Source: a virus. Taken from it: DNA of 64,000 bases. A model generated the notes under the pieces. It was not told the origin of the DNA, did no database searches, and was given only the letters and a program-made list of their open reading frames with translations. Position 1 is the stretch's first letter. Every line of letters begins with the position of its first letter. The stretch is taken from the IMG/VR virus record IMGVR_UViG_3300045988_147882, one strand, 5' to 3'. Made by a program: the position numbers and the translations under genes. This document shows positions 1 through 64,000 of the stretch, piece after piece.

Positions 1-146
1 AACACAAAAACTAAACTAGACACATTTTTGGAAATCTAGTTATATATTCTGTATATCAATTATATAGTCCTGCTTTTTTTTATGGTTCGACCATAATTCG
101 ACCATTTGATGTTTTATGTACTATCAAGATTTCTATATTTCATATT

Positions 147-407
147 TTAATCTTTTATAAATTTCCATGCGTCTTTAGGTAGCCATCCTTGCCGATTTTC
201 TGCTATTTCTGAAATAAGAAAACGGGCTTGAGGTTTGTTTTTTATAATGATATCTGCCAATTCATTAGCTTCTAATGTTGATTTTATTAAAAATGTGTTT
301 CTGATATCTGTTCTCCAGTCAGATATTTCTCTGATTGAATTTAATAACTCTTTGGTTTCTTCTTCATTACCTAGAGAATTGTTGTATATAAATATGTAAA
401 CTTTCAT
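147..407 (-). CDS. hypothetical protein (86 aa), last gene of a 3-gene minus-strand cassette
   Basis: ORF with ATGA overlap to the upstream gene; no recognisable motif. Confidence 0.5.
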   Translation of the reverse strand: MKVYIFIYNNSLGNEEETKELLNSIREISDWRTDIRNTFLIKSTLEANELADIIIKNKPQARFLISEIAENRQGWLPKDAWKFIKD

Positions 408-844
408 ACGTTATATATGTTATATTTGCATTTAATAATGTTTATCCTCAAATTATTATCCTCGTTTTTCTTGGCTATATCAATGGCTTCATCTATTACT
501 TCCTCAAATTCTTTATTGATAGGTCTTTTTTTAAATCCAGGAAATCCTTGTACTATATCATTAAGAGAGTTAAGGTAAATAGAAATACTTTCCCAAACGG
601 ATTTATTTTTATTTTTTAATGTGAGAGATAAAATATGTTCAAATACTTCTGTAATTTTATTATAGATATCATCATTAGGATGTATTTCTATATCAGGAAT
701 CTCTTTTCCTTCGGAATTGGAGAAATCAACTCTCTTTAAACGCATAACACTAATTTTCTCCATGTATTCATATTTGTTTAAATACAGGTTCGCTATGTCA
801 GAATAAATCTGCGCCATTGATTGTAATGTATCTATTGAGCACAT
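404..844 (-). CDS. hypothetical protein (about 147 aa; start at internal Met 844 preferred over 910)
   Basis: ORF 404..910. Met at 844 lies 4 nt after the stop of the upstream gene (849). Confidence 0.45.
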   Translation of the reverse strand: MCSIDTLQSMAQIYSDIANLYLNKYEYMEKISVMRLKRVDFSNSEGKEIPDIEIHPNDDIYNKITEVFEHILSLTLKNKNKSVWESISIYLNSLNDIVQGFPGFKKRPINKEFEEVIDEAIDIAKKNEDNNLRINIIKCKYNIYNV

Positions 845-848
845 AATA

Positions 849-1688
849 TTAATCTTTAGATTCCTTTCCACTTGAATTTGAAGAAACAAGTAATCGAACA
901 AAATCTCCAAGAAGTTTATTGTTTTGTTCTGATGTCTTCTTCATTTCATCTCGATATTGTTGAATTGTCTTTTGAAATTCTAGTGTCTTTTCGGCAACAC
1001 TAGATTCAAAATCTTTTTGGATTGTTGTAATATTTGTTTGCAACTCTTCCAATTGTTTGTTGCTTGCAAAAGACAACTTCTTTATTTCATCATCTGCTTG
1101 GTCATTTAATGATTTAATCTTTTTGGCCGCTTGTTTCTCTATATTGCCTGAATTTTCTTTTGCCTTAATAGAGAAATCTTCCATTTTATCCAAATAGTCT
1201 CTTCCTTGTTTTTGCATTTCATCCACTTTAAATATTGAGTATATAGAGAAAATAAGGAATACAATCATCAATATACCAGCCCATAACGACAATACAGTAA
1301 AATCATGCTGTAATTTGTTATATTGTAGCTCTAGCAAAGATAATGATTCTTTTTGTTTTTCTTCCACTATATCAATAACAACTTGATCTAGACTAATGGT
1401 GCTATCTTTAGTTATGGTTAGAGATTTTAAATATTTGTTTGTTAAGTTGTCGTAAAACTCCTTTTGGACTTCAATAACTTTATTTTGACTTCCCCTATAG
1501 TTTAAATGGAAAAGAACGAATATTGCAATGATACAGATTGTACATACAATAATGGAAATTAAGAATTTTCCTTTGTATAGATGAAGGCGTTTTTTATCTA
1601 TATAATGCGAACAATTCTCTGAGCATTTTGCAGACGGGTTATCTTCTTGCTTTGCTGTTTCTTGTTTGGGATTTTCTTTTTCTGTCAT
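849..1688 (-). CDS. membrane-anchored coiled-coil protein (279 aa), function unknown
   Basis: Two hydrophobic helices (FLISIIVCTICIIAIFVLF, WAGILMIVFLIFSIYSIF) separated and followed by heptad-rich segments. Confidence 0.6.
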   Translation of the reverse strand: MTEKENPKQETAKQEDNPSAKCSENCSHYIDKKRLHLYKGKFLISIIVCTICIIAIFVLFHLNYRGSQNKVIEVQKEFYDNLTNKYLKSLTITKDSTISLDQVVIDIVEEKQKESLSLLELQYNKLQHDFTVLSLWAGILMIVFLIFSIYSIFKVDEMQKQGRDYLDKMEDFSIKAKENSGNIEKQAAKKIKSLNDQADDEIKKLSFASNKQLEELQTNITTIQKDFESSVAEKTLEFQKTIQQYRDEMKKTSEQNNKLLGDFVRLLVSSNSSGKESKD

Positions 1689-1703
1689 AGTTATTTTCTT
1701 TTA

Positions 1704-2099
1704 TTATCCTACATTTCGTTCATTTTTCAACATAGCTAATTCGCCTTCGATTTTTTTCAACTTCTCTGTTAGTAATTGATTAGTTTTCATCTGTTCATTT
1801 ATAGTCCCCTGAAGGGTTGCTATTGTATCAACAAGGCGTTCCATGCGTTCAATATTTGGATCAGGTTTGATATCTGAAATCAGCATTGGGCCTTTATTGC
1901 GTAGTAACCAATCTGCTGAAATATCCGTAAATGCGTTTAATGTGAGCTTAATTACTTTAGAGGAAGGTTCTGTGTTTTTTTGAAACATTGAACCAATCAC
2001 CGATTGGGTTACCCCAATTTTAATGGAAAACTGTCTGTCTGACAGCTTATAATAAGAGATAATCTCTCTAATTTTTTCGTTTACGCTTGTTTCAGCCAT
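1704..2099 (-). CDS. HTH (XRE/cI-like) phage repressor, paralog A
   Basis: N-terminal HTH (LSDRQFSIKIGVTQSVIGSMF) plus WLLRNKGPM motif and a C-terminal coiled coil ending GELAMLKNERNVG. Confidence 0.75.
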   Translation of the reverse strand: MAETSVNEKIREIISYYKLSDRQFSIKIGVTQSVIGSMFQKNTEPSSKVIKLTLNAFTDISADWLLRNKGPMLISDIKPDPNIERMERLVDTIATLQGTINEQMKTNQLLTEKLKKIEGELAMLKNERNVG

Positions 2100-2114
2100 A
2101 TCTATAATTAATAG

Positions 2115-2173
2115 TCAATTAACGTAAATACGATTATTTATCAAGCTTTGTGTTTTGTAATTAATGTAAATAC
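2115..2173. promoter_or_regulatory. Two direct repeats TAA(C/T)GTAAATACG in the intergenic region upstream of repressor A (candidate operators)
   Basis: gtcaattaacgtaaatacg at about 2115-2133 and gtaattaatgtaaatacg at about 2156-2173. Confidence 0.4.
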
Positions 2174-2184
2174 GTTTATATTTG
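2154..2184 (+). promoter_or_regulatory. Bacteroides-type promoter (TTTG-19 nt-TATATTTG) reading rightward, antisense to repressor B
   Basis: TTTG at 2154-2157 and TAtaTTTG at 2177-2184. Confidence 0.5.
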
Positions 2185-2188
2185 CATC

Positions 2189-2230
2189 ATCAATCAATCA
2201 ATACTCCAAAAGTATAAAAAGTGATTGATA
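2189..2230. promoter_or_regulatory. Inverted repeat ATCAATCA-N21-TGATTGAT (copy 1)
   Basis: Arms at 2193-2200 and 2222-2229, immediately downstream of the TATATTTG box. Confidence 0.5.
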
Positions 2231-2261
2231 AAACAATGCTATGATATGTTCTTTTCATGGC

Positions 2262-2648
2262 TTATCCTACATTTCTTTCATTCTTCAACATAGCCAGTTC
2301 ACCCTTTAATTTTTGGTTTTCTTCCAAAAGCCGTTGGGTAAGCACTGTCTTCTCATTGATTTCATCCTGCAAATTGGCTATGGTATATACAATACTTTTC
2401 AATTTGTCCATTCCTGGTTCTGTTTCTTCTTTTTGAATGAGCATGGAACCAGTTCCTCTTAACAACCATTCTGCGGAAATTTCCTCAAATGAGGATGAAA
2501 TTGCTATTATTGTTGCAAGGCTAATTTCTCTTTTTCCTATCAGTTGATTATTAATAGTTGTGGGCTTTAATCCACACTTAATAGCAAATCCCCTCTCTGA
2601 TAGCCCTGAATAGGTTATTACTTCTTTAATTCTGTTTATCATAATCAA
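2262..2648 (-). CDS. HTH (XRE/cI-like) phage repressor, paralog B
   Basis: HTH (LSERGFAIKCGLKPTTINNQL), WLLRGTGSM motif, and the same C-terminal 13 aa (GELAMLKNERNVG) as paralog A. Confidence 0.75.
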   Translation of the reverse strand: MIMINRIKEVITYSGLSERGFAIKCGLKPTTINNQLIGKREISLATIIAISSSFEEISAEWLLRGTGSMLIQKEETEPGMDKLKSIVYTIANLQDEINEKTVLTQRLLEENQKLKGELAMLKNERNVG

Positions 2649-2659
2649 TCAAAAGTTAA

Positions 2660-2721
2660 ATATCCACAAATGGGGATATAAAGTAGGTTTTAAATTTTTA
2701 TATATCCACATTTGAGGATAT
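2660..2721. promoter_or_regulatory. Two palindromic operators ATATCC-N8-GGATAT
   Basis: Operators at 2660-2679 and 2702-2721. The second overlaps the -7 box TATATTTG at 2719-2726. Confidence 0.55.
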
Positions 2722-2733
2722 ATTTGCATCATA

Positions 2734-2771
2734 AATCAATCAATCATACAAACATACAAAAATTGATTGAT
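2734..2771. promoter_or_regulatory. Inverted repeat ATCAATCAAT-N17-ATTGATTGAT (copy 2)
   Basis: Arms at 2735-2744 and 2762-2771, in the same position relative to TATATTTGCATCAT as copy 1. Confidence 0.5.
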
Positions 2772-2795
2772 AAAACCAATTAAAAAATAACGATT

Positions 2796-3089
2796 ATGAG
2801 CTACAATTTATCACAAATAATGAAGTCTGCACACCGCAATTACAAGAAGGGTGGAAAAACATTTTCAGAGTGTTTAAAATCTGCATGGAGCTTCGCAAAA
2901 CTCCAAGAAAGTTTCTCACCGGAAGCTATGAAATCAAGAACTGATAAATTTTTAGCTGAAAGACATGAAGCTATGAGCAAGACTGCCAAAGCTACACCTA
3001 GCAAGGAATATAATAACCTTAATATTCCCGCTTCCGCTTACTACAACCCAAATAGTACTCATTACGGTGCACATTACGTCGGAGATTAA
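2796..3089 (+). CDS. hypothetical early protein (97 aa)
   Basis: First rightward ORF after the operator region. Confidence 0.55.
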   Translation: MSYNLSQIMKSAHRNYKKGGKTFSECLKSAWSFAKLQESFSPEAMKSRTDKFLAERHEAMSKTAKATPSKEYNNLNIPASAYYNPNSTHYGAHYVGD

Positions 3090-3104
3090 TCAAATTATAC
3101 AACA

Positions 3105-3341
3105 ATGGATAAAAGAACCGAACTAGAAATACAGCGAGACAAATATGAAGCTGTGATTGAAGAACGAGACGCGTTGATCAGCTCTTTGAGAGGTGAGAAT
3201 GAAAAACTCAAACGAGATTTAGAATCAGAACGTGGATTTTATAGAGAGAAAGTTTCCCAATGTGATGATTTGAAGAAATTTATTGAATCGCAACGAAACT
3301 TAATGGACATAGTTTTGAAGAACAACCAAAGTATTCTCTAA
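3105..3341 (+). CDS. hypothetical coiled-coil protein (78 aa)
   Basis: ORF with heptad-rich sequence. Confidence 0.5.
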   Translation: MDKRTELEIQRDKYEAVIEERDALISSLRGENEKLKRDLESERGFYREKVSQCDDLKKFIESQRNLMDIVLKNNQSIL

Positions 3342-3615
3342 CCCTCACTAAAGTCAAACCAAACCGCCGGTTATCCGGTACCCAGTCCGGTCTTTGAGCC
3401 TGCCCTTGAAGGGAGACTGGGAACAACAGAGAAGAGTTCTTTGACATATTGGTAAAATGGTGTTTTGGAAGCCGACACATGCCGAAAGGGATTACTGATG
3501 TAGGCGGGCTTCTCAACGATATAATGCTGTGGTTAATGGTCAAGCCGTATCGTTGTAAAACTAAATCAGTTAGACGTTTGTCGGCAAATCGAGGTATTTG
3601 CTTTATGTATATAAA
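3342..3615 (+). ncRNA. Candidate structured noncoding leader upstream of tRNA-like gene 1
   Basis: No plausible ORF. Nested helices CCCAGTC/GACTGGG, GAAGCC/GGCTTC and CGATA/TATCG, plus a GAAA-capped hairpin. It starts with the AAAGTCAAACCA leader motif. Confidence 0.3.
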
Positions 3616-3686
3616 GGTGATGTAGCTTAGTTGGTTAGAGCGCATGTTTCTACATGAGGTCGGCGGTTCGAATCCGTTCATCACTT
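3616..3686 (+). tRNA. tRNA-like gene 1 (71 nt): canonical acceptor/D/T arms, 14-nt mini anticodon arm
   Basis: GGTGATG-TA-GCTT-AGTTGGTTA-GAGC-G-CATGT-TTCT-ACATG-AGGTC-GGCGG-TTCGAAT-CCGTT-CATCACT-T. Confidence 0.55.
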
Positions 3687-3702
3687 CAGTGTTTAATTGA
3701 CG

Positions 3703-4149
3703 TTACAACTGCGTGTATATCTTATAAATTGCATAGGCTGTTAAACTAATAATAAAGAATAGAAATGAAATGTAGGAAATTGACTCACAAATTGCGAAGA
3801 TTTTATTGCGTGGTACGGCTGGCGTTACGGTCATTTTGGAATTGTATAAGCTATAGAGGATATATTCTTCTACCCGTTTTTGAGCGTTGCGTATCATCAC
3901 GTTGCTCATTGCTCGATTCTCGTATATGGTTATACACGAAAAAAGGATGGATAGTGCGTTTGAACATATTACCACCAATAGTAAAATTCGACTGCAAGCG
4001 TTGTTGGTTGAAAGATTGCTTAAAGAAACAAGTACAGCAAAAGTAGCAGATGCAACAGTCAACAGAGTGCTTTGGAGTCTGAAAGTCCATTCGATTTTTT
4101 TCTCTAAAGTTTCTTTGTAGTATGAAACTACTTTTTCTTCATTATTCAT
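3703..4149 (-). CDS. integral membrane protein (148 aa), opposite-strand moron
   Basis: ORF with 3-4 hydrophobic helices; the competing overlapping ORFs are shorter and low-complexity. Confidence 0.6.
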   Translation of the reverse strand: MNNEEKVVSYYKETLEKKIEWTFRLQSTLLTVASATFAVLVSLSNLSTNNACSRILLLVVICSNALSILFSCITIYENRAMSNVMIRNAQKRVEEYILYSLYNSKMTVTPAVPRNKIFAICESISYISFLFFIISLTAYAIYKIYTQL

Positions 4150-4160
4150 ATTTTTCTTGT

Positions 4161-4235
4161 TTTTTGATTTGACACTTCAAAAATAAGAAAATCCCCCGTT
4201 CCTTTTTTATTAGCGAATAATCTTGGAACGGGAAA
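4161..4235 (+). promoter_or_regulatory. Repeated leader element copy 1 (conserved box plus hairpin CCCGTTCC/GGAACGGG)
   Basis: The box TTTTTGATTTGACACTTCAAAAATAAGAAAATCCCCCG is shared with 4471-4508. Confidence 0.4.
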
Positions 4236-4258
4236 ATTATTAACTAATTAATAATCAC

Positions 4259-4456
4259 ATGATTCAAGTAACAATTAAAAACGATAGCAATGAGAATTTG
4301 GAAGATGCCACATTCTCATTGCATGTAGAGAATATGCCGATAAAATCAGCTAAAATAGTAGCCGAAAAGCTTCCTGCTATGATACAGAAAGCTTTTGGGG
4401 ATTATGCAGATTGTAAAGTCGGGTTTAATCGAGATAAAAAGAGAGATAATGAATGA
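4259..4456 (+). CDS. hypothetical protein (65 aa)
   Basis: ORF following leader element copy 1. Confidence 0.45.
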   Translation: MIQVTIKNDSNENLEDATFSLHVENMPIKSAKIVAEKLPAMIQKAFGDYADCKVGFNRDKKRDNE

Positions 4457-4470
4457 ATTTCTTCACTTAA

Positions 4471-4556
4471 TTTTTGATTTTACACCCCAAAGTTAAGTAA
4501 ATCCTCCGAATAAAGCGTGATGCTGCCGATCGAATTGGTTCGGGGGAGCTTTTATT
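4471..4556 (+). promoter_or_regulatory. Repeated leader element copy 2 (conserved box plus hairpin CTCCGAA/TTCGGGG)
   Basis: TTTTTGATTTTACACCCCAAAGTTAAGTAAATCCTCCG. The stem sequence differs from copy 1 but pairing is kept. Confidence 0.4.
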
Positions 4557-4571
4557 TTAAAATTAATCAGT

Positions 4572-4778
4572 ATGGAAAAAGAAATAGAAAGACGCAGTAT
4601 AATCAATGTTTTGCGAAACATGGACGTTGGTGCAATAGAAGTATTTCCTATCATTCAAAAAACGTCTGTTACTTACACTTTAAATGCTCGGCTTTATAAA
4701 GAAAAAGCTGAAGGAATGGTTTGGAAAACAAAGTCAGACGTAAAAAATATGCAGTTTATAGTAACTAGAATTGCGTAA
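4572..4778 (+). CDS. hypothetical protein (68 aa)
   Basis: ORF following leader element copy 2. Confidence 0.45.
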   Translation: MEKEIERRSIINVLRNMDVGAIEVFPIIQKTSVTYTLNARLYKEKAEGMVWKTKSDVKNMQFIVTRIA

Positions 4779-4795
4779 CTACCTTGTTTGTTGAG

Positions 4796-5050
4796 ATGAT
4801 TAGAGGTGAAATGGCTGAAATATTGCTAGATAATATTCTCCGTCTGTTTTCTACAGAGACATTCGGAAAAGATAAGTCTGCATATTATGTAGGTGGGGAA
4901 AAGAAATTGATGAATCTTATAGAAGCGGGTAAGATTGAAAGTGATAAGCCTGTAAATGCTCAAAATGGTAAATGGCACTGTAATGCTGCTCAGGTATTAC
5001 TTCATTGCCGATGCGCTAAGAAAGTCAAACGTAAAAAACGGAAGAAATGA
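4796..5050 (+). CDS. hypothetical protein with basic C-terminal tail (KKVKRKKRKK)
   Basis: The ORF track starts at TTG 4784; the first ATG is at 4796. Confidence 0.45.
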   Translation: MIRGEMAEILLDNILRLFSTETFGKDKSAYYVGGEKKLMNLIEAGKIESDKPVNAQNGKWHCNAAQVLLHCRCAKKVKRKKRKK

Positions 5051-5238
5051 AAACATTGAAAATCGTTCATAACATTTTTACAGTGGTTGCCTTATTGGTA
5101 GCTATGTATATAGGTGGGGGAATCGAAGCTACAAGAAGTGATATCGCTTGGTCATATATCATATTCTTCGTAGTCGTTGTACTATTGGTTACTAGATTTA
5201 TCTATGAAGATAAGAAACAAAATAAAAATAGCCTGTGA
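5047..5238 (+). CDS. small membrane protein (63 aa)
   Basis: ATGA overlap with the previous ORF; two hydrophobic helices. Confidence 0.5.
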   Translation: MKTLKIVHNIFTVVALLVAMYIGGGIEATRSDIAWSYIIFFVVVVLLVTRFIYEDKKQNKNSL

Positions 5239-5294
5239 AGGTCAACATTGCTTAATTTTAGTATTTGCCAATTAGCCCGGTTCTCCGGGCATCT

Positions 5295-5365
5295 GCCGGG
5301 ATAGCCCAGTTGGTTAGAGCGCATGTTTCTACATGAGGTCAGCGGTTCGAATCCGTTTCCCGGCT
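5295..5365 (+). tRNA. tRNA-like gene 2 (71 nt): same body as gene 1, different acceptor stem
   Basis: GCCGGGA-TA-GCCC-AGTTGGTTA-GAGC-G-CATGT-TTCT-ACATG-AGGTC-AGCGG-TTCGAAT-CCGTT-TCCCGGC-T. Confidence 0.55.
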
Positions 5366-5461
5366 CAACTCAATCAGAGTTAAGTAACCCGTGAGGGGGA
5401 AAATTATGTTTGTATCAATAACAATTCAATCAATGTAGCCGGAAGCGTCTGGCTACGACCT

Positions 5462-5559
5462 GAAGGAATGGCGGAATTGGTAGACGCAAGTATGCAGATA
5501 GATTGAAGAAAGTCATACATAGGTAATCTGTCATCCCGGTTCGAGTCCGGGTTCCTTCA
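5462..5559 (+). tRNA. tRNA-like gene 3 (98 nt): Leu-like D arm, 46-nt irregular central region
   Basis: GAAGGAA-TG-GCGGAATTGGTAGACGC...CCCGG-TTCGAGT-CCGGG-TTCCTTC-A. No 5-7-5 hairpin was found in any register of the central region. Confidence 0.5.
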
Positions 5560-5786
5560 CAGAGAATTTTTCTTTTTATGTTTAACTAATGTTGCCAGCG
5601 AAAAGGACGCTGTAGGGTTAAAGCCCCTGTTATTTGAGTTTTAATTGTTCTATACTATTCCGGTGTGCTTTGAACGGCTATCCGGAAGCAAGAAGCTCGT
5701 GAGAGTGCTATTTAATAGTTAATGTCGTGTTTTATTTTGTGTTTGTGTTCTAGGTGAATGGTTCGTGAGAATAGTTCACTTAAAAC

Positions 5787-5853
5787 GGATGGCTGGTGTA
5801 ATTGGCAGCATACGCAGATATGCGTGATGTGGGTTCGATCCCCACGCCATTCA
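5787..5853 (+). tRNA. tRNA-like gene 4 (67 nt): mini hairpin ACGCA-GATA-TGCGT instead of an anticodon arm
   Basis: GGATGGC-TG-GTGT-AATTGGCAGC-ATAC...GTGGG-TTCGATC-CCCAC-GCCATTC-A. Confidence 0.5.
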
Positions 5854-5954
5854 CCCTTCTGATCCTAATTAAATTATAGTAGTTCATGAGTTTTGTTTTG
5901 TGTTTGTGATTGGGGTGTATGGTCTGTGAAGATAGTGCACCTTTTTAATTAATC

Positions 5955-6037
5955 GGGCGGATATGTATATCGTTGGTTGAAACTGCGGTGATGTGCACCA
6001 ATATTCCGTGAGACCGGTTCGACTCCGGTTCCGTCCA
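5955..6037 (+). tRNA. tRNA-like gene 5 (83 nt): G3:T70 pair and A73, no canonical anticodon arm
   Basis: GGGCGGA...ACCGG-TTCGACT-CCGGT-TCCGTCC-A. The only central hairpin is GGTG-ATGTG-CACC. Confidence 0.5.
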
Positions 6038-6131
6038 CTAGCATTTACATTATGTATAAATCAGGGAGCCGTACACCCTTCAAGCGTAGCCGTTCCATAA
6101 GGTACATTGGATTATTCATTTTCTTATTTTT

Positions 6132-6162
6132 CTGCCTGTACAATACCGTACAGGCAGTTTTT
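6132..6162 (+). terminator. Rho-independent terminator closing the tRNA-like array
   Basis: CTGCCTGTAC-aatacc-GTACAGGCAG followed by TTTTT. Confidence 0.8.
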
Positions 6163-6170
6163 AACTACCT

Positions 6171-6262
6171 GAAAATGGCGTTAAAATGGCGAAGTTTCTG
6201 TTTGCTAAACTTGTCAATAACGATTACCTTTACTGATGTAATAAACTAAAAGTCAAACCATT
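6171..6262 (+). promoter_or_regulatory. Repeated promoter module copy A
   Basis: AATGGCG direct repeats, then TTTG-20 nt-TACCTTTA, then the AAAAGTCAAACCA leader upstream of the ERF gene. Confidence 0.6.
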
Positions 6263-6273
6263 AATTCAGAATT

Positions 6274-6870
6274 ATGAAAGAATTAGTAACCATTCAGCAA
6301 AAGCTGAAAGCCCCGAAAGGGCAATTTAATAAGTTCGGTAGTTACAAATACCGTAGTTGTGAGGATATTCTTGAGTCAGTGAAACCTATTCTGACTGAAA
6401 CAAAGTGTTCGTTAACTCTCAGTGATGAGATGGTGCCAGTAGGCAATAGAATTTATGTAAAAGCAACTGCCACTTTAACCAACGAAAAAGGGGAAAAAGA
6501 AATAGTGACTGCTTTTGCGAGAGAAGAGGAAACAAAGAAGGGAATGGATGGCAGCCAAATTACCGGAGCCTCATCTTCTTATGCAAGAAAGTATGCTCTT
6601 AACGGTCTATTTTGCATTGATGATACAAAAGACAGTGATGCAACTAACACTCACGATAAAGAAGACGCACAACAGCCTGCAAAAACACCGGCTAGTATGA
6701 AGAATCCAGTTTATACTGGTGCCCAACTGAAAAAGGCTATTGCTGACATGCTTGCTGTCAAAAGCAGAGCTGAACTTGAAAAAGTATGGTATGCTAATCC
6801 GGCTATGCAAAATGATAAAGAGTTTGTAAATGCTTGTATGGAAATGGGCAAAATTTATCCTGCATCATGA
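6274..6870 (+). CDS. ERF-family single-strand annealing protein
   Basis: N-terminal NKFGSYKYRSCEDILESVKPIL and GASSSYARKYALNGLF resemble the ERF family; sits in the recombination module. Confidence 0.65.
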   Translation: MKELVTIQQKLKAPKGQFNKFGSYKYRSCEDILESVKPILTETKCSLTLSDEMVPVGNRIYVKATATLTNEKGEKEIVTAFAREEETKKGMDGSQITGASSSYARKYALNGLFCIDDTKDSDATNTHDKEDAQQPAKTPASMKNPVYTGAQLKKAIADMLAVKSRAELEKVWYANPAMQNDKEFVNACMEMGKIYPAS

Positions 6871-7775
6871 TAGAGTTGGTTAAATCGAGTGTGGTTTTCT
6901 CAGAAGAGAACCACACATATTTTCTTGGTGAAAAGCAACTGAAAGGTATTACCGGAATGATAAGCCGGCAACTATTTCCCAATAAGTATAGGGATATTCC
7001 AGAATACATATTGAAAAAAGCTGCTGAAAAAGGCAGTCGTATTCATGGACAATGCCAGTTTGCTGATGTTACAGGATTACCACCCGAGAGTATTGAAGCT
7101 ATTAATTATATCAGGGAAAGAGTAAATGCCGGATATAAGGCTTTTGCCAATGAGTACACTGTTTCAGACAATGAATATTTTGCATCGAATATTGATTGTG
7201 TTTGGGAAAAGGACGAAAAAATCAGTCTTGGCGACATCAAGACTACTGCAAGCCTTGACCGTGAGTATTTGAGTTGGCAGCTATCAATCTATGCCTATTT
7301 GTTTGAACTTCAAAATCCACTAATTAAAGTTGATAAACTGTTTGGCATTTGGTTACGTGGAAATAAGTCGGAATTAGTCGAGATTGAGCGTAAGCCGGAT
7401 GCAGAGGTTAAGAGATTACTGGAGTGTGAGATTAAAGGTGAACAGTTCTTACCTAATGCTCCTGTTCCAGCCGATGAGAAGCAGCTTATTCCTATGCAAT
7501 TAGTAAATACTATTATTGATATAGAGGAACAGGCGAGTTATATCGCTGAAGTGCAGAAAGGTTATAAGGAACAGCTTAAAAGTGCCATGCGTGAGAACGG
7601 TGTTAAATCATGGGACGCCGGTCGGTTGCGTGTTAGCTATACTCCCTCTTCAACGGGTAAGAGTTTTGATGCAAAGAAGTTTCAGGAAGATCACCCGGAA
7701 CTATATTCTCAATATTTAAAAACATCAACTAAAGCGGATAGTATTCGTGTAACTATAAGGGAGGAAGGAAAATGA
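6867..7775 (+). CDS. PD-(D/E)XK family exonuclease
   Basis: ATGA overlap with the ERF gene; motif IDCVWEKDEKISLGDIKTT (D...D-x-K); typical partner of an SSAP. Confidence 0.6.
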   Translation: MIELVKSSVVFSEENHTYFLGEKQLKGITGMISRQLFPNKYRDIPEYILKKAAEKGSRIHGQCQFADVTGLPPESIEAINYIRERVNAGYKAFANEYTVSDNEYFASNIDCVWEKDEKISLGDIKTTASLDREYLSWQLSIYAYLFELQNPLIKVDKLFGIWLRGNKSELVEIERKPDAEVKRLLECEIKGEQFLPNAPVPADEKQLIPMQLVNTIIDIEEQASYIAEVQKGYKEQLKSAMRENGVKSWDAGRLRVSYTPSSTGKSFDAKKFQEDHPELYSQYLKTSTKADSIRVTIREEGK

Positions 7776-8245
7776 GTGTTAATAAAGTAATTCTTATAGG
7801 GCGTGCCGGTAAAGACCCGGATGTGAGAACATTGGACGGTGGAGCGAAAGTAGCTTCTTTATCTTTTGCTACAACAGATAAGGCGTACACCTTACAAAAT
7901 GGAACCCAGGTGCCGGAACGTACAGAATGGCATAATCTTATTTTTTGGAATAAGACTGCTGAAATAGTTGAGAAGTACGTCCATAAAGGAGATAAGTTGT
8001 ATATAGAAGGTAAGTTACGCACTCGTAACTATGACGATAGCAAAGGAGTTAAACGTTACATAACTGAAGTCTTTGTTGATAGTATCGAGATGCTTACACC
8101 GAAAGTTCAACAACAGGCTGCTCCTGTACCACCACCGTTACCAACGCAACAGCCTACACAGAGACAGCAACAACAAGTACAGCAGCCTGCATATCAGCAA
8201 CAGCCATATCAACAGGTATCACCGCCTGATGATTTACCATTCTAA
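7772..8245 (+). CDS. ssb: single-stranded DNA-binding protein
   Basis: OB-fold N-terminus (VNKVILIGRAGKDPDVR...WHNLIFW), Q/P-rich linker, acidic tip DDLPF. Confidence 0.9.
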   Translation: MSVNKVILIGRAGKDPDVRTLDGGAKVASLSFATTDKAYTLQNGTQVPERTEWHNLIFWNKTAEIVEKYVHKGDKLYIEGKLRTRNYDDSKGVKRYITEVFVDSIEMLTPKVQQQAAPVPPPLPTQQPTQRQQQQVQQPAYQQQPYQQVSPPDDLPF

Positions 8246-8247
8246 AT

Positions 8248-8667
8248 ATGGCAGAAGCTATTCTAACAAAACAAAATGGGGTAGTCACAATGGATAAGTC
8301 GTTTGACTACCTCTGTTCCACGCTCAAGAATGGAACTTACACTGTAAGCATCAAGAGAAAGGTAGAACCACGTACCCTGTCGCAGAACGCGCTCATGTGG
8401 CTGTGGTTTGCCTGTATTGAGAGGGAGACAGGCACGGATAAGTTGGATGTACATGATTACTATTGCCGGAAGTTTCTTCCACGGCAAATATGTATGAATG
8501 GAAATATTGTTTCGGTTGTTGGAAGTACTTCTAAATTGAATACGATCCAAATGAAAACTTTCATGGATAAGGTTCAGGCTGATGCTGCCACCGAATTAGG
8601 AATCAATTTGCCATTGCCTGTTGACCAGTACTATAAAGATTTTATTAATGAATACCTGCATAGGTAA
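8248..8667 (+). CDS. NinB/Orf-like recombination mediator
   Basis: RTLSQNALMWLW and GSTSKLNTIQMKTFMDKV parallel lambda Orf RSLDQNRKLW and STSRMRVGEF (recalled from memory). Confidence 0.45.
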   Translation: MAEAILTKQNGVVTMDKSFDYLCSTLKNGTYTVSIKRKVEPRTLSQNALMWLWFACIERETGTDKLDVHDYYCRKFLPRQICMNGNIVSVVGSTSKLNTIQMKTFMDKVQADAATELGINLPLPVDQYYKDFINEYLHR

Positions 8668-8691
8668 GTATTAACTCAAAGTTTAATTAAA

Positions 8692-9300
8692 ATGGATTTG
8701 AATATTTCAAAAGCAAAATTGACCAAAAAGGGATGTCTTGAAGTGGTCTATGCAGACAAGGAAGGAAACGATATTGTTTTCAAGGGGATTAATCCTGTTC
8801 ATCCGGATTTGAAGGATTCGCTAAACAAGCTCATACCCTACATTGTCGATATTACAGAACAGAAAGAATCCCAGTACATTAATTGGGAACGTCCAGAGTC
8901 ATGTCTTGAAGATGAGTTCTTCAAAAAGTTCAATGTAACCGGCGTTAGCATTGGTGGTGATTCTTCTTTTGAGGTTTGTGTGTTGACAGGTAAGCGAACC
9001 CTTATGACGAGCAAAGTCCTTAATCTTTGTTCTCCTGGTATCGGTTTCGATCCGGACAATGAATCGTATGTGCATTGTGAGGAGTTTCGTGATGCGGTTT
9101 ATAATTTCTTGTATGAAGCAGAGCTTTATGTTACAGAGAATAAATGTTCGGAGATTCAAAGGGAATTTGAATTTAAAGATGGTGAGGATCCGTTTGACAA
9201 GGTTGATGAAGCTGCTGATGCAATGAATGAAGATGGTGAAGATAACGGGATATGTTCAACAGTTGAACATCATGAATTAGTATTAGAACCTGCTTCATGA
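8692..9300 (+). CDS. hypothetical protein with acidic C-terminus (202 aa)
   Basis: ORF with ATGA overlap to the downstream SNF2 gene. Confidence 0.55.
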   Translation: MDLNISKAKLTKKGCLEVVYADKEGNDIVFKGINPVHPDLKDSLNKLIPYIVDITEQKESQYINWERPESCLEDEFFKKFNVTGVSIGGDSSFEVCVLTGKRTLMTSKVLNLCSPGIGFDPDNESYVHCEEFRDAVYNFLYEAELYVTENKCSEIQREFEFKDGEDPFDKVDEAADAMNEDGEDNGICSTVEHHELVLEPAS

Positions 9301-11033
9301 AACCAATTTATGTGACTAAGACGCCCAATCTGTACCGGATTCAGTTCGAGTATCACCCAAAGTTGGTCGAGGTCATAAAGATGATACCAAGTAAGCCACG
9401 CTATGACGGAACAGACCGGGCGTGGCTTGTTAGTATCAATGATACGCGTTATCCTATTGGACGTGATGCGAATTGGTATGTGAGAGCTTTTGCGCAATGG
9501 GCTGTTCAGATGCGTTATTGTTCTACTGTCAAGGAACGTGAGGTAACTGAAGATATTAATTATGATATTCCTCCGATGAAACCTTTTGTCGGTGAACACT
9601 ATATGTTACTTCAACCTTACGAGTATCAACTTGAAGGAGTACAGTATGCAATAGAGCACAAACGCTGTTTTTTCGGTGACCAGCCCGGATTAGGTAAAAC
9701 ATTGCAAGCCATATGTGCAGTTGTTAAAGCACATAAGGAAGCGCCCATTTATGGTGAGTCTTTTCCAGTACTTGTAATTTGCCCTGCTGCGTTGAAAGTA
9801 AACTGGCAGCGTGAGTTTAAGAAGTTCGCAGGTATGAATTCGATTATCCTTGATGACAGAAACCGACAGTCCTGGCAATCATTTTATGAGTGTAAAAAGT
9901 CTGATGGCAACCCACTTTGTGAGGTGTTCATTACTAATTATGAATCGCTTAATAAATTTTTTGTAAAAGCTGTAAATAAGGAATCCAAGCTTACAATGAA
10001 AAGTATTGCTTTCGATCAGCGTGTCTCTCTGTTTAGGTCTGTTATCATTGACGAATCTCATAAATGCAAATCAAGTAAAACTCAACAGAGCAAATATGTT
10101 GAAGGTATCTGCAAAGGTAAACGTTATATATTCGCATTGACCGGTACTCCTGTTGTTAACAATAATACAGACTTGCTACAACAGCTAAAAATATTAGGTC
10201 GATTAGAGGACTTTGGAGGTTATAGCCGGTATGTTGAAAGATATTGTGATGGTCCCAAACAGGCATCCAACGTTAAAGAGCTGAATTGGCGACTATGGAA
10301 TACTTGCTTCTTTCGTCGTGAGAAGTCAAAGGTGCTTACACAACTTCCGGACAAGACTCGTCAATACTTGACAGTTGATATCACTACCACCAAAGAGTAT
10401 AAGGCTGCCGAGGCTGATATTGTAAAATACTTGAAGAAGTACAAGAACGCTTCGGATGAACAAGTGCAGAAATCAATGAATGGTGCCGTTATGGTGCAGA
10501 TGCAGCTTTTAAAGCAGATATCTGCCAGAGGTAAAATCAAGGCTGTTTGTGAATTTGTCCATGATGTTATCGACGGTGGTGAGAAGCTGATACTTTTCGG
10601 TTACTTGAAAGAAGTTGTAGCAGAACTGAAAAAGGAATTTCCTAAAGCTGTTACTGTAACGGGTTCCGATAGTGTCAACCAAAAGCAATATGCCGTTGAC
10701 TCTTTCCAAAATAATCCGGATTGTAAACTGATTATTCTGAATTTCAAATCGGGCGGTACCGGGCTTACTTTGACTGCTGCCAGTCGTGTTGCTTTTATAG
10801 AGTTCCCTTGGACTTTCAGTGATTGCGAACAGGCAGAAGATAGAGCACACCGTAACGGTCAAAAGAACAACGTTAACTGCTATTACTTCTTAGGTAAGGA
10901 TACTATTGACAAGTATATGTATGATGTGATTCAAACAAAGAAGAACATTGCTAACGGTGTAACCGGAACGGATGACCAAGTAGAAGGGAATATGGTGAAT
11001 CTTGCAATGGACTTGTTTAGGGATAAATTATGA
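9297..11033 (+). CDS. SNF2-family DNA helicase/translocase
   Basis: Motifs GLGKTLQAI, DESHKCK, LTGTPVVNN, GGTGLTLT and QAEDRAHRNGQ. Confidence 0.9.
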   Translation: MKPIYVTKTPNLYRIQFEYHPKLVEVIKMIPSKPRYDGTDRAWLVSINDTRYPIGRDANWYVRAFAQWAVQMRYCSTVKEREVTEDINYDIPPMKPFVGEHYMLLQPYEYQLEGVQYAIEHKRCFFGDQPGLGKTLQAICAVVKAHKEAPIYGESFPVLVICPAALKVNWQREFKKFAGMNSIILDDRNRQSWQSFYECKKSDGNPLCEVFITNYESLNKFFVKAVNKESKLTMKSIAFDQRVSLFRSVIIDESHKCKSSKTQQSKYVEGICKGKRYIFALTGTPVVNNNTDLLQQLKILGRLEDFGGYSRYVERYCDGPKQASNVKELNWRLWNTCFFRREKSKVLTQLPDKTRQYLTVDITTTKEYKAAEADIVKYLKKYKNASDEQVQKSMNGAVMVQMQLLKQISARGKIKAVCEFVHDVIDGGEKLILFGYLKEVVAELKKEFPKAVTVTGSDSVNQKQYAVDSFQNNPDCKLIILNFKSGGTGLTLTAASRVAFIEFPWTFSDCEQAEDRAHRNGQKNNVNCYYFLGKDTIDKYMYDVIQTKKNIANGVTGTDDQVEGNMVNLAMDLFRDKL

Positions 11034-11218
11034 AGCCATTTAGATTAGTTATAATTGGGCAGAGAACTCATATTCAGGAATACAAGAAAGAAATGTTGTT
11101 CGGTCCTGAATGGGAAACCATAATATCCTTTGTCGGTTGCAGGAACAGGTGTAAACAAATCGTTGACCTTCTAAATGAATGTGCTACGATTTCAAAAAAC
11201 AAGCAGAAAAATGACTGA
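11030..11218 (+). CDS. hypothetical small protein (62 aa)
   Basis: ATGA overlap with the SNF2 gene. Confidence 0.4.
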   Translation: MKPFRLVIIGQRTHIQEYKKEMLFGPEWETIISFVGCRNRCKQIVDLLNECATISKNKQKND

Positions 11219-11660
11219 AGAAGATATTCGTAAATTGGAGGTGAAATATTCTGAAACCAAGATACAACACATTTGTGTAACTTGGTTCAGAGAAACGTTT
11301 CCCAATGTCGGCCCTCTACTCTTTGCTATACCAAACGGCGGCGTCAGGACAAAGAAAAGCGGTGCTATGCGTAAATATGAAGGTGCCATCGCTGGTGTTG
11401 CTGACTTGATTCTGCTTTTTCCTCGCGGTGGTAAGAGCAGTCTTTGCATAGAGATGAAAACTCCACATGTAAAAGGTAAACGTGCCGGAACGCAGTCTGA
11501 TGAGCAAAAAGAATGGCAGGCATTAGTTGAGAAATATGGCAGTGTATATGTCGTTTGTCATGGGTTGATTGAGTTCATTAATAGCGTTTGCTATTATCTG
11601 AAAGCTGACCCTCAACCTTATATAAACAATGTCTTACGGAATTATTATAAATTGATATGA
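11211..11660 (+). CDS. VRR-NUC domain nuclease
   Basis: ADLILLFPRGGKSSLCIEMKTP...SDEQKEW (D, E-x-K core); start ATG 11211 overlaps the upstream stop. Confidence 0.65.
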   Translation: MTEEDIRKLEVKYSETKIQHICVTWFRETFPNVGPLLFAIPNGGVRTKKSGAMRKYEGAIAGVADLILLFPRGGKSSLCIEMKTPHVKGKRAGTQSDEQKEWQALVEKYGSVYVVCHGLIEFINSVCYYLKADPQPYINNVLRNYYKLI

Positions 11661-12514
11661 CTTATATTGAACTTATCAATAGGTTTTGGGAACTTGACGA
11701 AAGCTGGCAATTTTCCTGCTGTGAAACGAGGCTTTATTTTTACTTGCTAAAAATTGCGAATCGTTTAGGCTGGGAGGATAACTGGACACGTAGTGATACA
11801 AAGGTGTCATCTGACGTGGGAGTGTCTGTAAAAGTATTCAAGTCCGCCCGAAATAGATTAGTTCAAGCAGGTCTTATTGAATGTAAACAAGGCAATGGAA
11901 GAGGCAATAAATCAACGTATTCTATAAAAGGTGTACAAAAAGGTATGCAAAATATACCACCTTTACGGCATCCTTTAGGGACACCTTTAGGGTACCCTTT
12001 AGGGACACCTTTTCAAGAAAGCTCCCCCATACCCCCTAAAGAAGAATATAAGACAGAGACAAAGAAAGAACCCCCTAAAGGGGGTAAGAAAGAAAGTAGC
12101 TCTGGCGAGCTTTTCCCACTCTCTAAACCGGAGAAACCTAAAAGAGTCGCAAAAGAATTTATAGCTCCTACGCTTGATGAGGTTATTCAACACTTCATCA
12201 AGCAAAATGCTCCGGAACGGTTAGATGACTGGCAAGAGCAAGCAGAAATATTCTTCAATCACTTTGACTCGATAGGGTGGAAGAATGCCAATGGAGTGAA
12301 AATAGAGCGGTGGGATTCCAAAGCAAACCTTTGGATACTGGATCGTATTCGTGAAAATCGAAAAAATGAATTAGACCATGACGGAAGAGGAAAAGAATTT
12401 ATCAAGCAAACTTCAAAATTTGATGGAGAAGGAAGCCGGCAAGCGCAAGCTGACGCTCCAACAGATAGAGAATCTGATACAAAGGCACAAAGAAAGTATT
12501 CAGAACGTTTCTGA
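11657..12514 (+). CDS. replication initiator-like DNA-binding protein (winged-helix N-terminus)
   Basis: Lies just upstream of the helicase-loader-like ATPase. N-terminal wHTH-like region, internal PLG repeats and a basic linker. Confidence 0.45.
   Translation: MTYIELINRFWELDESWQFSCCETRLYFYLLKIANRLGWEDNWTRSDTKVSSDVGVSVKVFKSARNRLVQAGLIECKQGNGRGNKSTYSIKGVQKGMQNIPPLRHPLGTPLGYPLGTPFQESSPIPPKEEYKTETKKEPPKGGKKESSSGELFPLSKPEKPKRVAKEFIAPTLDEVIQHFIKQNAPERLDDWQEQAEIFFNHFDSIGWKNANGVKIERWDSKANLWILDRIRENRKNELDHDGRGKEFIKQTSKFDGEGSRQAQADAPTDRESDTKAQRKYSERF
11959..12013 (+). repeat. 12-bp tandem repeats CCTTTAGGG(A/T)AC(A/C), 3.5 copies, inside the initiator-like gene
   Basis: cctttacggcat / cctttagggaca / cctttagggtac / cctttagggaca / cctttt. 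Confidence 0.8.
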
Positions 12515-13166
12515 ATATGACTTAACTGATACGCAAGAGTATTACAGTCATTGGAATTTAATTTCTAACCTTGGTACGGATTATACGGAACGGGAGTTTA
12601 GAAAATTTGATGTTGATGATAACAACTCTAAACTAATTCAGTTTCTTCTGTACTACTTCAACGGATGTCGGTATGCTCAAAATGTGTTTCCGGAAGAGAA
12701 TTACAAGGTTCATAAGAATCTTTTGCTTGTTGGTGAACCTGGTACCGGAAAAACAATGTTGATGCAGATTTTTGCAGATTATTTGAAACTCACTTGTAAC
12801 CCCAATGCTTTTGAAAACTTGTCTGTTACTCAAATGATGAATTATTATAAAATTCACGGGCATATTGACTTGTACACTTACAATGAGAATCAATCCAAAG
12901 GATTTAAACCAAATCCCTTTAATATCTGCTTGAATGATATCGGTCTGGAAACGGAAAATCAAAAATCGTATGGTACCAGTCTCGATTCAGTTATTGATGA
13001 ATTTCTTTATGCCCGGTATGAGATTTTTCAGCAATATGGCAAGAAGTATCATATAACATCGAATCTTGGCATAGCCGAATTTAAGAAACGTTTTGGGCCA
13101 AGATTAGTGGATCGTTTTAAAACGTTTAATGTTCTCCCCCTGTGTGGCGAGAGTCGTAGAATATAG
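12378..13166 (+). CDS. AAA+ ATPase, DnaC/IstB-like helicase loader
   Basis: Walker A LLVGEPGTGKTML; the 5' end overlaps the previous gene by 137 nt, so the true start is uncertain. Confidence 0.65.
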   Translation: MTEEEKNLSSKLQNLMEKEAGKRKLTLQQIENLIQRHKESIQNVSEYDLTDTQEYYSHWNLISNLGTDYTEREFRKFDVDDNNSKLIQFLLYYFNGCRYAQNVFPEENYKVHKNLLLVGEPGTGKTMLMQIFADYLKLTCNPNAFENLSVTQMMNYYKIHGHIDLYTYNENQSKGFKPNPFNICLNDIGLETENQKSYGTSLDSVIDEFLYARYEIFQQYGKKYHITSNLGIAEFKKRFGPRLVDRFKTFNVLPLCGESRRI

Positions 13167-13171
13167 CTACT

Positions 13172-13360
13172 ATGAAAGTTACAATTTACTGGGTTACTAA
13201 AGATTCGGATAAAATTGCTCGTATCAGAGAGCGTTTCGGTATTGGAACGTATCGAAGTGTGAACGGTGAAACGCCTGCTGAAATACGAGAAGAAGATATG
13301 GAACTTCTTCGGGAAACTGAAAGAAGAGGATTTATTCAAATACGTAATAAGCCCACATGA
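13172..13360 (+). CDS. hypothetical protein (62 aa)
   Basis: ORF only. Confidence 0.4.
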   Translation: MKVTIYWVTKDSDKIARIRERFGIGTYRSVNGETPAEIREEDMELLRETERRGFIQIRNKPT

Positions 13361-13448
13361 AAATGGCGTTAAAATGGCGAAGTTTCTGTTTGCATAACTT
13401 GTCATTTTACGATAACTTTACTGATGTAATGAATTAAAAGTCAAACCA
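13359..13448 (+). promoter_or_regulatory. Repeated promoter module copy B
   Basis: Near-identical to copy A: AAAATGGCGTTAAAATGGCGAAGTTTCTGTTTGC...TAACTTTACTGATGTAAT...AAAAGTCAAACCA. Confidence 0.6.
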
Positions 13449-13461
13449 ATATAATTAAATT

Positions 13462-15177
13462 ATGGAAGTACAAAACATTAGAATTGACCTTATTAGTCCT
13501 TCTCCTTTGAATCCGAGAAAGACTTTTGATGAAGCAGCTCTTGAAGAGCTCGCAAGCAACATTGAAAAGCAAGGCTTATTGCAGCCTATCACCGTCAGGG
13601 TAGCCAAATCCGAAGATTTTACTGACTTAGAGACTGGCGGTGTTACGACAATTCCCTGTTCGTATGAAATTGTTTGCGGTGAGCGTCGTTTTCGGGCTGT
13701 GTCACTTTTGAAAGCAAAGGAAGATGAAGCGAATGTTGCAAAAATCAAAGCCCATCGAAAAAAGTCGGAGAAATTTCAGACAATATCCTGCATTGTCAGA
13801 GAAATGACAGACGATGAGGCTTTTGAAGCGATGATTACCGAGAATCTTCAAAGAAAAGATGTTGATCCCATCGAAGAAGCTTTTGCCTTTGCGCAGTTGG
13901 CTGAGAAAGGACGGACTTTGGAAGATATTGCTCTTAAATTTGGAAAGTCTACTCGTTTTGTCTTTGACCGTATAAAGCTAAACGGTCTTATCCCGGAACT
14001 GAAAGAACGTGTAAGAAATGGAGACATACCATTATCCGGTGCTATGATTCTTTCAAAACTTGACGAAGAAACTCAAAAGGAGTTCAATGAGGAAGAAGAT
14101 GAACAATGCACGACATCTATGATACGTGACTATGTTAGTAATTCCTTTTTAGAACTGGATAAAGCGGATTGGATTAAAGAAGACGCAGACAATTGGGAAA
14201 ATGGCGAATTTAAGCAGTGCTCTCAATGTGAATCTAATACCTGTAATCATGGTTGTTTGTTCTATGAGATGAATAATAAGAATGCTCGCTGTATCAATGC
14301 TGCCTGTTTTTATAGAAAGCGGATTGCATATGTAATCCGAAAGATTCTGCTTGAGAGTGAGAATCTTGTTAAAGTAGGTGAACCTTTTTCATTCGGAAAA
14401 ACTGTTATTGTAGCAAAAGCAGAATATTATTGGAGTGATGAAAGAAAAGCACAATATGAAAGTGCTTTAGAAGCCGTAAAGCAACTTGGATTTGAAGTAG
14501 TTAATCCAGATGAGGTGTTTAGGAGTTTATGTTATTATAGTGCTGATGATGAACGGACACTAAAAATGCTTGATGAAGGTGAAATTTATCGCTGTATCTC
14601 ATTCTTTGGTAATTATAATCCAGAATTTAATGTAAAATTCTATTACACAAAGAAAGAACTGGTTTCTAGTACTGCCGCTGTTGCCGATCTAAAAGAGATA
14701 GAAAGGGAAAAAATAAACGCCCAATTAAAAAGAGCGAAGGATATAGTCAAGGAGAAGTCTGCTGAAGAAATGCGCAAGTGGGCGCAAGAGAAAACATATT
14801 ATCAGAGAACAAAAGAATTCTCTGAAAATGAACAACTTGTTTTTGATGTGCTGGTTCTTAGCGGTTGTAGCAGTACTTATCTTGAAAAACTGAATTTGAA
14901 AAAATGGAATGGTGAGAGTGATTTTGTAAATTATGTCAAGAACAACCAAGCTGACCGACACCAATGGTATAGAGCCTTTATTGCTGAATGCTTATCATCG
15001 AATAATGTGAATTTCTGCTCCTATTTGCAAAAGTGTCAGAAAATCCTTTTTGCAGAACAATATCCGGATGATTACAATGCGCTAACAAAGAAACTTGCAG
15101 ATTCATATAGCAAGAAAGAGATGAAGCTCAAACAGCAACTCGAAGAACTTAATAACGATAACACAGAGGAAGCCTAA
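13462..15177 (+). CDS. ParB N-terminal domain protein (571 aa) with a long unknown C-terminal region
   Basis: IDLISPSPLNPRK, GLLQPITVR and the CGERRFRA motif. Confidence 0.8.
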   Translation: MEVQNIRIDLISPSPLNPRKTFDEAALEELASNIEKQGLLQPITVRVAKSEDFTDLETGGVTTIPCSYEIVCGERRFRAVSLLKAKEDEANVAKIKAHRKKSEKFQTISCIVREMTDDEAFEAMITENLQRKDVDPIEEAFAFAQLAEKGRTLEDIALKFGKSTRFVFDRIKLNGLIPELKERVRNGDIPLSGAMILSKLDEETQKEFNEEEDEQCTTSMIRDYVSNSFLELDKADWIKEDADNWENGEFKQCSQCESNTCNHGCLFYEMNNKNARCINAACFYRKRIAYVIRKILLESENLVKVGEPFSFGKTVIVAKAEYYWSDERKAQYESALEAVKQLGFEVVNPDEVFRSLCYYSADDERTLKMLDEGEIYRCISFFGNYNPEFNVKFYYTKKELVSSTAAVADLKEIEREKINAQLKRAKDIVKEKSAEEMRKWAQEKTYYQRTKEFSENEQLVFDVLVLSGCSSTYLEKLNLKKWNGESDFVNYVKNNQADRHQWYRAFIAECLSSNNVNFCSYLQKCQKILFAEQYPDDYNALTKKLADSYSKKEMKLKQQLEELNNDNTEEA

Positions 15178-15199
15178 CGGTTTCCTCTCTTTATTTGAA

Positions 15200-17719
15200 A
15201 TGAAAATGAAAGACTATATAGAATTTCTAAAAGACAAGATGGCTATTAGCCACAATACTGGATTTGAAGTTAATCCTAATGAAATATCAACTTCTCTTTA
15301 CCCTCATGTGAGAGATACCGTTCGTTGGGCGGTTTCCGGTGGTTGCCGTGCCATATTCTCCAGTTTCGGTATGCAGAAAACAGTAACCCAATTGGAGATA
15401 TGCAGAGTTATAATCAACCAGTATTTTGGTAAAGCTCTTATCGTTTGTCCTAAACGTGTAGTAGTAGAGTTTATCACCCAAGCTAAGGAGCACATGAACA
15501 TGACAGTTAAGTATGTCAAGACCATGAGCGAAGTCAGAGCCTGCAAGTGTGATATAATGATTACCAACTATGAGCGTGTCCGTGACGGAGAAGACGGCGT
15601 AAGAATAGAACCTTCCTTTTTTACCGTTACCTCATTGGATGAAGCAAGCGTATTGAGAGGGTTCGGCACCAAGACATACCAAGAGTTCCTACCGCTGTTC
15701 GCCGATGTGCCTTTCCGCTTTGTTGCCACTGCCACGCCGTCACCTAACAGATACAAGGAGCTGATACATTATGCCGGATATCTTGGAGTGATGGATACAG
15801 GTCAAGCCCTTACACGTTTTTTTCAACGTGATAGTACCAAAGCTAATAATCTAACGCTTTATCCACACAAAGAAAAAGAATTTTGGCTGTGGGTATCAAC
15901 TTGGGCATTGTTCCTAACCAAGCCTTCCGACCTCGGTTATCCTGATACCGGCTATGAATTGCCGGAACTGCGGGTACATGAAGAAGTGGTTAGCGTTGAC
16001 AATTCCACTGCCGGTACAGACCGTGACGGACAAGTGAAGATGTTTCGTGAGGCTGCTCTCGGACTTGCTGATGCAGCGAAAGAACGTCGGGACAATATGG
16101 CAGAGAAGATTGCCCGTGTCGTAGAGATTATTAATCGTCCTGAAAACAAGGACGAGCATTTCCTTTTGTGGCATGACCTTGAGAGTGAGCGGGAAGCCCT
16201 TTGCAAGGCTATCCCCGGTTGCAAAGCTGTTTATGGCTCGCAGGATGATGAGGAAGCCGACAAGGTGATAGCGGACTTCAAAAACGGGAGATTGAAATAC
16301 CTGGCCGCAAAGCCTGAAATGCTTGGTGAGGGTTTGAACTTCCAGTACCATTGTCATAAGGCTATCATGTTCATCGACTACCGGTTCAATGACAAGTTTC
16401 AGGCGATAGCCCGTATCTACCGTTTCATGCAAAAACATCCTGTAGACCTTTACTTGGTCTATGCAGAAAGTGAAGGAGAGATATTCAAAAGCTTTATGCA
16501 GAAATGGGCGCAGCATCGTGAAATGGTTTCTAAAATGACTGATATCGTCCGTGAGAACGGTCTGTTCGGTTTGCAGGCAGAGGAGAAGATGATGCGCTGG
16601 ATGTTTGCCAGCCGTGAAGAAAAATCCGGTAAACTGTGGAAAGCCATCAATAACGACAATGTTTTGGAGTGTCAGAAAATGGAAAGCAACTCGGTGGATT
16701 TGGTTGTAACCAGCATCCCTTTTTCCAATCATTACGAATATACGCCGACCTATAACGATTTCGGGCATAATGAAAGCAACGACAAGTTCTTCGAGCAGAT
16801 GGACTACCTCACACCAGAACTGATGCGGATATTGAAGCCTGGGCGGCTGGCTTGCATCCATGTGAAAGACCGTGTATTGTTCGGTAATGCCACAGGTGAC
16901 GGTATGCCCACCATCGACCCGTTCTCCGAAATGACGGTATTTCACTACATGAAACACGGATTCCGCTACATGGGGCGTATCACAGTAGATACCGATGTGG
17001 TAAGGGAGAATAACCAGACCTACCGCCTTGGCTATACAGAGATGTGCAAAGATGGTTCTAAGATTGGTATTGGTTGCCCTGAATATGTGCTTCTTTTCCG
17101 TAAACTGCCTTCTGATACTTCACGTGCCTATGCAGATTTGCCAGTAACCAAGAATAAGAATGAATATTCGTTAGCCCGCTGGCAAATAGATGCTCATGCA
17201 AGTTGGAAATCTTCAGGTAATACTTTGTTAAGCTATGAAGATATGAAAGTTGCCGGTATTGACAAGATACGCCATTTGTTTAGAAACTATGAGCGTGAAC
17301 ATATATACAATTATGAAGAACATGTTGCTTTCGCTGAAGAATTAGAAGTTTACGGTAAACTACCAAAAACATTTATGGCCGTAGATCCTGTAAGTAAGAA
17401 ACCTTGGATTTGGGATGACGTTACCCGGATGCGTACACTCAATACCAAGCAGTCACAGAAAAAACGTCAAAATCATATTTGTCCTCTTCAGCTTGATATT
17501 GTTGAGAGGTTGATTGAACGGTATTCAAATAAAGGAGACTTGGTATTCGACCCATTTGGCGGTATCGGTACTGTTCCTTACTGTGCTATTAGATTGGGGC
17601 GTAAAGGGCTCTCTACCGAGTTGAATTATGACTATTGGAAAGACAGCCTTTCATACTTGCATGAAGCTGAAATTGAAGTGAATGCACCGACGCTATTTGA
17701 TTTGATGGAAGCTATTTAA
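15200..17719 (+). CDS. Superfamily-2 helicase fused to a beta-class amino (N6-A/N4-C) DNA methyltransferase
   Basis: N-terminal GMQKT, LDEAS and ATATPSPN. C-terminal VVTSIPFS (motif IV variant) followed by FDPFGGIGT (motif I). Confidence 0.75.
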   Translation: MKMKDYIEFLKDKMAISHNTGFEVNPNEISTSLYPHVRDTVRWAVSGGCRAIFSSFGMQKTVTQLEICRVIINQYFGKALIVCPKRVVVEFITQAKEHMNMTVKYVKTMSEVRACKCDIMITNYERVRDGEDGVRIEPSFFTVTSLDEASVLRGFGTKTYQEFLPLFADVPFRFVATATPSPNRYKELIHYAGYLGVMDTGQALTRFFQRDSTKANNLTLYPHKEKEFWLWVSTWALFLTKPSDLGYPDTGYELPELRVHEEVVSVDNSTAGTDRDGQVKMFREAALGLADAAKERRDNMAEKIARVVEIINRPENKDEHFLLWHDLESEREALCKAIPGCKAVYGSQDDEEADKVIADFKNGRLKYLAAKPEMLGEGLNFQYHCHKAIMFIDYRFNDKFQAIARIYRFMQKHPVDLYLVYAESEGEIFKSFMQKWAQHREMVSKMTDIVRENGLFGLQAEEKMMRWMFASREEKSGKLWKAINNDNVLECQKMESNSVDLVVTSIPFSNHYEYTPTYNDFGHNESNDKFFEQMDYLTPELMRILKPGRLACIHVKDRVLFGNATGDGMPTIDPFSEMTVFHYMKHGFRYMGRITVDTDVVRENNQTYRLGYTEMCKDGSKIGIGCPEYVLLFRKLPSDTSRAYADLPVTKNKNEYSLARWQIDAHASWKSSGNTLLSYEDMKVAGIDKIRHLFRNYEREHIYNYEEHVAFAEELEVYGKLPKTFMAVDPVSKKPWIWDDVTRMRTLNTKQSQKKRQNHICPLQLDIVERLIERYSNKGDLVFDPFGGIGTVPYCAIRLGRKGLSTELNYDYWKDSLSYLHEAEIEVNAPTLFDLMEAI

Positions 17720-17817
17720 TCTAAATAAGAATGGATATGTATTTGTATAAAAACAGACCACCGCCTTTATTAAATAGTGTGAGATTATTCTTAGTCTAAC
17801 AATTTAACCCGATCGAT

Positions 17818-18111
17818 ATGATAACATTGAATAGGTTTGCCCAGAGATGCTTGAATATCATGAGGAAGCGCTTTAAGATGAATGAGCATAGCTCAAGAAA
17901 AGCGTTTAGCATAAGAATTGAAGCCGTTTGGAGAAAATTCGATATTGCTTCTAAATATAGGAGTGATAATCTTCCTAAATATTCGGAAGATGAAGAATTG
18001 GCAGCCGAGATGATAATTTACCTTGTTGCCTATTTAAAAAGATTTGGTTGTGAGGACATTGAACAGCTTATCAAAGATAAGATAGAGTTCGATGATAGAA
18101 AAAATGATTAG
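17818..18111 (+). CDS. hypothetical protein (97 aa), possibly MazG-like all-alpha NTP-PPase
   Basis: Weak resemblance only (EELAAEMIIYLVAYLKRFG). Confidence 0.3.
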   Translation: MITLNRFAQRCLNIMRKRFKMNEHSSRKAFSIRIEAVWRKFDIASKYRSDNLPKYSEDEELAAEMIIYLVAYLKRFGCEDIEQLIKDKIEFDDRKND

Positions 18112-18157
18112 GTGTTGTTACTGACTGTTTGTGTTGTTGATTTTAATATAGTTAGTT

Positions 18158-18814
18158 ATGACAGAGATTATTCAAGTCTGCCTACTTGATTTTAATAAGG
18201 GGCAGCTCACGGGATTGCCGAAAAATCCACGTTTTTTTCGTGATTACCGCTTTGAAGCGATGAAGAAAAGCATTCAGGATTCGCCAGAGATGCTTGAACT
18301 TCGAGAACTTATAGTTTTTCCCTACAATGATGGCAGATATATTGTTGTTTGTGGTAATTTACGTTTGCGAGCTTGCAAGGAGTTAGGTTATAAAGAACTG
18401 CCTTGTAAAATTCTGGCACCTGATACCCCCGTTAAGAAGTTGAGGGAATATGCCACTAAAGATAATGTCAATTTTGGTGAGAATGATTTGGACGTTATGG
18501 AAAACGAGTGGAATAAGGCGGAACTCCAAGATTGGGGCATCGAATTTGCCCCGGAGAAGAAAGAGGATGAATTTAAAGAGCGCTTCGATGCCATCACGGA
18601 TGATACAGCCATTTATCCTCTCATTCCAAAGTATGACGAAAAACATGAGTTGTTTATCATCACCTCAAGTAATGAGGTAGATAGCAACTGGCTTCGTGAA
18701 AGGCTGGATATGCAGCACATGAAGTCGTACAAGACCGGGAAAGTAAGTAAGAGTAATGTAATCGACATAAAAGACGTTCGCCATGCCTTGCAAAATAGTA
18801 ATACCAAGTCATAA
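18158..18814 (+). CDS. ParB/Srx-like nuclease domain protein
   Basis: GRYIVVCGNLRLRACKELGYKELPCKI. Confidence 0.55.
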   Translation: MTEIIQVCLLDFNKGQLTGLPKNPRFFRDYRFEAMKKSIQDSPEMLELRELIVFPYNDGRYIVVCGNLRLRACKELGYKELPCKILAPDTPVKKLREYATKDNVNFGENDLDVMENEWNKAELQDWGIEFAPEKKEDEFKERFDAITDDTAIYPLIPKYDEKHELFIITSSNEVDSNWLRERLDMQHMKSYKTGKVSKSNVIDIKDVRHALQNSNTKS

Positions 18815-19535
18815 GCGCCATGACCGGGTGTTCGCTAAAAAGTTGGTGAACGATCCTATCATTTGCGTTGCTGAAAGTCAAGCTGACTTATATCAACAAT
18901 TTAACCCGGAATGTGAAATTGTTACTCATCCTGACGATGTTATGGGCCTCATCCCGAAACGTAACTGGATGGCAAAGCATTTTGGAGAACTTTTCATGCT
19001 TGATGATGATGTCCATGCCTGCAAACCTATTTATGTGGAAAAAGGAGAACCTAGCCGGATAAAGGATAAAGATAAGATAACCAATATCATTCAGTCATTA
19101 TTTGAGATGGCCAGTATGATGGATGTACATCTGTTTGGCTTCACCGCTCGGATATCGCCGGTAATGTATGATGAATCCGCTTTTCTTTCTCTTTCGAAAA
19201 TGATAACCGGTTGCAGTTATGGAGTAATCTATAACAAAAACACTTGGTGGAATGAGGAAATACGTTTGAAGGAAGATTTTTGGATTTCTTGTTACATGAA
19301 GTACAAAGAACGTAAGGTTTTAACCGATTTGCGGTATAATTTTGAGCAAAAGAACACTTTTGTAAACGCTGGTGGGCTTGCTTCTATAAGGAATCAGGAA
19401 GAGGAACGTAAATCTATCCTCTTTATCAAAAAGAATTTTGGTGATAGTATTTTGCTAAAGAGTGCAACCACTAATGGGAAAGACAAAACAAAGCAGCTCG
19501 TTCAATATAATATATCATGCAAATTCAAATTCTAA
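18783..19535 (+). CDS. hypothetical protein, possibly GT-A-like glycosyltransferase
   Basis: N-terminal IVIPSHKRHD and FMLDDDV (DxD-like); assignment is tentative. Confidence 0.3.
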   Translation: MPCKIVIPSHKRHDRVFAKKLVNDPIICVAESQADLYQQFNPECEIVTHPDDVMGLIPKRNWMAKHFGELFMLDDDVHACKPIYVEKGEPSRIKDKDKITNIIQSLFEMASMMDVHLFGFTARISPVMYDESAFLSLSKMITGCSYGVIYNKNTWWNEEIRLKEDFWISCYMKYKERKVLTDLRYNFEQKNTFVNAGGLASIRNQEEERKSILFIKKNFGDSILLKSATTNGKDKTKQLVQYNISCKFKF

Positions 19536-19544
19536 TAGTCTGTA

Positions 19545-19633
19545 AAAAAGGCGTTTAAATGGCGTCCATTCTGTTTGTCATATTCGCCTTTTTTAGCTAA
19601 TTTTACTGATGTAATAAACTAAAAGTCAAACCA
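19545..19633 (+). promoter_or_regulatory. Repeated promoter module copy C (most diverged)
   Basis: AAAAGGCGTTTAAATGGCG...TTTG-20 nt-TAATTTTACTGATGTAATAAAC...AAAAGTCAAACCA. Confidence 0.55.
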
Positions 19634-19646
19634 TTAAATTAGAATT

Positions 19647-20222
19647 ATGATTATAAGAACAGTTTGCGGATATGATTTCTTTGAGGTGAGTTCTGCAATG
19701 CAGAAAGCCATTAGGCGAGCCGACACCGGGGTAGCCGGCTTTTTTGCATTGGAACTTTGGGCGAGTGGGTACCGCGACTATGTGTGGAAGCGTCTGTTTA
19801 CCATTAGTGCTGAAGATTGCTATGGAATCATTACTAAAGAGATAGAAGCATTGTGGCAGGGGCATGAGCTGGTAAACAAGACTGCTACTGAACCCAAAGG
19901 GAGGATATTTGTCAGTAAAGCTGTTATTCTCCTTTGTGAATGTAGAAAGAATCGTGATGCGGATCATTTGCAAAACTTCATCTATGATAGAAAGGATATT
20001 GATATAGAAAAGTGGATAAATGATGTCAGGCGTTATCCTATTCCTATTCCAGATTACACTTTCGATGTACATACACGAAAGGGTAAAAAACATGGGAGAA
20101 CCAAAGAAGAATTCTTTCAGGAAGAATACAAGGCGTTACAACCTCGTGTTCCTGGTTTATTCGATGATTTGGTTCAACCCAGTCAACCAAAGTTATTTAA
20201 TGATGAAACCACGGCTAAGTAG
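19647..20222 (+). CDS. hypothetical protein with MgsA-C-terminal-like helical motif
   Basis: FFEVSSAMQKAIRRADTGVAGFFALEL resembles the MgsA/WRNIP C-terminal domain (recalled from memory). Confidence 0.35.
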   Translation: MIIRTVCGYDFFEVSSAMQKAIRRADTGVAGFFALELWASGYRDYVWKRLFTISAEDCYGIITKEIEALWQGHELVNKTATEPKGRIFVSKAVILLCECRKNRDADHLQNFIYDRKDIDIEKWINDVRRYPIPIPDYTFDVHTRKGKKHGRTKEEFFQEEYKALQPRVPGLFDDLVQPSQPKLFNDETTAK

Positions 20223-20240
20223 CTGTGGTTTCTCATTTTT
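20205..20240 (+). terminator. Hairpin terminator overlapping the stop codon
   Basis: GAAACCACGGCT-aagt-AGCTGTGGTTTC followed by TCATTTTT. Confidence 0.6.
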
Positions 20241-20270
20241 CATATAAGTCAAACCAATTTAATTAAAACA

Positions 20271-20918
20271 ATGAACACGTATTACAAATTTGCGCCAAAT
20301 GTATTTTTGGCAAAGTGTGATGAGAAGCACGAAAAAGGTGAAACTATTGAGGTTACCACCAAGTATGGTAAGGAGAACGAAAGTATAGTATTTAACCTAA
20401 TCTTCGAGAAAGATGGGTTTTACTATTACTCCATCGTTAGAGCTGACGGCTTTAATGTTCAAGAATGGGCTAAGCAAAGAGCGGAACGCAGGCATGAATG
20501 GGCGTCATCGGCAGTACAAAAAAGTAATGAGTATTTTCAGAAATCAAATAAACATCGCGATTTCCTTTCTTTGGGTGAGCCTATCAAAGTTGGACACCAT
20601 AGCGAACGAGGACATCGCAAAATGATAGATGATGCCTGGAATAACATGGGGAAAAGCGTTGAGTTTAGCGATAAGGCTGCCGAACATGAAAGAGTTGCGA
20701 AGTATTGGGAAAAAAGGGCTAATACGATAAACTTGTCCATGCCGGAAAGTATAGATTTCTATGAACATAAGTTGGAACAAGCAAAAGAATATCACGAAGG
20801 ATTGAAGTCCGGTAAGTACCGACGCGAGCATACATACGCTATGGCTTATGCCAATAAAGCAGTAAAAGAGGCTAAAAAAAATTATGACCTTGCAGTAAAG
20901 CTGTGGGGCGATGTTTAA
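20271..20918 (+). CDS. DUF3560-like protein
   Basis: GEPIKVGHHSERGHRK motif, typical of that family as I recall it. Confidence 0.45.
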   Translation: MNTYYKFAPNVFLAKCDEKHEKGETIEVTTKYGKENESIVFNLIFEKDGFYYYSIVRADGFNVQEWAKQRAERRHEWASSAVQKSNEYFQKSNKHRDFLSLGEPIKVGHHSERGHRKMIDDAWNNMGKSVEFSDKAAEHERVAKYWEKRANTINLSMPESIDFYEHKLEQAKEYHEGLKSGKYRREHTYAMAYANKAVKEAKKNYDLAVKLWGDV

Positions 20919-20946
20919 TAATCTGTAGTATCTCAAATAATTTACT

Positions 20947-21411
20947 ATGAGAGAATTATCAAAAGAAACCTCATTACAAAGGGTAATGAGGGCTTCAGGT
21001 CGTGTACCTGTACAATGCTCATGCAGTGTTTGTAAACAACAATGTCATACGCCATGTTTAGGTACTCCTGATGATATTGAACGAATTATAGATGCTGGTT
21101 ATGCCGACAGGTTAGCACTGACAAACTGGGCTGCTGGTATATTCTTAGGGGTTATTAATATTGCTATTCCGATGATTCAACCTGTTTCCGGCAAAGAGTT
21201 TTGTGCTTTCTTCGAAAATGGACTGTGTATCTTACATGATAAGGATTTGAAACCCACTGAAGGGCGTTTGTCTCACCACACTGTCAGGAAGGATAACTTC
21301 AATCCAACTATGAGTATTGCTTGGAACGTTGCGAAAGAATGGCTGATGCCAGAGAATGAGGATGTACTTTCTCGTGTAGTAAATAAATTCTTGAATGCGA
21401 GGAAGCCATGA
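20947..21411 (+). CDS. Cys-rich hypothetical protein (possible metal cluster binding)
   Basis: QCSCSVCKQQCHTPC. Confidence 0.4.
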   Translation: MRELSKETSLQRVMRASGRVPVQCSCSVCKQQCHTPCLGTPDDIERIIDAGYADRLALTNWAAGIFLGVINIAIPMIQPVSGKEFCAFFENGLCILHDKDLKPTEGRLSHHTVRKDNFNPTMSIAWNVAKEWLMPENEDVLSRVVNKFLNARKP

Positions 21412-21740
21412 ATGTGTATCAATCAATACCTCGTAGAGATTGTAGGGTGTTTGCTAAATGTGGGGCAAAATCCTTATCACATTGCCGGCGGCATCGTGGA
21501 ACTGATGGTGAGTGTAAAAACTGTACTCTTATTCATCGCAAACCTCGCAATCGTATTATAGATGCTTCAGGACGTGAGATGAAAAAATGTACACACTGCG
21601 GAAATTACTTCTACTTGAACCGGTTCTACAATCGTATAGTAGTGAGAAAGGGTAAGGAATATCATTTATTGACTTCTTGGTGCCGCATGTGTATGTCTGA
21701 AATCAATAATCAAAGAAATTTGAAGAAAAGAAATGAGTAG
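21408..21740 (+). CDS. Cys-rich zinc-finger-like protein (110 aa)
   Basis: CRRH...CKNC...CTHCGNYF...WCRMC; ATGA overlap upstream. Confidence 0.45.
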   Translation: MNVYQSIPRRDCRVFAKCGAKSLSHCRRHRGTDGECKNCTLIHRKPRNRIIDASGREMKKCTHCGNYFYLNRFYNRIVVRKGKEYHLLTSWCRMCMSEINNQRNLKKRNE

Positions 21741-23418
21741 TATAAATTTATTATATATTGACCTGTTTTGTGGAGCAGGTGGAACCTCGACAGGAGTGGA
21801 ATCTGCAAGAATTGATGGTAAACAGTGTGCTAAAGTAATAGCCTGCGTCAATCACGATGCCAACGCCATTGCAAGCCATGCGGCCAATCATCCGGATGCA
21901 TTGCATTTTACGGAAGATATTCGCACGCTGGAACTTTCCCCGCTAATTGAACATCTTGCCAAATGTAAGGCTCAATATCCGGGTGCAGCGGTCGTTCTTT
22001 GGGCGAGCCTGGAATGTACGAACTTCTCCAAAGCAAAAGGTGGGCAACCTCGGGACGCTGATAGTCGCACACTTGCTGAACATCTTTTCCGGTACATTGA
22101 AGCTATTTGCCCGGATTACATTCAGATTGAAAACGTTGAAGAATTTATGAGTTGGGGTGATATGGACGAAAACGGAAAGCCTATCAGCATGGATAAAGGT
22201 AGACTATATCAAAGATGGGTACGCAACGTAAGAAAGTATGGCTACAACTTTGATTTCCGTATTCTCAATGCTGCCGACTATGGTGCATATACTACTCGAA
22301 AACGCTTCTTTGGTATATTTGCCAAAAATGGATTACCGATAGTATTTCCACAACCCACTCACTGTAAAAACGGTAAACAAGATATGTTTGGTCGTTTGGA
22401 AAAGTGGCGCCCGGTTAAAGAGATACTGGATTTTTCCGATGAAGGAACAAGTATTTTTCGTGAGAAGCCACTTGCTGAAAAGACAATGGAACGTATCTAT
22501 GCCGGCCTGATAAAATTTGTAGCCGGGGGCAAAGATGCTTTTCTTATCAAATATAATTCCATGAGCCGGACTGGAAAATATAATGCCCCTGGGATTGACG
22601 AACCATGCCCGGTAGTAGCTACGCAAAACAGACTGGGAGTTGCGCAGGTATGCTTTCTTTCAAAACAGTTCAGTGGACACCCCGAAAGCAAGAATGTTTC
22701 TATTAATGAACCAGCCGGAACAATTACATGCAAAGACCATCATGCGTTTGTATCAGCCCATTACGGTAACGGATTTAACCGCTCAATAAATGAACCGTCT
22801 GCAACCGTAACAACGAAGGATCGGTTATCTCTCGTTTCTCCATATTTCATAGACCAGCAATATGGAAACAGCAAACCTTCATCTACAGAAAAGCCGCTTG
22901 GATGTATTACCGCCAATCCTAAGTACAATCTTGTTAGCTGCAAGCCGTGGATTATGAATACAAACTTCTCCAACGTTGGTAGTAGCATAGAAGAGCCCGC
23001 ACAAACAGTCACTGCAAATAGAAAGTGGCACTACCTAATGAACCCTCAATTTAATAGTGCAGGTGGTTCCGTTGATAATCCATGCTTCACTCTCATAGCA
23101 CGTATGGATAAAATGCCGCCTTATTTGATCGCAACTGAAACTGGACATGTAGTAATCGAGATTTATGATACCGACAGCCCTATGACAAAAAAAATAAAAG
23201 AGTTCATGGGCTTATACGGGATAATTGATATTAAAATGCGAATGCTACGCATACCTGAACTAAAGCGTATCATGGGATTTCCAGAAAACTATGTGTTAAT
23301 TGGTACACAGGCTGACCAAAAGAAATTCATAGGGAATGCAGTCGAAGTTAACATGGCACGTGTTCTCTGTGAATGTATTAGTAAAAAGTTACGTGAACTA
23401 GGGTCAGTTGCAGCATAA
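21733..23418 (+). CDS. DNA (cytosine-5)-methyltransferase with a large target-recognition region
   Basis: DLFCGAGG (motif I), SLECTNFSKAKGG (catalytic Cys), IENVEEF (motif VI), NAADYGAYTTRKR and GNAV. Confidence 0.85.
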   Translation: MSSINLLYIDLFCGAGGTSTGVESARIDGKQCAKVIACVNHDANAIASHAANHPDALHFTEDIRTLELSPLIEHLAKCKAQYPGAAVVLWASLECTNFSKAKGGQPRDADSRTLAEHLFRYIEAICPDYIQIENVEEFMSWGDMDENGKPISMDKGRLYQRWVRNVRKYGYNFDFRILNAADYGAYTTRKRFFGIFAKNGLPIVFPQPTHCKNGKQDMFGRLEKWRPVKEILDFSDEGTSIFREKPLAEKTMERIYAGLIKFVAGGKDAFLIKYNSMSRTGKYNAPGIDEPCPVVATQNRLGVAQVCFLSKQFSGHPESKNVSINEPAGTITCKDHHAFVSAHYGNGFNRSINEPSATVTTKDRLSLVSPYFIDQQYGNSKPSSTEKPLGCITANPKYNLVSCKPWIMNTNFSNVGSSIEEPAQTVTANRKWHYLMNPQFNSAGGSVDNPCFTLIARMDKMPPYLIATETGHVVIEIYDTDSPMTKKIKEFMGLYGIIDIKMRMLRIPELKRIMGFPENYVLIGTQADQKKFIGNAVEVNMARVLCECISKKLRELGSVAA

Positions 23419-23502
23419 AATGGCGTTAAATTGGCGAATGTTCTGTTTGTAAAACTTGTCAATAATGATTACCTTTATAGATGTAAAGAACTAAAAGTCA
23501 AT
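23417..23502 (+). promoter_or_regulatory. Repeated promoter module copy D
   Basis: AAAATGGCGTTAAATTGGCGAATGTTCTGTTTGT...TACCTTTATAGATGTAAAG...AAAAGTCAATCA. Confidence 0.55.
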
Positions 23503-23506
23503 CAAT

Positions 23507-23752
23507 ATGAAGAGGAATGAAAAAATAGCAAAATTAGAAAGACTAGGTATTTTCAATCAATGGAAATATAATACAGAAAGAGCAAATGAGACATTTAATA
23601 TTGAGTGTCCTGACTTCTCAATGACAAATGAAGAGCGGATGAACAATTTGTTAGATGTTGATTGCTGTTTTCATTGGTTTCTAACTATTTCATTCCCTTT
23701 TAATAATACTCCTGAAGGCGTTGCTTTTTGGAATGATATTGCAAAAAAATAA
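23507..23752 (+). CDS. hypothetical protein (81 aa)
   Basis: ORF after promoter copy D. Confidence 0.45.
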   Translation: MKRNEKIAKLERLGIFNQWKYNTERANETFNIECPDFSMTNEERMNNLLDVDCCFHWFLTISFPFNNTPEGVAFWNDIAKK

Positions 23753-23778
23753 TTAAAATAAAATTAGAAAGGAATCAA

Positions 23779-24570
23779 ATGATAATAGCATGGTTCAGTT
23801 GCGGTGCTACATCCGCAGTTGCTTGTAAGATAGCATTAAGCCTATACGATGATGTGCATATCTACTATATTGAAACTGGTTCCGGTCATCCCGATAACAC
23901 TAGATTCTTGGCAGATTGTGAAAAGTGGTACAATCAATCTATCCACATTATCCGAAGCGACAAGTACACCTGTGTGTCTGATGTGTTGCGAAAGGGGTAT
24001 ATCAACGGCGCGCATGGTGCCGCCTGTACTCTTGAACTGAAAAAGAAAGTCCGCTACAAGTTGGAAAAAGAATTGCAGCACTGGGACGGTCAAGTTTGGG
24101 GTTTCGATTATGACCCGAAAGAGATTAACCGGGCTATCCGATTAAAACAGCAGTACCCGGACACAAAGCCACTATTCCCGCTTATTGAAAAGCAGATTAC
24201 GAAGCAGGATGCAATGGGAATGCTTTGGAAAGCCGGTATTGAAATCCCCGCTATGTACAAGATGGGCTATAATAACAACAATTGTATCGGTTGCGTGAAA
24301 GGCGGAATGGGCTACTGGAATAAGATACGAAAGGACTTCCCGGATGTATTTAACGAGGTGGCGCAGATTGAACGTGATGTAGGTGCAACTTGTCTAAAAG
24401 ATAAAGACGGACGAATCTTCCTTGACGAACTCCCAACATGGCGAGGTGACCCAGTAGAAGAGATTATACCGGATTGCTCGCTTATCTGTCAGATAGAGTT
24501 TCAAGAGATAATCGACAGGCAGGTAGAACGAGTTTTGAAAGGAGAAATTAGTATTAACGATGTAGCCTAA
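23779..24570 (+). CDS. PAPS-reductase-like / PP-loop ATP pyrophosphatase family protein
   Basis: N-terminal IIAWFSCGATSAVA (degenerate PP-loop) and C-terminal NCIGCVKGG; this family is common in phages. Confidence 0.55.
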   Translation: MIIAWFSCGATSAVACKIALSLYDDVHIYYIETGSGHPDNTRFLADCEKWYNQSIHIIRSDKYTCVSDVLRKGYINGAHGAACTLELKKKVRYKLEKELQHWDGQVWGFDYDPKEINRAIRLKQQYPDTKPLFPLIEKQITKQDAMGMLWKAGIEIPAMYKMGYNNNNCIGCVKGGMGYWNKIRKDFPDVFNEVAQIERDVGATCLKDKDGRIFLDELPTWRGDPVEEIIPDCSLICQIEFQEIIDRQVERVLKGEISINDVA

Positions 24571-24592
24571 TTAGGCTCAAAACAAGATAGAT

Positions 24593-24996
24593 ATGAATTT
24601 TAAATCATTGGTAGCTCAATTAGCAAATCGCATCAATCAGCCGCATGTGGTTGAAACATATATGCGTAAAGTTTTTGCGTCTGGTGTTGAGTGGCAGAAA
24701 AAGCAATCTCCATGGATAAGAGTAGAAGAACGATTACCAGATGAAGAGTAGCGTGTTTTAGTCGGATTTTTATATTACTATAAATACGATGATAGAGAAG
24801 CTGAATCACGTAAGCATATAGATGTATTCACGTATGAAAATGGTATATGGACTACTGATAGTGATATATCATATTTAGGAAAAGTGTCGAAAAGGATGAT
24901 ATTAAGGTTATATGTTGGATGCCTATTCTGTCTTTCGATGAAATATTGGAAGCCAACAGAGATGTACTAGAACGGATTAAAAAGAAAGGAGACTGA
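24593..24996 (+). pseudogene. DUF551-like gene interrupted by an in-frame TAG (24749-24751) and a -1 frame change near 24865-24904
   Basis: The sequence ...SPWIRVEERLPDEE*RVLVGF... continues in the same frame. The C-terminal KVICWMPILSFDEIL...KKGD is in the -1 frame, and its stop overlaps the next ATG (TGATG at 24994). Confidence 0.6.
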
Positions 24997-25412
24997 TGAT
25001 GACAGCAAAAGAATTAAGTAAGTTAATCACTACTGGCAGAAAACTGAAAAAGTTTATTAAAGAAACTCTCCCTAAAATCAGAGAAGAGTTTCAAAGCCAT
25101 AGCAATAGTGGAATAGATAAGCATACAGATGGATTTGGCAGAAGGGAGAGTATTCAGAGTATGAATATAAGTAATCTTTGTTATTTTTCTTTTTCTGGCA
25201 GTTATGGAAGTGGAGACACATATTCGGATATAGCAAATATGGATACTGATTTGATGCAGGAATACTTTATCAAATATCTGAATAGGCATAAGGATGAAAT
25301 AATGGAGGGAGTAGCAGATTTAATGATAAATGATGCAAAATCAGGTCAAGAAGATGCTATTAAGGAAATAGACGAGTATAAAAAATCACTGCTAAAACTA
25401 TTGGAGGAATAA
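24996..25412 (+). CDS. hypothetical protein (138 aa)
   Basis: ORF only. Confidence 0.5.
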   Translation: MMTAKELSKLITTGRKLKKFIKETLPKIREEFQSHSNSGIDKHTDGFGRRESIQSMNISNLCYFSFSGSYGSGDTYSDIANMDTDLMQEYFIKYLNRHKDEIMEGVADLMINDAKSGQEDAIKEIDEYKKSLLKLLEE

Positions 25413-25433
25413 AATAACAGAAAGGAATAAATT

Positions 25434-25661
25434 ATGCAATACATATTAACAGAACAAGAATATAGAGCTTTGACCCCTATTAGTGAGGTAAATAAGCTCA
25501 AAGAAGAAGTACAGCTTCTTAATGATAAAGTTATGGAGCTTAGTGAACATCCATGTGGAAGTGGCGCAGATTATAGAAGTGTAACCTTTTATTGTGATGA
25601 TTGTCCGATTGGTGCGTTTGGAACCGGAACTTGCACAAAGAGTCAACAATATTCTAAATAA
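25434..25661 (+). CDS. hypothetical protein (75 aa) with Cys cluster
   Basis: ORF; HPCGSG...YCDDCPIGAFGTGTC. Confidence 0.45.
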   Translation: MQYILTEQEYRALTPISEVNKLKEEVQLLNDKVMELSEHPCGSGADYRSVTFYCDDCPIGAFGTGTCTKSQQYSK

Positions 25662-25697
25662 CACTCAAAATACAGTCTGTAATGAATAAAAGCAAAA

Positions 25698-25730
25698 GGC
25701 GGGTTGCAAAGCCGCCTCCTGTTTATTTTA
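25698..25730 (+). terminator. Hairpin GGCGG-N-CCGCC with a weak T tract
   Basis: aaaGGCGGgttgcaaagCCGCCtcctgtttatttt. Confidence 0.45.
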
Positions 25731-25949
25731 GATGGGTACACACTCTGTCACGTATTCAATTAACTAATAACTGTCACTTACGAGATTGAAAAATGCTTCC
25801 CATCCTACCGTCTAATTGATTTTGGACATCCATATAGCCCCACGGTAGTAAAGCTATAGGAGTCCTTTTAAAATTATGTTTTTCATAAAAATAAAATTAA
25901 GTCGCTTGCACCGTGCAAACGACATCCAAAAGTAACAATTTAAAATAAT

Positions 25950-26381
25950 ATGGCAAAAATTTATGTAGCAAGTAGTTGGAGAAATGTATTTCAACAGGAC
26001 GTTGTAGATATTCTCCGTGATTTAGGACATGAGGTTTACGATTTTAAGAATCCCCCACATGGTAATGGTGGTTTCCAATGGTCTGATATAGATCCTGATT
26101 GGCAGAACTGGACAACAGAGCAATATAGAGAAGCGCTTAATCACCCAATTGCGCAGAAAGGTTTTGATTCGGATTTCAACGGTATGCAGTGGGCTGATGT
26201 CTGCGTTATGGTTCTCCCTTGTGGTCGGTCTGCTAACACAGAAGCGGGTTGGATGAAAGGTGCAGGTAAAAAGGTGATGGTTTATTCTCCGAAAAAGGAA
26301 GAACCGGAACTTATGTATAAGATATACGATTTTGTGAGTGATAGCATATTTCGTATCAATGATGAGATAATTGGAGTATAA
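25950..26381 (+). CDS. nucleoside 2-deoxyribosyltransferase-like protein
   Basis: KIYVASSWRN N-terminus and overall size resemble the Ndt-like/DUF4406 fold; tentative. Confidence 0.4.
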   Translation: MAKIYVASSWRNVFQQDVVDILRDLGHEVYDFKNPPHGNGGFQWSDIDPDWQNWTTEQYREALNHPIAQKGFDSDFNGMQWADVCVMVLPCGRSANTEAGWMKGAGKKVMVYSPKKEEPELMYKIYDFVSDSIFRINDEIIGV

Positions 26382-26392
26382 CTGTTTTAGTA

Positions 26393-27310
26393 ATGAACAT
26401 CGGAATATTAGCAGTTGACAGTAATTATCCTAATCTAGCTTTGATGAAGATAAGTGCATGGCACAAGGCAAGAGGCGACAATGTGGAATGGTATAACCCT
26501 TTGTGCTCATACGATAAAGTTTATTCGGCAAAGGTATTCTCCTTTACTCCAGATTATGGCTATTACATCAATACCAATCAGATTGAGAAAGGTGGTACAG
26601 GGTATGACATAAGCAAGGTTCTTCCAGTAGAAGTTGATAAAATAGTTCCCGACTATAACCTGTATAATATTGATAAGAATCTGGCTTATGGCTTCCTTAC
26701 CCGTGGCTGTCCTAATCGTTGCAAATGGTGTGTCGTTCCTGCCAAAGAAGGCAACATAACTCCATACATGGATATAGAAGAAGTATCTGCCGGGCGAAAG
26801 AACGTAATACTCATGGATAACAATGTACTTGCATCCGATTATGGATTACAACAGATTGAAAAGATTGTCTCCATGGGCGTACGAGTAGACTTCAATCAGG
26901 GCTTAGATGCTCGCTTGGTAACAGACGACATCGCCCGGCTACTGGCAAGAGTAAAGTGGATGAAGCGCATACGGTTCGGCTGTGACACACCGGGACAGAT
27001 TGCCGAATGTGAGCGTGCCACAGCTTTGATTGACAAGTACGGGTACAAAGGCGAATACTTCTTTTATTGTATCCTGCTCAGTGACTTCAAAGAATCGTTT
27101 GAGCGTGTCAATCATTGGAAGAACAAAGGCGGTCGGTTCTTACCGCATTGCCAGCCTTATAGGGATTTGAATAATCCACGTCAAATTATTCCTCAATGGC
27201 AAAAGGATTTAGCCGGATGGGCTGATAAGAAGTGGGTGTTTAGAAGCTGTGAATTTAAAGACTTTACTCCTAGAAAGGGTTTTAAGTGTAGGGAGTATTT
27301 TCAAAAATAA
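26393..27310 (+). CDS. radical SAM enzyme
   Basis: CPNRCKWC (CxxxCxxC) preceded by a Rossmann-like N-terminal segment. Confidence 0.75.
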   Translation: MNIGILAVDSNYPNLALMKISAWHKARGDNVEWYNPLCSYDKVYSAKVFSFTPDYGYYINTNQIEKGGTGYDISKVLPVEVDKIVPDYNLYNIDKNLAYGFLTRGCPNRCKWCVVPAKEGNITPYMDIEEVSAGRKNVILMDNNVLASDYGLQQIEKIVSMGVRVDFNQGLDARLVTDDIARLLARVKWMKRIRFGCDTPGQIAECERATALIDKYGYKGEYFFYCILLSDFKESFERVNHWKNKGGRFLPHCQPYRDLNNPRQIIPQWQKDLAGWADKKWVFRSCEFKDFTPRKGFKCREYFQK

Positions 27311-27377
27311 GATTTAATCTTTAGGATTTTATGTTGAACCTAGGTGTGTCTTTAAACAAGATGCACCTTTAGTTTTT

Positions 27378-28172
27378 GTGATGATGAGAAAAATGATTGT
27401 AACCGGCAGTGAGGGATTTATTGGTAAAGCCCTTTGCCGAGAATTAGCTAAAAGGGATGTCGAAGTCATAGGACTTGATCGAAAGTCTGGTATTGAAGCC
27501 ACAAAAGTATGTGAGCTCCTGAAAAATGGGGGTATTGATTGTGTGTTCCATTTGGCGGCGCAAACTAGTGTGTTTAATGGAAACCTGGAACAGATCAGGA
27601 AGGATAACATTGATACTTTCATGCGAGTAGCTGATGCTTGCAATCAAAATCATGTGAAGTTAATATATGCCAGTTCGTCAACGGCTAATCCGGAGAATAC
27701 CACTTCTATGTATGGAATAAGCAAGTATTTCGATGAACAGTATGCATCTATCTATTGTAAGGCTGCGACCGGGTGCCGGCTGCATAATGTATATGGACCT
27801 AATCCGCGAAAAAGAACTCTTCTCTGGTTCCTGATGGAAAAGGAAAACGTGTCATTATACAACTGTGGTCAGAATATCCGGTGCTTCACTTACATAGATG
27901 ATGTCATTGAGGGGCTTATCTATTCGGTGGGTTGTAACCGGCAACTTATCAATATTTGTAACGTCCAACCTGTGACTACTATGTATTTTGCTTCTTTAGT
28001 AAGATACTACAAACCGCTTGAAATTGAGCTAATTAATGAAAAACGGGATTTTGACAATTTAGAGCAGTCGGTGAACCGGGATATCTATTTAGTACCTTTG
28101 TCTTACACATCTGTCGAGGACGGAGTAAAGAAGATCTTTGATGAAAGGAAAGGGAAAGATATGTCGTATTGA
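27378..28172 (+). CDS. NAD-dependent epimerase/dehydratase (extended SDR)
   Basis: VTGSEGFIGKAL (GxxGxxG), SSSTA and YGISKYFDE (YxxxK). Confidence 0.8.
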   Translation: MMMRKMIVTGSEGFIGKALCRELAKRDVEVIGLDRKSGIEATKVCELLKNGGIDCVFHLAAQTSVFNGNLEQIRKDNIDTFMRVADACNQNHVKLIYASSSTANPENTTSMYGISKYFDEQYASIYCKAATGCRLHNVYGPNPRKRTLLWFLMEKENVSLYNCGQNIRCFTYIDDVIEGLIYSVGCNRQLINICNVQPVTTMYFASLVRYYKPLEIELINEKRDFDNLEQSVNRDIYLVPLSYTSVEDGVKKIFDERKGKDMSY

Positions 28173-28704
28173 CGACTGGGATAAGCCGGAAGCGGTGAAA
28201 TGTAAGAGCTGGTCTCATCAGGAACGGTTATGTGATCTGAAAGAAAAGGTATCACTTCATAAAAAGGGTGATATCTATTACATCTCCCAGTTCACCCGTT
28301 CCAAGACTGGTACCAGCTTTTCAGAAATTAAACAGTCGGAGGAACTTGCATCATTCTTTGCAGAGAGAGCGTGTGAGTTTCTCCACCGCTTCATAGTAGG
28401 GGGATATGAAGGATGGTGTATAGTCACCACACCGCGACGGAGACACAACGAGGGCTTTCATTTTTCAACCTCTATCTGTACGAAAATTGCGGGGGCGGTG
28501 AAAATACCATTCTATGAGAATGCAATCCAGTGCCTAACTAAAGATAGATTGAATCCAGAATTCTTTCTTCTTCGTCCGATAAAGGAAAAGAAAATAATAG
28601 TGTATGATGACATATTAACAACTGGCAGCACACTGCTTGCCACCTATGAGCTTTTAAAGGATAGAGAGCAGCTTCTTTTTCTCGTAGGAATAAATAACAA
28701 ATGA
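28138..28704 (+). CDS. ComF-like phosphoribosyltransferase
   Basis: PRPP-binding motif IIVYDDILTTGSTL; the start is uncertain because it overlaps the upstream gene. Confidence 0.65.
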   Translation: MMKGKGKICRIDDWDKPEAVKCKSWSHQERLCDLKEKVSLHKKGDIYYISQFTRSKTGTSFSEIKQSEELASFFAERACEFLHRFIVGGYEGWCIVTTPRRRHNEGFHFSTSICTKIAGAVKIPFYENAIQCLTKDRLNPEFFLLRPIKEKKIIVYDDILTTGSTLLATYELLKDREQLLFLVGINNK

Positions 28705-28705
28705 T

Positions 28706-29251
28706 ATGGGAAAGCAAGAGAAACCATTAACATTCAAGCAAGAGAAATTCTGTAAATACTACGTTGATACAGAAGGTAATGCTAGTGAAGCATATAGGAT
28801 GTCTTATGATGCGTCAAAGATGAAACCTGAAACGATTTGGAGTGCTGCTAGCAGATTGTTAGCCAATAGCAAGGTTAGTGCAAGGATAAGTGAGATTAAG
28901 CAACAGAGGGCGAAAGAGACTGAAGTAGAGAGGAAAACGGTCGAGAAGGTATTAATGGATATTGTACTCGCTGATCCCGATGATTTACATTATGTAGACC
29001 CTGTTACCGGGAAAACAAAGATGAGAAGTCCGTCCCAACTTCCAAAGCGCGCCCGTAATGCGTTGAAGAAGATTCAGAATAATAGAGGAGTGGTTAATTA
29101 TGAGTTCAACGGCAAGACAGAAGCCGCCCGGATTCTTGGTGCCTGGAATGGATGGGAAGCCGATAAGAATGTCAACATCAAAGGTGGAGACGGAAATAAA
29201 GTCGGTGAACTTCGTATCGGATTTGAAGATAATGAGAATTCGGAAGAATAG
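28706..29251 (+). CDS. terminase small subunit
   Basis: LTFKQEKFCKYYVDTEGNASEAYRMSY is typical of the Terminase_2 family; lies directly upstream of the large terminase. Confidence 0.75.
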   Translation: MGKQEKPLTFKQEKFCKYYVDTEGNASEAYRMSYDASKMKPETIWSAASRLLANSKVSARISEIKQQRAKETEVERKTVEKVLMDIVLADPDDLHYVDPVTGKTKMRSPSQLPKRARNALKKIQNNRGVVNYEFNGKTEAARILGAWNGWEADKNVNIKGGDGNKVGELRIGFEDNENSEE

Positions 29252-29312
29252 AACAATTTGAACTGCAAAATCCGGTATTCATCCTACGGAGAAACCTTAC
29301 TTTTAGAACAAT

Positions 29313-31328
29313 ATGGTTATAAATTATAAGAAGCTAAATCCTAACGGATTCTATCTATTGAAGTACTTGAATGATGAGACTATCCGTTTTATCATTCTCT
29401 ATGGAGGTTCATCTTCCGGTAAGTCGTATAGTGTGGCACAAACAATACTGATACAGACATTACAGGATGGTGAGAACACTCTTGTCATGCGTAAGGTAGG
29501 AGCTTCTATTCTCAAAACCATTTATGAAGATTATAAGGTCGCTGCGATCGGTCTTGGCATCTCCCATTTGTTCAAATTTCAACAGAATACTATTAAATGT
29601 CTGGTAAATGGTGCGAAGATAGATTTCTCCGGTCTTGACGATCCGGAGAAGATAAAAGGTATCTCTAACTATAAGCGAGTTCAGTTAGAGGAATGGTCAG
29701 AGTTCGAGCATCCGGATTTCAAGCAGCTACGTAAGCGTTTGCGTGGTAAGAAAGGGCAGCAGATTATTTGTACCTTTAACCCGATCAGTGAAAGCCATTG
29801 GATAAAGAAAGAGTTTATTGATAAAGATAAATGGCATGATGTACCGATGACTGTTACCATTGCCGGCAAAGAGTTGCCGGAAGAACTTACCAAGGTCAAA
29901 TCCGTAAGAAAGAACGCACCCAGGCAAATACTTAATCTTCGTACTAAGCAAATCGAGGAACAGGCCCCTAATACAGTTATTATCCAATCTACCTATTTGA
30001 ATAATTTTTGGGTTGTTGGTAGTCCTGACGGTACGTATGGTTTCTATGATGAGCAATGTGTTGCCGACTTTGAGTATGATAGAGTTCACGATCCGGACTA
30101 TTACAATGTGTACGCATTGGGAGAATGGGGTGTCATTCGTACCGGTAGTGAGTTCTTCGGTTCCTTCAATCGTGGCAAACATTCCGGTGAGCATAAGTAT
30201 GTTCCGGACTTACCTATTCATATCTCTGTCGATAACAACGTGCTTCCGTATATCAGCGTATCATATTGGCAGGTCGATTTCACAACTGGTACCAAGGTTT
30301 GGCAATTCCATGAAACGTGTGCTGAAAGCCCCAACAATACAGTAAAGAAAGCTTCCAAACTTGTTGCAAAGTATCTGAAATCTATCCAATATTCTGATAG
30401 GTTATATGTACATGGTGATGCATCAACGAAAGCGGCAAACAGCATTGACGATGAGAAGCGTTCCTGGATGGACTTATTCATAGATACATTGCAGAAAGAA
30501 GGATTCGAGATTGAAGATAAGGTAGGCAACAAGAATCCGAGTGTTGCCATGACCGGTGAGTTTATCAATGCTATCTTTGATTGTACTGTTCCCGGTATAG
30601 AGATACACATTGACGAATCATGTTCGGTATCTATTGAGGACTACATGAGCGTACAGAAAGATGCTAACGGTGCCATTCTTAAAACTAAGGTCAAGAATAA
30701 AACTACCTTGCAGACTTATGAGGAGCACGGACACCTGTCTGATACGTTCCGATATGTCGTTGTGGATTTGTGTAGTGAGCAGTATATAGAGTTTAGTAAC
30801 CGGCGAAAAAGAAACTTGTATGCTTGTAATGGCACTATTAATTTCTTCAATCCAGATACCGAATGTAAATACACTAAGAAGATTCTATATGTGATGCCGA
30901 ATGTTAATGGGAAATTTGTCCTTATACAAGCGTTTAGATGTGGAAATAAATGGCATGTTGTTGATGTCGTATTTATGGATACTACTTCAACAGAAGATAT
31001 ACGTTCTTCTATTTTGTCCCATGAATCTGATTCATGTGTAATTGAATGTACAGATGCTTATTTCCCTTTTATCCGGGAACTCCGTTCTAGTACAAACAAG
31101 GAGATTCGTGTAATGAAAGAGTTTCCGGATGTAGATAAGCGTATTGCTGCAACATCTGATTATGTGAAAAATAGTATTCTTTTTTCTGCATCAAAAGTAG
31201 AATCTGATACGGAATATGTTGCCTTCATGAATAATCTGATGGACTATAATAAAGATAGTGAAACAAAAGAGGCCAGTGCTGTTTTGAGTGGGCTAGTACA
31301 GTTCGTTGTAAAATTAGGTTTGAATTGA
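29313..31328 (+). CDS. terminase large subunit
   Basis: Walker A YGGSSSGKS, Walker B-like LEEWSEF, size and position. Confidence 0.85.
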   Translation: MVINYKKLNPNGFYLLKYLNDETIRFIILYGGSSSGKSYSVAQTILIQTLQDGENTLVMRKVGASILKTIYEDYKVAAIGLGISHLFKFQQNTIKCLVNGAKIDFSGLDDPEKIKGISNYKRVQLEEWSEFEHPDFKQLRKRLRGKKGQQIICTFNPISESHWIKKEFIDKDKWHDVPMTVTIAGKELPEELTKVKSVRKNAPRQILNLRTKQIEEQAPNTVIIQSTYLNNFWVVGSPDGTYGFYDEQCVADFEYDRVHDPDYYNVYALGEWGVIRTGSEFFGSFNRGKHSGEHKYVPDLPIHISVDNNVLPYISVSYWQVDFTTGTKVWQFHETCAESPNNTVKKASKLVAKYLKSIQYSDRLYVHGDASTKAANSIDDEKRSWMDLFIDTLQKEGFEIEDKVGNKNPSVAMTGEFINAIFDCTVPGIEIHIDESCSVSIEDYMSVQKDANGAILKTKVKNKTTLQTYEEHGHLSDTFRYVVVDLCSEQYIEFSNRRKRNLYACNGTINFFNPDTECKYTKKILYVMPNVNGKFVLIQAFRCGNKWHVVDVVFMDTTSTEDIRSSILSHESDSCVIECTDAYFPFIRELRSSTNKEIRVMKEFPDVDKRIAATSDYVKNSILFSASKVESDTEYVAFMNNLMDYNKDSETKEASAVLSGLVQFVVKLGLN

Positions 31329-31454
31329 ATTGCGTTATATGTGATTGAAAATAAGGATGTTGTATTGTTGATATTATGTTTTCGTAATTTCAAGATTTTA
31401 GTGTTTTGGAAAACGGTTTTCCTTTTTACTTAGTTTTGCTCAAAAAGGAACCCA

Positions 31455-32900
31455 ATGAATATTTTTTTTGATAATCTATTTGGAAAGAAATCTAAGACTA
31501 AAGGTGAAGTTGAAATAGTTACTTCATCTGAAAATAAGGATATAGATACTCAAAGTGGCAAGGCTGAAAAATGGTCAGTTGCATACATTGAGGACCTTAC
31601 TAGTCCTATTGTAGCGGGCAGTAACTATCTAACGCTATTCAGTACGATACCTGAAGTCTTTTTCCCGATCGATTATATTGCATCGCGAATTGCAGGTGCT
31701 AATTTTCAATTGAAGAAAACTAAGGATGACAGTATAGTATGGGCGAATAAACGAATGAATGGCATACTTAGTCGTCCTAATTGTTTGATGCGTTGGAAAG
31801 AATTGATTTATCAGCACCATATTTATAAATTGTGTACAGGGAATAGCTTTATTCGTGCCGCTATGCCTGATGTCTTTTCTACAGCTGAAAAATGGAGATA
31901 TTGCGATAATTATTGGGTGCTACCTTCTGATAAGACTATTGTAGAACCTGTTTACGGGAATATACCATTGTTTGGCATTGCCCAAACAGAAGATATTATT
32001 CGTAGCTATCGTTTGGAGTATGGTTGGAATGGTAGTTTGGAAATTCCTCCATACCAAATATGGCATGATAGAGACGGAAGTGCAGAGTTCTATTCAGGGG
32101 CTATGTTCTTGAAGTCCAAAAGTCGTCTTGCTTCCCAAAATAAGCCAATGTCAAATCTAATAGCTGTATATGAAGCTAGAAATGTGATTTATGTAAAGCG
32201 GGGTGGATTGGGCTTTATTGTAAGTAAGAAAACTGATGCTACCGGTTCAATAGCGTTGACTGACGATGAAAAGGAACAGCTTTTGAAGCAAAATTTTGAG
32301 AAGTATGGTGTAAGGAAGGGCCAGGTACCTTATGGTATTTCAGATGCAGACATTGACTTTGTTCGTACTAATCTTTCTATTGCAGAGTTACAGCCGTTTG
32401 AAGAGACTTTGGCTGATGCAATAAATATTGCAGGGGCATACGGCATCCCTGCCGTTCTTGTTCCGCGAAAAGACCAGTCCACATTTAGCAATCAGGCTAC
32501 TGCTGAAAAGAGCGTATATTGTTCAACTGTTATTCCTATGGCCAAACAATTCTGCAAGGATTTTACAGCTTTCCTTGGTCTTGAAGGAGGGGGATATTAT
32601 TTGGATTGTGATTTCTCTGATGTTGATTGTTTGCAGGAAGGATTGAAAGAATCCGAAGACGTAAAGACAAATATAAATAAACGTTGTCGTGAACAATTCT
32701 CATGTGGGCTTATAACACTCAATGACTGGCGTGCCCAAATAGGCGAAAGTATGATAGAAAATCCCTTGTTTGACAAATTGAAATTTGATATGTCAGATGA
32801 GGAACTGGATAAAGTAAATCGAGTTTTTAACACTAAAAGTGGAGATGAAAAAGATGGAAGAGAAAATCAAAAGCCTTCAGTACAAGACAAAGGCAAATGA
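31455..32900 (+). CDS. portal protein
   Basis: 481 aa, between the terminase and the prohead protease. Confidence 0.7.
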   Translation: MNIFFDNLFGKKSKTKGEVEIVTSSENKDIDTQSGKAEKWSVAYIEDLTSPIVAGSNYLTLFSTIPEVFFPIDYIASRIAGANFQLKKTKDDSIVWANKRMNGILSRPNCLMRWKELIYQHHIYKLCTGNSFIRAAMPDVFSTAEKWRYCDNYWVLPSDKTIVEPVYGNIPLFGIAQTEDIIRSYRLEYGWNGSLEIPPYQIWHDRDGSAEFYSGAMFLKSKSRLASQNKPMSNLIAVYEARNVIYVKRGGLGFIVSKKTDATGSIALTDDEKEQLLKQNFEKYGVRKGQVPYGISDADIDFVRTNLSIAELQPFEETLADAINIAGAYGIPAVLVPRKDQSTFSNQATAEKSVYCSTVIPMAKQFCKDFTAFLGLEGGGYYLDCDFSDVDCLQEGLKESEDVKTNINKRCREQFSCGLITLNDWRAQIGESMIENPLFDKLKFDMSDEELDKVNRVFNTKSGDEKDGRENQKPSVQDKGK

Positions 32901-33915
32901 TGTTGATGAGAAGGGTATCGTTACCGTTGCGGTGAACGGTATCGGTGTGAAGGACTCACAAAATGACATATCTATGCCCGGCTCATTCAATAAGACATTG
33001 AAAGAAAATATTGGTCGGATGCGTTGGTTCCTGAATCATCGTACAGACCAGTTGTTAGGTGTTCCGTTGAGTGGTAAGGAAACAGAAGGTAATTTGGTTA
33101 TGGTCGGTCAGTTAAATCTTGAAAAACAGATTGGCCGTGATACGTTAGCTGATTATAAGCTGTTTGCAGAGAATGGAAGAACCCTAGAACACTCTATCGG
33201 AGTAAAAGCCATCAAAAGGGATTCTATCGATCCTTGTAAGGTGCTTGAATGGCGTATGATGGAATATTCAACATTGACAAGTTGGGGGAGTAATCCACAG
33301 ACGTTCCTTGTGAATATCAAGTCTGCTACTGCTGACCAGGTAAAGGAAGCTGTTGATTTCGTCCGGAAAGCGTTCTTGCAGCATGGATATAGTGATGAAC
33401 GTTTAAAAGGATACGATATGGAATTAAGTTTATTACTGAAGAGCCTCAACGGTGGTGCCGTTGTCTCATGTCCTCATTGTGGTTATCAATTTGATTATGA
33501 TGCAGAAACAGAGCATACCTTTGCCCAACAGGTATTAGATTATGCTGCTGATTATCAGAGATGGATAACACAGGACATTGTAAGGGAAGAAATGGAGAAG
33601 CTCACTCCGGAGATTAGAACCCAAGTAATTTCTCTTATTGATTCTGTCAAATCAGAAAAGAAAGAATTTACTCAAAAGGGTCTACAAGACCTTATGAATT
33701 ATGTAAGATGTCCCCACTGTTGGGGAAAAGTATATCGTTCGAATGCTATTCTGCAAAACACTTCTGAAAATACCACCGGAAAAAATGAGCCGTCTGTTGA
33801 CACTCAAGAAAAGAATGACGGGGAAAATGGGAACGATGAAGTAACGATTAAAGCCGCTGATAATGGCACTTTACTCGATTTCAAGAGTTTGAATAGCTGT
33901 TTCGAGAATAAATAA
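32839..33915 (+). CDS. prohead protease (HK97-type) with C-terminal zinc-ribbon pairs
   Basis: VKDSQNDISMPGSFNKTL...FLNHR, CPHCGYQF and CPHCWGKVY; position before the capsid gene. Confidence 0.6.
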   Translation: MEMKKMEEKIKSLQYKTKANDVDEKGIVTVAVNGIGVKDSQNDISMPGSFNKTLKENIGRMRWFLNHRTDQLLGVPLSGKETEGNLVMVGQLNLEKQIGRDTLADYKLFAENGRTLEHSIGVKAIKRDSIDPCKVLEWRMMEYSTLTSWGSNPQTFLVNIKSATADQVKEAVDFVRKAFLQHGYSDERLKGYDMELSLLLKSLNGGAVVSCPHCGYQFDYDAETEHTFAQQVLDYAADYQRWITQDIVREEMEKLTPEIRTQVISLIDSVKSEKKEFTQKGLQDLMNYVRCPHCWGKVYRSNAILQNTSENTTGKNEPSVDTQEKNDGENGNDEVTIKAADNGTLLDFKSLNSCFENK

Positions 33916-33932
33916 CTTAAAATTTAAATTTT

Positions 33933-35507
33933 ATGCCTAAAAAATTTACAGTATCAGATTTTAATCTGAAAACAGACGGTCTGCCGGCAGAACAGAAAAC
34001 TTTCATGGAAAACATTGTCGGCATGATGTGTGAAGTAGTTAACAAGTCACTTGAAGGATTTGCCTCACCGGAGGAGGTAACGAAACAGTTTGGTGACATC
34101 AATAATCTATTGAAAGCCTATGATGGAGAAAAGTTCCAGCAATTGGTAAAGGACAACGAGCAACTTGTAGAACAAGTTAAAACTCTAGGTGAAAGTATCG
34201 AGAAAATGAAGCAGAAAGGTCTTTCTATGGATACTATCAACAAGTTCGATGAGAAGTTGAACGAGATGCTTGATTCTGAAAAATTCAGAGATTTCGCAGA
34301 AGGAAAAACACGCAAATCAGGAGAATTTGACGGCTTCTCCTTGAAAGATGTCGTTTCCATGACTGACAATTACACCGGTGATTTGTTGATTACTCAACAA
34401 CAGAAACGTGTTGTGACTCAGGTTGCCAACAAAAAGTTGCATATGCGTGATGTATTAACGACGTTGACTGCTGATCCTGCATACCCTCAACTTGCCTATG
34501 CACAAGTATATGCTTTCAACCGCAATGCCCGTTTTGTAACAGAGAATGGGCGTTTGCCTGAATCAAGCATCAAGGTAAAAGAGATACAGACAGGAACTAA
34601 GCGCCTTGGTACTCATATCCGTATCTCAAAACGTATGTTGAAATCAAGAGTGTACATTCGTTCCTACATCTTGAACATGCTTCCTGAAGCTGTTTGGATG
34701 GCAGAAGACTGGAACATCTTGTTTGGTGACGGTAATGGTGAGAATTTGCTTGGTATTATTAATAATACTGGGGTGACTTCTGTAGAGAAGATTATCAGTA
34801 CAGCCATTGTTACAGGTGCCGCCGGTGCTGTAAAAGCTATTACCGGATATAACGGTGATAAGGATGTGATTGTAGAGTTTGCAGAACCACAGGATTTGAT
34901 TCTTGATGGAATGAGTATCACGTTCGCTGGTGCCGCTGTTCTTACAGAACTGAACAAAACACACGCTCTTGTGAAAATGGAAGATGGTCGTATCCTTATT
35001 CCTGGTGTCGCGTTCTCCGGTGCTGAAACGGCTACGGATAAAATGACATTCAGTGTTCATGAAGCCGGCTTTAAGAACATTGAGGAACCCAACTCTGAAG
35101 ATGTAGTGAAAACAGCTTTCGCCGCAATGACATATGCCCAGTATTTTCCGAATGCTATTATTCTTAATCCAATGACTGTTAACGGTATGGAATCAGAAAA
35201 AGATACGACAGGACGTAATCTTGGTATCGTTAAAATGGTTGATGGGGTGAAATATATTGCCGGTCGTCCGATTATCGAGTATGGTGGTATTCTTCCAGGT
35301 AAGTATCTTTTAGGTGACTTTAACCAAGCCGCAAATTTGGTTGATTATACCACTTTGACACTTGAATGGGCTGAAGATGTGGAGACCAAGCTTTGCAATG
35401 AGGTTGTGCTGATGGCACAAGAAGAAGTTATCTTCCCGATTTATATGCCGTGGGCTTTCGCTTATGGGGATTTGGCCGCATTGAAGACTGCAATAACTAA
35501 AGCGTAG
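33933..35507 (+). CDS. major capsid protein (HK97-fold) with N-terminal coiled-coil delta domain
   Basis: 524 aa immediately after the protease, with a coiled-coil N-terminus. Confidence 0.7.
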   Translation: MPKKFTVSDFNLKTDGLPAEQKTFMENIVGMMCEVVNKSLEGFASPEEVTKQFGDINNLLKAYDGEKFQQLVKDNEQLVEQVKTLGESIEKMKQKGLSMDTINKFDEKLNEMLDSEKFRDFAEGKTRKSGEFDGFSLKDVVSMTDNYTGDLLITQQQKRVVTQVANKKLHMRDVLTTLTADPAYPQLAYAQVYAFNRNARFVTENGRLPESSIKVKEIQTGTKRLGTHIRISKRMLKSRVYIRSYILNMLPEAVWMAEDWNILFGDGNGENLLGIINNTGVTSVEKIISTAIVTGAAGAVKAITGYNGDKDVIVEFAEPQDLILDGMSITFAGAAVLTELNKTHALVKMEDGRILIPGVAFSGAETATDKMTFSVHEAGFKNIEEPNSEDVVKTAFAAMTYAQYFPNAIILNPMTVNGMESEKDTTGRNLGIVKMVDGVKYIAGRPIIEYGGILPGKYLLGDFNQAANLVDYTTLTLEWAEDVETKLCNEVVLMAQEEVIFPIYMPWAFAYGDLAALKTAITKA

Positions 35508-35511
35508 GATT

Positions 35512-35934
35512 ATGGATTACATACTTAGAGGTAACGATAAGGATGTAACCAATGTGCTTAAAGAGCAACGCATTCGGATTAATAGAGGGATGATTCAACT
35601 CATCCCTATTTCCGAATGTGGTCTTGTTACAGAAGAAGATGCCCGAAAGACATTGGAATGTATGCTTGCAGAAAAAAATGAAGAGATTGGCAGGCTTACT
35701 GCATCCATTGCAGAGAAAGATAAGACAATTGTTGAACTGACAGAAGAGCGTGAAACAATGAAAGCTCGCATTGCAGAACTTGAAGTACAGGTGCCTTCTG
35801 ATGAAAAGAATCTTCCGGTTGCCGATTCAAAAGATTTGCAAGAGGAAGATGCCAAGGAGGTAACTGTTACAGATGATAAAGCCGTTTCCGTAGAAGATGA
35901 AAAGAAAACCGGGAAAGGCAAGACTTCTAAATAA
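35512..35934 (+). CDS. hypothetical coiled-coil head-associated protein
   Basis: ORF and position. Confidence 0.45.
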   Translation: MDYILRGNDKDVTNVLKEQRIRINRGMIQLIPISECGLVTEEDARKTLECMLAEKNEEIGRLTASIAEKDKTIVELTEERETMKARIAELEVQVPSDEKNLPVADSKDLQEEDAKEVTVTDDKAVSVEDEKKTGKGKTSK

Positions 35935-35942
35935 CTATCGCT

Positions 35943-36485
35943 ATGTTGATTGATGTTTCATATTTTATGTCAGGTCCCAGGCATATTGAGAATGTTTCGG
36001 TCGCTGAAATGCCTTCGCCCCAATCTCTTGCTGTGAATGAGGTGATAAATGGGTATATTAAGGCATTTCAGCCCGAATTTCTCCGGAATGTTGTTGGTGT
36101 GACTCTTTCCCAAGCTATCACAGATTATTTGGAGCTTATTGAACGGGAAAAGGAAGATTCTTCAGATGAAGTTGATATTTCAGAAGAGAAGGAAGCCCCC
36201 CAGTCCGGATATGCAGTATTATGCGAGAAGCTGTGTGAACCGTTCGCTGACTATGTCTTTTATCATATTCTTCGTGACGCAAACACCCAGGCTACAATAA
36301 CCGGGCTTGTCCGTTTGAAATGTGCTAATGAATATATAGCTCCTTTGAAGAGACAAGTAAGCACATGGAATAGCATGGTAGAGAAGAATAAACAGTTTGT
36401 TGAATGGGCTATGTCGAATGATTGTCCTTTCGATGTGAAAATAACCAAGAATCTTTTGACCCCAATTAATGCTTTCAATTTATGA
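35943..36485 (+). CDS. head-tail connector/adaptor candidate
   Basis: Position only. Confidence 0.4.
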   Translation: MLIDVSYFMSGPRHIENVSVAEMPSPQSLAVNEVINGYIKAFQPEFLRNVVGVTLSQAITDYLELIEREKEDSSDEVDISEEKEAPQSGYAVLCEKLCEPFADYVFYHILRDANTQATITGLVRLKCANEYIAPLKRQVSTWNSMVEKNKQFVEWAMSNDCPFDVKITKNLLTPINAFNL

Positions 36486-37054
36486 TAGATTTAGATATAA
36501 CAGAACTGTTTGAGGAGATTGTAAAGGAACTTCCAGAAGGGCTTGAAATTCTCTATCCAAATGGGAAAGGGGGAACTAAAGTTATGAAGTCCCCAAGGTT
36601 GAATTACATCTTCGGTAGCAGTCAATATATCAAAGATATTTTAGATGAATACAGTAAGTCTTCTGCCCAGTCTGAAAGGAAGTTTCCATTGGTTGCACTA
36701 TTCACTCCAATTAGTGAGGATAGAGGTGATGCGGATTATTTTTCAAAAGCAAAGGTTTCGTTAATTATAGCATGTTCTTCTTGTAAAGAGTGGAGCAATG
36801 AGATGCGCAGAACCACATCTTTTAAAAATATCCTTCGGCCAATCTATAAACGTTTATTGGAAGTATTATATGAAGATTCTCGGTTCGACTGCGACTATGA
36901 CGAAAAAGTGAAACATAGTTATTCAGAAAACTATTCATATGGCAGATACGGAGCCTATACAGATTCCGGTGAGGCTGTGAGCGAGCCGATTGATGCCATA
37001 AATATACGCTCGATGGAAATAAAAATTAATAATCTTAATTGTAGAAGAAAATGA
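36482..37054 (+). CDS. head-tail joining protein candidate
   Basis: ATGA-coupled; position only. Confidence 0.4.
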   Translation: MIDLDITELFEEIVKELPEGLEILYPNGKGGTKVMKSPRLNYIFGSSQYIKDILDEYSKSSAQSERKFPLVALFTPISEDRGDADYFSKAKVSLIIACSSCKEWSNEMRRTTSFKNILRPIYKRLLEVLYEDSRFDCDYDEKVKHSYSENYSYGRYGAYTDSGEAVSEPIDAINIRSMEIKINNLNCRRK

Positions 37055-37890
37055 GAAAGATTAGAACGTGTAAGGGTTCCCGGATGAACACTGGTAGTTC
37101 TGCTTGTAGCATTGACTGGAAAAAGGTCAAAGGTGCTATCTTGACAGAACATGGTGTCAAACTCCCTGCTGATATAACAGGTGAGAAGTTGCTCGAATTG
37201 TGCCATGCAGACCGTCCCGGGCGTATTTACCCTATTTTGCCATTCCTGGAGTATGCCAAGAATGGTGGAGAGCCTCAAGTTAATCCTGTAGGGTACGGTG
37301 CAAGTGAATACAACGGGCTTAGCGCTCAAACAGACACCTTCACTTTGAAGAAATTTGATGAGGTTTTGAATGCCCAGCTTCTGAAATGTGCCAATAAAGG
37401 ATGGGACGTTTACTTTTGGAATCAGGATAATATGTTGATCGGTTATAATGATGACACTGATATCCTTGCCGGTATTCCGATGTCTACTGTTTACCCGACC
37501 GTGACACAGTACCCGACCAGTAGTGCTAAGTCTGCGATGACTGTTAGTTTTTCACATGAAGATGTGGAAGACAGCCAATTGCACTTTGACTACGTGCAGT
37601 TAGACTTCAATCCCAAGAATTTCGTTAAAGGCTTGGTTGATGTTGTGTTTCAAAAGTTGGAGGCCGAAAATACTTACAAAATAGTTGAAGTTGTTGGTGG
37701 TTATGACCGTACAGAAGAATTTGGCAGTCTTATTGCTGATGGTGCTGCTGAAGTTATGAATAACGTAACTTCTGCTACATATTCGGATGGTATCATTACC
37801 ATTGTTCCTAAAGCCGGGGCGGTTCCTTCGTTGAAAGCTCCTTCTGTATTGTATGAAAAAGGAATCAGAGGTATCGAGCAGGTGTCATGA
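37051..37890 (+). CDS. major tail protein candidate
   Basis: 279 aa, with a strong terminator shortly downstream, upstream of the chaperone-like ORFs and the tape measure. Confidence 0.5.
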   Translation: MRKIRTCKGSRMNTGSSACSIDWKKVKGAILTEHGVKLPADITGEKLLELCHADRPGRIYPILPFLEYAKNGGEPQVNPVGYGASEYNGLSAQTDTFTLKKFDEVLNAQLLKCANKGWDVYFWNQDNMLIGYNDDTDILAGIPMSTVYPTVTQYPTSSAKSAMTVSFSHEDVEDSQLHFDYVQLDFNPKNFVKGLVDVVFQKLEAENTYKIVEVVGGYDRTEEFGSLIADGAAEVMNNVTSATYSDGIITIVPKAGAVPSLKAPSVLYEKGIRGIEQVS

Positions 37891-38042
37891 AGGTAGATAA
37901 TGTTACGTTCGTCGAGGTTGCTGTGAAGGGCATGACGAAGGAAGAGTTTATTAATGCGCACATTAAAGTCGTGTGGCAGGAACTGAAGGAAGCTGACCGC
38001 AAGAAGAAGCTCTCGGAAGTGTACGATGCGATAACTAAGTAA
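37887..38042 (+). CDS. small hypothetical protein (51 aa)
   Basis: ATGA overlap; not in the ORF track because it is under 60 aa. Confidence 0.4.
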   Translation: MKVDNVTFVEVAVKGMTKEEFINAHIKVVWQELKEADRKKKLSEVYDAITK

Positions 38043-38046
38043 CCGA

Positions 38047-38086
38047 CGGGCTGGGGTGTGATTACAGCCCGGCCCGTTATATTTTT
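38047..38086 (+). terminator. GC-rich hairpin plus T tract
   Basis: CGGGCTG...CAGCCCG followed by ttatattttt. Confidence 0.5.
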
Positions 38087-38091
38087 ACTGT

Positions 38092-38613
38092 ATGGCAGAT
38101 TTTGATGAATTACATAGAGTTATTCATTCCATTGCATCCGGGTTTGAAGAGGAATGTATTAGGTGTATGGAAGAACATAAGAATGTGCTCGTTGATTGCA
38201 TTCAGGAGCAATTATATTCCGGTCTGGACGGTACTGAACATCTATTGAATCCTGATTATGATACTGACACCTATTTTAACGAGCCCGGTCCTTGGCAGAA
38301 CCGTGCGGAACAATATAAACGATGGAAGGAGAGGATAACTCCACCTCTTAGAAGTGAGATGCTTTATTTGCCACCGCGTCCGGTTGAGGTACCTAACCTC
38401 TTTATTACTGGTACTTTCTATGATAGCATAACTGCCGATAGAATTGATTCCGGGCTTCGATTCTCAACGAAAGGATTTACGGACGGTAGTTCTATTGAGA
38501 AGAAATACGGTGAGCAGATTTTAGGCATTGGTGATACAGCTAAAGAGTACTTTAATATTATGTATCTCCGTCCCTGGATGGAACGTTTCTTTTCAGAATG
38601 TGGATATCGGTAG
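38092..38613 (+). CDS. tail assembly chaperone candidate
   Basis: Position immediately upstream of the tape measure. Confidence 0.45.
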   Translation: MADFDELHRVIHSIASGFEEECIRCMEEHKNVLVDCIQEQLYSGLDGTEHLLNPDYDTDTYFNEPGPWQNRAEQYKRWKERITPPLRSEMLYLPPRPVEVPNLFITGTFYDSITADRIDSGLRFSTKGFTDGSSIEKKYGEQILGIGDTAKEYFNIMYLRPWMERFFSECGYR

Positions 38614-38616
38614 AAA

Positions 38617-38805
38617 ATGGCTTGTAGTTGCGAAATAAAAAAGATGCAGAGTGAACTGGAACGTATCAGTGATCTTGCAAAGAAAGCAGCTGTCTTGGAT
38701 GGTTGCATGTATGTCGTTTATCAGAAAGAAGATGGTACCTATGCTTTTGATAAACTAGGAGTTGAGATAAAAGGAAAGATTGTTGAATATAGACATTACC
38801 TGTAA
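38617..38805 (+). CDS. second tail assembly chaperone-like ORF (62 aa), same frame as the preceding ORF
   Basis: Separated from 38092..38613 only by TAG-AAA. Confidence 0.4.
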   Translation: MACSCEIKKMQSELERISDLAKKAAVLDGCMYVVYQKEDGTYAFDKLGVEIKGKIVEYRHYL

Positions 38806-38807
38806 TT

Positions 38808-41800
38808 ATGGCAGATTTAAAATTAAAAGATTTCGTTGAAGATAGTGAGATTCAAAAGTTGATTGAACTTGATAATACTATTGGTAAAGTAAGGGAAACT
38901 TATAAAAATGCAGCTATTGAGCTTGCAAAAGGTCTAAAGATAAATGTGGACGGCATCGCTGACTTGGAGAAGTTAGGTAACATTTATAAAACTCAAGTTA
39001 AAGTTGCAGGTTCTGCATCTAACGAATTAACAGAGGCTCTTAGAAAACAGTCTGAAATAACCCAAGCCGTAAGCAAGAGGATAGAGGAAAAGTTAAATGT
39101 AGAAAAACTGTCTTCTGCTGAATTAAAGAAACTCACTAAGGCTAATCAAGATAATGCTGTGTCCTTGGAAAAAGCAGCTAAAGCGGAAGCTAACTTGACA
39201 AAAGCGCAGAATGTCGGTAATACTACTCGTAAGAAAGCTGTTCTATCTGAAGAAGAACGTTTAAAGATTATCCGGTCGGCAATAATACTAACTAATCAGG
39301 AAGTACACAGTCGTTCCCAGGCAAAGGAAATGAATAAGCAGCTTCAAAAGGCTGTTGATTTACTGAAAGATACTGATGAGAATTATATTCGTACGCTTGC
39401 CCGTCTTAATTCTACAATCGGAATCAATACCGATTACATAAAGCGAAATTCCGATCGATATAGTCAACAGAAAATGACCATCGGTGCATATCGGGAAGAA
39501 GTAAAGGCGGCATGGATTGAAATACAGAACGGTAATAAGTCCATGCAGAATATGGGTATTATTGCCCGGAATGCTGGAATGATGCTTAAAACGGAGATGG
39601 CTCCTGGGCTAAACAAAGTTGGTGCAGGATTGAAAGGGTGGGCTGCTGGATATATTGGTGCACAAGCTGTTGTTAGTGGAGTTGTTGCTCTTTTCACTAA
39701 ACTTCGTGAGGGTGTAGGTAGTGTTGTTGAATTTGAATTTGCTAATAGCCGGCTTGCTGCAATACTCGGTACCACATCAGACCAAATAAAAGAATTAACT
39801 CTTGATGCTAAAAGGTTGGGAGCTACAACTAAATATACAGCTTCTGAAGCTACCGAATTGCAGATTGAATTAGCGAAATTAGGTTTTACAAGAAAAGAAA
39901 TATTAGATGCAACAGAATCTGTTTTACGTTTTGCTCAAGCTACCGGTGCAGAGTTGGGAGAGGCTGCTTCGTTGACAGGAGCTGCATTAAGAATGTTTAA
40001 TGCTGATACCCGTGAGACTGAACGCTATGTATCTGCAATGGCTGTTGCGACAACAAAGAGTGCATTGTCTTTTTCATATCTTGCTACTGCACTTCCAATC
40101 GTGGGGCCAGTAGCTAAAGCGTTTAATTTCTCTATTGAAGATACTTTAGCATTGGTTGGTAAGTTGGCAGATGCAGGATTTGATGCTTCAATGTCTGCTA
40201 CTGCTACTCGTAATATTCTTCTAAATTTAGCCGATACAAACGGGGTACTTGCCAAGTCGTTAGGTGGTCCGGTGAGAACATTACCTGAATTGGTCGCTGG
40301 ATTGCAAAAATTGAAAGAGCAGGGAGTAGATTTGAATAGTACTCTTGAAATGACAGATAAACGAAGTGTCGCTGCTTTCAACGCTTTTTTAACTGCTGCC
40401 GATAAAATAGTTCCTTTGCGTGACCAGATTACAGGTGTTGAGAGTGAATTAGGGAACATGGCTTATACTATGGAAGATAATGCAAAGGGAGCAATTGCCA
40501 GTTTAAGTTCTGCTTGGGAAGCTCTCATGATTTCTTTGGGAAAGAATACTGGCGTTTTATCTGGAATTATAAATGAATTTACTGAACTTGTTCGTTCTAT
40601 GCGTGCTGTTATTGCTACTGCTGAAGAGCTTGGTGAAGAAAGATTAGCCAATGCAGCTCGTAACGGTCAAGAAGCTGCTAAATTGGATAAGGAATGGGTT
40701 AAATCTAAGGAGGAAAGTATTGATAGGGTCGCTTTGAAATATAGAAAAGAGGGAGTTGACGGTGCAGAAGCTTTTGAGAAAGCTAGAGGAGAACAACTTA
40801 AAATATTGGAAAGAACTTTATCACAAGAAGAAGCTAGATTGCAACTTTATACTAAACGAAACCAAAAGCAGTGGAGTGAGTATAATAATCGTAGTTTATT
40901 GAAACAAGGCCTAGGGCTTCAAAAAACTACTAATCAGATGAAAAAAGACATAGATGAGTCTTTCAAGCTTGTTGAAGAGCAAACTGCATATGTTGCTGGG
41001 TTGAAAGAAAAAATGGAGCAAATCAAAGGTATTACCAATGATTATCAAGAGGAAAATATGGGAAGTACATTTAACAAACCTCTCACAGATAAAGAAAAAC
41101 GTGAACTGGAGAAAGCTGCTAAGGAAAAACAAAAGATTAAAGAAACTTATCAAGAATCTGAACTCGCCCTCATGGATGAAGGCTTAGAAAAGGAACTTGC
41201 TAAAATTGGTTTAGCGTACTCAAAGAAGATTGCTGCTGTTAAGGGTTATAGTAAAGAAGAAATTGCTATTCGTCAGAATTTGGCGAAAGAAATGCAGGAT
41301 AAATTAGATGAATTCTCTATTAAGTATAATTCTGACCGTGAAAAGAAAGATGTTGAGAACGCTCTTGCTGTTGTAAAAAAGGGGTCCCAAGAAGAACTTG
41401 ATTTGAAATTGCACCAGTTGGAGTTGCAACGTGAAGCAGAAATTGATGCAGCGGAGAAAACAGGTGAAGATGTTTTTCTCATTGACGAAAAATATGCAAA
41501 AAAGAAACAAGAACTTAACGAAAGACATGCATCCGATCAGGTGCAGTTAATTGCAGAGAATGCAGCGCATGAGCAGGAAATCCGGGATGCTGCATATGTT
41601 ATGGATACGCTTGCTCTTAAAAAACAGTTAGCTTCTAAGGAAATAACCCAGCAGGAGTATGCAGAACTTGAATATCAGCTAAAATTAAACTATGCACGTA
41701 AAACTGCTGAAGCAGCTATTGATGCTTTGGAGTCCGAACTTGCTACTGCCAATTTGAGTACGGATAAAAGGGAGAAACTAGAGGAGAAACTTGCTAAATT

Positions 41801-42734
41801 GAAAGCAGACCTTGCCCAAAAAGAAGCAGAAGCGGAGATTGAGGCTATCAATAAGGTTACTAAAGCGGATGAGAAAGCTCAGAAAGAGCGTCAGAAAAAC
41901 TTGAAAAAGTGGCTTCAAACTGCATCTCAAGCTGTGGGGACCATTGGAAACTTAGTCTCTTCTATTTATGATGGACAGATTCAGAAAATAGAGGAAGAAC
42001 GGGAAGCCAATGAGGAAAAGTATGATGAGGATATTGAACGAATAGAGAACTTAGCAGAATCGGGGGCCATATCTGAAGAGGAAGCAGAAGCACGTAAACG
42101 TGCAGCAAAGGATCAGACTGAAGCCAAGAATAAAGAGCTGGAAAGGCAAAAGCAAGAGATTGCGCATAAGCAAGCTGTTTGGAACAAAGGGGTACAAGTA
42201 GCAGAAACGGGAATTGCGACGGCTCGTGGTATTATGGAGGCTTTCCAGTTAGGTCCGATTGCCGGTGCTGTTATGGCTGCTGTTATCGGGGCAATGGGGG
42301 CTATGCAAGTAGCAACAATTCTTGCAACTCCTATTCCTTCCTATGCAGACGGTACTAAAGGTAATGATAGGCATCCCGGCGGTACCGCTTTAGTTGGTGA
42401 TGCCGGTAAACATGAAGTTATCATGTATTCCGGAAAAGCATGGATTACTCCTGATGCTCCAACTTTAGTTGATATTCCTAAAGGTGCACAAGTCTTTCCT
42501 GATGTTGATAAGGTAGATATCTCTAATTTTGATATGCCGGATTGGGACTTTCCTACATTTTCACCGACATATTTTGCATCTTCTTCCGGTGACACCATTG
42601 TTTTCAATGATTATTCCCGATTAGAAAAAAGGGTTGATAGAACAAATTTTCTTTTGATGAAGAGTCTTAAAATGCAGCGTCAGGATGCTTCTAACCGTGA
42701 ATTTGAACTGTATAAGTTATCTAAACTGAAATAG
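38808..42734 (+). CDS. tail tape measure protein
   Basis: 1308 aa, with long coiled coils and hydrophobic glycine-rich segments. Confidence 0.85.
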   Translation: MADLKLKDFVEDSEIQKLIELDNTIGKVRETYKNAAIELAKGLKINVDGIADLEKLGNIYKTQVKVAGSASNELTEALRKQSEITQAVSKRIEEKLNVEKLSSAELKKLTKANQDNAVSLEKAAKAEANLTKAQNVGNTTRKKAVLSEEERLKIIRSAIILTNQEVHSRSQAKEMNKQLQKAVDLLKDTDENYIRTLARLNSTIGINTDYIKRNSDRYSQQKMTIGAYREEVKAAWIEIQNGNKSMQNMGIIARNAGMMLKTEMAPGLNKVGAGLKGWAAGYIGAQAVVSGVVALFTKLREGVGSVVEFEFANSRLAAILGTTSDQIKELTLDAKRLGATTKYTASEATELQIELAKLGFTRKEILDATESVLRFAQATGAELGEAASLTGAALRMFNADTRETERYVSAMAVATTKSALSFSYLATALPIVGPVAKAFNFSIEDTLALVGKLADAGFDASMSATATRNILLNLADTNGVLAKSLGGPVRTLPELVAGLQKLKEQGVDLNSTLEMTDKRSVAAFNAFLTAADKIVPLRDQITGVESELGNMAYTMEDNAKGAIASLSSAWEALMISLGKNTGVLSGIINEFTELVRSMRAVIATAEELGEERLANAARNGQEAAKLDKEWVKSKEESIDRVALKYRKEGVDGAEAFEKARGEQLKILERTLSQEEARLQLYTKRNQKQWSEYNNRSLLKQGLGLQKTTNQMKKDIDESFKLVEEQTAYVAGLKEKMEQIKGITNDYQEENMGSTFNKPLTDKEKRELEKAAKEKQKIKETYQESELALMDEGLEKELAKIGLAYSKKIAAVKGYSKEEIAIRQNLAKEMQDKLDEFSIKYNSDREKKDVENALAVVKKGSQEELDLKLHQLELQREAEIDAAEKTGEDVFLIDEKYAKKKQELNERHASDQVQLIAENAAHEQEIRDAAYVMDTLALKKQLASKEITQQEYAELEYQLKLNYARKTAEAAIDALESELATANLSTDKREKLEEKLAKLKADLAQKEAEAEIEAINKVTKADEKAQKERQKNLKKWLQTASQAVGTIGNLVSSIYDGQIQKIEEEREANEEKYDEDIERIENLAESGAISEEEAEARKRAAKDQTEAKNKELERQKQEIAHKQAVWNKGVQVAETGIATARGIMEAFQLGPIAGAVMAAVIGAMGAMQVATILATPIPSYADGTKGNDRHPGGTALVGDAGKHEVIMYSGKAWITPDAPTLVDIPKGAQVFPDVDKVDISNFDMPDWDFPTFSPTYFASSSGDTIVFNDYSRLEKRVDRTNFLLMKSLKMQRQDASNREFELYKLSKLK

Positions 42735-42736
42735 TC

Positions 42737-43318
42737 ATGATTGAAAGATTAAATCAGATAACATTGAATGATTTCATTGAGCTTTCATGCGGAAACTATG
42801 CTTGTTTGCTTTCGGGTCGCGAATTTGTGTCAGAGAGCACGCTTAAAGAGATAGCATCTAAATTGCTCATTGAATACAGAAGTATTGTTAATCCTTCAAA
42901 TATGAAGGCTATGGTAATGGACAAAGAGGATATGCTGAAAGAACGTGCCAAACTATTGAGTCTTCGTATTTGTCAGGCTCTTGTTTCTCTTGGCTTTTAT
43001 GATGATGTTCGTCAGGTATTGGGTCAACTAAATGTAGATACCCGAAATATGAGTGATGAGCAAGTTATATCGAAGCTTGATTATTTACTTCATTCTGCAA
43101 TTTTTGAGCAAAAACGGAATGAGGAGAGACGCAGTGAGGAACATAAAGGAAGTAAGGCTACTCCTGAACAAATTCGTTCTTCTTTTGATGCAGAGATTGC
43201 TTTTCTAATGACATTCTTTAAAATGAGTATTGATTCCCGTGTAATTAATGCTGCTGTCTATGCGAATATCGTTCATCAAGCTGATGTTGAAATATCGATC
43301 AGAAAAAGAAGCACATGA
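42737..43318 (+). CDS. hypothetical helical protein (193 aa)
   Basis: ORF only. Confidence 0.45.
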   Translation: MIERLNQITLNDFIELSCGNYACLLSGREFVSESTLKEIASKLLIEYRSIVNPSNMKAMVMDKEDMLKERAKLLSLRICQALVSLGFYDDVRQVLGQLNVDTRNMSDEQVISKLDYLLHSAIFEQKRNEERRSEEHKGSKATPEQIRSSFDAEIAFLMTFFKMSIDSRVINAAVYANIVHQADVEISIRKRST

Positions 43319-43425
43319 TAATATTGGTATTACATATATGCTGTAATTCGATTAATTTTTAATTAAAGCGAATTATTTCATACAGTCGTTTGTACATCTC
43401 CTTTAGAATCACAAACGACTTTTTT

Positions 43426-43713
43426 ATGAATAAAAAAAACAGCATCCATTGTATAAATAGGCATTTATACAATGTTTTATTGTCAGAATTACGTACATTA
43501 GAGACGAAGTGTAATCGGATAACAGCAGAAGTGTCCGAGGTAAAAAAAATGATTGCCTTATTGCCCCCCGATATAGGCACTCTTATTAGTTCAATCGAGC
43601 GTTCTGCTAAGGAAATGCACGAACAAAGTATCATGCACCGGAAATATGTGGAAAGGTGCATTAATGGCGAACCGAAGATACACCTAATAAGGAGGGCTGA
43701 CAATGGACTTTGA
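43426..43713 (+). CDS. hypothetical protein upstream of the sigma factor (possible partner/regulator)
   Basis: ORF 43390..43713; Met at 43426 preferred; overlaps the sigma gene start. Confidence 0.4.
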   Translation: MNKKNSIHCINRHLYNVLLSELRTLETKCNRITAEVSEVKKMIALLPPDIGTLISSIERSAKEMHEQSIMHRKYVERCINGEPKIHLIRRADNGL

Positions 43714-44176
43714 AAAGGAATTATCAGAAATATATCCTTGGATATTAAAGGTGGCAAGAAAATTCTGCTGTTCCATGCAAGATGCTGAAGACTTAGCCGG
43801 TGATACAGTTTATAAGCTACTTGTGAATCGTGATAAATTTGATTGTTCTAAACCGCTTCAACCGTGGTGCCTTATTATAATGAGGAATACTTATATAATA
43901 AGATACAATAGAAATTCCCTTATACATTTTACAGGGCTTGATATGGTAGACGGAAGTGCCATTTCTAACTGTACAGCTCATTCAATACTGTTTGATGATT
44001 TGGTTTCCATAATACAACGGTGTGCTAAAAAATCCCGTTGTATTGATAGTGTGATGTATTATGCTAGTGGGTATTCTTATGATGAGATAAGTGAAATCCT
44101 GAACATTCCTGTTGGAACTGTAAGAAGTCGTATTTCTTCCGGTCGGAAGTTTCTGCTTCATGAAATTGGATATTGA
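43703..44176 (+). CDS. sigma-70 family (ECF-like) sigma factor
   Basis: Region-2-like DAEDLAGDTVYKLL and region 4 SYDEISEILNIPVGTVRSRISSGRKFL. Confidence 0.7.
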   Translation: MDFEKELSEIYPWILKVARKFCCSMQDAEDLAGDTVYKLLVNRDKFDCSKPLQPWCLIIMRNTYIIRYNRNSLIHFTGLDMVDGSAISNCTAHSILFDDLVSIIQRCAKKSRCIDSVMYYASGYSYDEISEILNIPVGTVRSRISSGRKFLLHEIGY

Positions 44177-44240
44177 TGATCGATTAAAAGTGTATGGAAA
44201 TAACTTTTTTCATAAATATAGCAAAATAGTTATATTTTTA

Positions 44241-44272
44241 TTTGGTGGTTTATAGCAAAAACGCTATATTTG
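44241..44272 (+). promoter_or_regulatory. Bacteroides-type promoter for hicAB
   Basis: TTTG at 44241-44244, 20-nt spacer, TATATTTG at 44265-44272. Confidence 0.55.
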
Positions 44273-44302
44273 TATCGTCTTAAATAAACGGTCTTTTACA
44301 TT

Positions 44303-44488
44303 ATGAAGTACAATCAGTTTTTTGCGGAACTTACCGCAGCAGGTTGTTACGTTCTTAGGCATGGGGCTAATCATGATATTTGGTACAGCCCCAAGACAGG
44401 AAACAAATTTGCCCTGTCAAGGCATGGCAAACAGGAAGTGCCTACCGGAATGGAACGTAAAGCAAGAAAGGTTCTTTTGGGGGAGTAA
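44303..44488 (+). CDS. hicA: HicA-like mRNA interferase toxin
   Basis: 61 aa; GANHDIWYSPKTGNKFALSRHGKQEVPTG resembles the HicA GSH...vP.H motif; followed by hicB. Confidence 0.6.
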   Translation: MKYNQFFAELTAAGCYVLRHGANHDIWYSPKTGNKFALSRHGKQEVPTGMERKARKVLLGE

Positions 44489-44579
44489 TCCCCCTACCTT
44501 TTGCGCTTTATTATCTAAAGGACTGTAAATGTTGAGACAATGGGGTACGGTATATTGCCGTACTCCTATTTTTAAAGCA

Positions 44580-44981
44580 ATGGATATGAAAGTAACTGTA
44601 ATCATGGAAAAGGCGAGCGATGGGTATTACTCATGCTTTGTCGAGGAAGATTTACCCGGCTTTGGTTTGGCAGGGTATGGAGATACGGCGGAAGCCGCGA
44701 AAGAGGATATGATGAAAGCATATGAGGAAATAAAGGAGATGCAGGCAGAAGAAGGCAAGGAAATGCCGGAATTGGAGTTTATCTACAAATATGATATGCA
44801 GTCTTTCTTCAACTATTTCTCATTCCTGAATGTTACTAAGGTTGCAGAGTTGGCAGGTATCAATGCTTCATTGATGAGACAATATACTTCCGGTGTGACA
44901 GTAGCCGGACAAAAACAATATGATAAGATACGGGTAGCGGTGGAACGTATATCTAAAGAACTTTCCGCAGCCACTTTCTAA
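44580..44981 (+). CDS. hicB: HicB-like antitoxin with C-terminal HTH
   Basis: KVTVIMEKASDGYYSCFVEEDLPGFGLAGYGDTAEAAKEDM (UPF0150/HicB fold) and C-terminal VTKVAELAGINASLMRQY. Confidence 0.65.
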   Translation: MDMKVTVIMEKASDGYYSCFVEEDLPGFGLAGYGDTAEAAKEDMMKAYEEIKEMQAEEGKEMPELEFIYKYDMQSFFNYFSFLNVTKVAELAGINASLMRQYTSGVTVAGQKQYDKIRVAVERISKELSAATF

Positions 44982-45027
44982 AGATAGTGTACCGCTGTGA
45001 AGCGAGACCGTTTTAAGACAAAGGCAG

Positions 45028-45063
45028 GCTCCGTTCCTTTATATATGGGTTCGGAGCTTTTTT
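45028..45063 (+). terminator. Rho-independent terminator
   Basis: GCTCCG...CGGAGC followed by TTTTTT. Confidence 0.7.
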
Positions 45064-45185
45064 ATGAAAGTATTAATTTGTAAATTGAGAATGCAGAAAG
45101 TCATAATTATTTTATGTTTTATCTATTGCGTTGAAAAATAAATAGTTATGTCTTGCTTTTGCAAAATGCAATTTTCAAGAATTTA

Positions 45186-45212
45186 GCCAATCGGGAAACC
45201 GGTTGGCTTTTT
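45186..45212 (+). terminator. GAAA-capped hairpin plus T tract
   Basis: GCCAATCGG-gaaa-CCGGTTGGC followed by TTTTT. Confidence 0.6.
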
Positions 45213-45215
45213 CTA

Positions 45216-45223
45216 TATATTTG
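45216..45223 (+). promoter_or_regulatory. -7 box TATATTTG upstream of the tail-tip operon
   Basis: Exact TAnnTTTG match 27 nt before ATG 45250. Confidence 0.5.
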
Positions 45224-45249
45224 CTCGTGAACGTTCAAAACGAGTTAAA

Positions 45250-47241
45250 ATGCTTTGTAAATATGTACTTACAGTTGATAGTATTTCCTATGATATTCCC
45301 AAATCTTGTATTCAGAATTGGGATGAAATAAAGTTTTCCCGTAAACGCTCCGGACTTGAAGGAATAACTAGAACCTTTACTTCAAAATTCCAGTTTGTGG
45401 GAGAAGCCTATGATCTCATATTGGAGGAGTATTTGAGCAAATACCTGGCTTCTAATGCTAGTATCACTGTTTATACTATAACTAATTCTCATACTTATGA
45501 AGAATTCTTCAGTTGCCGACTGGATTTCGGTTCATTGACCTATGATGGAAATGCTGTTTCTATTAATTCGATAGATGATAGTGTCGCTAATATCATAAAG
45601 GCTAACAAAGGAACGCAGTACGAATATTCGGTAGATGAGATAAAAGATGTATATCAGCTTTATTATGATTCTGTAAGTATGAATTATAGTCAACCGCATA
45701 CATTAGGTGGTAATACTGTAGAAAATGATGCTTCTTTGCAATATATTGTAATTGACAAAGGAATATATGTAGAAGCTATAACATATTCGCTTCCCTTATA
45801 TATTTCTGGTGGTGAACTTCCGTCACGGGATTCACCTCTTGAGTTTTATGATGCACCACAAGAATCGAAAGATGATCCAAATGTATTTGTTAAAGCCTTG
45901 TCCGACATTGATATAGTATTGAATTTTAGTTTTGAATACTATATCAGTTATAGTGATGCGTATACAACTAAAGCTGAAATTGTTCTAGGTGGGCGTTACG
46001 AAGATGGTCGTTTAGTCGAGTTGAAAAGATGGGGGTATAATAAGGGGGATGTTACTCCAAGTAATCTGAATGAATCCATCAAGATTCATCTGACTAAAGG
46101 GCAGGCTTTATTTTTTGATTTGAAGGTAACATTTAACAGAGTTAATGCTTCTACTGGCAATATTTATTTTCGTAATTTCAAATTTGAGACACGCTTTACT
46201 TCTCGAGCTAACCCTATCTATGTGGATGCAATAAGACCTATTGATGTGTTAAACCGATTGCTTAAAAGCATGAATGGTGGAAATGAAGGTATCTATGGTG
46301 AAATAGCTTCAGGTGTTGATGAAAGGTTAGATAATTGCGTGATATTAGCTGCTGAAAGTATCCGTGGAATCCCCCAAGCTAAGCTATATACTTCTTATAC
46401 AAAGTTTAAAAACTGGATGGAAACAGTTTTTGGCTTTGTGCCTGTGATCAATGGTGTCACTGTTTTTTTTAAACACCGGGACAAATTGTTTAGTGATAAC
46501 AATGTAAAGGATTTAAATAGCAGCTTTTCTAGTTTTGAGTATAAGGTTGATTCATCAAGAATATATTCTTTGGTTAGGGTAGGATATGATAAACAGGACT
46601 ATGAAAGTATGAATGGTCGTGACGAATTCCGATTTACTACTGAATATACTACTGGCATTGATATAACTGATAATGTATTAGAGTTGATTAGCCCTTACCG
46701 TGCTGATGTTTATGGAATTGAATTCTTATCGCAAAAGAGAGGCCAAGATACAACGGATAGTGAAAGTGACAATGATGTGTTTTTTGTTTGTGCCAGTACT
46801 ACATTACATGATAATGGCGGAGTACAAACATATAAAGAGTATAGGCTTATAAGGAGCGGTTGGGAAATAAGTGGTGTACTTGATCCTGAAACGATGTTTA
46901 ATACCATGTATTGGCAAGGAGGCATATTGCAAGCAAATGCCGGCTATATTGGTATGTTCACTAAAAAACTATCTTATTCTTCTTCTGACGGTAATAGTGA
47001 TGTTGTTGTCAATGGTATAGGAATGAAAGATGATTTTAACGTTGAAAGTGGTATTATAACTTGTGGAGATGTTTCATTCACAACTTATAATGAAGATATT
47101 CCACCAACAGATGATGAAACGATTAAAATCTTAAAAGATGATCTAGTTTACGAGGGCTACATCAAAGAGGTGAGTAGTACAGTTGAGAGAAACGAGGGAG
47201 TGAAGTATGATTTATTTGTCCGTTCAATAACAAAAGCCTAG
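45250..47241 (+). CDS. tail tip/baseplate structural protein (663 aa)
   Basis: Size and position. Confidence 0.5.
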   Translation: MLCKYVLTVDSISYDIPKSCIQNWDEIKFSRKRSGLEGITRTFTSKFQFVGEAYDLILEEYLSKYLASNASITVYTITNSHTYEEFFSCRLDFGSLTYDGNAVSINSIDDSVANIIKANKGTQYEYSVDEIKDVYQLYYDSVSMNYSQPHTLGGNTVENDASLQYIVIDKGIYVEAITYSLPLYISGGELPSRDSPLEFYDAPQESKDDPNVFVKALSDIDIVLNFSFEYYISYSDAYTTKAEIVLGGRYEDGRLVELKRWGYNKGDVTPSNLNESIKIHLTKGQALFFDLKVTFNRVNASTGNIYFRNFKFETRFTSRANPIYVDAIRPIDVLNRLLKSMNGGNEGIYGEIASGVDERLDNCVILAAESIRGIPQAKLYTSYTKFKNWMETVFGFVPVINGVTVFFKHRDKLFSDNNVKDLNSSFSSFEYKVDSSRIYSLVRVGYDKQDYESMNGRDEFRFTTEYTTGIDITDNVLELISPYRADVYGIEFLSQKRGQDTTDSESDNDVFFVCASTTLHDNGGVQTYKEYRLIRSGWEISGVLDPETMFNTMYWQGGILQANAGYIGMFTKKLSYSSSDGNSDVVVNGIGMKDDFNVESGIITCGDVSFTTYNEDIPPTDDETIKILKDDLVYEGYIKEVSSTVERNEGVKYDLFVRSITKA

Positions 47242-47245
47242 AAAT

Positions 47246-48559
47246 ATGATTATAAGCCCGTTTACCCCACTGTTTTTTTCTCCGTCTACCGATAAATTTG
47301 GAGCGAAGAGTAAATATGTGCAATTATTCGCACGTACAGACAGGATTTTTGTTGAATTGATTTTGACAGCCAAAGAGCAGGAGCCTATAGTTTACATTAA
47401 TAATCTTTTAAGTAATATATCTACACCTGTATCATTAAGCTCATGGAAGATGAATGATGATAAGATTCTTTATTTCTATAACATTTCATTGCTTCCATGT
47501 GGATACTATACTGTAACAGTTAATGGGAATACGAGTGAGATTTTTAAAGTTACGGACGATGAATGTGAGTTATCAGAAACCAGCCTTATTCAGTATTCAA
47601 TGAAAGATAATAAGCAGCGTCTTGATGCTGTCTGGTGGATAGATGGGATGCAATACTTTTTTGATTTTCGCGTTCCTGGTGGTTTCAAAGATAACGGATG
47701 GACGTTCGGTGTGGATAATGAGCAGTTCGTGACCTCTGATGAGGATATTGTTGAGCTATTCAGCCACGAATATACAACAGTATTATTCACGCTTGGAAAT
47801 GGGATGGGATGCCCTGTGTGGTTTGCTGAATTATTGAATCGTGTCTTATGCTGTAATTACGTCTACTTTGATGGTGTTCGATATACCAGAAAGGAAAGTA
47901 ATGTTCCAGAACTTAACCAGCAAATAGAGGGATTGAAGAGTTTTGTGTTCAATCAAATGTTACAGAAGGTAAGAACGATGAATCCAGTTTTGGAATGGAA
48001 TAACCAGCTTGCTATGAGGTGTGTACAAAGCGGGGCTTATAGGATAGCAGATGATGAAGGAATACGTAGTATCAAGTATGGTTCAGAAAGTGAGGTTGCA
48101 GAGGTCGGAGCATATATCAATATGACTAAGGCTATTCCTAATACTGGAGTTTCTATTAATAGTGATACTATGGTTACTGTCAACAGTATTCATCACCCAG
48201 GTGTTGATGAAAATTCATATTGGGATTTGATTGCAATCAAGACGACTGACATAGATAACAAGTATATTGGTAGAAGAGGTTACGGTAAACTTACAGTTAA
48301 TGGACTGGATAGACTAAAGAACGATTTGGACAACGGTTCGATAAATTTGCGTGCTGTACTATATAAAGGAGATTCGTATACTAACCTCATTGAAGGGAGT
48401 GCAATTAGTAGGGATGGTGTATGTGTCTTGAAAGGTATTAACGGTGGAGATATTGGTGCTCTGAAGGAGTTCCAACTTTATCTTGATAATGTCTATGATT
48501 GCGACATAGATAATCTTGGTATGACCATTGAGCTTGTATGGGTATATGAAAATGATTAA
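47246..48559 (+). CDS. tail tip structural protein (437 aa)
   Basis: Size and position. Confidence 0.5.
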   Translation: MIISPFTPLFFSPSTDKFGAKSKYVQLFARTDRIFVELILTAKEQEPIVYINNLLSNISTPVSLSSWKMNDDKILYFYNISLLPCGYYTVTVNGNTSEIFKVTDDECELSETSLIQYSMKDNKQRLDAVWWIDGMQYFFDFRVPGGFKDNGWTFGVDNEQFVTSDEDIVELFSHEYTTVLFTLGNGMGCPVWFAELLNRVLCCNYVYFDGVRYTRKESNVPELNQQIEGLKSFVFNQMLQKVRTMNPVLEWNNQLAMRCVQSGAYRIADDEGIRSIKYGSESEVAEVGAYINMTKAIPNTGVSINSDTMVTVNSIHHPGVDENSYWDLIAIKTTDIDNKYIGRRGYGKLTVNGLDRLKNDLDNGSINLRAVLYKGDSYTNLIEGSAISRDGVCVLKGINGGDIGALKEFQLYLDNVYDCDIDNLGMTIELVWVYEND

Positions 48560-48570
48560 AAAAGAGAATT

Positions 48571-51500
48571 ATGACAGAAACAGAAAAACAACAGATTATT
48601 AGCCTTGTGTTACAAGCGTTGAAGACAAACTGTCTTACAATAGAGCAACTGACTGATACAACAGAGCTATCCAAAGATATGTACGTTGAAGTTAGTGGCG
48701 GTCGGAAAATATCTATTGATTTACTTTCAAGTACCATTGCTAAAATGGTGAATGGGGATTTTGATGCATTAGTGGAGAATGTCAATAAGATTGCAAAAGA
48801 TTTATCGGATGGAGACGCCGAGTTATTGAAACGTATAACAGGAGTGTCTGATAAATCCAATCCTTTGACTGACCCATTTAAAAGTATTGGCTCTTTTACT
48901 ACTATTGGTAGCTTTAAAGATAAATTAAAAACAATGTATTCCGGGGATTCTTCTATTGGGAATTATCGGTGTATTTTGTCTGTTGATTCGTCTAAGATTC
49001 CTGTAAATATACAAATTGAACGGTTGGAGCTTAATAAGGTTTGTCAATCATTCACTTCGTGTATACAATTAGCTACCATGTCAGACAATGCCGAAGGTGT
49101 ATATTTAGGTACAGTTTGTACAATCTCACGAATAGGTATTGTTTCCAATGAGAGTGTTACATGGGGCAAATGGACATCTGTAATAAATGGCTTTGAGGAA
49201 AGGATAGGAAAAGCGAACGGTATCGCTCCTTTGAACGAAGAAAGTAAAGTTCCTTCTGAATGTCTGCCTGAACCGTTGTCTCTTGGGGAAGGTGAAGAAG
49301 AAGCTTTCCCCGGCAACCGTGGAAAGTCTTTGGAAGATACAATGAAAAATATCCCTTCCGATATAATCAAACCGGGTTCTTTCTCCGTCCTGTCTGACGC
49401 TTCCTATCTCGATGTGTATTTTAAGAAAGTGTCCAAAACAACCGGTAAAGAAACGGATGACAGCTTCCGTCTGCCTTCCGCTACCCTTGAACAAGCCGGC
49501 CTTTTGTCCGCCGAGGATAAGCAAGCCCTTGAGGATATGAAGAGCGGCACGCCCGCTGACGATGTAACACACCCCATCGTCATTGTTGATGAGATCCGCC
49601 CATTGAAAGACGGCTACTATACCCTTGAAACCGCTATTGCCGCCATTGTCTCCTATCAACAGGAATCTGGCGTCAAATATGAGCGAACGGGTCTCATCAT
49701 TACTTACAAAACAGGCGAGTATGAAATGGAAACCCGGCAGTTCCAGGGTGCTGTGTCCGATTTTGCGACCCCTTCTCTTTGGAAACCCTTCGGGAATGGT
49801 GGTGGCGGTTCCGTTTTTGAAACTTCCGATGAACCGGCGGAAGGGGGAAAGGACGCCTTTTCAACTGGTGGCGCCTATGCCTATGTTCCGGCCAACCTCG
49901 ACGTAAACGTGGAAACAGAAGGCATTGTAAAACTTCAGATGAAGAACGCTGCCGGTGAAACCCTTGGCGATGAAGTGCAGTTCGCTATCGGCACGGGTGG
50001 CGGCGGTCAAACTGGTGGTACCATTGTTGCCATTGCTTTCCAGTCGACACCTGTCTATGGCTCTTACGGCTCCACGCTACGAACCTTTGCCGCCATTCGT
50101 TCCGTGACCTCGAACGGTGTCGAATCCTCTGACAACCTGATTGAGAAACTGGAACTCGTAGACCGTGAAAGCGGGCTTACCGTCTGGACTGAAACCGTCA
50201 ACAAAGCATCTTCCGGTGACATGAAGGACTTCTCCTTTGAACTGGACTTCACCACATACTTTACGGCTGCCGGTACTCGGAAATTCAAGCTGATAGCCAC
50301 TGACGAGAGCGGCAACACCGGTTCCAAGAATGTCAATGTAACAGCTGTTGATATTACCTGTACCTGTGTGCAGGTGCTCAACTATACCCCTGAAACTCTG
50401 CTTACTCCGACAACTGAAAGTTTCAGCCTTCCACTCTATAAGTTCGGAAACAACACCTCTGATAAAGGTATCAGTGCCCAGGTTGACATCAAGATTAATG
50501 GTGAATGGCAATCCCTGTCTACCACCGTTGTAAATGACAACTACTCGCACTCCGTTGTAATCCGCCCTGCTTCCCTCGGCCTAGAACACGGTACCTATCC
50601 CTTGCGCATCCAAGGAACGGATGTCGCATCTGGAGTGAAAGGAAATGTCATCTACACGGCTGTCATGGTAATTGACCCGAATAGTTCCACACCTCTTGTC
50701 GCCTTGAGATACGATGATAAAAACGGTGGAGTAGTCCGACTGTACGAAACCGTAGAACTTGATGTTGCCTGTTATGACCCGTTGGAAATGACTTCACCCG
50801 TCAGCGTGAAAGCCAATAACGTGCAGGTAACACAAATTGCTGCCAGTCGTAACAAAACCTATCAGGTCAAACAACAACTGCAGGGCTACAAGGCTGACGG
50901 CACCGATACGGTCAACTATACTGCCGTATGCAAGGACGTGACTAGCGAACCTGTCCGGGTGACAGTTAGCGGTTCCGCCATTGACGCCGCCATAAAAGAA
51001 GGCGCCATCTATAACTTTGACTTCTCATCCCGTACCAATCAGGAAACTGACCATAGCATTGTCAGCGGTAATTATGAAATGAAAGTGGACGGTGCCAACT
51101 GGACTACCAACGGTTTTGGCACATTCTTGGGTGAGAACTGCCTTCGCGTAGCCGAGAATGTGGGCGTGTCATTAAACCATGCCCCGTTTGCCGGCTCGTC
51201 CATCGAATCCAACGGTGCCGCCATCCAGTTCGCTTTCGCTTCCAAGAACGTGACCGATGATGATGCCCTGCTCCTTAGCTGCTATGACGAAACGTCCGGT
51301 GCCGGCTTCTATGTCACCGGCCGGGTGGTCGGCATCTTCTGTAACAATGGCGTTTCCCGTCGTGAAGAACGCGCCTATCGACAGGGTGAAAAGATAACCG
51401 TAGCCGTGGTTGTTGAACCTGCAAGCAACTACGTTGAACGTGACGGCACACGGTATTCCATGATGAAACTCTTCCTCAACGGTGAGGAAGTCGCCTGCCT

Positions 51501-54500
51501 TGGTTATGTTCCGGGCGGCGGCTCCCTGATTCAGACCAAGTATATAACGATGGACGGCAAACTGGGTGATTTGTATCTTTATTACATGATGGCCTGGAAC
51601 TCCTATATGGAATGGGCACAGGCGTTCAAGAACTACCTTGTCCGTCTGACTGATACCGAGGTAATGGTGAAGGAATACGCCTTTGAGGACGTCCTTAAAA
51701 GCCAGACGGCCGAGGGTAGCACCCAAAGCCGCCCGTCGGCTGCCGAAATCTATTCACGCGGTATGCCTTACATTGTCGAATGCCCCTATGAAGGCTCCGA
51801 TATAGAAGCACTGGACGGCACCACTTCCACCAGTACGAAGATATACATCACGCTCTATTACTTTGACCCCGAACGTCCGTGGCGTAACTTCAAGGCCGTG
51901 AGTGTCCAAACCCGCAACCAGGGAACCACCTCTGCCAAACGCCCGGTAAAGAATAAACGCTACTACCTCGCCAAGAGCAAAGGCAAAAACAAGGACACTC
52001 GAATCATACTACTTAATCCGGACGATACGACGGAGGAAGGACGCCGTGCAATAGCCTTGGCTGCCATCAACAAAGTACAGGTCGGTGATAATACAATCCC
52101 GGTCGATGTCATTACCGTAAAAGTCGATTACTCCGATTCCGGCAATGCGAACGACTGCGGCGCCTGTGAAATGATGAACGTTACATACCGTGCCTTGGGT
52201 GGTAACTATATGACACCTGTCCAACGTGCATTTGACGGAACATTTGACAGCGGTGACTTGCATATCGAAGGCTTGCAGATGAACCACTCCACCGCCAATC
52301 ACCCGGTAGCCACCTATCGGTGTAAGGATGACAGCCTGCAAAACGTCTATTTCCATGCCAAAGGCAACTGGAAAGAAGACAAAGGGGAACAGTTCGCCCT
52401 CGGCTTCAAAGATACCCCCGGCTATAACAAAGGTTGCCTGAATTATGGTGACTTCATAGAGTTCTTCGGTACTCCTGACGAAACTTTAGACGCAATTGAG
52501 ACACGCTTCAAACAGACTGACGGCCTCGATACGGACAGTGTGTACCTGCTTTCCCTGTATTGTGGCAGTTCGTACCGGATAATGAGGTATCAGGACAGCT
52601 CATGGAAAAAGCAGTCCGGTTCCATGAAGTATGAAAACGGCAAATGGAATGTCACCGGTGACGTCCTGAATCCGGTTGAAGGTTTCGAACTTCTTAACTA
52701 CCAAGGTATGGACTGGTTTCAGGGCGTTGGTTCTGTTCAGGATATGATGGCCATGAAAACGGACAAGTCCTCATGGGTTCAAAAACTCGTGGATAACGGA
52801 ACTATCTCTGCTGATACCTTCCCGGCATGGACTTACTACTTTGAATCGCTTGTCGATGATGACCAGCTCGCCATTGATTACGCTTTGGGTAAGAAAGTGC
52901 CCTATAACCTCTACCGATGGTTGCGCTTCTGTGATTCCTGCGATTACTCCAAAGGCGGGAACTGGCAAAGAACATGGAAGGAAAACCTGTATAAATACGC
53001 CTGCCCAGAAAGTGTCTTGAGTTATGACATCTTCACCGACTACCTTGCCGCCACTGACCAACGCGCCAAGAATATGCAGCCGATGTGGTTCTTGGAAGAG
53101 TATGCTTCCGTAACAGACGGTGTGTACAGCTCCGAGGATGCCATGCGCATGTACCTGAATAAAATCTATGACTGCGATACGCTCAACAGCAAGGACAACG
53201 ACGGTGGTTGCACGGTTGATGCCGAGGTGGACCCCAACCGGACGAGCGATGAAACATTCACTAACCCTTATGCTGGCTACGGCTCCGTTCTGTTTAATAA
53301 CATCTATCTCCAGCAAGTAGTGTGGACTGACTCATCCGGTACGGAACTCTCCCTGCGTACTGTTGCCGCCGCTATGCGTAACGTTCAGGCGACCATTGAC
53401 GGCGTCACCCTGCACCCGTTCTCACCCGAAGGAGCTACGCATTTCTTCATTGACAAACGGCTCAAAAAATGGCAGAAACTGGTTAGTTCTTACGACGGTG
53501 AACGGAAATACATCTCCTATACAGCCACCTCTGACGCTATTTACTTCTATGCCCTGCAAGGTCTTGGACTTACCGCCCTTCCGTCCTTCATTGAAAGACG
53601 TTGGCGTATTCGTGACGGCTATTTCCAAACAGGTGATTTCTTCAGCGGTGTAATTTCCGGGCGCGTATCTTCCAAACCAAACGCCACCATCCGGATTGTC
53701 GCCGCTAAAAACGGTTACTTCGGTGTTGGCAATGACGCTAGCGGCAACCTTTCCGAAAGCTGCTTCCTTGAAGCGGGCGAAGAATATGTATTCACCAACT
53801 TCTCACATGAGGAAGGCGCCTTGCTGTATATCTATCAGGCTGACCGCATGAAGCTGCTCGACCTGTCTGAAATCTCCCTGTCAAGTACGGTGAGCTTCTC
53901 CGCCATGCAACTTGTGGAAACCCTTATCTTGGGCTCTGACACCCATACGGAACAATCCATCGGTTCTTACGCACCGCTTACCTCGTTGAACTGCGGCGAA
54001 ATGCCCTTCCTCGTATCACTCGATATCCGGAACACACAAATCGCTACGCTCGTCACCGACAAATGCCCACGTATCGCCCATATCAATGCGTCCGGTAGCA
54101 AACTGGAGAACATCACGCTTGCAGAGACTTCTCCGATAAACGACATCTCTCTTCCACCAACAATGACAAGCCTCCGTTTTGTCGGTCTTCCTGAACTGAC
54201 CTATACCGGTCTTTCCGCCCCGTCCGGCCTGCAAATCGAATCCATGCCGAACGTCCAACGCCTGCGTCTTGAAACGTCGCCTCAACTTGACGCCATTCAG
54301 ATGCTCCGTGACGTCCTCGCTTCACAAGCGGCATCCCGTAAACTTTCCATGCTCCGTATCTCGAACATGACCCTGAAGGCTGACGGCTCCGAGCTTCTTG
54401 CCATTCTCGAATATGGAGTTGCCGGAATGGATGAGGACGGCAACAGACAGGATAAACCGGTAGTCAACGGCACGTATGAACTGACAGTTATCCGTGAAAC

Positions 54501-54744
54501 GGATGAAATCGAATCCCTTGAATCCGGTATTGACGGCCTTGTCATCCTTACCGTCATAGATGCCTACATCGACCTGATCAACTGGTTCAATAATGAGTCT
54601 TATGGCGGAGAACCGTACTACGATAACGTAACGCTGGACAACATCAATGAAGTCCTTGAATATTATAACGGCGAAACCTACGAGGAATATCTCGAACGGT
54701 TTGCTGAAGACAATATGGATATTAATGATTTAATTAACAAGTAA
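48571..54744 (+). CDS. giant tail fibre/receptor-binding protein (2057 aa) with CotH-like and leucine-rich-repeat-like regions
   Basis: Position; Ig-like repeats; VQTRNQGTTSAKRPVKNKRYYL and DQRAKNMQPMWF resemble CotH motifs; LxxLxLxxN-type repeats near aa 1750-1900. Confidence 0.7.
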   Translation: MTETEKQQIISLVLQALKTNCLTIEQLTDTTELSKDMYVEVSGGRKISIDLLSSTIAKMVNGDFDALVENVNKIAKDLSDGDAELLKRITGVSDKSNPLTDPFKSIGSFTTIGSFKDKLKTMYSGDSSIGNYRCILSVDSSKIPVNIQIERLELNKVCQSFTSCIQLATMSDNAEGVYLGTVCTISRIGIVSNESVTWGKWTSVINGFEERIGKANGIAPLNEESKVPSECLPEPLSLGEGEEEAFPGNRGKSLEDTMKNIPSDIIKPGSFSVLSDASYLDVYFKKVSKTTGKETDDSFRLPSATLEQAGLLSAEDKQALEDMKSGTPADDVTHPIVIVDEIRPLKDGYYTLETAIAAIVSYQQESGVKYERTGLIITYKTGEYEMETRQFQGAVSDFATPSLWKPFGNGGGGSVFETSDEPAEGGKDAFSTGGAYAYVPANLDVNVETEGIVKLQMKNAAGETLGDEVQFAIGTGGGGQTGGTIVAIAFQSTPVYGSYGSTLRTFAAIRSVTSNGVESSDNLIEKLELVDRESGLTVWTETVNKASSGDMKDFSFELDFTTYFTAAGTRKFKLIATDESGNTGSKNVNVTAVDITCTCVQVLNYTPETLLTPTTESFSLPLYKFGNNTSDKGISAQVDIKINGEWQSLSTTVVNDNYSHSVVIRPASLGLEHGTYPLRIQGTDVASGVKGNVIYTAVMVIDPNSSTPLVALRYDDKNGGVVRLYETVELDVACYDPLEMTSPVSVKANNVQVTQIAASRNKTYQVKQQLQGYKADGTDTVNYTAVCKDVTSEPVRVTVSGSAIDAAIKEGAIYNFDFSSRTNQETDHSIVSGNYEMKVDGANWTTNGFGTFLGENCLRVAENVGVSLNHAPFAGSSIESNGAAIQFAFASKNVTDDDALLLSCYDETSGAGFYVTGRVVGIFCNNGVSRREERAYRQGEKITVAVVVEPASNYVERDGTRYSMMKLFLNGEEVACLGYVPGGGSLIQTKYITMDGKLGDLYLYYMMAWNSYMEWAQAFKNYLVRLTDTEVMVKEYAFEDVLKSQTAEGSTQSRPSAAEIYSRGMPYIVECPYEGSDIEALDGTTSTSTKIYITLYYFDPERPWRNFKAVSVQTRNQGTTSAKRPVKNKRYYLAKSKGKNKDTRIILLNPDDTTEEGRRAIALAAINKVQVGDNTIPVDVITVKVDYSDSGNANDCGACEMMNVTYRALGGNYMTPVQRAFDGTFDSGDLHIEGLQMNHSTANHPVATYRCKDDSLQNVYFHAKGNWKEDKGEQFALGFKDTPGYNKGCLNYGDFIEFFGTPDETLDAIETRFKQTDGLDTDSVYLLSLYCGSSYRIMRYQDSSWKKQSGSMKYENGKWNVTGDVLNPVEGFELLNYQGMDWFQGVGSVQDMMAMKTDKSSWVQKLVDNGTISADTFPAWTYYFESLVDDDQLAIDYALGKKVPYNLYRWLRFCDSCDYSKGGNWQRTWKENLYKYACPESVLSYDIFTDYLAATDQRAKNMQPMWFLEEYASVTDGVYSSEDAMRMYLNKIYDCDTLNSKDNDGGCTVDAEVDPNRTSDETFTNPYAGYGSVLFNNIYLQQVVWTDSSGTELSLRTVAAAMRNVQATIDGVTLHPFSPEGATHFFIDKRLKKWQKLVSSYDGERKYISYTATSDAIYFYALQGLGLTALPSFIERRWRIRDGYFQTGDFFSGVISGRVSSKPNATIRIVAAKNGYFGVGNDASGNLSESCFLEAGEEYVFTNFSHEEGALLYIYQADRMKLLDLSEISLSSTVSFSAMQLVETLILGSDTHTEQSIGSYAPLTSLNCGEMPFLVSLDIRNTQIATLVTDKCPRIAHINASGSKLENITLAETSPINDISLPPTMTSLRFVGLPELTYTGLSAPSGLQIESMPNVQRLRLETSPQLDAIQMLRDVLASQAASRKLSMLRISNMTLKADGSELLAILEYGVAGMDEDGNRQDKPVVNGTYELTVIRETDEIESLESGIDGLVILTVIDAYIDLINWFNNESYGGEPYYDNVTLDNINEVLEYYNGETYEEYLERFAEDNMDINDLINK

Positions 54745-54746
54745 CT

Positions 54747-55535
54747 ATGACGAATGAACAAAGCGCAACGCTGCTTCGCTTGAATAAACAGGCACAAGTG
54801 GCAGCACTGAACGCCGTGGGCTTCTCGGATGTCACCGAGAATTCCCGCGCATCTGAATTTGGACAACGTATCAAGTGGGCCGCCGGTCTGCTTGATCTGC
54901 ATCTTGCCTGTAATCGTATTTCGGATAACTCCAAGGCATACTTTACTGCTGCCGAATGGAACTCCCTTACGCTCGCTAATAAGCAACTGTATATCAAACG
55001 TGGGCTTCGTATCCGTGCCCATGGACACTCCTTCGTAATCGCCGCCCAGGAGTGCTATAATGCCGATATGACTACTACCTTCTATTGGGGCGGTCAGGGT
55101 AAAGCCATAGACGGCCTGAACCAAAAAGGACTGGGTGCCATGTACGGCTGCTTCACGGGTGAGGAAGATACCGACCTGATTATCACCGGCCTGAAAGACC
55201 AAAACAATAGCGGTGTAATCGGTGCGCCGGCTGCCGAAGCCGCCCGTGCATACCGTGCCTACACTTTGGAAAGTGACGGTATCGAGGATGAATCCAACTG
55301 GTTCCTTCCTTCATCCGGCCAAATGCTTCTGATGTACCGCTACCGCGATAAAATCAATGAGATGATGCGTACCTTTTGGAGTAGTGACAGTATGCTGATG
55401 ACTGATAAATACTACTGGTCATCAACAATTTGGGATACTAACTCCGCCTGGGCGTTCGAACTGAATACCGGGCGTATTACGAATCAAAACAAAAATTCAG
55501 CCCTTCTTCATGTGAGAGCTGTTGCTTCCGAATAG
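54747..55535 (+). CDS. fibre-tip protein, non-diversified paralog of the DGR target (DUF1566/C-type-lectin-like C-terminus)
   Basis: Shares LLRLNKQ...TLESDGIED...YYWSST with the next gene but has no TR-matching segment. Confidence 0.7.
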   Translation: MTNEQSATLLRLNKQAQVAALNAVGFSDVTENSRASEFGQRIKWAAGLLDLHLACNRISDNSKAYFTAAEWNSLTLANKQLYIKRGLRIRAHGHSFVIAAQECYNADMTTTFYWGGQGKAIDGLNQKGLGAMYGCFTGEEDTDLIITGLKDQNNSGVIGAPAAEAARAYRAYTLESDGIEDESNWFLPSSGQMLLMYRYRDKINEMMRTFWSSDSMLMTDKYYWSSTIWDTNSAWAFELNTGRITNQNKNSALLHVRAVASE

Positions 55536-55560
55536 TATTAACTTAATATTATACAATAAA

Positions 55561-56370
55561 ATGGATAAAAATATCGCCAGCGCCATGCTTCTGCGCTTGA
55601 ATAAACAAGACCAGATAGAAGCCTTAAAATCAATAGGTTTTACAACCGTGAATGAAAACACCCCCGCAAGCGACATCGCCAAATATATGCAATGGTCAGG
55701 TACGCTTCTTGACCTTTCTTTGGCTACGCTCCGGATTGAAGACGGTGAACAAGTCTTTTTCACGGCTTCCGAATGGAACTCCATGAGCGCGAATAATCGC
55801 TCCAAGTATATCCGTATCGGCATCCGACTTCGCGCCGAATGCCACCAGTTCATTATCGCCAAAAGCGACTGCGTTGACGCAGGCGGCAATAAAACGTTCA
55901 AATGGGGTGGCTACGGAACTGACCTACGCGGCTTGAAAAACTACGGCAGTGGTAACCAAGGACTCTATGATACCTTCGACGGCAAGGAAAATACCGATGT
56001 TATAATAGAAACCCTTGCAGGCGTCAAGGACACCCAGGGAACTGTCGGCACCCCTGCCGCCGAAGTTGCCAGAGCCTATAAAGCCTGTACGCTTGAATCT
56101 GACGGAATTGAAGATACAACCGTGTGGAACCTGCCCGCATTGGGTGAACTTATGCTTATGGCCAAGTATAAAACCGAAATCAATGAGCTCATAACTTCTA
56201 TGTTTGGCAATCAAAATATATTTACAAACGACTGGTATTGGTCTAGTACCGAATATGACGCTTCCAGCAGTTGGTACGTGTACTTCGTCAGCGGCCACGT
56301 CAACGCGTACGGCCGCCAGTACGCGGGCCGGGTTCGTCCCCTCGCCGCAATAAACACTTTATCCCTTTAA
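55561..56370 (+). CDS. DGR target (variable) protein with C-terminal VR
   Basis: The last 37 codons contain a 91-nt segment matching the TR; Met at 55561 chosen within ORF 55522..56370. Confidence 0.8.
   Translation: MDKNIASAMLLRLNKQDQIEALKSIGFTTVNENTPASDIAKYMQWSGTLLDLSLATLRIEDGEQVFFTASEWNSMSANNRSKYIRIGIRLRAECHQFIIAKSDCVDAGGNKTFKWGGYGTDLRGLKNYGSGNQGLYDTFDGKENTDVIIETLAGVKDTQGTVGTPAAEVARAYKACTLESDGIEDTTVWNLPALGELMLMAKYKTEINELITSMFGNQNIFTNDWYWSSTEYDASSSWYVYFVSGHVNAYGRQYAGRVRPLAAINTLSL
56260..56350 (+). repeat. DGR variable repeat (VR)
   Basis: 91 nt aligned without gaps to 57017-57107. There are 14 mismatches, and the 3' 29 nt are identical and GC-rich (IMH-like). Confidence 0.85.
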
Positions 56371-56397
56371 TTCTTTGTCCCTTAGATAGTTAGCTAA

Positions 56398-56425
56398 ATA
56401 AAAGCCCCGGCAGGGGCTTTTTAGC
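56398..56425 (+). terminator. GC hairpin with 4-nt loop plus T tract downstream of VR (terminator and/or DGR target-recognition hairpin)
   Basis: aaaGCCCC-ggca-GGGGCttttt. Confidence 0.6.
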
Positions 56426-56516
56426 TTCACTTTTTTGAGCTAAAATTGTGTTAATTGCTTTACAGTTATTAACTTTGCCCCCTCTAATACATACATTAAA
56501 ATATTAAAAAATTAAC

Positions 56517-56924
56517 ATGGCACTTACACAAGACCTTCCTATATCAAATTCGATGTATAAGCTTCTGAACCTTATCATTGATGCCCGGCAACAATTCCCC
56601 AAGGCGTTCCGGTATGAATTTGGTACGGAGTTGATGATGCTTGCCGTTCATTGTTGCGAATATATCCGTTATGCAAATACAGATATGAACCTTGAGCATC
56701 GTGCAGATTATCTGATGAAGTTTTTGTGTGAGTTTGATGCATTGAAATTACTGCTAAGAGTGTGTGAAGAACGACATTTGACCAGCCTGACTCAAACTGC
56801 CGAAATCTGTCTGCTTGCAGAGAGCATCGGTAAGCAAAGTACCGGTTGGTACAAAAAAACGGTTGCAGATCTCCAACGGCAAAAAGCTAACGGATCGCAA
56901 CAAGTCGCAAAGCCGGAGTCATAA
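56517..56924 (+). CDS. avd: DGR accessory variability determinant (Avd, four-helix-bundle family)
   Basis: 135 aa helical protein between the target and TR/RT, with a basic C-terminal part (GKQSTGWYKK). Confidence 0.7.
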   Translation: MALTQDLPISNSMYKLLNLIIDARQQFPKAFRYEFGTELMMLAVHCCEYIRYANTDMNLEHRADYLMKFLCEFDALKLLLRVCEERHLTSLTQTAEICLLAESIGKQSTGWYKKTVADLQRQKANGSQQVAKPES

Positions 56925-56938
56925 TCGCCAAGGGGATT

Positions 56939-58360
56939 ATGAGTGAGCAATTAGAATTATTTATTGGGCATCCCCCCGGTGATGAGCCGGGAAAGACTAA
57001 GATAGCGGATGCAACGGCTTCCAGCAGTTGGAACGTGAACTTCAACAACGGCAGCGTCTACACGAACTACCGCCAGGGCGCGGGCCGGGTTCGTCCCCTC
57101 GCCGCAACAGGTAATATAATCTATGACATACTTCTTAGCAGTATTTTCGAAGCATCCGAAGATTGTGCCAGACAGAAAAGAACGAGTACGGATTGTGTTG
57201 AGTTTTATAATGATTATCAGTCTGCATTGGTGCGGCTATGGTATTCTATTATTTACGGTGAATATGTACCGGACTTTTCAAAAGTATTCATACGGACTTA
57301 CCCGGTATATCGGGAGGTTTTTGCCGCCGCTTTCATTGATCGTGTTGTCCATCACTGGATCGCTCTTCGTATCGAGCCGATTTTAGAGGAACGTTTTCGG
57401 GAACAAGGGAACGTCTCGAAGAACTGCCGGAAAGGTGAGGGATGTCTGTCTGCCGTGCACTATCTGAATAACATGATAGTCGAGGTCAGTGAGAATTATA
57501 CTGCCGATGCGTACATTTTCAAAGATGACCTGTTTAGTTTCTTCATGTCTATCTCGAAATCGTTGGTATGGGAAATGCTGAACATATTCGTAAGGGACAA
57601 TTATAAAGGCGATGATATTGAATGTCTGCTTTACCTTCTAGCCGTTACTATCTTTCATTGTCCACAAAATAAGTGTATCAGACGCTCTCCCGTCTCCATG
57701 TGGGACAAACTTCCCAGTAATAAAAGTCTGTTTCATAATGACCCTGACAGGGGAGTGGCTATCGGGAACCTGCCGTCGCAACTCATAGCCAACTTTCTGG
57801 CGTCTGTATATGATTATTTCGTGATGGAAATACTGGGATTCATATATTATGTACGCTTTGTTGATGACTTTTGTATCGTAGTGAAATCACCGGAAGAAAT
57901 ATTGTCCAAAGTCCATCTTCTTGATGGTTTCCTGAAAGAACAACTCCTTTTACGGTTGCATCCACGCAAACTGTATCTTCAGCATTATAAAAAAGGAGTC
58001 TTGTTTGTAGGGGCGTTCATTTTGCCTGGTAGAATTTATGTATCTAACAGGGTGGTTGGTAACACATATAACGCTGTCAGGAAATTTAATAGAATAGCTG
58101 AAAATGGATTTGCAGAAGCGTATGTTGAGAAGTTTGTGAGTACGATGAACTCTTATTATGGCCTGATGAAACACTTTGCAACGTACAATATCCGCCGTAA
58201 AATTGCAGCGATGTTGCTTCCTGAATGGTGGGAATATGTTTATATCGAAGGACATTTTGAAAAGTTTGTATTGAAGAATAAATATAACCATAGAAAACAA
58301 CTAATTAAACATATCAAAAAACATGGATCAAAAAAATATCTTACCGCGTGGGATTGCTAA
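56939..58360 (+). CDS. DGR reverse transcriptase (the ORF includes the TR in its 5' part)
   Basis: IGNLPSQ (DGR-type [ILV]GxxxSQ), YVRFVDDF (YxDD box) and DRVVHHW. Confidence 0.9.
   Translation: MSEQLELFIGHPPGDEPGKTKIADATASSSWNVNFNNGSVYTNYRQGAGRVRPLAATGNIIYDILLSSIFEASEDCARQKRTSTDCVEFYNDYQSALVRLWYSIIYGEYVPDFSKVFIRTYPVYREVFAAAFIDRVVHHWIALRIEPILEERFREQGNVSKNCRKGEGCLSAVHYLNNMIVEVSENYTADAYIFKDDLFSFFMSISKSLVWEMLNIFVRDNYKGDDIECLLYLLAVTIFHCPQNKCIRRSPVSMWDKLPSNKSLFHNDPDRGVAIGNLPSQLIANFLASVYDYFVMEILGFIYYVRFVDDFCIVVKSPEEILSKVHLLDGFLKEQLLLRLHPRKLYLQHYKKGVLFVGAFILPGRIYVSNRVVGNTYNAVRKFNRIAENGFAEAYVEKFVSTMNSYYGLMKHFATYNIRRKIAAMLLPEWWEYVYIEGHFEKFVLKNKYNHRKQLIKHIKKHGSKKYLTAWDC
57017..57107 (+). repeat. DGR template repeat (TR)
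   Basis: Lies between avd and the RT core and retains five AAC codons. 9 of its 19 adenines differ from the VR. Confidence 0.8.
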
Positions 58361-58601
58361 GCCTATCGAGCAACAGCCGGACGGAACCTGGATTGTGCGT
58401 CATCACTTCCGGGTGGTTGGTACCAATGAGAATGGTGAGGAACTAGTAACTTTTGCCAGTTCGGAATATCCCGAGAAACCTACCTTGCAACAGATTCAAA
58501 GAAGTATTGACCGCTATCGGGTGTGTCTAACAATGTATGGAGATACAATTTCAGACGAAATAGAAAAGGTTGATCTTTCCGTGTATATGTTTACGGATTA
58601 A
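58323..58601 (+). CDS. hypothetical protein (92 aa) overlapping the RT 3' end
   Basis: ORF with a terminator directly downstream. Confidence 0.45.
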   Translation: MDQKNILPRGIAKPIEQQPDGTWIVRHHFRVVGTNENGEELVTFASSEYPEKPTLQQIQRSIDRYRVCLTMYGDTISDEIEKVDLSVYMFTD

Positions 58602-58625
58602 TAGTTCAATTTGTTGGTTGTTTTA

Positions 58626-58652
58626 GGGGTGCTTTTCAAGCATCCCTTTTTT
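58626..58652 (+). terminator. Rho-independent terminator ending the DGR operon
   Basis: GGGGTGCTT-ttc-AAGCATCCC followed by TTTTTT. Confidence 0.8.
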
Positions 58653-58756
58653 ATTTATGGAAAAAGTAAAAATTATAATGTCTTGTTTTATAGATATTTA
58701 TCATAGAATTGATTTCCAAGATTTTCCGTTTTTGTAAAACTCGTTATTATACTCAA

Positions 58757-58764
58757 TACATTTG
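58757..58764 (+). promoter_or_regulatory. -7 box TACATTTG upstream of the lysis cassette
   Basis: TAnnTTTG match 35 nt before ATG 58800. Confidence 0.5.
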
Positions 58765-58799
58765 TTCCATACAGAATATTTTATTAATAATTAAACGCT

Positions 58800-59093
58800 A
58801 TGAGTATGGGTATAAAAGTATTGTATGATTGGATTTTGCAATCTAACCGACCGGCACACGCCAAAGCCGGGATGTTCGTCTTTGTTGTAATGCTTGTTTT
58901 CTGTTTCCTTCTATTAGGCATTGATTTCTGTAAATCTGCTATTGTTTCTTTAACGACAACCGCCATTGCCGCAATAGTGGTTGAGTACATTCAGAAAAAG
59001 TGCGGGTTCATCTTTGATTGGCTTGACGCATTAGCTACTGTTTTGCTTCCTGGGCTGATTACTGTGTTTTCAATATTGGTAGTAACTTTATGA
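58800..59093 (+). CDS. holin-like membrane protein (97 aa)
   Basis: Three hydrophobic helices; first gene of the lysis cassette. Confidence 0.5.
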   Translation: MSMGIKVLYDWILQSNRPAHAKAGMFVFVVMLVFCFLLLGIDFCKSAIVSLTTTAIAAIVVEYIQKKCGFIFDWLDALATVLLPGLITVFSILVVTL

Positions 59094-59617
59094 TTAATAT
59101 TATGAGATGGTTATATGAGCTATTTAATGTAGACCAGATACGAATTATTTTCGTTTCGATGTTCAGTTCTCTTCTTGCTTATTTAACGCCGACTAAAGGT
59201 TTTCTTATAGCATTAGTTATAATGTTTGGATTTAATATTTGGTGCGGAATGAGGGCTGATGGTGTTTCAATTATACGTTGTAAAAACTTTAAGTGGGATA
59301 AGTTTAAAAATGCCTTGGTTGAACTTCTTCTCTATCTTATAATCATTGAAGTAGTCTTCTCCTTTATGAGCTTGATAGGAGACGGTGAGAACTCATTGTT
59401 AGTTATTAAGACTATTACGTATGTATTTTCTTATGTATATCTTCAGAACGCATTTAAGAATCTGATTATTGCTTATCCTAGAAACAAAGGGTTTCGTATA
59501 ATTTACCATGTAATACGTTTTGAATTTAAGCGGGCTACGCCTACACATGTACAAGGAATTATTGATAGAATCGAAAACGAACTAGATAAAGAGGAAAGAT
59601 ATGAAAATATTGATTGA
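59090..59617 (+). CDS. phage holin-family membrane protein (175 aa)
   Basis: Multiple TM helices; ATGA-coupled; upstream of the amidase. Confidence 0.5.
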   Translation: MINIMRWLYELFNVDQIRIIFVSMFSSLLAYLTPTKGFLIALVIMFGFNIWCGMRADGVSIIRCKNFKWDKFKNALVELLLYLIIIEVVFSFMSLIGDGENSLLVIKTITYVFSYVYLQNAFKNLIIAYPRNKGFRIIYHVIRFEFKRATPTHVQGIIDRIENELDKEERYENID

Positions 59618-60179
59618 TAACGGTCACGGTAGCAATACTCCGGGTAAGTGTTCTCCGGATGGCAGGTTAAGGGAATACTCTTATACCCGTGAAATTGCTG
59701 GGCGTGTAGTATTTGAATTGCGTAAATTAGGTATTGATGCGGAACTGGTCGTGAAAGAGGAAATAGATGTTCCTTTGTCAGAACGTTGTAGGCGAGTGAA
59801 TGAATATAAGACTTCTGAAGCAATTCTTATTTCTATCCATTGCAATGCAGCCGGTAATGGTTCAAATTGGATGCAAGCACGTGGTTGGGAAGCATGGACC
59901 AGTGTGGGACAGACAAAAGCCGATAAGCTGGCTGACTGTCTGTATGCTACTGCTGAAGAATATTTGTTTGGAATGAAAATACGGAAGGATATGGCAGACG
60001 GTGATCCAGATAAGGAGAGTAGTTTTTATATCTTGAAGCATACGAAGTGTCCGGCTGTTCTGACGGAGAATCTGTTTCAGGATAACAAAGAAGATGTGGA
60101 TTTCCTGCTGTCAGAGGAGGGGAAACGGACTATTGTCTCTCTTCATGTGAAAGGTATTTGTAAATATCTGAAAGTATGA
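59601..60179 (+). CDS. N-acetylmuramoyl-L-alanine amidase (endolysin)
   Basis: IDNGHGSNTPGK, SIHCNA and PAVLTENLFQDN are typical of the Amidase_3 family. Confidence 0.85.
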   Translation: MKILIDNGHGSNTPGKCSPDGRLREYSYTREIAGRVVFELRKLGIDAELVVKEEIDVPLSERCRRVNEYKTSEAILISIHCNAAGNGSNWMQARGWEAWTSVGQTKADKLADCLYATAEEYLFGMKIRKDMADGDPDKESSFYILKHTKCPAVLTENLFQDNKEDVDFLLSEEGKRTIVSLHVKGICKYLKV

Positions 60180-60694
60180 AAATGCTAATCTATATAACCA
60201 TGTTCCTGATGTCAGGAATATGGTTTACTTCCTGCAAAACTTCTCATAGCATTGAGTCACAAAAGCAGATTGACTATTCAGGGGATTTTTTGTATTTGCG
60301 AAACTTAATTGAATCATTACAGCTGGATGTGAATAAGCAAACGAAAGTTACTACTGACAAGTTGAGTGATCTGAAAATTGAGAATAAAACAGTTTACTTG
60401 TCGCTTCCGGATTCAACCGGAAAACAGTATCTAGTCAAAGAAAGTACTACCACCGCTTCCAAACAGGAGCAAGAACGGAGTGAAGTTGATGAAACATTAT
60501 CCATTACTTTGCAGCAGTTCTCGAATCGACTTGATACTATAAGTAACAAGGTGAATGCTTTACTAAATCAAAGAGAGAAGGTAGTCGAGTTATCTTGGTG
60601 GGATTTACATAAAGATAAAGTTTATATAGGAGTAATTATTTTGATTATTATCTGTTGGCTAGCGTATGGATTAAGAAAGAAGCCATTTTGTTGA
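60176..60694 (+). CDS. unimolecular spanin candidate (lipoprotein signal plus C-terminal TM helix)
   Basis: Lipobox-like WFTSC at the N-terminus; C-terminal VYIGVIILIIICWLAYGL. Confidence 0.5.
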   Translation: MKMLIYITMFLMSGIWFTSCKTSHSIESQKQIDYSGDFLYLRNLIESLQLDVNKQTKVTTDKLSDLKIENKTVYLSLPDSTGKQYLVKESTTTASKQEQERSEVDETLSITLQQFSNRLDTISNKVNALLNQREKVVELSWWDLHKDKVYIGVIILIIICWLAYGLRKKPFC

Positions 60695-60753
60695 GAATAC
60701 AATTCTTGATTAAAAATATATGGTTAAAAATACAATATTTGAGAAATAATATA

Positions 60754-60761
60754 TATATTTG
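60754..60761 (+). promoter_or_regulatory. -7 box TATATTTG
   Basis: TAnnTTTG match upstream of 60860. Confidence 0.4.
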
Positions 60762-60859
60762 CAACTGTATAAACAAGTGCCTTCGTGCCGGAATACAAAG
60801 AAAATGTGTTCCGGCATATTTTTTGCTCGGAATGCTAATATTAATTAAAAAAAAATATT

Positions 60860-61063
60860 ATGAAAGAAGAAAAACTACAACCAGGCAAGGAGGTCAAGTT
60901 GACGTTGGAGAGCGGAAAAGAATTTGAAGGAAGAATAATAAGTAGAAGTGGTATTGGTGATGTCGATAATTATGTTCCTTCTTTGGAAGTTATTCAAATT
61001 GAAAATGTTGAGGGGGTATTGGAAGCTTCACTCTCTCAAATTAAGGATGGTTCCGAAAGGTAA
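60860..61063 (+). CDS. hypothetical protein (67 aa)
   Basis: ORF followed by a strong terminator. Confidence 0.45.
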   Translation: MKEEKLQPGKEVKLTLESGKEFEGRIISRSGIGDVDNYVPSLEVIQIENVEGVLEASLSQIKDGSER

Positions 61064-61076
61064 TAGAAAGAATTAA

Positions 61077-61102
61077 AGGCAGCTTACTAGGCTGCCTTTT
61101 TT
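61077..61102 (+). terminator. Rho-independent terminator
   Basis: AGGCAGC-ttactag-GCTGCCT followed by TTTTT. Confidence 0.8.
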
Positions 61103-61184
61103 GTAATCCTTCCAATCAACAACACACGAATCAACAAACTCTCAAGAAGGGTTACATAAGATAGTACTAATATATAATTGAAAA

Positions 61185-61210
61185 GTTCGGTAAGGATATA
61201 AAAAAGTGAG
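61185..61210 (+). repeat. Direct repeat, left copy, flanking the Abi-like cassette
   Basis: GTTCGGTAAGGATATAAAAAAGTGAG, compared with GTTCGGTAGAAATAAAAAAGTGAG at 62515. Confidence 0.7.
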
Positions 61211-61397
61211 CACTTTTCTTTTAAGTCAAGTATAGCTATAATTGGTGAGCACTTATATTATATTGTTTGCTGTGATAAATAGGAACAAACTTTAGTACCT
61301 TTGGAATCTATTATTTCTGGAAATATTTTTTATTTATCAAAATCATGATTATATTTGAATTGATAATATTGTTTTAAAACTTATTAGATTTTGATTT

Positions 61398-62510
61398 ATG
61401 ATAAGAATGAAAAGAAATGTAAAAGGTTGGCTCGTTTGGGGAACTGTCATCCTCATATTAATTATAATAGTCATTTTAGCTTTCTATTTTATTCAGACCA
61501 AAGGTAAGTTTGCGGATAAACAGACCGACTGGGGTGAGTTTGGAAGTCTATTAGGAGCGATTGCAGGATTAATAGCATTCGTCGGAGTTTTATTTACATT
61601 AAGACAGAATAAACAGCAATTCTTGAATAGCGAGGATAGAGCTGTCTTTTTTGAGTTGCTTAGGATTTTTATTTCATATCGGGATGCCTTGCAAGTGAAA
61701 AGAATAGATTGGGTATATGATGAAAAACAATGTGAATGGAAAATAACTCCTTACAATGAGTTTTGTACACCAGAAAAAACTTATCGACAGATTTATGTAG
61801 AGTTATACCATACTTTCTATTTGGAAATAAGAAGAGGTATTCCTGAAAATTTTTCCAAAGAGGAATTTGTAAGGAGGATTATTCCCCAAAATATGTCTAA
61901 AGAGCAATGGATGCTTATATATGGTCAATTGAAGGCTGCCATTAACAACATTTATTCAGAGCATGAATTTGGAATACATAAAGGAAAGATTAATATTTAT
62001 CCTGTACATATAAACACTTATGATTACCTCTGTTTAAATGCGATTAAGATCTATTTTGAACAGAATAATTTCAAGCCCATAGCTGAAGCTTGTGCTAAAG
62101 CCGCTGATCATTGTTTTGCCCCATATAAAAATCAACTTGGCACATATTTTAGGAATGCTTATTATATTTTGGAAATGACTTCGGAATTCACTTCGCCCCT
62201 AAAATATTCGAATATATTTCGAGCGCAACTGTCAAAGTATGAACTTGTGTTGTTGTTTTTTAACTCATTTAGTTCATTATCAACAATTGAGACACGAAGG
62301 TTATACTTGAATGCCGATTTGTTCAATAACCTTGAGTTGAAAGATGTGCGATTGAAAGAGGGGATAAATGATGAATCTGTATCCCGCCGAATGGAATATA
62401 TACATTTTCCACCAGTCTTGTTTCAAAAGGCAAACAAAAACGAATATATGTCTAGTGATTTGTTGGAAAAATTGTACAATGTGATTCTTCCAGAAAATAA
62501 TATACTATAG
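61398..62510 (+). CDS. membrane protein resembling putative abortive-infection (AbiC-like) proteins
   Basis: Two N-terminal TM helices and about 300 aa of AT-rich helical body in a moron position; family assignment is from memory only. Confidence 0.35.
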   Translation: MIRMKRNVKGWLVWGTVILILIIIVILAFYFIQTKGKFADKQTDWGEFGSLLGAIAGLIAFVGVLFTLRQNKQQFLNSEDRAVFFELLRIFISYRDALQVKRIDWVYDEKQCEWKITPYNEFCTPEKTYRQIYVELYHTFYLEIRRGIPENFSKEEFVRRIIPQNMSKEQWMLIYGQLKAAINNIYSEHEFGIHKGKINIYPVHINTYDYLCLNAIKIYFEQNNFKPIAEACAKAADHCFAPYKNQLGTYFRNAYYILEMTSEFTSPLKYSNIFRAQLSKYELVLLFFNSFSSLSTIETRRLYLNADLFNNLELKDVRLKEGINDESVSRRMEYIHFPPVLFQKANKNEYMSSDLLEKLYNVILPENNIL

Positions 62511-62514
62511 AATG

Positions 62515-62538
62515 TTCGGTAGAAATAAAAAAGTGAGG
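62515..62538 (+). repeat. Direct repeat, right copy, flanking the Abi-like cassette
   Basis: See 61185..61210. Confidence 0.7.
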
Positions 62539-62555
62539 GGAACCACCCCCTCACC
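62534..62555 (+). terminator. Hairpin GTGAGGGG/CCCCTCAC (no T tract)
   Basis: Perfect 8-bp stem directly after the stop of 61398..62510. Confidence 0.4.
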
Positions 62556-62635
62556 AAAGTCAAACCAAAATAATCCGAATTATGTCCGTATTATCTTGAT
62601 GTTGCAAAGATACAATTATTTTTCGATTAGACAAT

Positions 62636-62665
62636 AAAAATCCCTGCATCGGCTCAATGCAGGGA
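62636..62665 (-). terminator. Rho-independent terminator for the minus-strand integration module
   Basis: TCCCTGCAT-cggctca-ATGCAGGGA with a T tract on the minus strand. Confidence 0.7.
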
Positions 62666-62682
62666 TGGTGTCAAATAAGAGC

Positions 62683-63132
62683 TTAACTGATTTTTAATGA
62701 TGTCTGATGAATCATTTCGCTAACATCGTTCAAAGCGTTCAGGAACGTTTTGAGTTCATTGTCAGTAAAGCGAGCCTTTTTCCCGTTGACTATATTCCCG
62801 TTAATACGCTGATATAGCCAGTTTCTACTTTTACCAAAATATTTCTTTGCAATATAACTGAATGAGATTGCTTCGGGCAATTCTCCAAGTTTATCACGTA
62901 ATATGGCTTCTTCCGCTCTTTCTATATAATCATTGCAGGCATTTACTGTTGCTTTTAGCCCAGCTTCAGATGCTTTTTTGTAGGCTTCCTTTTGGGCTTC
63001 CGGTAGTTTATTATATTTATCCTGCATTTCCTTTTTGAAAGCTTCTTTTTCTTCTGTGGTTTTTAGTTCTTTGAATCTTTCAAAGTCAGCCTGCATTTCT
63101 TTTGTTGGCAGGCAATCATTCCAATCTATCAT
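62683..63132 (-). CDS. integrase-associated DNA-binding accessory protein (DUF5053-like; possible excision/regulatory factor)
   Basis: C-terminal YIAKKYFGKSRNWLYQRINGN (HTH-like); neighbours the integrase. Confidence 0.4.
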   Translation of the reverse strand: MIDWNDCLPTKEMQADFERFKELKTTEEKEAFKKEMQDKYNKLPEAQKEAYKKASEAGLKATVNACNDYIERAEEAILRDKLGELPEAISFSYIAKKYFGKSRNWLYQRINGNIVNGKKARFTDNELKTFLNALNDVSEMIHQTSLKIS

Positions 63133-63173
63133 AGCTTTTAATGTTTGTCCCTCCCCGAAGGGAGGGATGTTAA

Positions 63174-63344
63174 TTACAACTTTTTTAATTTCTCTTGGAT
63201 TTCGTTCATCCGATCGAGTATGTCATTTATAAGCGCTTCCCGTTCTTTGGCATTTTCAGGAACCCCATAGGCCTCGTGAAATGAAGCGAGAAGTTTTAAA
63301 TTCTCATACTCTTGTTCTAATTCTTTTTTTTCTTCATCTTTCAT
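63174..63344 (-). CDS. small coiled-coil protein (56 aa)
   Basis: Hand-translated MKDEEKKELEQEYENLKLL...IQEKLKKL; not in the ORF track. Confidence 0.35.
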   Translation of the reverse strand: MKDEEKKELEQEYENLKLLASFHEAYGVPENAKEREALINDILDRMNEIQEKLKKL

Positions 63345-63441
63345 CAGTTAAACATTAAAATTAAGAACTCTTATTTGACACTACAAAGATAATAAGCATT
63401 TGGTTATTATGCAAATTCTTAGTGATTTATTTTATATGTGA

Positions 63442-64000
63442 TTATTCATTTTTCAAGTTGTCAAGTATTTCCCTGATTGCTTTATCAGCGTGTTTTCTCA
63501 TTATTGTGACATAGTTGAAGATTGGTCTATCTTCTTTCATTGATTGCCCGATACAGTATTCCAGTGTACTAAGAGGAATTCCCAGGTCATATCCATGTTG
63601 GACGAAAGATTTGCGGGCTGAATATAGGGTGAATTTATGCCTGATTCCTGCCACCTTGCCTAATTGACTGATTTTCCTGGCCAGCAGGTTATAGCAGGAG
63701 GTATAGTTCTTGTATTTCCCGAATATGATTTTCCCTGTATTCTTTTTCATATACTTTTTTATAATGGGCTTTGCTTCTTCGGGAATGGAAAAGGAAATCA
63801 GGGAGTCCCCTTCTTTGGTGTTTTTGGTCTTTTTCCGGATGTAGTTTATTTCATCCGTCCGGAAATCGTATGCTAGTATGTCTACTAGGTTCATGCCGGC
63901 AAGATAATAAGTAAGCATGAAAATGTCCCGTGTTACGTTGAGATTGTAATGCTCTAAATTTGCATCTCTGATTGTTTTGAGTTCTTCCACTGTAATTTGG
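63442..64000 (-). CDS. tyrosine recombinase/integrase, C-terminal catalytic part (N-terminus beyond the window)
   Basis: The frame is open to the window edge. Contains ...TLYSARKSFVQHG... and LEYCIGQS...FNYV, typical of Bacteroides phage integrases. Confidence 0.7.
   Translation of the reverse strand, partial: QITVEELKTIRDANLEHYNLNVTRDIFMLTYYLAGMNLVDILAYDFRTDEINYIRKKTKNTKEGDSLISFSIPEEAKPIIKKYMKKNTGKIIFGKYKNYTSCYNLLARKISQLGKVAGIRHKFTLYSARKSFVQHGYDLGIPLSTLEYCIGQSMKEDRPIFNYVTIMRKHADKAIREILDNLKNE

Follow-up and report, generated by a model that had tools for sequence, protein, structure and literature searches.

Among the known systems closest to the phage array described here are the t-elements of plant mitochondria and, together with them, the punctuation of mitochondrial transcripts by tRNAs: non-decoding tRNA-like folds located between or beside genes in which, as in the array, the acceptor/T-arm part is conserved. 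T-elements reportedly form mRNA ends. Cuts by RNase P and RNase Z make the ends of the neighbouring RNAs, as is predicted for the phage elements, but t-elements are organellar, usually single and placed beside mRNAs, whereas the phage has four or five elements with structured inserts. MALAT1/mascRNA, MEN-beta and the MHV68 TMERs resemble the phage elements in joining a tRNA shape with a degenerate anticodon arm to a structured RNA, and their cleavage by RNase P or tRNase Z matures the neighbour and at the same time frees a CCA-tailed small RNA. The tRNA-likes of the TMERs are virus-encoded and reportedly not aminoacylated. Unlike the phage elements, all of these are transcribed by Pol II or Pol III and rely on the nuclear machinery of eukaryotes, and the hairpins of the TMERs lie downstream of the tRNA-like rather than upstream. 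The T4 'species 1 and 2' RNAs (rnaC, rnaD) are stable small phage RNAs with tRNA-like ends, encoded beside tRNA genes, that require host tRNA-processing enzymes and whose function is still unknown; they differ from the array in host, size and fold, and sit amid functional tRNAs, while the Bacteroides phage has none.

In engineered tRNA scaffolds and polycistronic tRNA-gRNA arrays, a chosen RNA is put in the place of the anticodon loop or between tRNAs and is processed and stabilised through host RNase P and RNase Z. This man-made architecture is matched by g3, by the long allele of g1 and by the units of the related locus L002 (all below), and we know of no natural bacterial or phage counterpart. 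The tRNA-like domain of tmRNA shares with g5 an acceptor carrying G3-U70 and A73, a T arm and the lack of an anticodon arm, but g5 has no tag reading frame, no pseudoknots and a length of only 83 nt. YrlA (RF02553) is likewise a tRNA mimic without anticodon function; its non-decoding module, phage-encoded in some cases, is cut by RNase P, receives CCA from the CCA enzyme, is modified by TruB and DusA, and has been proposed to protect its own RNA from nucleases (PMC4201824). In YrlA, one circularly permuted module sits on a Ro-binding stem beside rsr, whereas the phage RNAs possess ordinary 5'/3' acceptor stems, reach only 21-24 bits with the YrlA model against a cut-off of 69, and come without an rsr gene. 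What the long g1 allele does share with YrlA is the permuted order of T arm followed by D arm, found in its insert.

The window, by which we mean the whole 64-kb stretch of DNA analysed, belongs to a temperate gut Bacteroides phage, and the array lies in its early rightward operon, where CI-like repressors and small ORFs precede it and erf and ssb follow. All five elements (g1 to g5) occupy the + strand at the positions first proposed for them (Table 1), and they are most likely functional genes for tRNA-shaped RNAs unable to decode. What they retain of a tRNA is what the end-processing machinery of the host reads: the 7-bp acceptor stem plus discriminator base, the T arm, and the elbow formed by D loop and T loop. 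g1, g2 and g4 have their anticodon loop capped off, and in g3, g5 and the long allele of g1 an idiosyncratic structured insert takes its place. Inspection by eye and folding give an acceptor stem of 7 bp in five of five elements, and the T loops read, from g1 to g5, GGTTCGAATCC, GGTTCGAATCC, GGTTCGAGTCC, GGTTCGATCCC and GGTTCGACTCC. The 3' flanks all begin with C, CCA not being encoded. The preliminary description had ascribed a common set of tRNA features to all five, which stands for the acceptors and T loops and fails for the core of g5, where A14 and a D stem by position are absent.

Table 1. Features of the array and its surroundings, with coordinates in the window.
Feature	Position	Strand	Basis and remarks
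Candidate -7 promoter TAGTTTTG	3310..3317	+	Match to Bacteroides motif TAnnTTTG
Conserved stretch upstream of g1, ~270 nt	3342..3615	+	Coverage in relatives
g1, 71-nt tRNA-shaped RNA	3616..3686	+	ARAGORN tRNA-???; RF00005, 57.8 bits; fold
g2 leader hairpin GCCCGG-TTCT-CCGGGC	5275..5290	+	Fold z = -4.0
g2, 71-nt tRNA-shaped RNA	5295..5365	+	ARAGORN; RF00005, 54.7 bits; fold z = -4.0
g3 leader hairpin GTAGCCGGA-AGCG-TCTGGCTAC	5435..5456	+	Fold
g3, 98-nt tRNA-Leu-like scaffold	5462..5559	+	RF00005, 36.5 bits; pairing in relatives
T/G-rich stretch TTTTATTTTGTGTTTGTGTT	5730..5749	+	First part of cassette repeated before g4 and g5
g4 leader hairpin	5752..5781	+	Fold; variable lower stem, conserved top ATGGTTC-GTGA-GAATAGT
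g4, 67-nt tRNA-shaped RNA	5787..5853	+	RF00005, 39.1 bits; fold
g5 leader hairpin, second copy	5913..5946	+	Top ATGGTCT-GTGA-AGATAGT, two compensated pairs, then TTTTT
g5, 83-nt acceptor/T-arm RNA	5955..6037	+	Eye, fold, homologues
Intrinsic terminator CTGCCTGTAC-AATACC-GTACAGGCAG plus TTTTT	6132..6162	+	Strong; conserved in relatives

Standard software confirms the central claim that five tRNA-like genes lack a canonical anticodon arm, as does folding: neither ARAGORN nor Infernal with RF00005 returned a 5-7-5 arm, and hence a normal cloverleaf with a 7-nt loop, for any of the five. ARAGORN calls only g1 (3616-3687) and g2 (5295-5366), both labelled 'tRNA-???' with a 2-base anticodon (tc), that is, a 6-nt loop at best. 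In the RF00005 alignments the anticodon loop is collapsed in g1 and g2 (4 in the model versus 1 in the sequence) and in g4 (9 versus 4), the last match needing sensitive filters, and g3 carries a 33-nt insertion in place of the entire 17-position anticodon arm. The only Infernal/Rfam match of g5 (5955-6036) is to tRNA-Sec at chance level (17.1 bits, E=8.7). Since the RF00005 E-values, calculated over the whole window, range from 7e-10 to 5e-4, and since the array is conserved in ~100 other contigs, its elements are not chance matches. A relaxed scan of the 64-kb window gave no further convincing acceptor/T-arm element, and ARAGORN gave no tmRNA. Among the 50 window ORFs scanned we found no tRNA-related or aminoacyl-transferase gene, nor any phage tRNA enzyme or Ro-type protein, and therefore host factors must act.

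g1 has the acceptor GGTGATG/CATCACT, U73 and canonical D and T arms, and its anticodon arm is shrunk to CATGT-TTCT-ACATG; the same 14 nt recur in g2, an identity noted at the outset and borne out by eye and by folding. The acceptor of g2 (GCCGGGA/TCCCGGC with U73) is of the tRNA-Thr type found in many bacteria with CGT/TGT anticodons and not of a Met/Ile type, and the D/T body common to g1 and g2 is also found in phage Ile, Val and Asn tRNAs. The original likening of these bodies to a CAU-type Met/Ile tRNA is not supported. The window carries the short form of g1, the minority form at a dimorphic locus. In ~48 relatives g1 is a 134-nt allele in which a structured 77-nt insert stands where the mini-hairpin is in the short form, a permuted module borne by a 12-bp stem, with a T arm (GAGAG-TTCGAGT-CTCTC) ahead of a D arm (TAGCTTAACGGAAGAGC). 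Upstream of g1, the stretch 3342..3615 is probably non-coding, its ORFs being short or overlapping with GTG/TTG starts, and cleavage at the g1 5' end would give this candidate RNA its 3' end. Its blast identity is ~98% to the diverged relatives that were listed, and it has no Rfam match, an MFE z-score of only -1.0 and an internal hairpin (GCAAAT-CGAGGT-ATTTGC, 3585-3602); positions 3000-3615 are covered by 53-58 related loci. TAnnTTTG is the Bacteroides -7 promoter consensus, and the motif at 3310..3317 is only a candidate start for a transcript comprising this leader and g1, as the motif is no more frequent over the whole window than chance would give.

The D arm of g3 is of the tRNA-Leu type (TGGCGGAATTGGTAGACGC), the same as in tRNA-Leu of E. 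coli, and g3 ends in A73. As first described, the 46-nt centre of g3 holds no 5-7-5 hairpin; instead, a 5-bp stem (5490-5494/5514-5518) closes a 19-nt loop, and a further helix of 9 bp is possible (5497-5505/5524-5532), which would make a pseudoknot with that stem. All cells (100%) are paired in relatives, and each of the three single changes seen in the 9-bp helix leaves it paired. No target for the insert was found within the window. g4, confirmed by eye and folding as the 67-nt element with ACGCA-GATA-TGCGT reported initially, has A73, a D arm (TGGTGTAATTGGCAGCAT) of a type found in phage Trp, Asp and His tRNAs, and a loop that reads GATA or GGTA in relatives. A few relatives lack g4, and in these the cassette is gone too; the L002 homologue of its T/G-rich stretch includes a perfect TATTTTTG. 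g5 combines G1-C72, G2-C71, G3-U70, A73 and the T arm ACCGG-TTCGACT-CCGGT with a non-canonical core apparently made of a D-loop-like TTGGTTGAAAC and the hairpin GGTG-ATGTG-CACC, which contains the palindrome GTGCAC; variants and diverged homologues retain GGGCGG/CCGTCC, A73 and a GC-rich palindrome. No ORF of at least 40 aa occurs on the + strand from the end of ORF 5047-5238 (stop at 5238) to 6051, and the terminator at 6132..6162 closes the non-coding array that starts after that stop codon.

The array is conserved in ~100 IMG/VR contigs and 3 Bacteroides genomes. In the relatives 97.9-100% of stem cells are paired; of the acceptor's 7 pairs, 6 show double (compensatory) changes in g1/g2 and 2 in g3. 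While the stems are kept, the mini-loops drift freely (TTCT, TTCC, TTTT, TTTTT; GATA, GGTA). Across the 845 kb of related loci, 96 of the 103 calls by ARAGORN were tRNA-??? with a 2-nt anticodon and 7 were isotype-labelled; we read the latter as non-canonical too, and found no canonical tRNA in these loci. The most conserved element is g2, with 51 identical copies and a nucleotide diversity of 0.017 against 0.152 in the adjoining ORF 5047-5238, about ten-fold lower; its leader hairpin, whose loop reads TTCG in relatives on an unchanged stem, has a diversity of 0.014. These values show that, compared with the flanking ORF, both g2 and the hairpin before it are under strong purifying selection and, with the contigs and compensatory changes, they uphold the earlier view that the array is selected and not randomly decayed. 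The anticodon position is a swap site in relatives: g1 has its two forms, a g2 variant carries a 7-bp stem with a 9-nt loop, and the g3 scaffold occurs with two unrelated centres. The g3 centre is in turn found in two covarying acceptors, the second being GGAGAAA/TTTCTCC in L002.

A stable hairpin lies 3-14 nt upstream of every element, ending 4 nt before g2, 5 nt before g3 and g4, and ~8 nt before g5. In the g3 leader hairpin of B. congonensis, A stands in place of a G, so that a G-U pair becomes A-U. The g4 and g5 leader hairpins are two copies of a GUGA-capped, terminator-like hairpin, and that of g5 with its TTTTT looks like a terminator; across paralogues 92.9% of cells pair, with double changes in 5 of 12 pairs. 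Very different gut phages carry the GUGA-capped hairpin, at no fewer than 119 other loci, and in ~40% of 87 distinct contexts a canonical tRNA or a tRNA-like RNA comes right after it. Some of these tRNA-likes are only 47-55 nt long, consist of little beyond acceptor and T arm, retain little beyond RNase P/Z determinants, and precede an ORF. The suggestion that the elements are processing handles for flanking hairpin RNAs thereby gains indirect support. The GUGA-capped hairpin is also found with no tRNA-like downstream, for example after the tmRNA gene in a crAss-like phage.

The explanation that we tentatively prefer, while rating it at somewhat under an even chance, is that the elements are tRNA-scaffold or 't-element' modules of the early operon processed by host RNase P, RNase Z and CCA addition. 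Host RNase P would cut their 5' ends, and host RNase Z or exonucleases together with the CCA-adding enzyme would finish their 3' ends, so that an early or read-through transcript would be split into defined pieces. The upstream pieces would terminate in the stable hairpin preceding each element and, because of it, be protected from 3' exonucleases; very stable small RNAs of tRNA fold would be released, possibly with cargo at the former anticodon loop, and loss of the anticodon would exclude these abundant tRNA-shaped RNAs from translation. We infer cleavage by the Bacteroides enzymes from structure only. Several observations sit poorly with processing as the sole function. g1, g2 and g4 keep a full tertiary core (U8, A14, G15-C48-type pairs, G18G19) and a 5-bp anticodon stem that a processing signal would not need, nor would a pure signal need five different acceptor types. 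Four consecutive elements separated by 96-227-nt spacers exceed punctuation needs unless the spacer hairpin RNAs are products, the GUGA-capped hairpin may be just a terminator given its occurrence elsewhere without a tRNA-like, and the promoter assignments in the region are weak.

That same surplus of structure, in the complete core, the full-length anticodon stem and the five distinct acceptor identities, is what would be expected of decoys, which we consider an unlikely but serious alternative. By mimicking the L-shape of particular host tRNAs (Thr-, Leu-, Trp/Asp- and Ala-like acceptors), such RNAs would bind, and so titrate or inhibit, host factors that read the body or the 3' end of a tRNA, for instance nucleotidyltransferase or acetyltransferase toxins acting at the acceptor end, tRNA nucleases or other abortive-infection effectors; lacking an anticodon loop, they could not be cut at that place or take part in decoding. 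Lambdoid phages carry anti-defence and exclusion genes between their immunity and recombination genes, which is where the array sits in the early operon; the second tRNA elbow displayed by the long g1 allele and the similar RNAs of unrelated phages also agree with a decoy. However, most anticodon nucleases require the anticodon loop for binding, the 47-55-nt versions are poor mimics of a whole tRNA, and the body of g5 is not tRNA-like. Covariation gives no sign of specially protected identity elements, the g1 acceptor drifting at 1:72 (G1-U72 or A1-U72) and 3:70 (U3-A70, U3-G70 or C3-G70) among relatives, and no tRNA-targeting system is known for these hosts or was shown for them in this analysis.

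LeuRS and AlaRS ignore the anticodon, and it is conceivable, if improbable, that they charge g3 and g5, respectively, for roles outside decoding as non-ribosomal donors, EF-Tu sinks or tmRNA-like molecules. The A73 and Leu-type D arm of g3 and the acceptor of g5, retained in diverged homologues, suit such charging, and 3' flanks that start with C and encode no CCA fit CCA addition. Both parts of the AlaRS set initially recognised in g5 (G3:T70 and A73) are indeed present, but the wobble carries less weight than was given to it and may be incidental, G-U pairs occurring also at 1:72 in g1 and 2:71 in g4. Moreover, g1, g2 and g4 resemble tRNAs whose synthetases depend on the anticodon (Thr-type in the case of g2), genes of the Fem/MprF/L-F-transferase, cyclodipeptide-synthase and LanB types were not found among the 50 window ORFs, and ARAGORN's failure to find a tmRNA tells against tmRNA-like action.

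That the elements act in the manner of Y RNAs, as partners of a ring-shaped protein of RNA quality control, whether of the Ro/Rsr type or another, which the tRNA-like module would tether or gate as in YrlA, appears quite improbable. The order of arms and 12-bp stem of the long g1 insert are weakly YrlA-like, but the YrlA model scores (21.7 bits for the insert, 22.9 bits for the window around g1) are far under the gathering score, the aligned sequence has non-canonical pairs at many paired positions of the model, and the YrlA acceptor-like hairpin is absent; the window itself has the allele without the insert, and no Rsr/TROVE gene was found in it. Least probable by our reckoning is that the elements are non-functional relics, either captured tRNA genes with deleted anticodon loops that drift or hitch-hike or DNA-level recombination or attachment sequences only, for although the homopolymer-like loops (TTTT, TTTTT, TTCT) resemble slippage products, the identical g1/g2 centres suggest gene conversion rather than independent selection and g4 is missing from a few relatives, five elements and their alleles keep their stems paired through compensatory changes, g2 is far less diverse than the adjoining ORF, analogous RNAs occur in independent phage lineages, and one attP suffices for a phage where here five sites stand in tandem.

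Should the elements prove to be host-processed tRNA-scaffold modules, as we tentatively propose, they would be the equivalent, in a bacterial virus, of the t-elements of plant mitochondria, MALAT1/mascRNA and the engineered 'tRNA scaffold'.

The five plus-strand elements g1-g5 lying within 3616-6037 carry the acceptor and T arms of tRNAs, and none of them has a 5-bp anticodon stem with a 7-nt loop, U33 and a 3-nt anticodon. Against the Rfam tRNA model RF00005 (gathering cut-off 29 bits), g1, g2 and g3 were recovered at the gathering threshold with 57.8, 54.7 and 36.5 bits, respectively, and g4 with 39.1 bits when sensitive filters were used; g5 fell below the cut-off, its sole match being a chance-level one to tRNA-Sec (17.1 bits). 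In the RF00005 alignments the anticodon arm is the part deleted from g1, g2 and g4 and the site of a 33-nt insertion in g3. ARAGORN called only 3616-3687 and 5295-5366 in the window, each as "tRNA-???" with a 2-nt anticodon, and folding of the single sequences returned cloverleaves for g1, g2 and g4 in which a 5-bp stem underlies a 4-nt loop at the anticodon site. The corresponding loop measures 19 nt in g3, and g5 has a 5-nt loop on an unrelated hairpin. Elements g1-g4 keep a 7-bp acceptor, a D arm with A14 and G18G19, a 5-bp T stem and a GTTCRANYC-type T-loop. ARAGORN, RF00005 and folding therefore bear out the preliminary description of tRNA-like elements devoid of a canonical anticodon arm, three corrections apart. 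A canonical D arm had been attributed to all five, and that of g5 is non-canonical, tRNA-like form being confined to its acceptor and T arm. The bodies of g1 and g2 had been likened to those of Met/Ile tRNAs, and the acceptor (GCCGGGA/TCCCGGC) and U73 of g2 are of the tRNA-Thr type. The shared D/T body is, moreover, known from phage-encoded tRNAs for Ile, Val and Asn. A relaxed acceptor/T-arm scan of the 64-kb window revealed no further convincing element. The MFE helix of g5 is at odds with its sequence variants, and fold and variants together yielded no consensus core for this element. The centres of g5-type elements, divergent in other respects, all have a palindrome rich in GC (GTGCAC, GTGCGCAC or GTTGCGCAAC), which may serve in dimerisation or protein binding.

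Coordinates of the tRNA-like elements, associated RNA motifs and other phage features (window positions unless a comparison locus, L plus number, is named)
Feature	Location	Remarks
g1	3616-3686 (+)	short allele
g2	5295-5365 (+)	
g3	5462-5559 (+)	
g4	5787-5853 (+)	
g5	5955-6037 (+)	
g1-long	L191 1224-1357; L001 about 4000-4133; about 48 related loci	134 nt
g5-type palindrome centres	5987-5999 (g5); L002 2477-2487; five related loci	84-nt variant in the five related loci
GUGA hairpin	5752-5781; 5913-5946; L262-L379; L380 (NC_055901.1 82443-82468)	top [A/C][U/C]GGUUC-GUGA-GAAUAGU
Tandem minihelix tRNA-likes	L262 about 2388-2440, about 2516-2559	GUGA hairpin copy precedes each
Capped tRNA-likes	L082 9362-9474(-); L086; L094 about 1405-1500; L244 892-958(-), 1036-1124(-)	unrelated environmental phages
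BTnc049-like	L084 283-390(-); L007 10846-10962(+); L030 285-400(-); L096 5479-5594(+); L012 287-402(-)	
CI-like HTH repressors	1704-2648 (-)	
Candidate Bacteroides -7 boxes	2719; 3310; 5405	
Early operon		rightward; small ORFs (phrog_21219, 18744, 26666), then Erf, SSB, SNF2 helicase, VRR-NUC, ParB
Following genes		DNA methylases, DNA-hypermodification cluster, terminase, portal, capsid, lysis genes, DGR
SNF2-N6/N4 methylase fusion	15200-17719	
DNA-modification cluster	18783-28704	TET-associated glycosyltransferase, C5 cytosine methylase; PAPS-reductase-like, radical-SAM-like, nucleoside 2-deoxyribosyltransferase-like, NAD-epimerase and PRTase-like ORFs
DGR VR	56260-56350	C-terminus of Lcl_C-domain ORF
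DGR TR	57017-57107	85% identical to VR, mismatches mostly at TR adenines
DGR RT-like ORF	56939-58360	RVT_1 25.6 bits, slightly below cut-off
ORF with putative AbiC abortive-infection domain	61398-62510	PF16872, 38.9 bits; near phage right end

An exact 24-mer from the centre of g1/g2 is present in 73 IMG/VR contigs, and further scans brought the related group to 97 loci, with about 70-80 copies each of g2, g3, g4 and g5. The 16 distinct g1/g2 sequences have paired bases in 97.9% of stem cells, and double changes in six of the seven acceptor pairs. In g3 all stem cells pair (100%), the acceptor covaries (A2-U71 to G-C, G5-C68 to A-U) and the internal 9-bp helix keeps its pairing through all three single changes. 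Diversity among 25 distinct aligned arrays was 0.017 for g2 and 0.014 for its leader hairpin, the stable hairpin just 5' of the element, compared with 0.152 for the adjacent ORF 5047-5238. Stems that pair and covary, and a diversity of g2 far under that of the neighbouring ORF, sustain the earlier argument against random decay. Non-functional relics are among the less likely explanations of the array, and attP or recombination relics are unlikely in view of the tandem arrangement of five elements, all of full length and with stems that covary.

When run on 845 kb of related phages, ARAGORN returned 103 calls, 96 of them "tRNA-???" with a 2-nt anticodon; we take the other seven, labelled Arg (five), Gln and Glu, to be non-canonical versions of these elements. 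Doublet decoding as implied by these calls, or quadruplet decoding, was rejected because the mini-loops drift in sequence and length (TTCT, TTCC, TTTT, TTTTT and TTTGG in g1/g2; GATA and GGTA in g4; CTG and TTTA in the capped loops of other phages), and the same drift disposes of an alternative register with an 8-nt loop on a 3-bp stem (GUUUCUAC). Intron-interrupted tRNA genes were likewise rejected, three of the elements being shorter than a tRNA and no 7-nt loop being restorable; Rfam intron models matched neither the g3 insert (19-nt loop) nor the 77-nt insert of g1-long, the longer form of g1 found in relatives.

What occupies the anticodon position differs between relatives. The g1 of the window is a minority allele, and some 48 relatives have instead g1-long, which shares its acceptor, D and T arms but has a 12-bp stem where the mini-hairpin would be. 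This stem bears a T-arm-like GAGAG-TTCGAGT-CTCTC and, after it, a D arm of canonical appearance (TAGCTTAACGGAAGAGC). In this form one tRNA-like core is nested within a second. The permuted T-then-D order of the insert is that of the YrlA tRNA-like domain; with 21.7 bits against a cut-off of 69 for the YrlA model, this likeness is best treated as a lead and not as membership. The short g1 and g2 share 33 identical central bases, and intermediate alleles exist, which is consistent with recombination between the two paralogues. The g3 scaffold is also found with a second, unrelated 54-nt centre and the g3 centre within a second, covarying acceptor, one g2 variant has a 9-nt loop on a 7-bp stem, and the diverged relative L002 carries six or seven units, one of 127 nt.

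The non-coding array starts after the stop codon of ORF 5047-5238 and is closed by a strong intrinsic terminator (6132-6162), and a stable hairpin lies 3-14 nt 5' of every element. The hairpins preceding g4, g5 and three L002 units are paralogues in which a variable, covarying lower stem supports the conserved top ATGGTTC-GTGA-GAATAGT; a U-run comes after most of them. Pairing holds for 92.9% of their cells, and 5 of 12 pairs show double changes. At least 119 further IMG/VR loci from very different gut phages (4 to 400 kb) contain the 17-mer GGTTCGTGAGAATAGTR, among them the crAss-like phages cr130_1 and cr131_1. In cr130_1 the GUGA hairpin is flanked by an annotated tmRNA gene on one side and the next CDS on the other, a position suggestive of terminator-like behaviour. 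In about 40% of the 87 distinct contexts among the matches listed, the hairpin stands just 5' of a tRNA-type element, which is a canonical tRNA in 9 contexts and a T-arm-bearing tRNA-like in 27.

Some of these hairpins precede tandem RNAs of 47-55 nt in which an acceptor stem of 6-7 bp is joined to a T arm by a short GG-containing linker, with little else. Such a minihelix pair, typified by locus L262, recurs in L272, L279, L282, L294, L336, L354, L366 and L367 and lies directly 5' of an ORF beginning MERTLKDRK. Capped tRNA-likes are found in unrelated phages too (L244, L094, L082/L086). Their acceptors read GGGGAAG or GGTCGAT, their D loops hold insertions of 20-50 nt and their anticodon stems are capped; the cap is CGAGG-CTG-CCTCG in L244 and GTGG-TTTA-CCAC, together with a D-loop insert, in L094. 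The L082 tRNA-like is directly 5' of an acyl-carrier-protein gene, and L094 and L244 have a leader in common (GACAGCTCGGAAAGACG).

The window is a temperate Bacteroides phage, copies of which reside as a prophage in a 1.85-Mb Bacteroides congonensis scaffold and in two Bacteroides MAGs. No tRNA-processing, tRNA-repair, aminoacyl-transfer or Ro-type protein was detected in the 50 window ORFs scanned, and Pfam or PHROGs searches of these and of 10 L082 ORFs returned no RNA ligase, CCA enzyme, aaRS-like protein, aminoacyl-transferase or Rsr. Neither sigma-70-type promoters nor Bacteroides -7 boxes are enriched in the window. Two similar stretches of about 45 nt at 4152-4200 and 4462-4510 (TTTTGATTTGACACTTCAAAAATAAGAAAATCCCCCG and TTTTGATTTTACACCCCAAAGTTAAGTAAATCCTCCG) carry the -7 boxes TATTTTTG and TAACTTTG on their minus strand, the 4152-4200 box being properly placed for a 148-aa minus-strand ORF (3703-4149); the segment around 4152-4510 is variable among relatives. 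Sub-threshold matches to the Bacteroides sRNA family BTnc049 (47-60 bits vs a cut-off of 81.9) occur at five comparison loci, three of them (L084, L030, L012) on the strand opposite to g1 and 3-4.5 kb away; window 1-3400 has none. Elsewhere, a diversity-generating retroelement spans 54747-58360, and the ORF with the putative AbiC domain may be a lysogen-protecting moron.

Known anticodon-less tRNA mimics comprise the tRNA-like domain of tmRNA, YrlA, mascRNA, t-elements, viral tRNA-like structures (TLS) and the MHV68 vtRNAs. Rfam 15 returned only tRNA for the elements described here, plus sub-threshold YrlA, BTnc049 and BTnc201 matches. Whereas the TLS of tymo-, bromo- and tobamoviruses are 3'-terminal in an RNA genome and have a pseudoknotted acceptor arm, the phage elements are internal genes of a DNA phage with ordinary 5'/3' acceptor helices, and no viral TLS of Rfam matched the window. 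With t-elements and mascRNA they share a retained acceptor, T arm and elbow, the lack of a functional anticodon and a location beside the ends of other RNAs, here after hairpins and between ORFs and terminator. Anticodon-less tRNA mimicry is in itself known; the literature searched yielded no description of arrays of this kind from phages or of the GUGA hairpin, which corresponds to no Rfam 15 family.

Common to every version of the elements, from full L-shape to minihelix and with or without insert, are the acceptor stem and discriminator, the T arm and the elbow. These are the determinants for RNase P, RNase Z and the CCA-adding enzyme. YrlA is a non-decoding tRNA-like module handled by tRNA end-processing enzymes and proposed to stabilise its RNA (PMC4201824). 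The best-supported mechanism, which we advance tentatively and would not yet call probable, is that the elements may be host-processed "t-element" or tRNA-scaffold modules, as suggested by the hairpins on their 5' side, their early-operon location, the absence of a phage partner enzyme among the ORFs scanned and the conserved end-processing determinants. RNase P would then cut at +1 and RNase Z at the discriminator, and CCA would be added; the cleavages, the RNAs themselves and any cargo function are putative. The main rival, which on balance appears unlikely, is that complete, non-cleavable and non-decoding L-shapes act as decoys that bind host tRNA-binding factors; this would better account for the whole tertiary core kept in g1, g2 and g4 and for the several acceptor types. 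More broadly, it is possible, if doubtful, that anticodon-less tRNA mimics form a hitherto undescribed class of RNAs widespread in gut Bacteroidales phages, where they would work as natural cargo-delivering tRNA scaffolds or as decoys. The class would range from capped-stem full L-shapes to 47-nt acceptor/T-arm RNAs, often behind a shared GUGA hairpin; scaffolds would carry swappable RNA cargos, among them a second, Y-RNA-like tRNA elbow, and decoys, being non-cleavable and non-decoding, would neutralise tRNA-directed host immunity.

Aminoacyl-donor or tmRNA-like roles are less likely. The AlaRS identity set claimed for g5 is indeed present (G3-U70 and A73, as in tmRNA), but its value as an AlaRS signal is weakened by G-U pairs at 1:72 in g1 and 2:71 in g4; ARAGORN found no tmRNA in the window, and RF00023 gave no match. 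A Y-RNA-like role for g1-long, to which the permuted insert might point, is also less likely: the YrlA model RF02553 (gathering 69 bits) scored 22.9 bits at window 3542-3672 and 21.5-24.5 bits in relatives, and a Pfam search of the 50 window ORFs for an Rsr neighbour yielded no TROVE or vWA match. An antisense target of the g3 insert was sought in the phage at up to 3 mismatches, and none was found.

Codon usage, or the replacement of tRNAs that host defences cleave, is the usual explanation for tRNA genes in phages. In the present case, a very common human-gut Bacteroides prophage family carries four to seven tRNA-shaped genes, and since none of them is capable of decoding, the selected property must be other than translation. 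The elements are abundant in human-gut phages and come with a second RNA motif, the GUGA hairpin, widespread in crAss-like and other gut phages; the system is experimentally accessible in lysogens that can be cultivated, for instance Bacteroides congonensis Marseille-P3132. If the elements are processing or scaffold modules, no earlier natural counterpart of t-elements, mascRNA and the engineered tRNA scaffold would be known to us from bacteria or phages, and the elements would provide ready parts for stable RNA expression in Bacteroides. A decoy function, if real, would constitute a new RNA-based anti-defence strategy.

Follow-up and report, generated by a model that had tools for sequence, protein, structure and literature searches.

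The window analysed here, a 64,000-nucleotide stretch of viral DNA (IMG/VR record IMGVR_UViG_3300045988_147882), holds a DGR whose template (TR) has itself received adenine-mutagenised information at five ancestral AAC codons, while the copy in the target gene (VR) still carries the product of the ancestral template. That the TR was recently derived and that AAC is the ancestral codon are shown by comparison with related loci, and the base calls rest on assembly. The system is a known one; a reverse flow of information into the template was not found described in the literature searched. The features of the locus are as follows.

55561..56370, + strand: DGR target gene, 269 aa, with a C-type-lectin-like Lcl_C domain (ORF call)
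56260..56350, + strand: VR, with its variable part at 56275-56327 (alignment to the TR and the consensus TR)
56322..56350, + strand: VR 3' block (IMH-like), identical to the TR block
56377, + strand: A>G SNP in the spacer between VR and hairpin, a strain marker
56400..56421, + strand: hairpin, AAAAGCCCC-GGCA-GGGGCTTTT, GC-rich and followed by a T run (read off the sequence)
56517..56924, + strand: avd (accessory variability determinant), 135 aa (Pfam PF22296 bAvd)
56939..58360, + strand: RT ORF, 473 aa from the ATG at 56939, with the conserved RT part from ~57107
57017..57107, + strand: TR, derived allele, in frame within the 473-aa RT ORF
57054..57084, + strand: derived TR tract, 3'-anchored (set against the consensus TR found at 134 loci)
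57079..57107, + strand: TR 3' block, same as the VR block, without IMH*-type mismatches

Target gene, avd, TR and RT are all present, and the locus reads as an intact prophage DGR, with RT-dependent homing inferred. The target gene lies directly 3' of the tail module, carries the VR at its 3' end and is likewise called as a 269-aa gene in isolate genomes. Its protein matches PHROG 4245 and, at residues 171-260 of 269, Pfam PF07603 Lcl_C (37.4 bits, cut-off 34.9). This domain match places the VR at the C-terminus of a C-type-lectin-like protein, the fold itself being inferred from the profile match. The avd product narrowly passes its Pfam cut-off (40.8 bits against 40), its gene adjoins the TR, and an identical copy of the protein is recorded in 54,951 blocks of public assemblies.

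The 473-aa ORF meets the criterion for a DGR-type RT on several grounds. Its Pfam RVT_1 match (E 1.2e-5, 25.6 bits) falls below the 29.6-bit cut-off, but it shares 37-64% identity with Bacteroides phage RTs and 97-100% with those in 58 IMG/VR contigs, and its translation holds an IGNLPSQ motif and an FVDD catalytic box. The pattern [LIV]GxxxSQ is a signature of DGR RTs. The avd and RT genes are both intact, and relatives have identical versions.

Within the window, VR and TR share a 3' block of 29 nt (23 nt when the VR is compared with the consensus TR). Homology stops abruptly after 56350, and the sequences beyond the repeats are unrelated. The hairpin at 56400-56421 has a 9-bp stem and a 4-nt loop and begins 30 nt past the target stop codon and 50 nt past the end of the repeat. 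Judged from sequence alone, it is likely a terminator, and it may possibly double as the DGR target hairpin.

When VR 56260-56350 is aligned without gaps to TR 57017-57107 (offset 757), 14 mismatches are found, nine at TR adenines and five at G or T. The rule that differences between a VR and the TR beside it are confined to TR adenines therefore fails at this locus. The five exceptions are 57054 G facing 56297 A, 57059 T facing 56302 A, 57068 T facing 56311 G, and 57077-57078 GG facing 56320-56321 TA. They fall into four codons of the target-gene frame, which read AGC, TAC, TAC and GGC in the TR and CAC, AAC, GGC and TAC in the VR. Among relatives with the consensus TR, 93 VR/TR pairs in register place 979 of 985 differences at adenines; each pair has at most one non-adenine mismatch, against five in the window. 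This pattern is far beyond chance, with the caveat that the base calls rest on assembly.

The non-adenine mismatches arise because the change happened on the TR side. A single consensus TR is found in 134 of 149 related loci, with AAC at all five codons that are altered in the window. Compared with this consensus, the window TR has seven differences, all at adenines (57054 G, 57059 T, 57068 T, 57077-57078 GG and 57083-57084 GG), which turn the five AAC codons into AGC, TAC, TAC, GGC and GGC. The window VR differs from the same consensus at 13 positions, again all at adenines. At the level of the lineage, the adenine criterion of a DGR is thus met, by the pairs of relatives and by the window VR alike.

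The closest comparison comes from L234, a contig of the same strain. It has the consensus TR without the seven derived bases, yet it shares the window's two otherwise private SNPs. One of these, A>G at 56377, occurs in the window alone among 87 loci and was otherwise seen only in L234. Over ~5.4 kb the two are identical except for the VR, one SNP and the seven TR positions, that SNP being the only one in ~5.2 kb outside the VR. Together with the consensus relatives, L234 identifies the window TR as the derived copy.

An earlier note, made by a model without database searches, had described the five non-adenine differences, read the four discordant codons as descendants of AAC in both copies, and suggested that the TR had received adenine-mutagenised information. 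The differences and their coordinates held exactly, as did the codon reading in the target-gene frame, the AAC ancestor and the suggestion itself. A worry that an indel had shifted the alignment was not borne out, since window TR and VR each match the consensus TR at all 65 non-adenine positions and no indel is needed. The note would have been refuted had relatives shown this TR to be ancestral and invariant; the outcome was the opposite. What it missed is a fifth AAC-derived TR codon, GGC at 57083-57085, which a comparison of TR with VR cannot reveal, as the VR reads GGC there too.

The window is not an isolated case. Independent TR alleles with multi-adenine tracts number eight among the 149 loci (~5%, window included); in these eight, 41 of 41 changes fall at adenines and every tract is 3'-anchored. 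Across all 12 variant TR alleles, adenines account for 43 of 45 changes (binomial P 2e-21). Of the nine alleles with adenine changes, eight have their 5'-most TR change no earlier than repeat position 37, the exception being the single-site allele L187, whereas in 80 of 80 VRs it falls no later than position 30 (TR vs VR, Mann-Whitney P 9e-9). Common descent of the variant TRs was considered and rejected, as the nearest flanking haplotype of each carries the consensus TR. The derived state, adenine specificity, 3' anchoring, recurrence and independence of these events are shown.

In five relatives (L015, L039, L172, L173 and L190), that is, in five of the seven multi-site alleles other than the window, the TR tract reproduces the neighbouring VR exactly. 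This identity extends to adenines that did not change. Across the seven concordant alleles, only 2 of the 19 adenines kept in the TR tract have changed in the VR, where 9.1 would be expected (P 6.5e-4), compared with 46 of 94 in the 5' part of the same alleles (Fisher P 0.002 against the tract). Such identity between tract and VR favours faithful DNA copying over a fresh mutagenic round. A criterion of an invariant TR with one-way flow is therefore not met in this lineage, given eight multi-adenine tracts in 149 loci and five that equal the neighbouring VR. The VR-to-TR direction in the concordant relatives is inferred by parsimony; no sibling was found that pairs the consensus TR with the same VR tract, which would prove it. 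The window is the only multi-site allele whose TR tract disagrees with its own VR.

Normal flow from TR to VR also operates. Four relatives carry single TR substitutions that resemble ordinary mutations, two of them at non-adenines (L133 G65T and L245 C35T), and each of these two reappears in its own VR. The multi-adenine TR alleles found in relatives all come from metagenome assemblies; among ~30 isolate genomes there were none against ~1.6 expected, a difference that is not significant. Exact-protein look-ups found neither the window's 473-aa RT ORF, which includes the TR-coded peptide, nor its target protein on record; no second sample with the window TR allele came to light.

The favoured explanation is gene conversion from VR to TR. 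In this reading, the 3' portion of the template between 57054 and the block shared with the VR would have been overwritten by a diversified, adenine-mutagenised version, so that diversified information would flow backwards into the template. The route would be homology-directed, faithful copying from a diversified VR, beginning in the 23-29-bp shared 3' block and running a variable distance 5'-wards. Since the window tract disagrees with its own VR, either the donor was another VR and template and VR have become uncoupled, or mutagenised cDNA homed into the TR. Under gene conversion, the donor would not be the present neighbour. It may have been the VR of a co-resident or sibling prophage, or the resident VR may later have been replaced, whether a canonical TR homed into it in trans or a sibling genome recombined with it.

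Several observations make such uncoupling plausible. The nearest relatives of the cassette change from segment to segment along it; in B. congonensis, a VR was written from the TR of the other resident prophage; and two isolate genomes carry two prophage copies (one of them GCA_024792145.1). Recombination between VR and TR is itself recorded in seven contigs, which link the 5' flank of the target to the RT through one hybrid repeat and lack avd. A donor VR for the window tract was sought, and the closest, that of L205, is identical from repeat position 39 onwards; it was dismissed as evidence, as codon frequencies give an estimated one-in-ten probability of such a match by chance. Against gene conversion, the resident VR cannot explain the window tract without a second event, whereas self-retrohoming needs only one. 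Taken whole, with the uncoupling of the VR included, gene conversion is a little more likely to be wrong than right, yet it remains the most likely of the routes given. The donor, the enzymology and the order of events are inferred.

Self-retrohoming is a possible alternative. Here, mutagenised cDNA made from TR RNA would have integrated into the TR itself, replacing its 3' 50-odd nt, and directionality would be leaky because the 3' block of the TR is identical to that of the VR. In its favour, one event suffices for the window, as the tract would be an independent A>N set with no relation to the resident VR, and the latter still mirrors the ancestral template. Partial tracts anchored at the 3' end fit the published pattern of DGR transfer (PMC3240598, PMC5758913), the repeats' 3' blocks are identical with homology simply ending and no mismatched IMH*, and the TR substitutions (29 G, 10 T, 4 C) have a spectrum similar to that of VRs (469 G, 289 T, 80 C). 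Nevertheless, the five exact copies among the seven other multi-site tracts, kept adenines included (P 6.5e-4), are not what self-homing followed by normal mutagenic rewriting of the VR predicts. As a main process it would also give many discordant loci, and only one is seen against five exact-copy loci. Complementarity between RNA downstream of the TR and the VR 3' region or flank, as in the BPP-1 primer model, was not above shuffled controls.

A third explanation, that the master template lies elsewhere, is unlikely. It supposes that a second, canonical prophage copy in the host writes the window VR in trans, leaving the window TR as a decaying and possibly unused template. This would account for the VR and not for the changes in the TR, and it complements gene conversion and self-retrohoming. 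In support, the window VR is adenine-only against the consensus TR (13 of 13), and GCA_024792145.1 has two prophage copies. A VR of B. congonensis has flanks of a divergent lineage on both sides and yet bears markers of the consensus TR, which the second prophage of that host possesses. On the other hand, writing of the window VR in cis, ahead of the change in the TR, is just as possible, and the window's avd and RT are intact and the same as in relatives. No second TR or VR was found within the 64-kb window, the next-best match reaching 31 of 65 non-adenine positions.

An assembly artefact, in which the TR tract or the pairing of TR and VR was stitched together from mixed VR variants or co-existing strains, is very unlikely. 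In its favour, VR and TR, each a repeat of 91 nt, lie 757 nt apart and have identical sequence between them, near-identical strains such as L234 exist, and some related contigs have the look of assembly errors (partial VR duplications, VR/TR hybrids). The multi-adenine alleles of relatives are, moreover, metagenome-derived without exception, and the window's own base calls rest on assembly. However, a VR tract between TR-specific flanks requires two switches of graph path, and the shared nucleotides at those switches amount to only 23 at the 3' side and, in relatives, 4-14 at the 5' side, below assembler k-mers. De Bruijn-graph chimeras were judged unlikely on account of these 4-14-nt shared stretches at the crossovers, and collapse of a whole bubble would carry over all of the VR interior, unlike the tracts observed. 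The same TR allele and VR also occur in two differently assembled records (L015 and L195), and the L206 allele sits on a 1.7-Mb contig, for which long-read assembly is inferred from the contig name only. Furthermore, if the TR allele is in the majority within its sample, the linked VR is expected to be in the majority too.

Ordinary point mutation in the TR, the VR or both is all but excluded: four relatives do show single TR substitutions of that kind, but the window has seven private changes in 31 nt against two in the other ~3.8 kb (compared with 86 loci), and all seven lie at adenines of AAC codons, as part of the 41 of 41 across the eight multi-site alleles.

The earlier note had offered three mechanisms and doubted point mutation. 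That doubt held, on the density of private changes and the adenine counts. Recombination with a diversified VR gains direct support from the VR-identical tracts of relatives, retrohoming into the TR remains live and is economical for the window locus, and a master template elsewhere is a real possibility in view of B. congonensis, albeit without a second TR in the window. Which of these acted at the window is unsettled.

The reference system is the DGR of Bordetella phage BPP-1 (mtd-avd-TR-brt). The two share the same parts in the same order, a C-type-lectin-like target with a 3' VR, and adenine-specific transfer that starts at a fixed 3' point and stops at a variable one on the 5' side. Each also has a GC-rich hairpin downstream of the target, that of the window with only a possible role in targeting. 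Published work describes such transfer as needing only short homology at its variable 5' end (PMC3240598, PMC5758913). In BPP-1, the TR 'remains unchanged', and direction is set by a 21-bp IMH with five mismatches to IMH* (PMC3240598). In contrast, the window TR and VR have identical 3' blocks beyond which homology breaks off, so the criterion of an IMH/IMH* difference is not met. The window hairpin is also 50 nt away and terminator-like, its TR lies in frame inside the RT ORF, and adenine-mutagenised tracts occur in the TR itself in 8 of 149 natural alleles. BPP-1 is reported to have been given a mutable TR by Doulatov et al. (2004), who reportedly supplied the TR with the IMH of the VR. An engineered TR with a VR-type 3' end matches the self-retrohoming alternative. 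The window case differs in being natural and recurrent, and most cases resemble faithful copying of the VR more than new mutagenesis.

Other DGRs have been reported with identical predicted IMH and IMH*, for which recognition must extend downstream (Wu et al. 2018, PMC5758913). The window element fits this subset, but no TR change was reported there, unlike in the lineage described here. Surveys have also found differences that are not A-to-N, in 23% of DGRs in one study (Wu et al. 2018, PMC5758913) and in 46% of TR-VR pairs in another, where TR guanines most often face VR adenines (Yan 2019, PMC6642488). The window shares this phenomenon, with 5 of 14 mismatches of this type, among them TR G opposite VR A. 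One survey ascribes such differences to RT misincorporation, integration errors or independent mutation (Wu et al. 2018, PMC5758913), and across the literature searched they are blamed on RT infidelity, integration errors or sequencing errors. Unlike in these readings, the cause in the window is a TR-side change at former adenines and not infidelity on the VR side. Nothing relevant on natural TR mutagenesis, gene conversion between TR and VR or TR polymorphism was found in the literature searched, and this absence is not proof of novelty.

The window element is a Bacteroides prophage of ~60-66 kb and is extremely common; strains with its canonical form include B. xylanisolvens XB1A and B. acidifaciens DSM 15896. 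With Bacteroides phages F1, F2, F4 and BS-TP1, hankyphage and Quimbyvirus it shares the host genus, the gut setting, a phage-borne DGR and a lectin-fold target, and its RT is 37-42% identical to those of F1, F2, F4 and BS-TP1. Neither the cassette nor the head module had a nucleotide match in the phage collection, and no record exceeds 43% identity to the large terminase.

For the window phage, the derived tract fixes residues of the Ser/Tyr/Tyr/Gly/Gly type at five positions. The template keeps 14 of 21 variable adenines, and the protein repertoire it codes for is cut ~12,000-fold by our arithmetic. DGRs are at present described with a TR that stays constant as the master copy and with information passing solely from TR to VR (PMC3240598). 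A bolder reading, which is possible, is that DGR templates are not fixed masters and that diversified sequence regularly returns to them where the 3' ends are identical, whether through true retrohoming into the TR or through copying of a selected VR. A related reading, extrapolated beyond this lineage, is that part of the non-adenine TR/VR differences in surveys stems from changes on the TR side. If so, those mismatches would need to be re-read against the ancestral TR. DGR detection software scores candidates by adenine-only mismatches.

If the bolder reading is true, a template could be 'updated', locking in residues that worked and narrowing the search to the remaining adenines, and templates would be tunable by feedback from selected variants. 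They could also decay, because lost adenines cannot return by the same route; unchecked, the process would be a one-way ratchet eroding the template, which selection must purge. This would bear on the useful lifetime of a DGR and on why most alleles stay consensus. Directionality would be leaky when IMH equals IMH*, and those engineering DGRs for directed evolution should expect corruption of the template where TR and target have identical 3' ends. The ~150 natural alleles of this very abundant gut prophage provide a data set on template change, and the question of how cDNA finds its target would become testable in a natural system.

A complete DGR lies on the + strand of this region. It follows immediately on the tail module of a tailed phage, whose products include a large terminase, a tape measure protein and a tail protein of 2057 aa.

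Features of the DGR and its neighbouring paralog
54747-55535, + strand: non-diversified paralog of the target (Lcl_C)
55561-56370, + strand: target gene (Lcl_C, 37.4 bits vs a cut-off of 34.9)
56260-56350, + strand: variable repeat (VR), inside the target gene
56400-56421, + strand: terminator-like hairpin
56517-56924, + strand: avd (bAvd)
56939-58360, + strand: RT ORF, containing IGNLPSQ and FVDD
57017-57107, + strand: template repeat (TR)

The carrier of this element is a Bacteroides prophage, present in B. xylanisolvens XB1A, B. acidifaciens DSM 15896 and B. congonensis, and the element is also found on megabase-scale chromosome contigs in several NCBI genome assemblies. The prophage is very common: in public assemblies, 54,951 indexed blocks contain the identical Avd protein; no close named phage was found in the phage collection searched. 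The paralog immediately upstream of the target belongs to the same PHROG, no TR match was found at its 3' end, and it may be an old target or one never recruited. The TR itself lies in frame and stop-free within the 473-aa RT ORF (56939-57107), with no ATG in the window between it and the conserved RT N-terminus, and gene calls in isolate genomes are of the 473-aa form. Translation of the TR as an N-terminal extension of the RT is thus conceivable; the RT of the majority of distant relatives starts at an ATG of its own, downstream of the TR. Elsewhere on the + strand, hits at 3616-3686, 5295-5365 and 5462-5559 include two tRNA genes that score 57.8 and 54.7 bits against Rfam and share one core but differ in their acceptor stems; for these two, ARAGORN gives no anticodon (arm CATGT-TTCT-ACATG, a 5-bp stem and 4-nt loop); a third match nearby is weaker and longer.

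Aligned without gaps, the VR and TR mismatch at 14 positions; the TR base is adenine at nine of these and G or T at five. These five had been reported in the earlier note, whose positions and codons held exactly, and its worry about an indel-shifted alignment was ruled out, as no indel is involved and each repeat agrees with the family consensus at 65/65 non-adenine positions. Among 93 in-register VR/TR pairs from relatives, 979/985 differences fall at adenines, with at most one non-adenine mismatch in any pair. Five therefore lie far outside the normal behaviour of the element.

Related loci were gathered via the RT protein and a target-gene DNA pattern in IMG/VR, via the TR/RT junction in metagenome and genome collections, and via exact cassette proteins in public assemblies, giving 149 loci with a properly flanked TR after duplicates were removed. 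One identical consensus TR is shared by 134 of them, a second lineage consensus is found in three, and the other 12 are variants. At all four codons singled out in the note, and also at a fifth codon occupying repeat positions 66-68, the consensus reads AAC. Relative to it, seven bases are changed in the window TR (57054, 57059, 57068, 57077-78 and 57083-84), all adenines of AAC codons, and 13 in the window VR, again all adenines. The VR is therefore what the ancestral template would normally yield, and the change lies in the TR. The proposed check, reconstruction of the ancestral TR from relatives, thus showed the window TR to be derived, and the central inference made from the sequence alone, that the codons descend from AAC and that the TR copy had received adenine-mutagenised information, is supported by the relatives' consensus.

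The comparison with contig L234 (JGI 3300029766) is the clearest. Over 5.4 kb, the two sequences differ within the VR, at the seven TR positions (all consensus in L234) and at just one SNP elsewhere. Two SNPs outside the VR and TR are private to the window among 87 loci, 56377 A>G (in the spacer between VR and hairpin) and 57535 C>T (synonymous in the RT). L234 is the sole sharer of both, indicating that it is the same strain.

Other TR alleles have changed in a similar manner. Eight carry at least two changes (the window, L010, L015, which equals L195, L039, L172, L173, L190 and L206), and 41/41 of their changes lie at adenines that vary in VRs too. These changes are 3'-anchored, the 5'-most falling at repeat position 37 or beyond; in 80/80 VRs the first change falls at or before position 30. 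The nearest flanking haplotype of each variant allele carries the consensus TR, which makes the events independent and recent, and no variant allele was seen to recur in two independent samples. Four more alleles have a single change, two of them at non-adenines; each change is repeated in the neighbouring VR, flanked on either side by adenine changes. They look like ordinary mutations of the TR that were then transmitted to the VR in the usual direction, and their passage shows that the element is active in nature. Diversified tracts with A>G only were seen in the VR of locus L016 and in both the TR and VR tracts of L039 (8/8 in each); in the population as a whole, 56% of changes are to G, 34% to T and 10% to C, so the spectrum may vary between events.

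In five loci (L015, L039, L172, L173 and L190), the 5' part of the TR is consensus and a contiguous 3' tract matches the neighbouring VR base for base, with the crossover within a shared stretch of just 4-14 nt. If a mutagenised cDNA had hit the TR and the VR had then been rewritten from that altered TR, adenines retained in the tract would be VR-changed about half the time. Across seven concordant alleles only 2/19 were, vs 9.1 expected (P 6.5e-4), favouring faithful DNA-level copying between VR and TR; in the 5' part of the same alleles, 46/94 retained adenines were VR-changed (Fisher P 0.002 vs the tract). The direction, VR to TR, is inferred by parsimony, as adenine mutagenesis normally lands in the VR. 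The 3' anchoring is attributed to the sole long stretch of VR/TR identity, the 3' block of 23 nt; the 5' ends share only 15 nt. Seven contigs (L001, L041, L042, L136, L167, L177 and L193) run from the target 5' flank through a single hybrid repeat into the RT, with 757 bp including avd gone. These may represent deletion-type VR x TR recombination, although assembly collapse is not ruled out.

The window is an exception to this pattern. Its TR tract (AGC..TAC..AAC TAC..GGC..GGC) and its own VR (CAC..AAC..TAC GGC..TAC..GGC) disagree at four codons, and the VR as it now stands cannot derive from the current TR, as G>A and T>A/G would be needed. Gene conversion, in which diversified VR sequence would have overwritten the 3' tract of the TR, is the reading we favour without regarding it as probable. 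Because tract and VR disagree, conversion from the resident VR needs a second step: the donor may have been the VR of a co-resident or sibling prophage, the VR may have been rewritten later, in trans, from a canonical TR, or sibling genomes may have recombined within the 757 bp separating the repeats. All three have precedents, namely two copies of the prophage in each of two isolates, a VR in B. congonensis and a segment mosaic in the population.

The B. congonensis locus (L196, NZ_FQXY01000011.1; VR 4071-4161, TR 4828-4918) has a divergent-lineage TR, with TTC at repeat positions 5-7, T at 20 and CA at 31-32. Its VR has divergent-lineage flanks on both sides, yet consensus-lineage bases at all marker positions, and the second prophage of that genome (L198) has the consensus TR. 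This VR is likely a product of homing in trans between two resident DGRs. Similarly, when 54747-58607 is compared with 86 loci, the closest relative shifts by segment, from L010 for the paralog and target to L003, L005, L007 and L008 for the RT, a mosaic indicating that recombination among co-circulating prophages is frequent.

Alternatively, mutagenised cDNA may have homed into the window TR itself. Such self-retrohoming remains possible: it explains the window with one event, and it is mechanistically reasonable given that there are no IMH* mismatches and that the 3' blocks are identical, after which homology stops. The two readings are close, and gene conversion is slightly ahead only because it is directly supported in relatives. 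The exact donor of the tract remains unresolved.

An assembly artefact, in the TR tract or in the TR/VR pairing, is unlikely. In its favour, all multi-adenine TR alleles in relatives derive from metagenome assemblies, none occurs among ~30 isolate genomes (~1.6 expected), and strain mixing could give the TR/VR discordance in the window, though not the TR tract. However, assembler k-mers are far longer than the crossover stretches, a whole-bubble collapse would carry over all of the VR interior rather than just its 3' part, and the L015 and L195 records of one TR allele come from different assembling groups. The L206 allele lies on a 1.7-Mb contig, a long-read assembly being inferred from the contig name only. 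Ordinary mutation of the window TR is excluded by seven changes in 31 nt vs one in ~5.2 kb in the L234 comparison.

Beside consensus TRs, 16/109 VRs differ in length from the TR (L004, L021, L034, L055, L128, L134, L138, L146, L147, L164, L166, L181, L183, L186, L234 and L237), and the VR of L039 (stitched with L228) was also grouped with them. Those measured (n=14) range from -24 to +31 nt relative to the TR, nine being out of frame, and three are partial duplications, carrying an additional 3' tract of ~55-60 nt appended to the first rather than in place of it. Aberrant homing or assembly of mixed VR variants could account for them.

In parts and behaviour the element belongs with DGRs of the BPP-1 type; in BPP-1 itself, mismatches between IMH and IMH* set direction. 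It departs from the textbook DGR in that its IMH* does not differ from its IMH, the hairpin lies far from the repeat, the TR is in frame inside the RT ORF and the template is not invariant. Wu et al. (PMC5758913) flagged identical IMH/IMH* as requiring downstream discrimination. Non-adenine TR/VR differences have been reported in 23% of DGRs (PMC5758913) and 46% of TR-VR pairs (PMC6642488), with TR guanines most often opposite VR adenines (PMC6642488), the outcome expected of a TR-side A>G change.

The window TR keeps 14/21 variable adenines, and by our own arithmetic its coded repertoire falls from ~2e12 to ~2e8 protein variants. As non-adenines are copied faithfully, lost adenines cannot be recovered in this way. 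From the dominance of the consensus (134/149) and the singleton status of each variant, we infer that variant TR alleles may be short-lived. No report of natural adenine-mutagenised TRs or of VR-to-TR copying was found in the limited literature searched. While the DGR is a known kind of system, reverse information flow into its template is thus likely undescribed, with the caveat that the base calls rest on assembled sequence. The window shows diversified information flowing back into a DGR template, contrary to the one-way description of TR-to-VR transfer.
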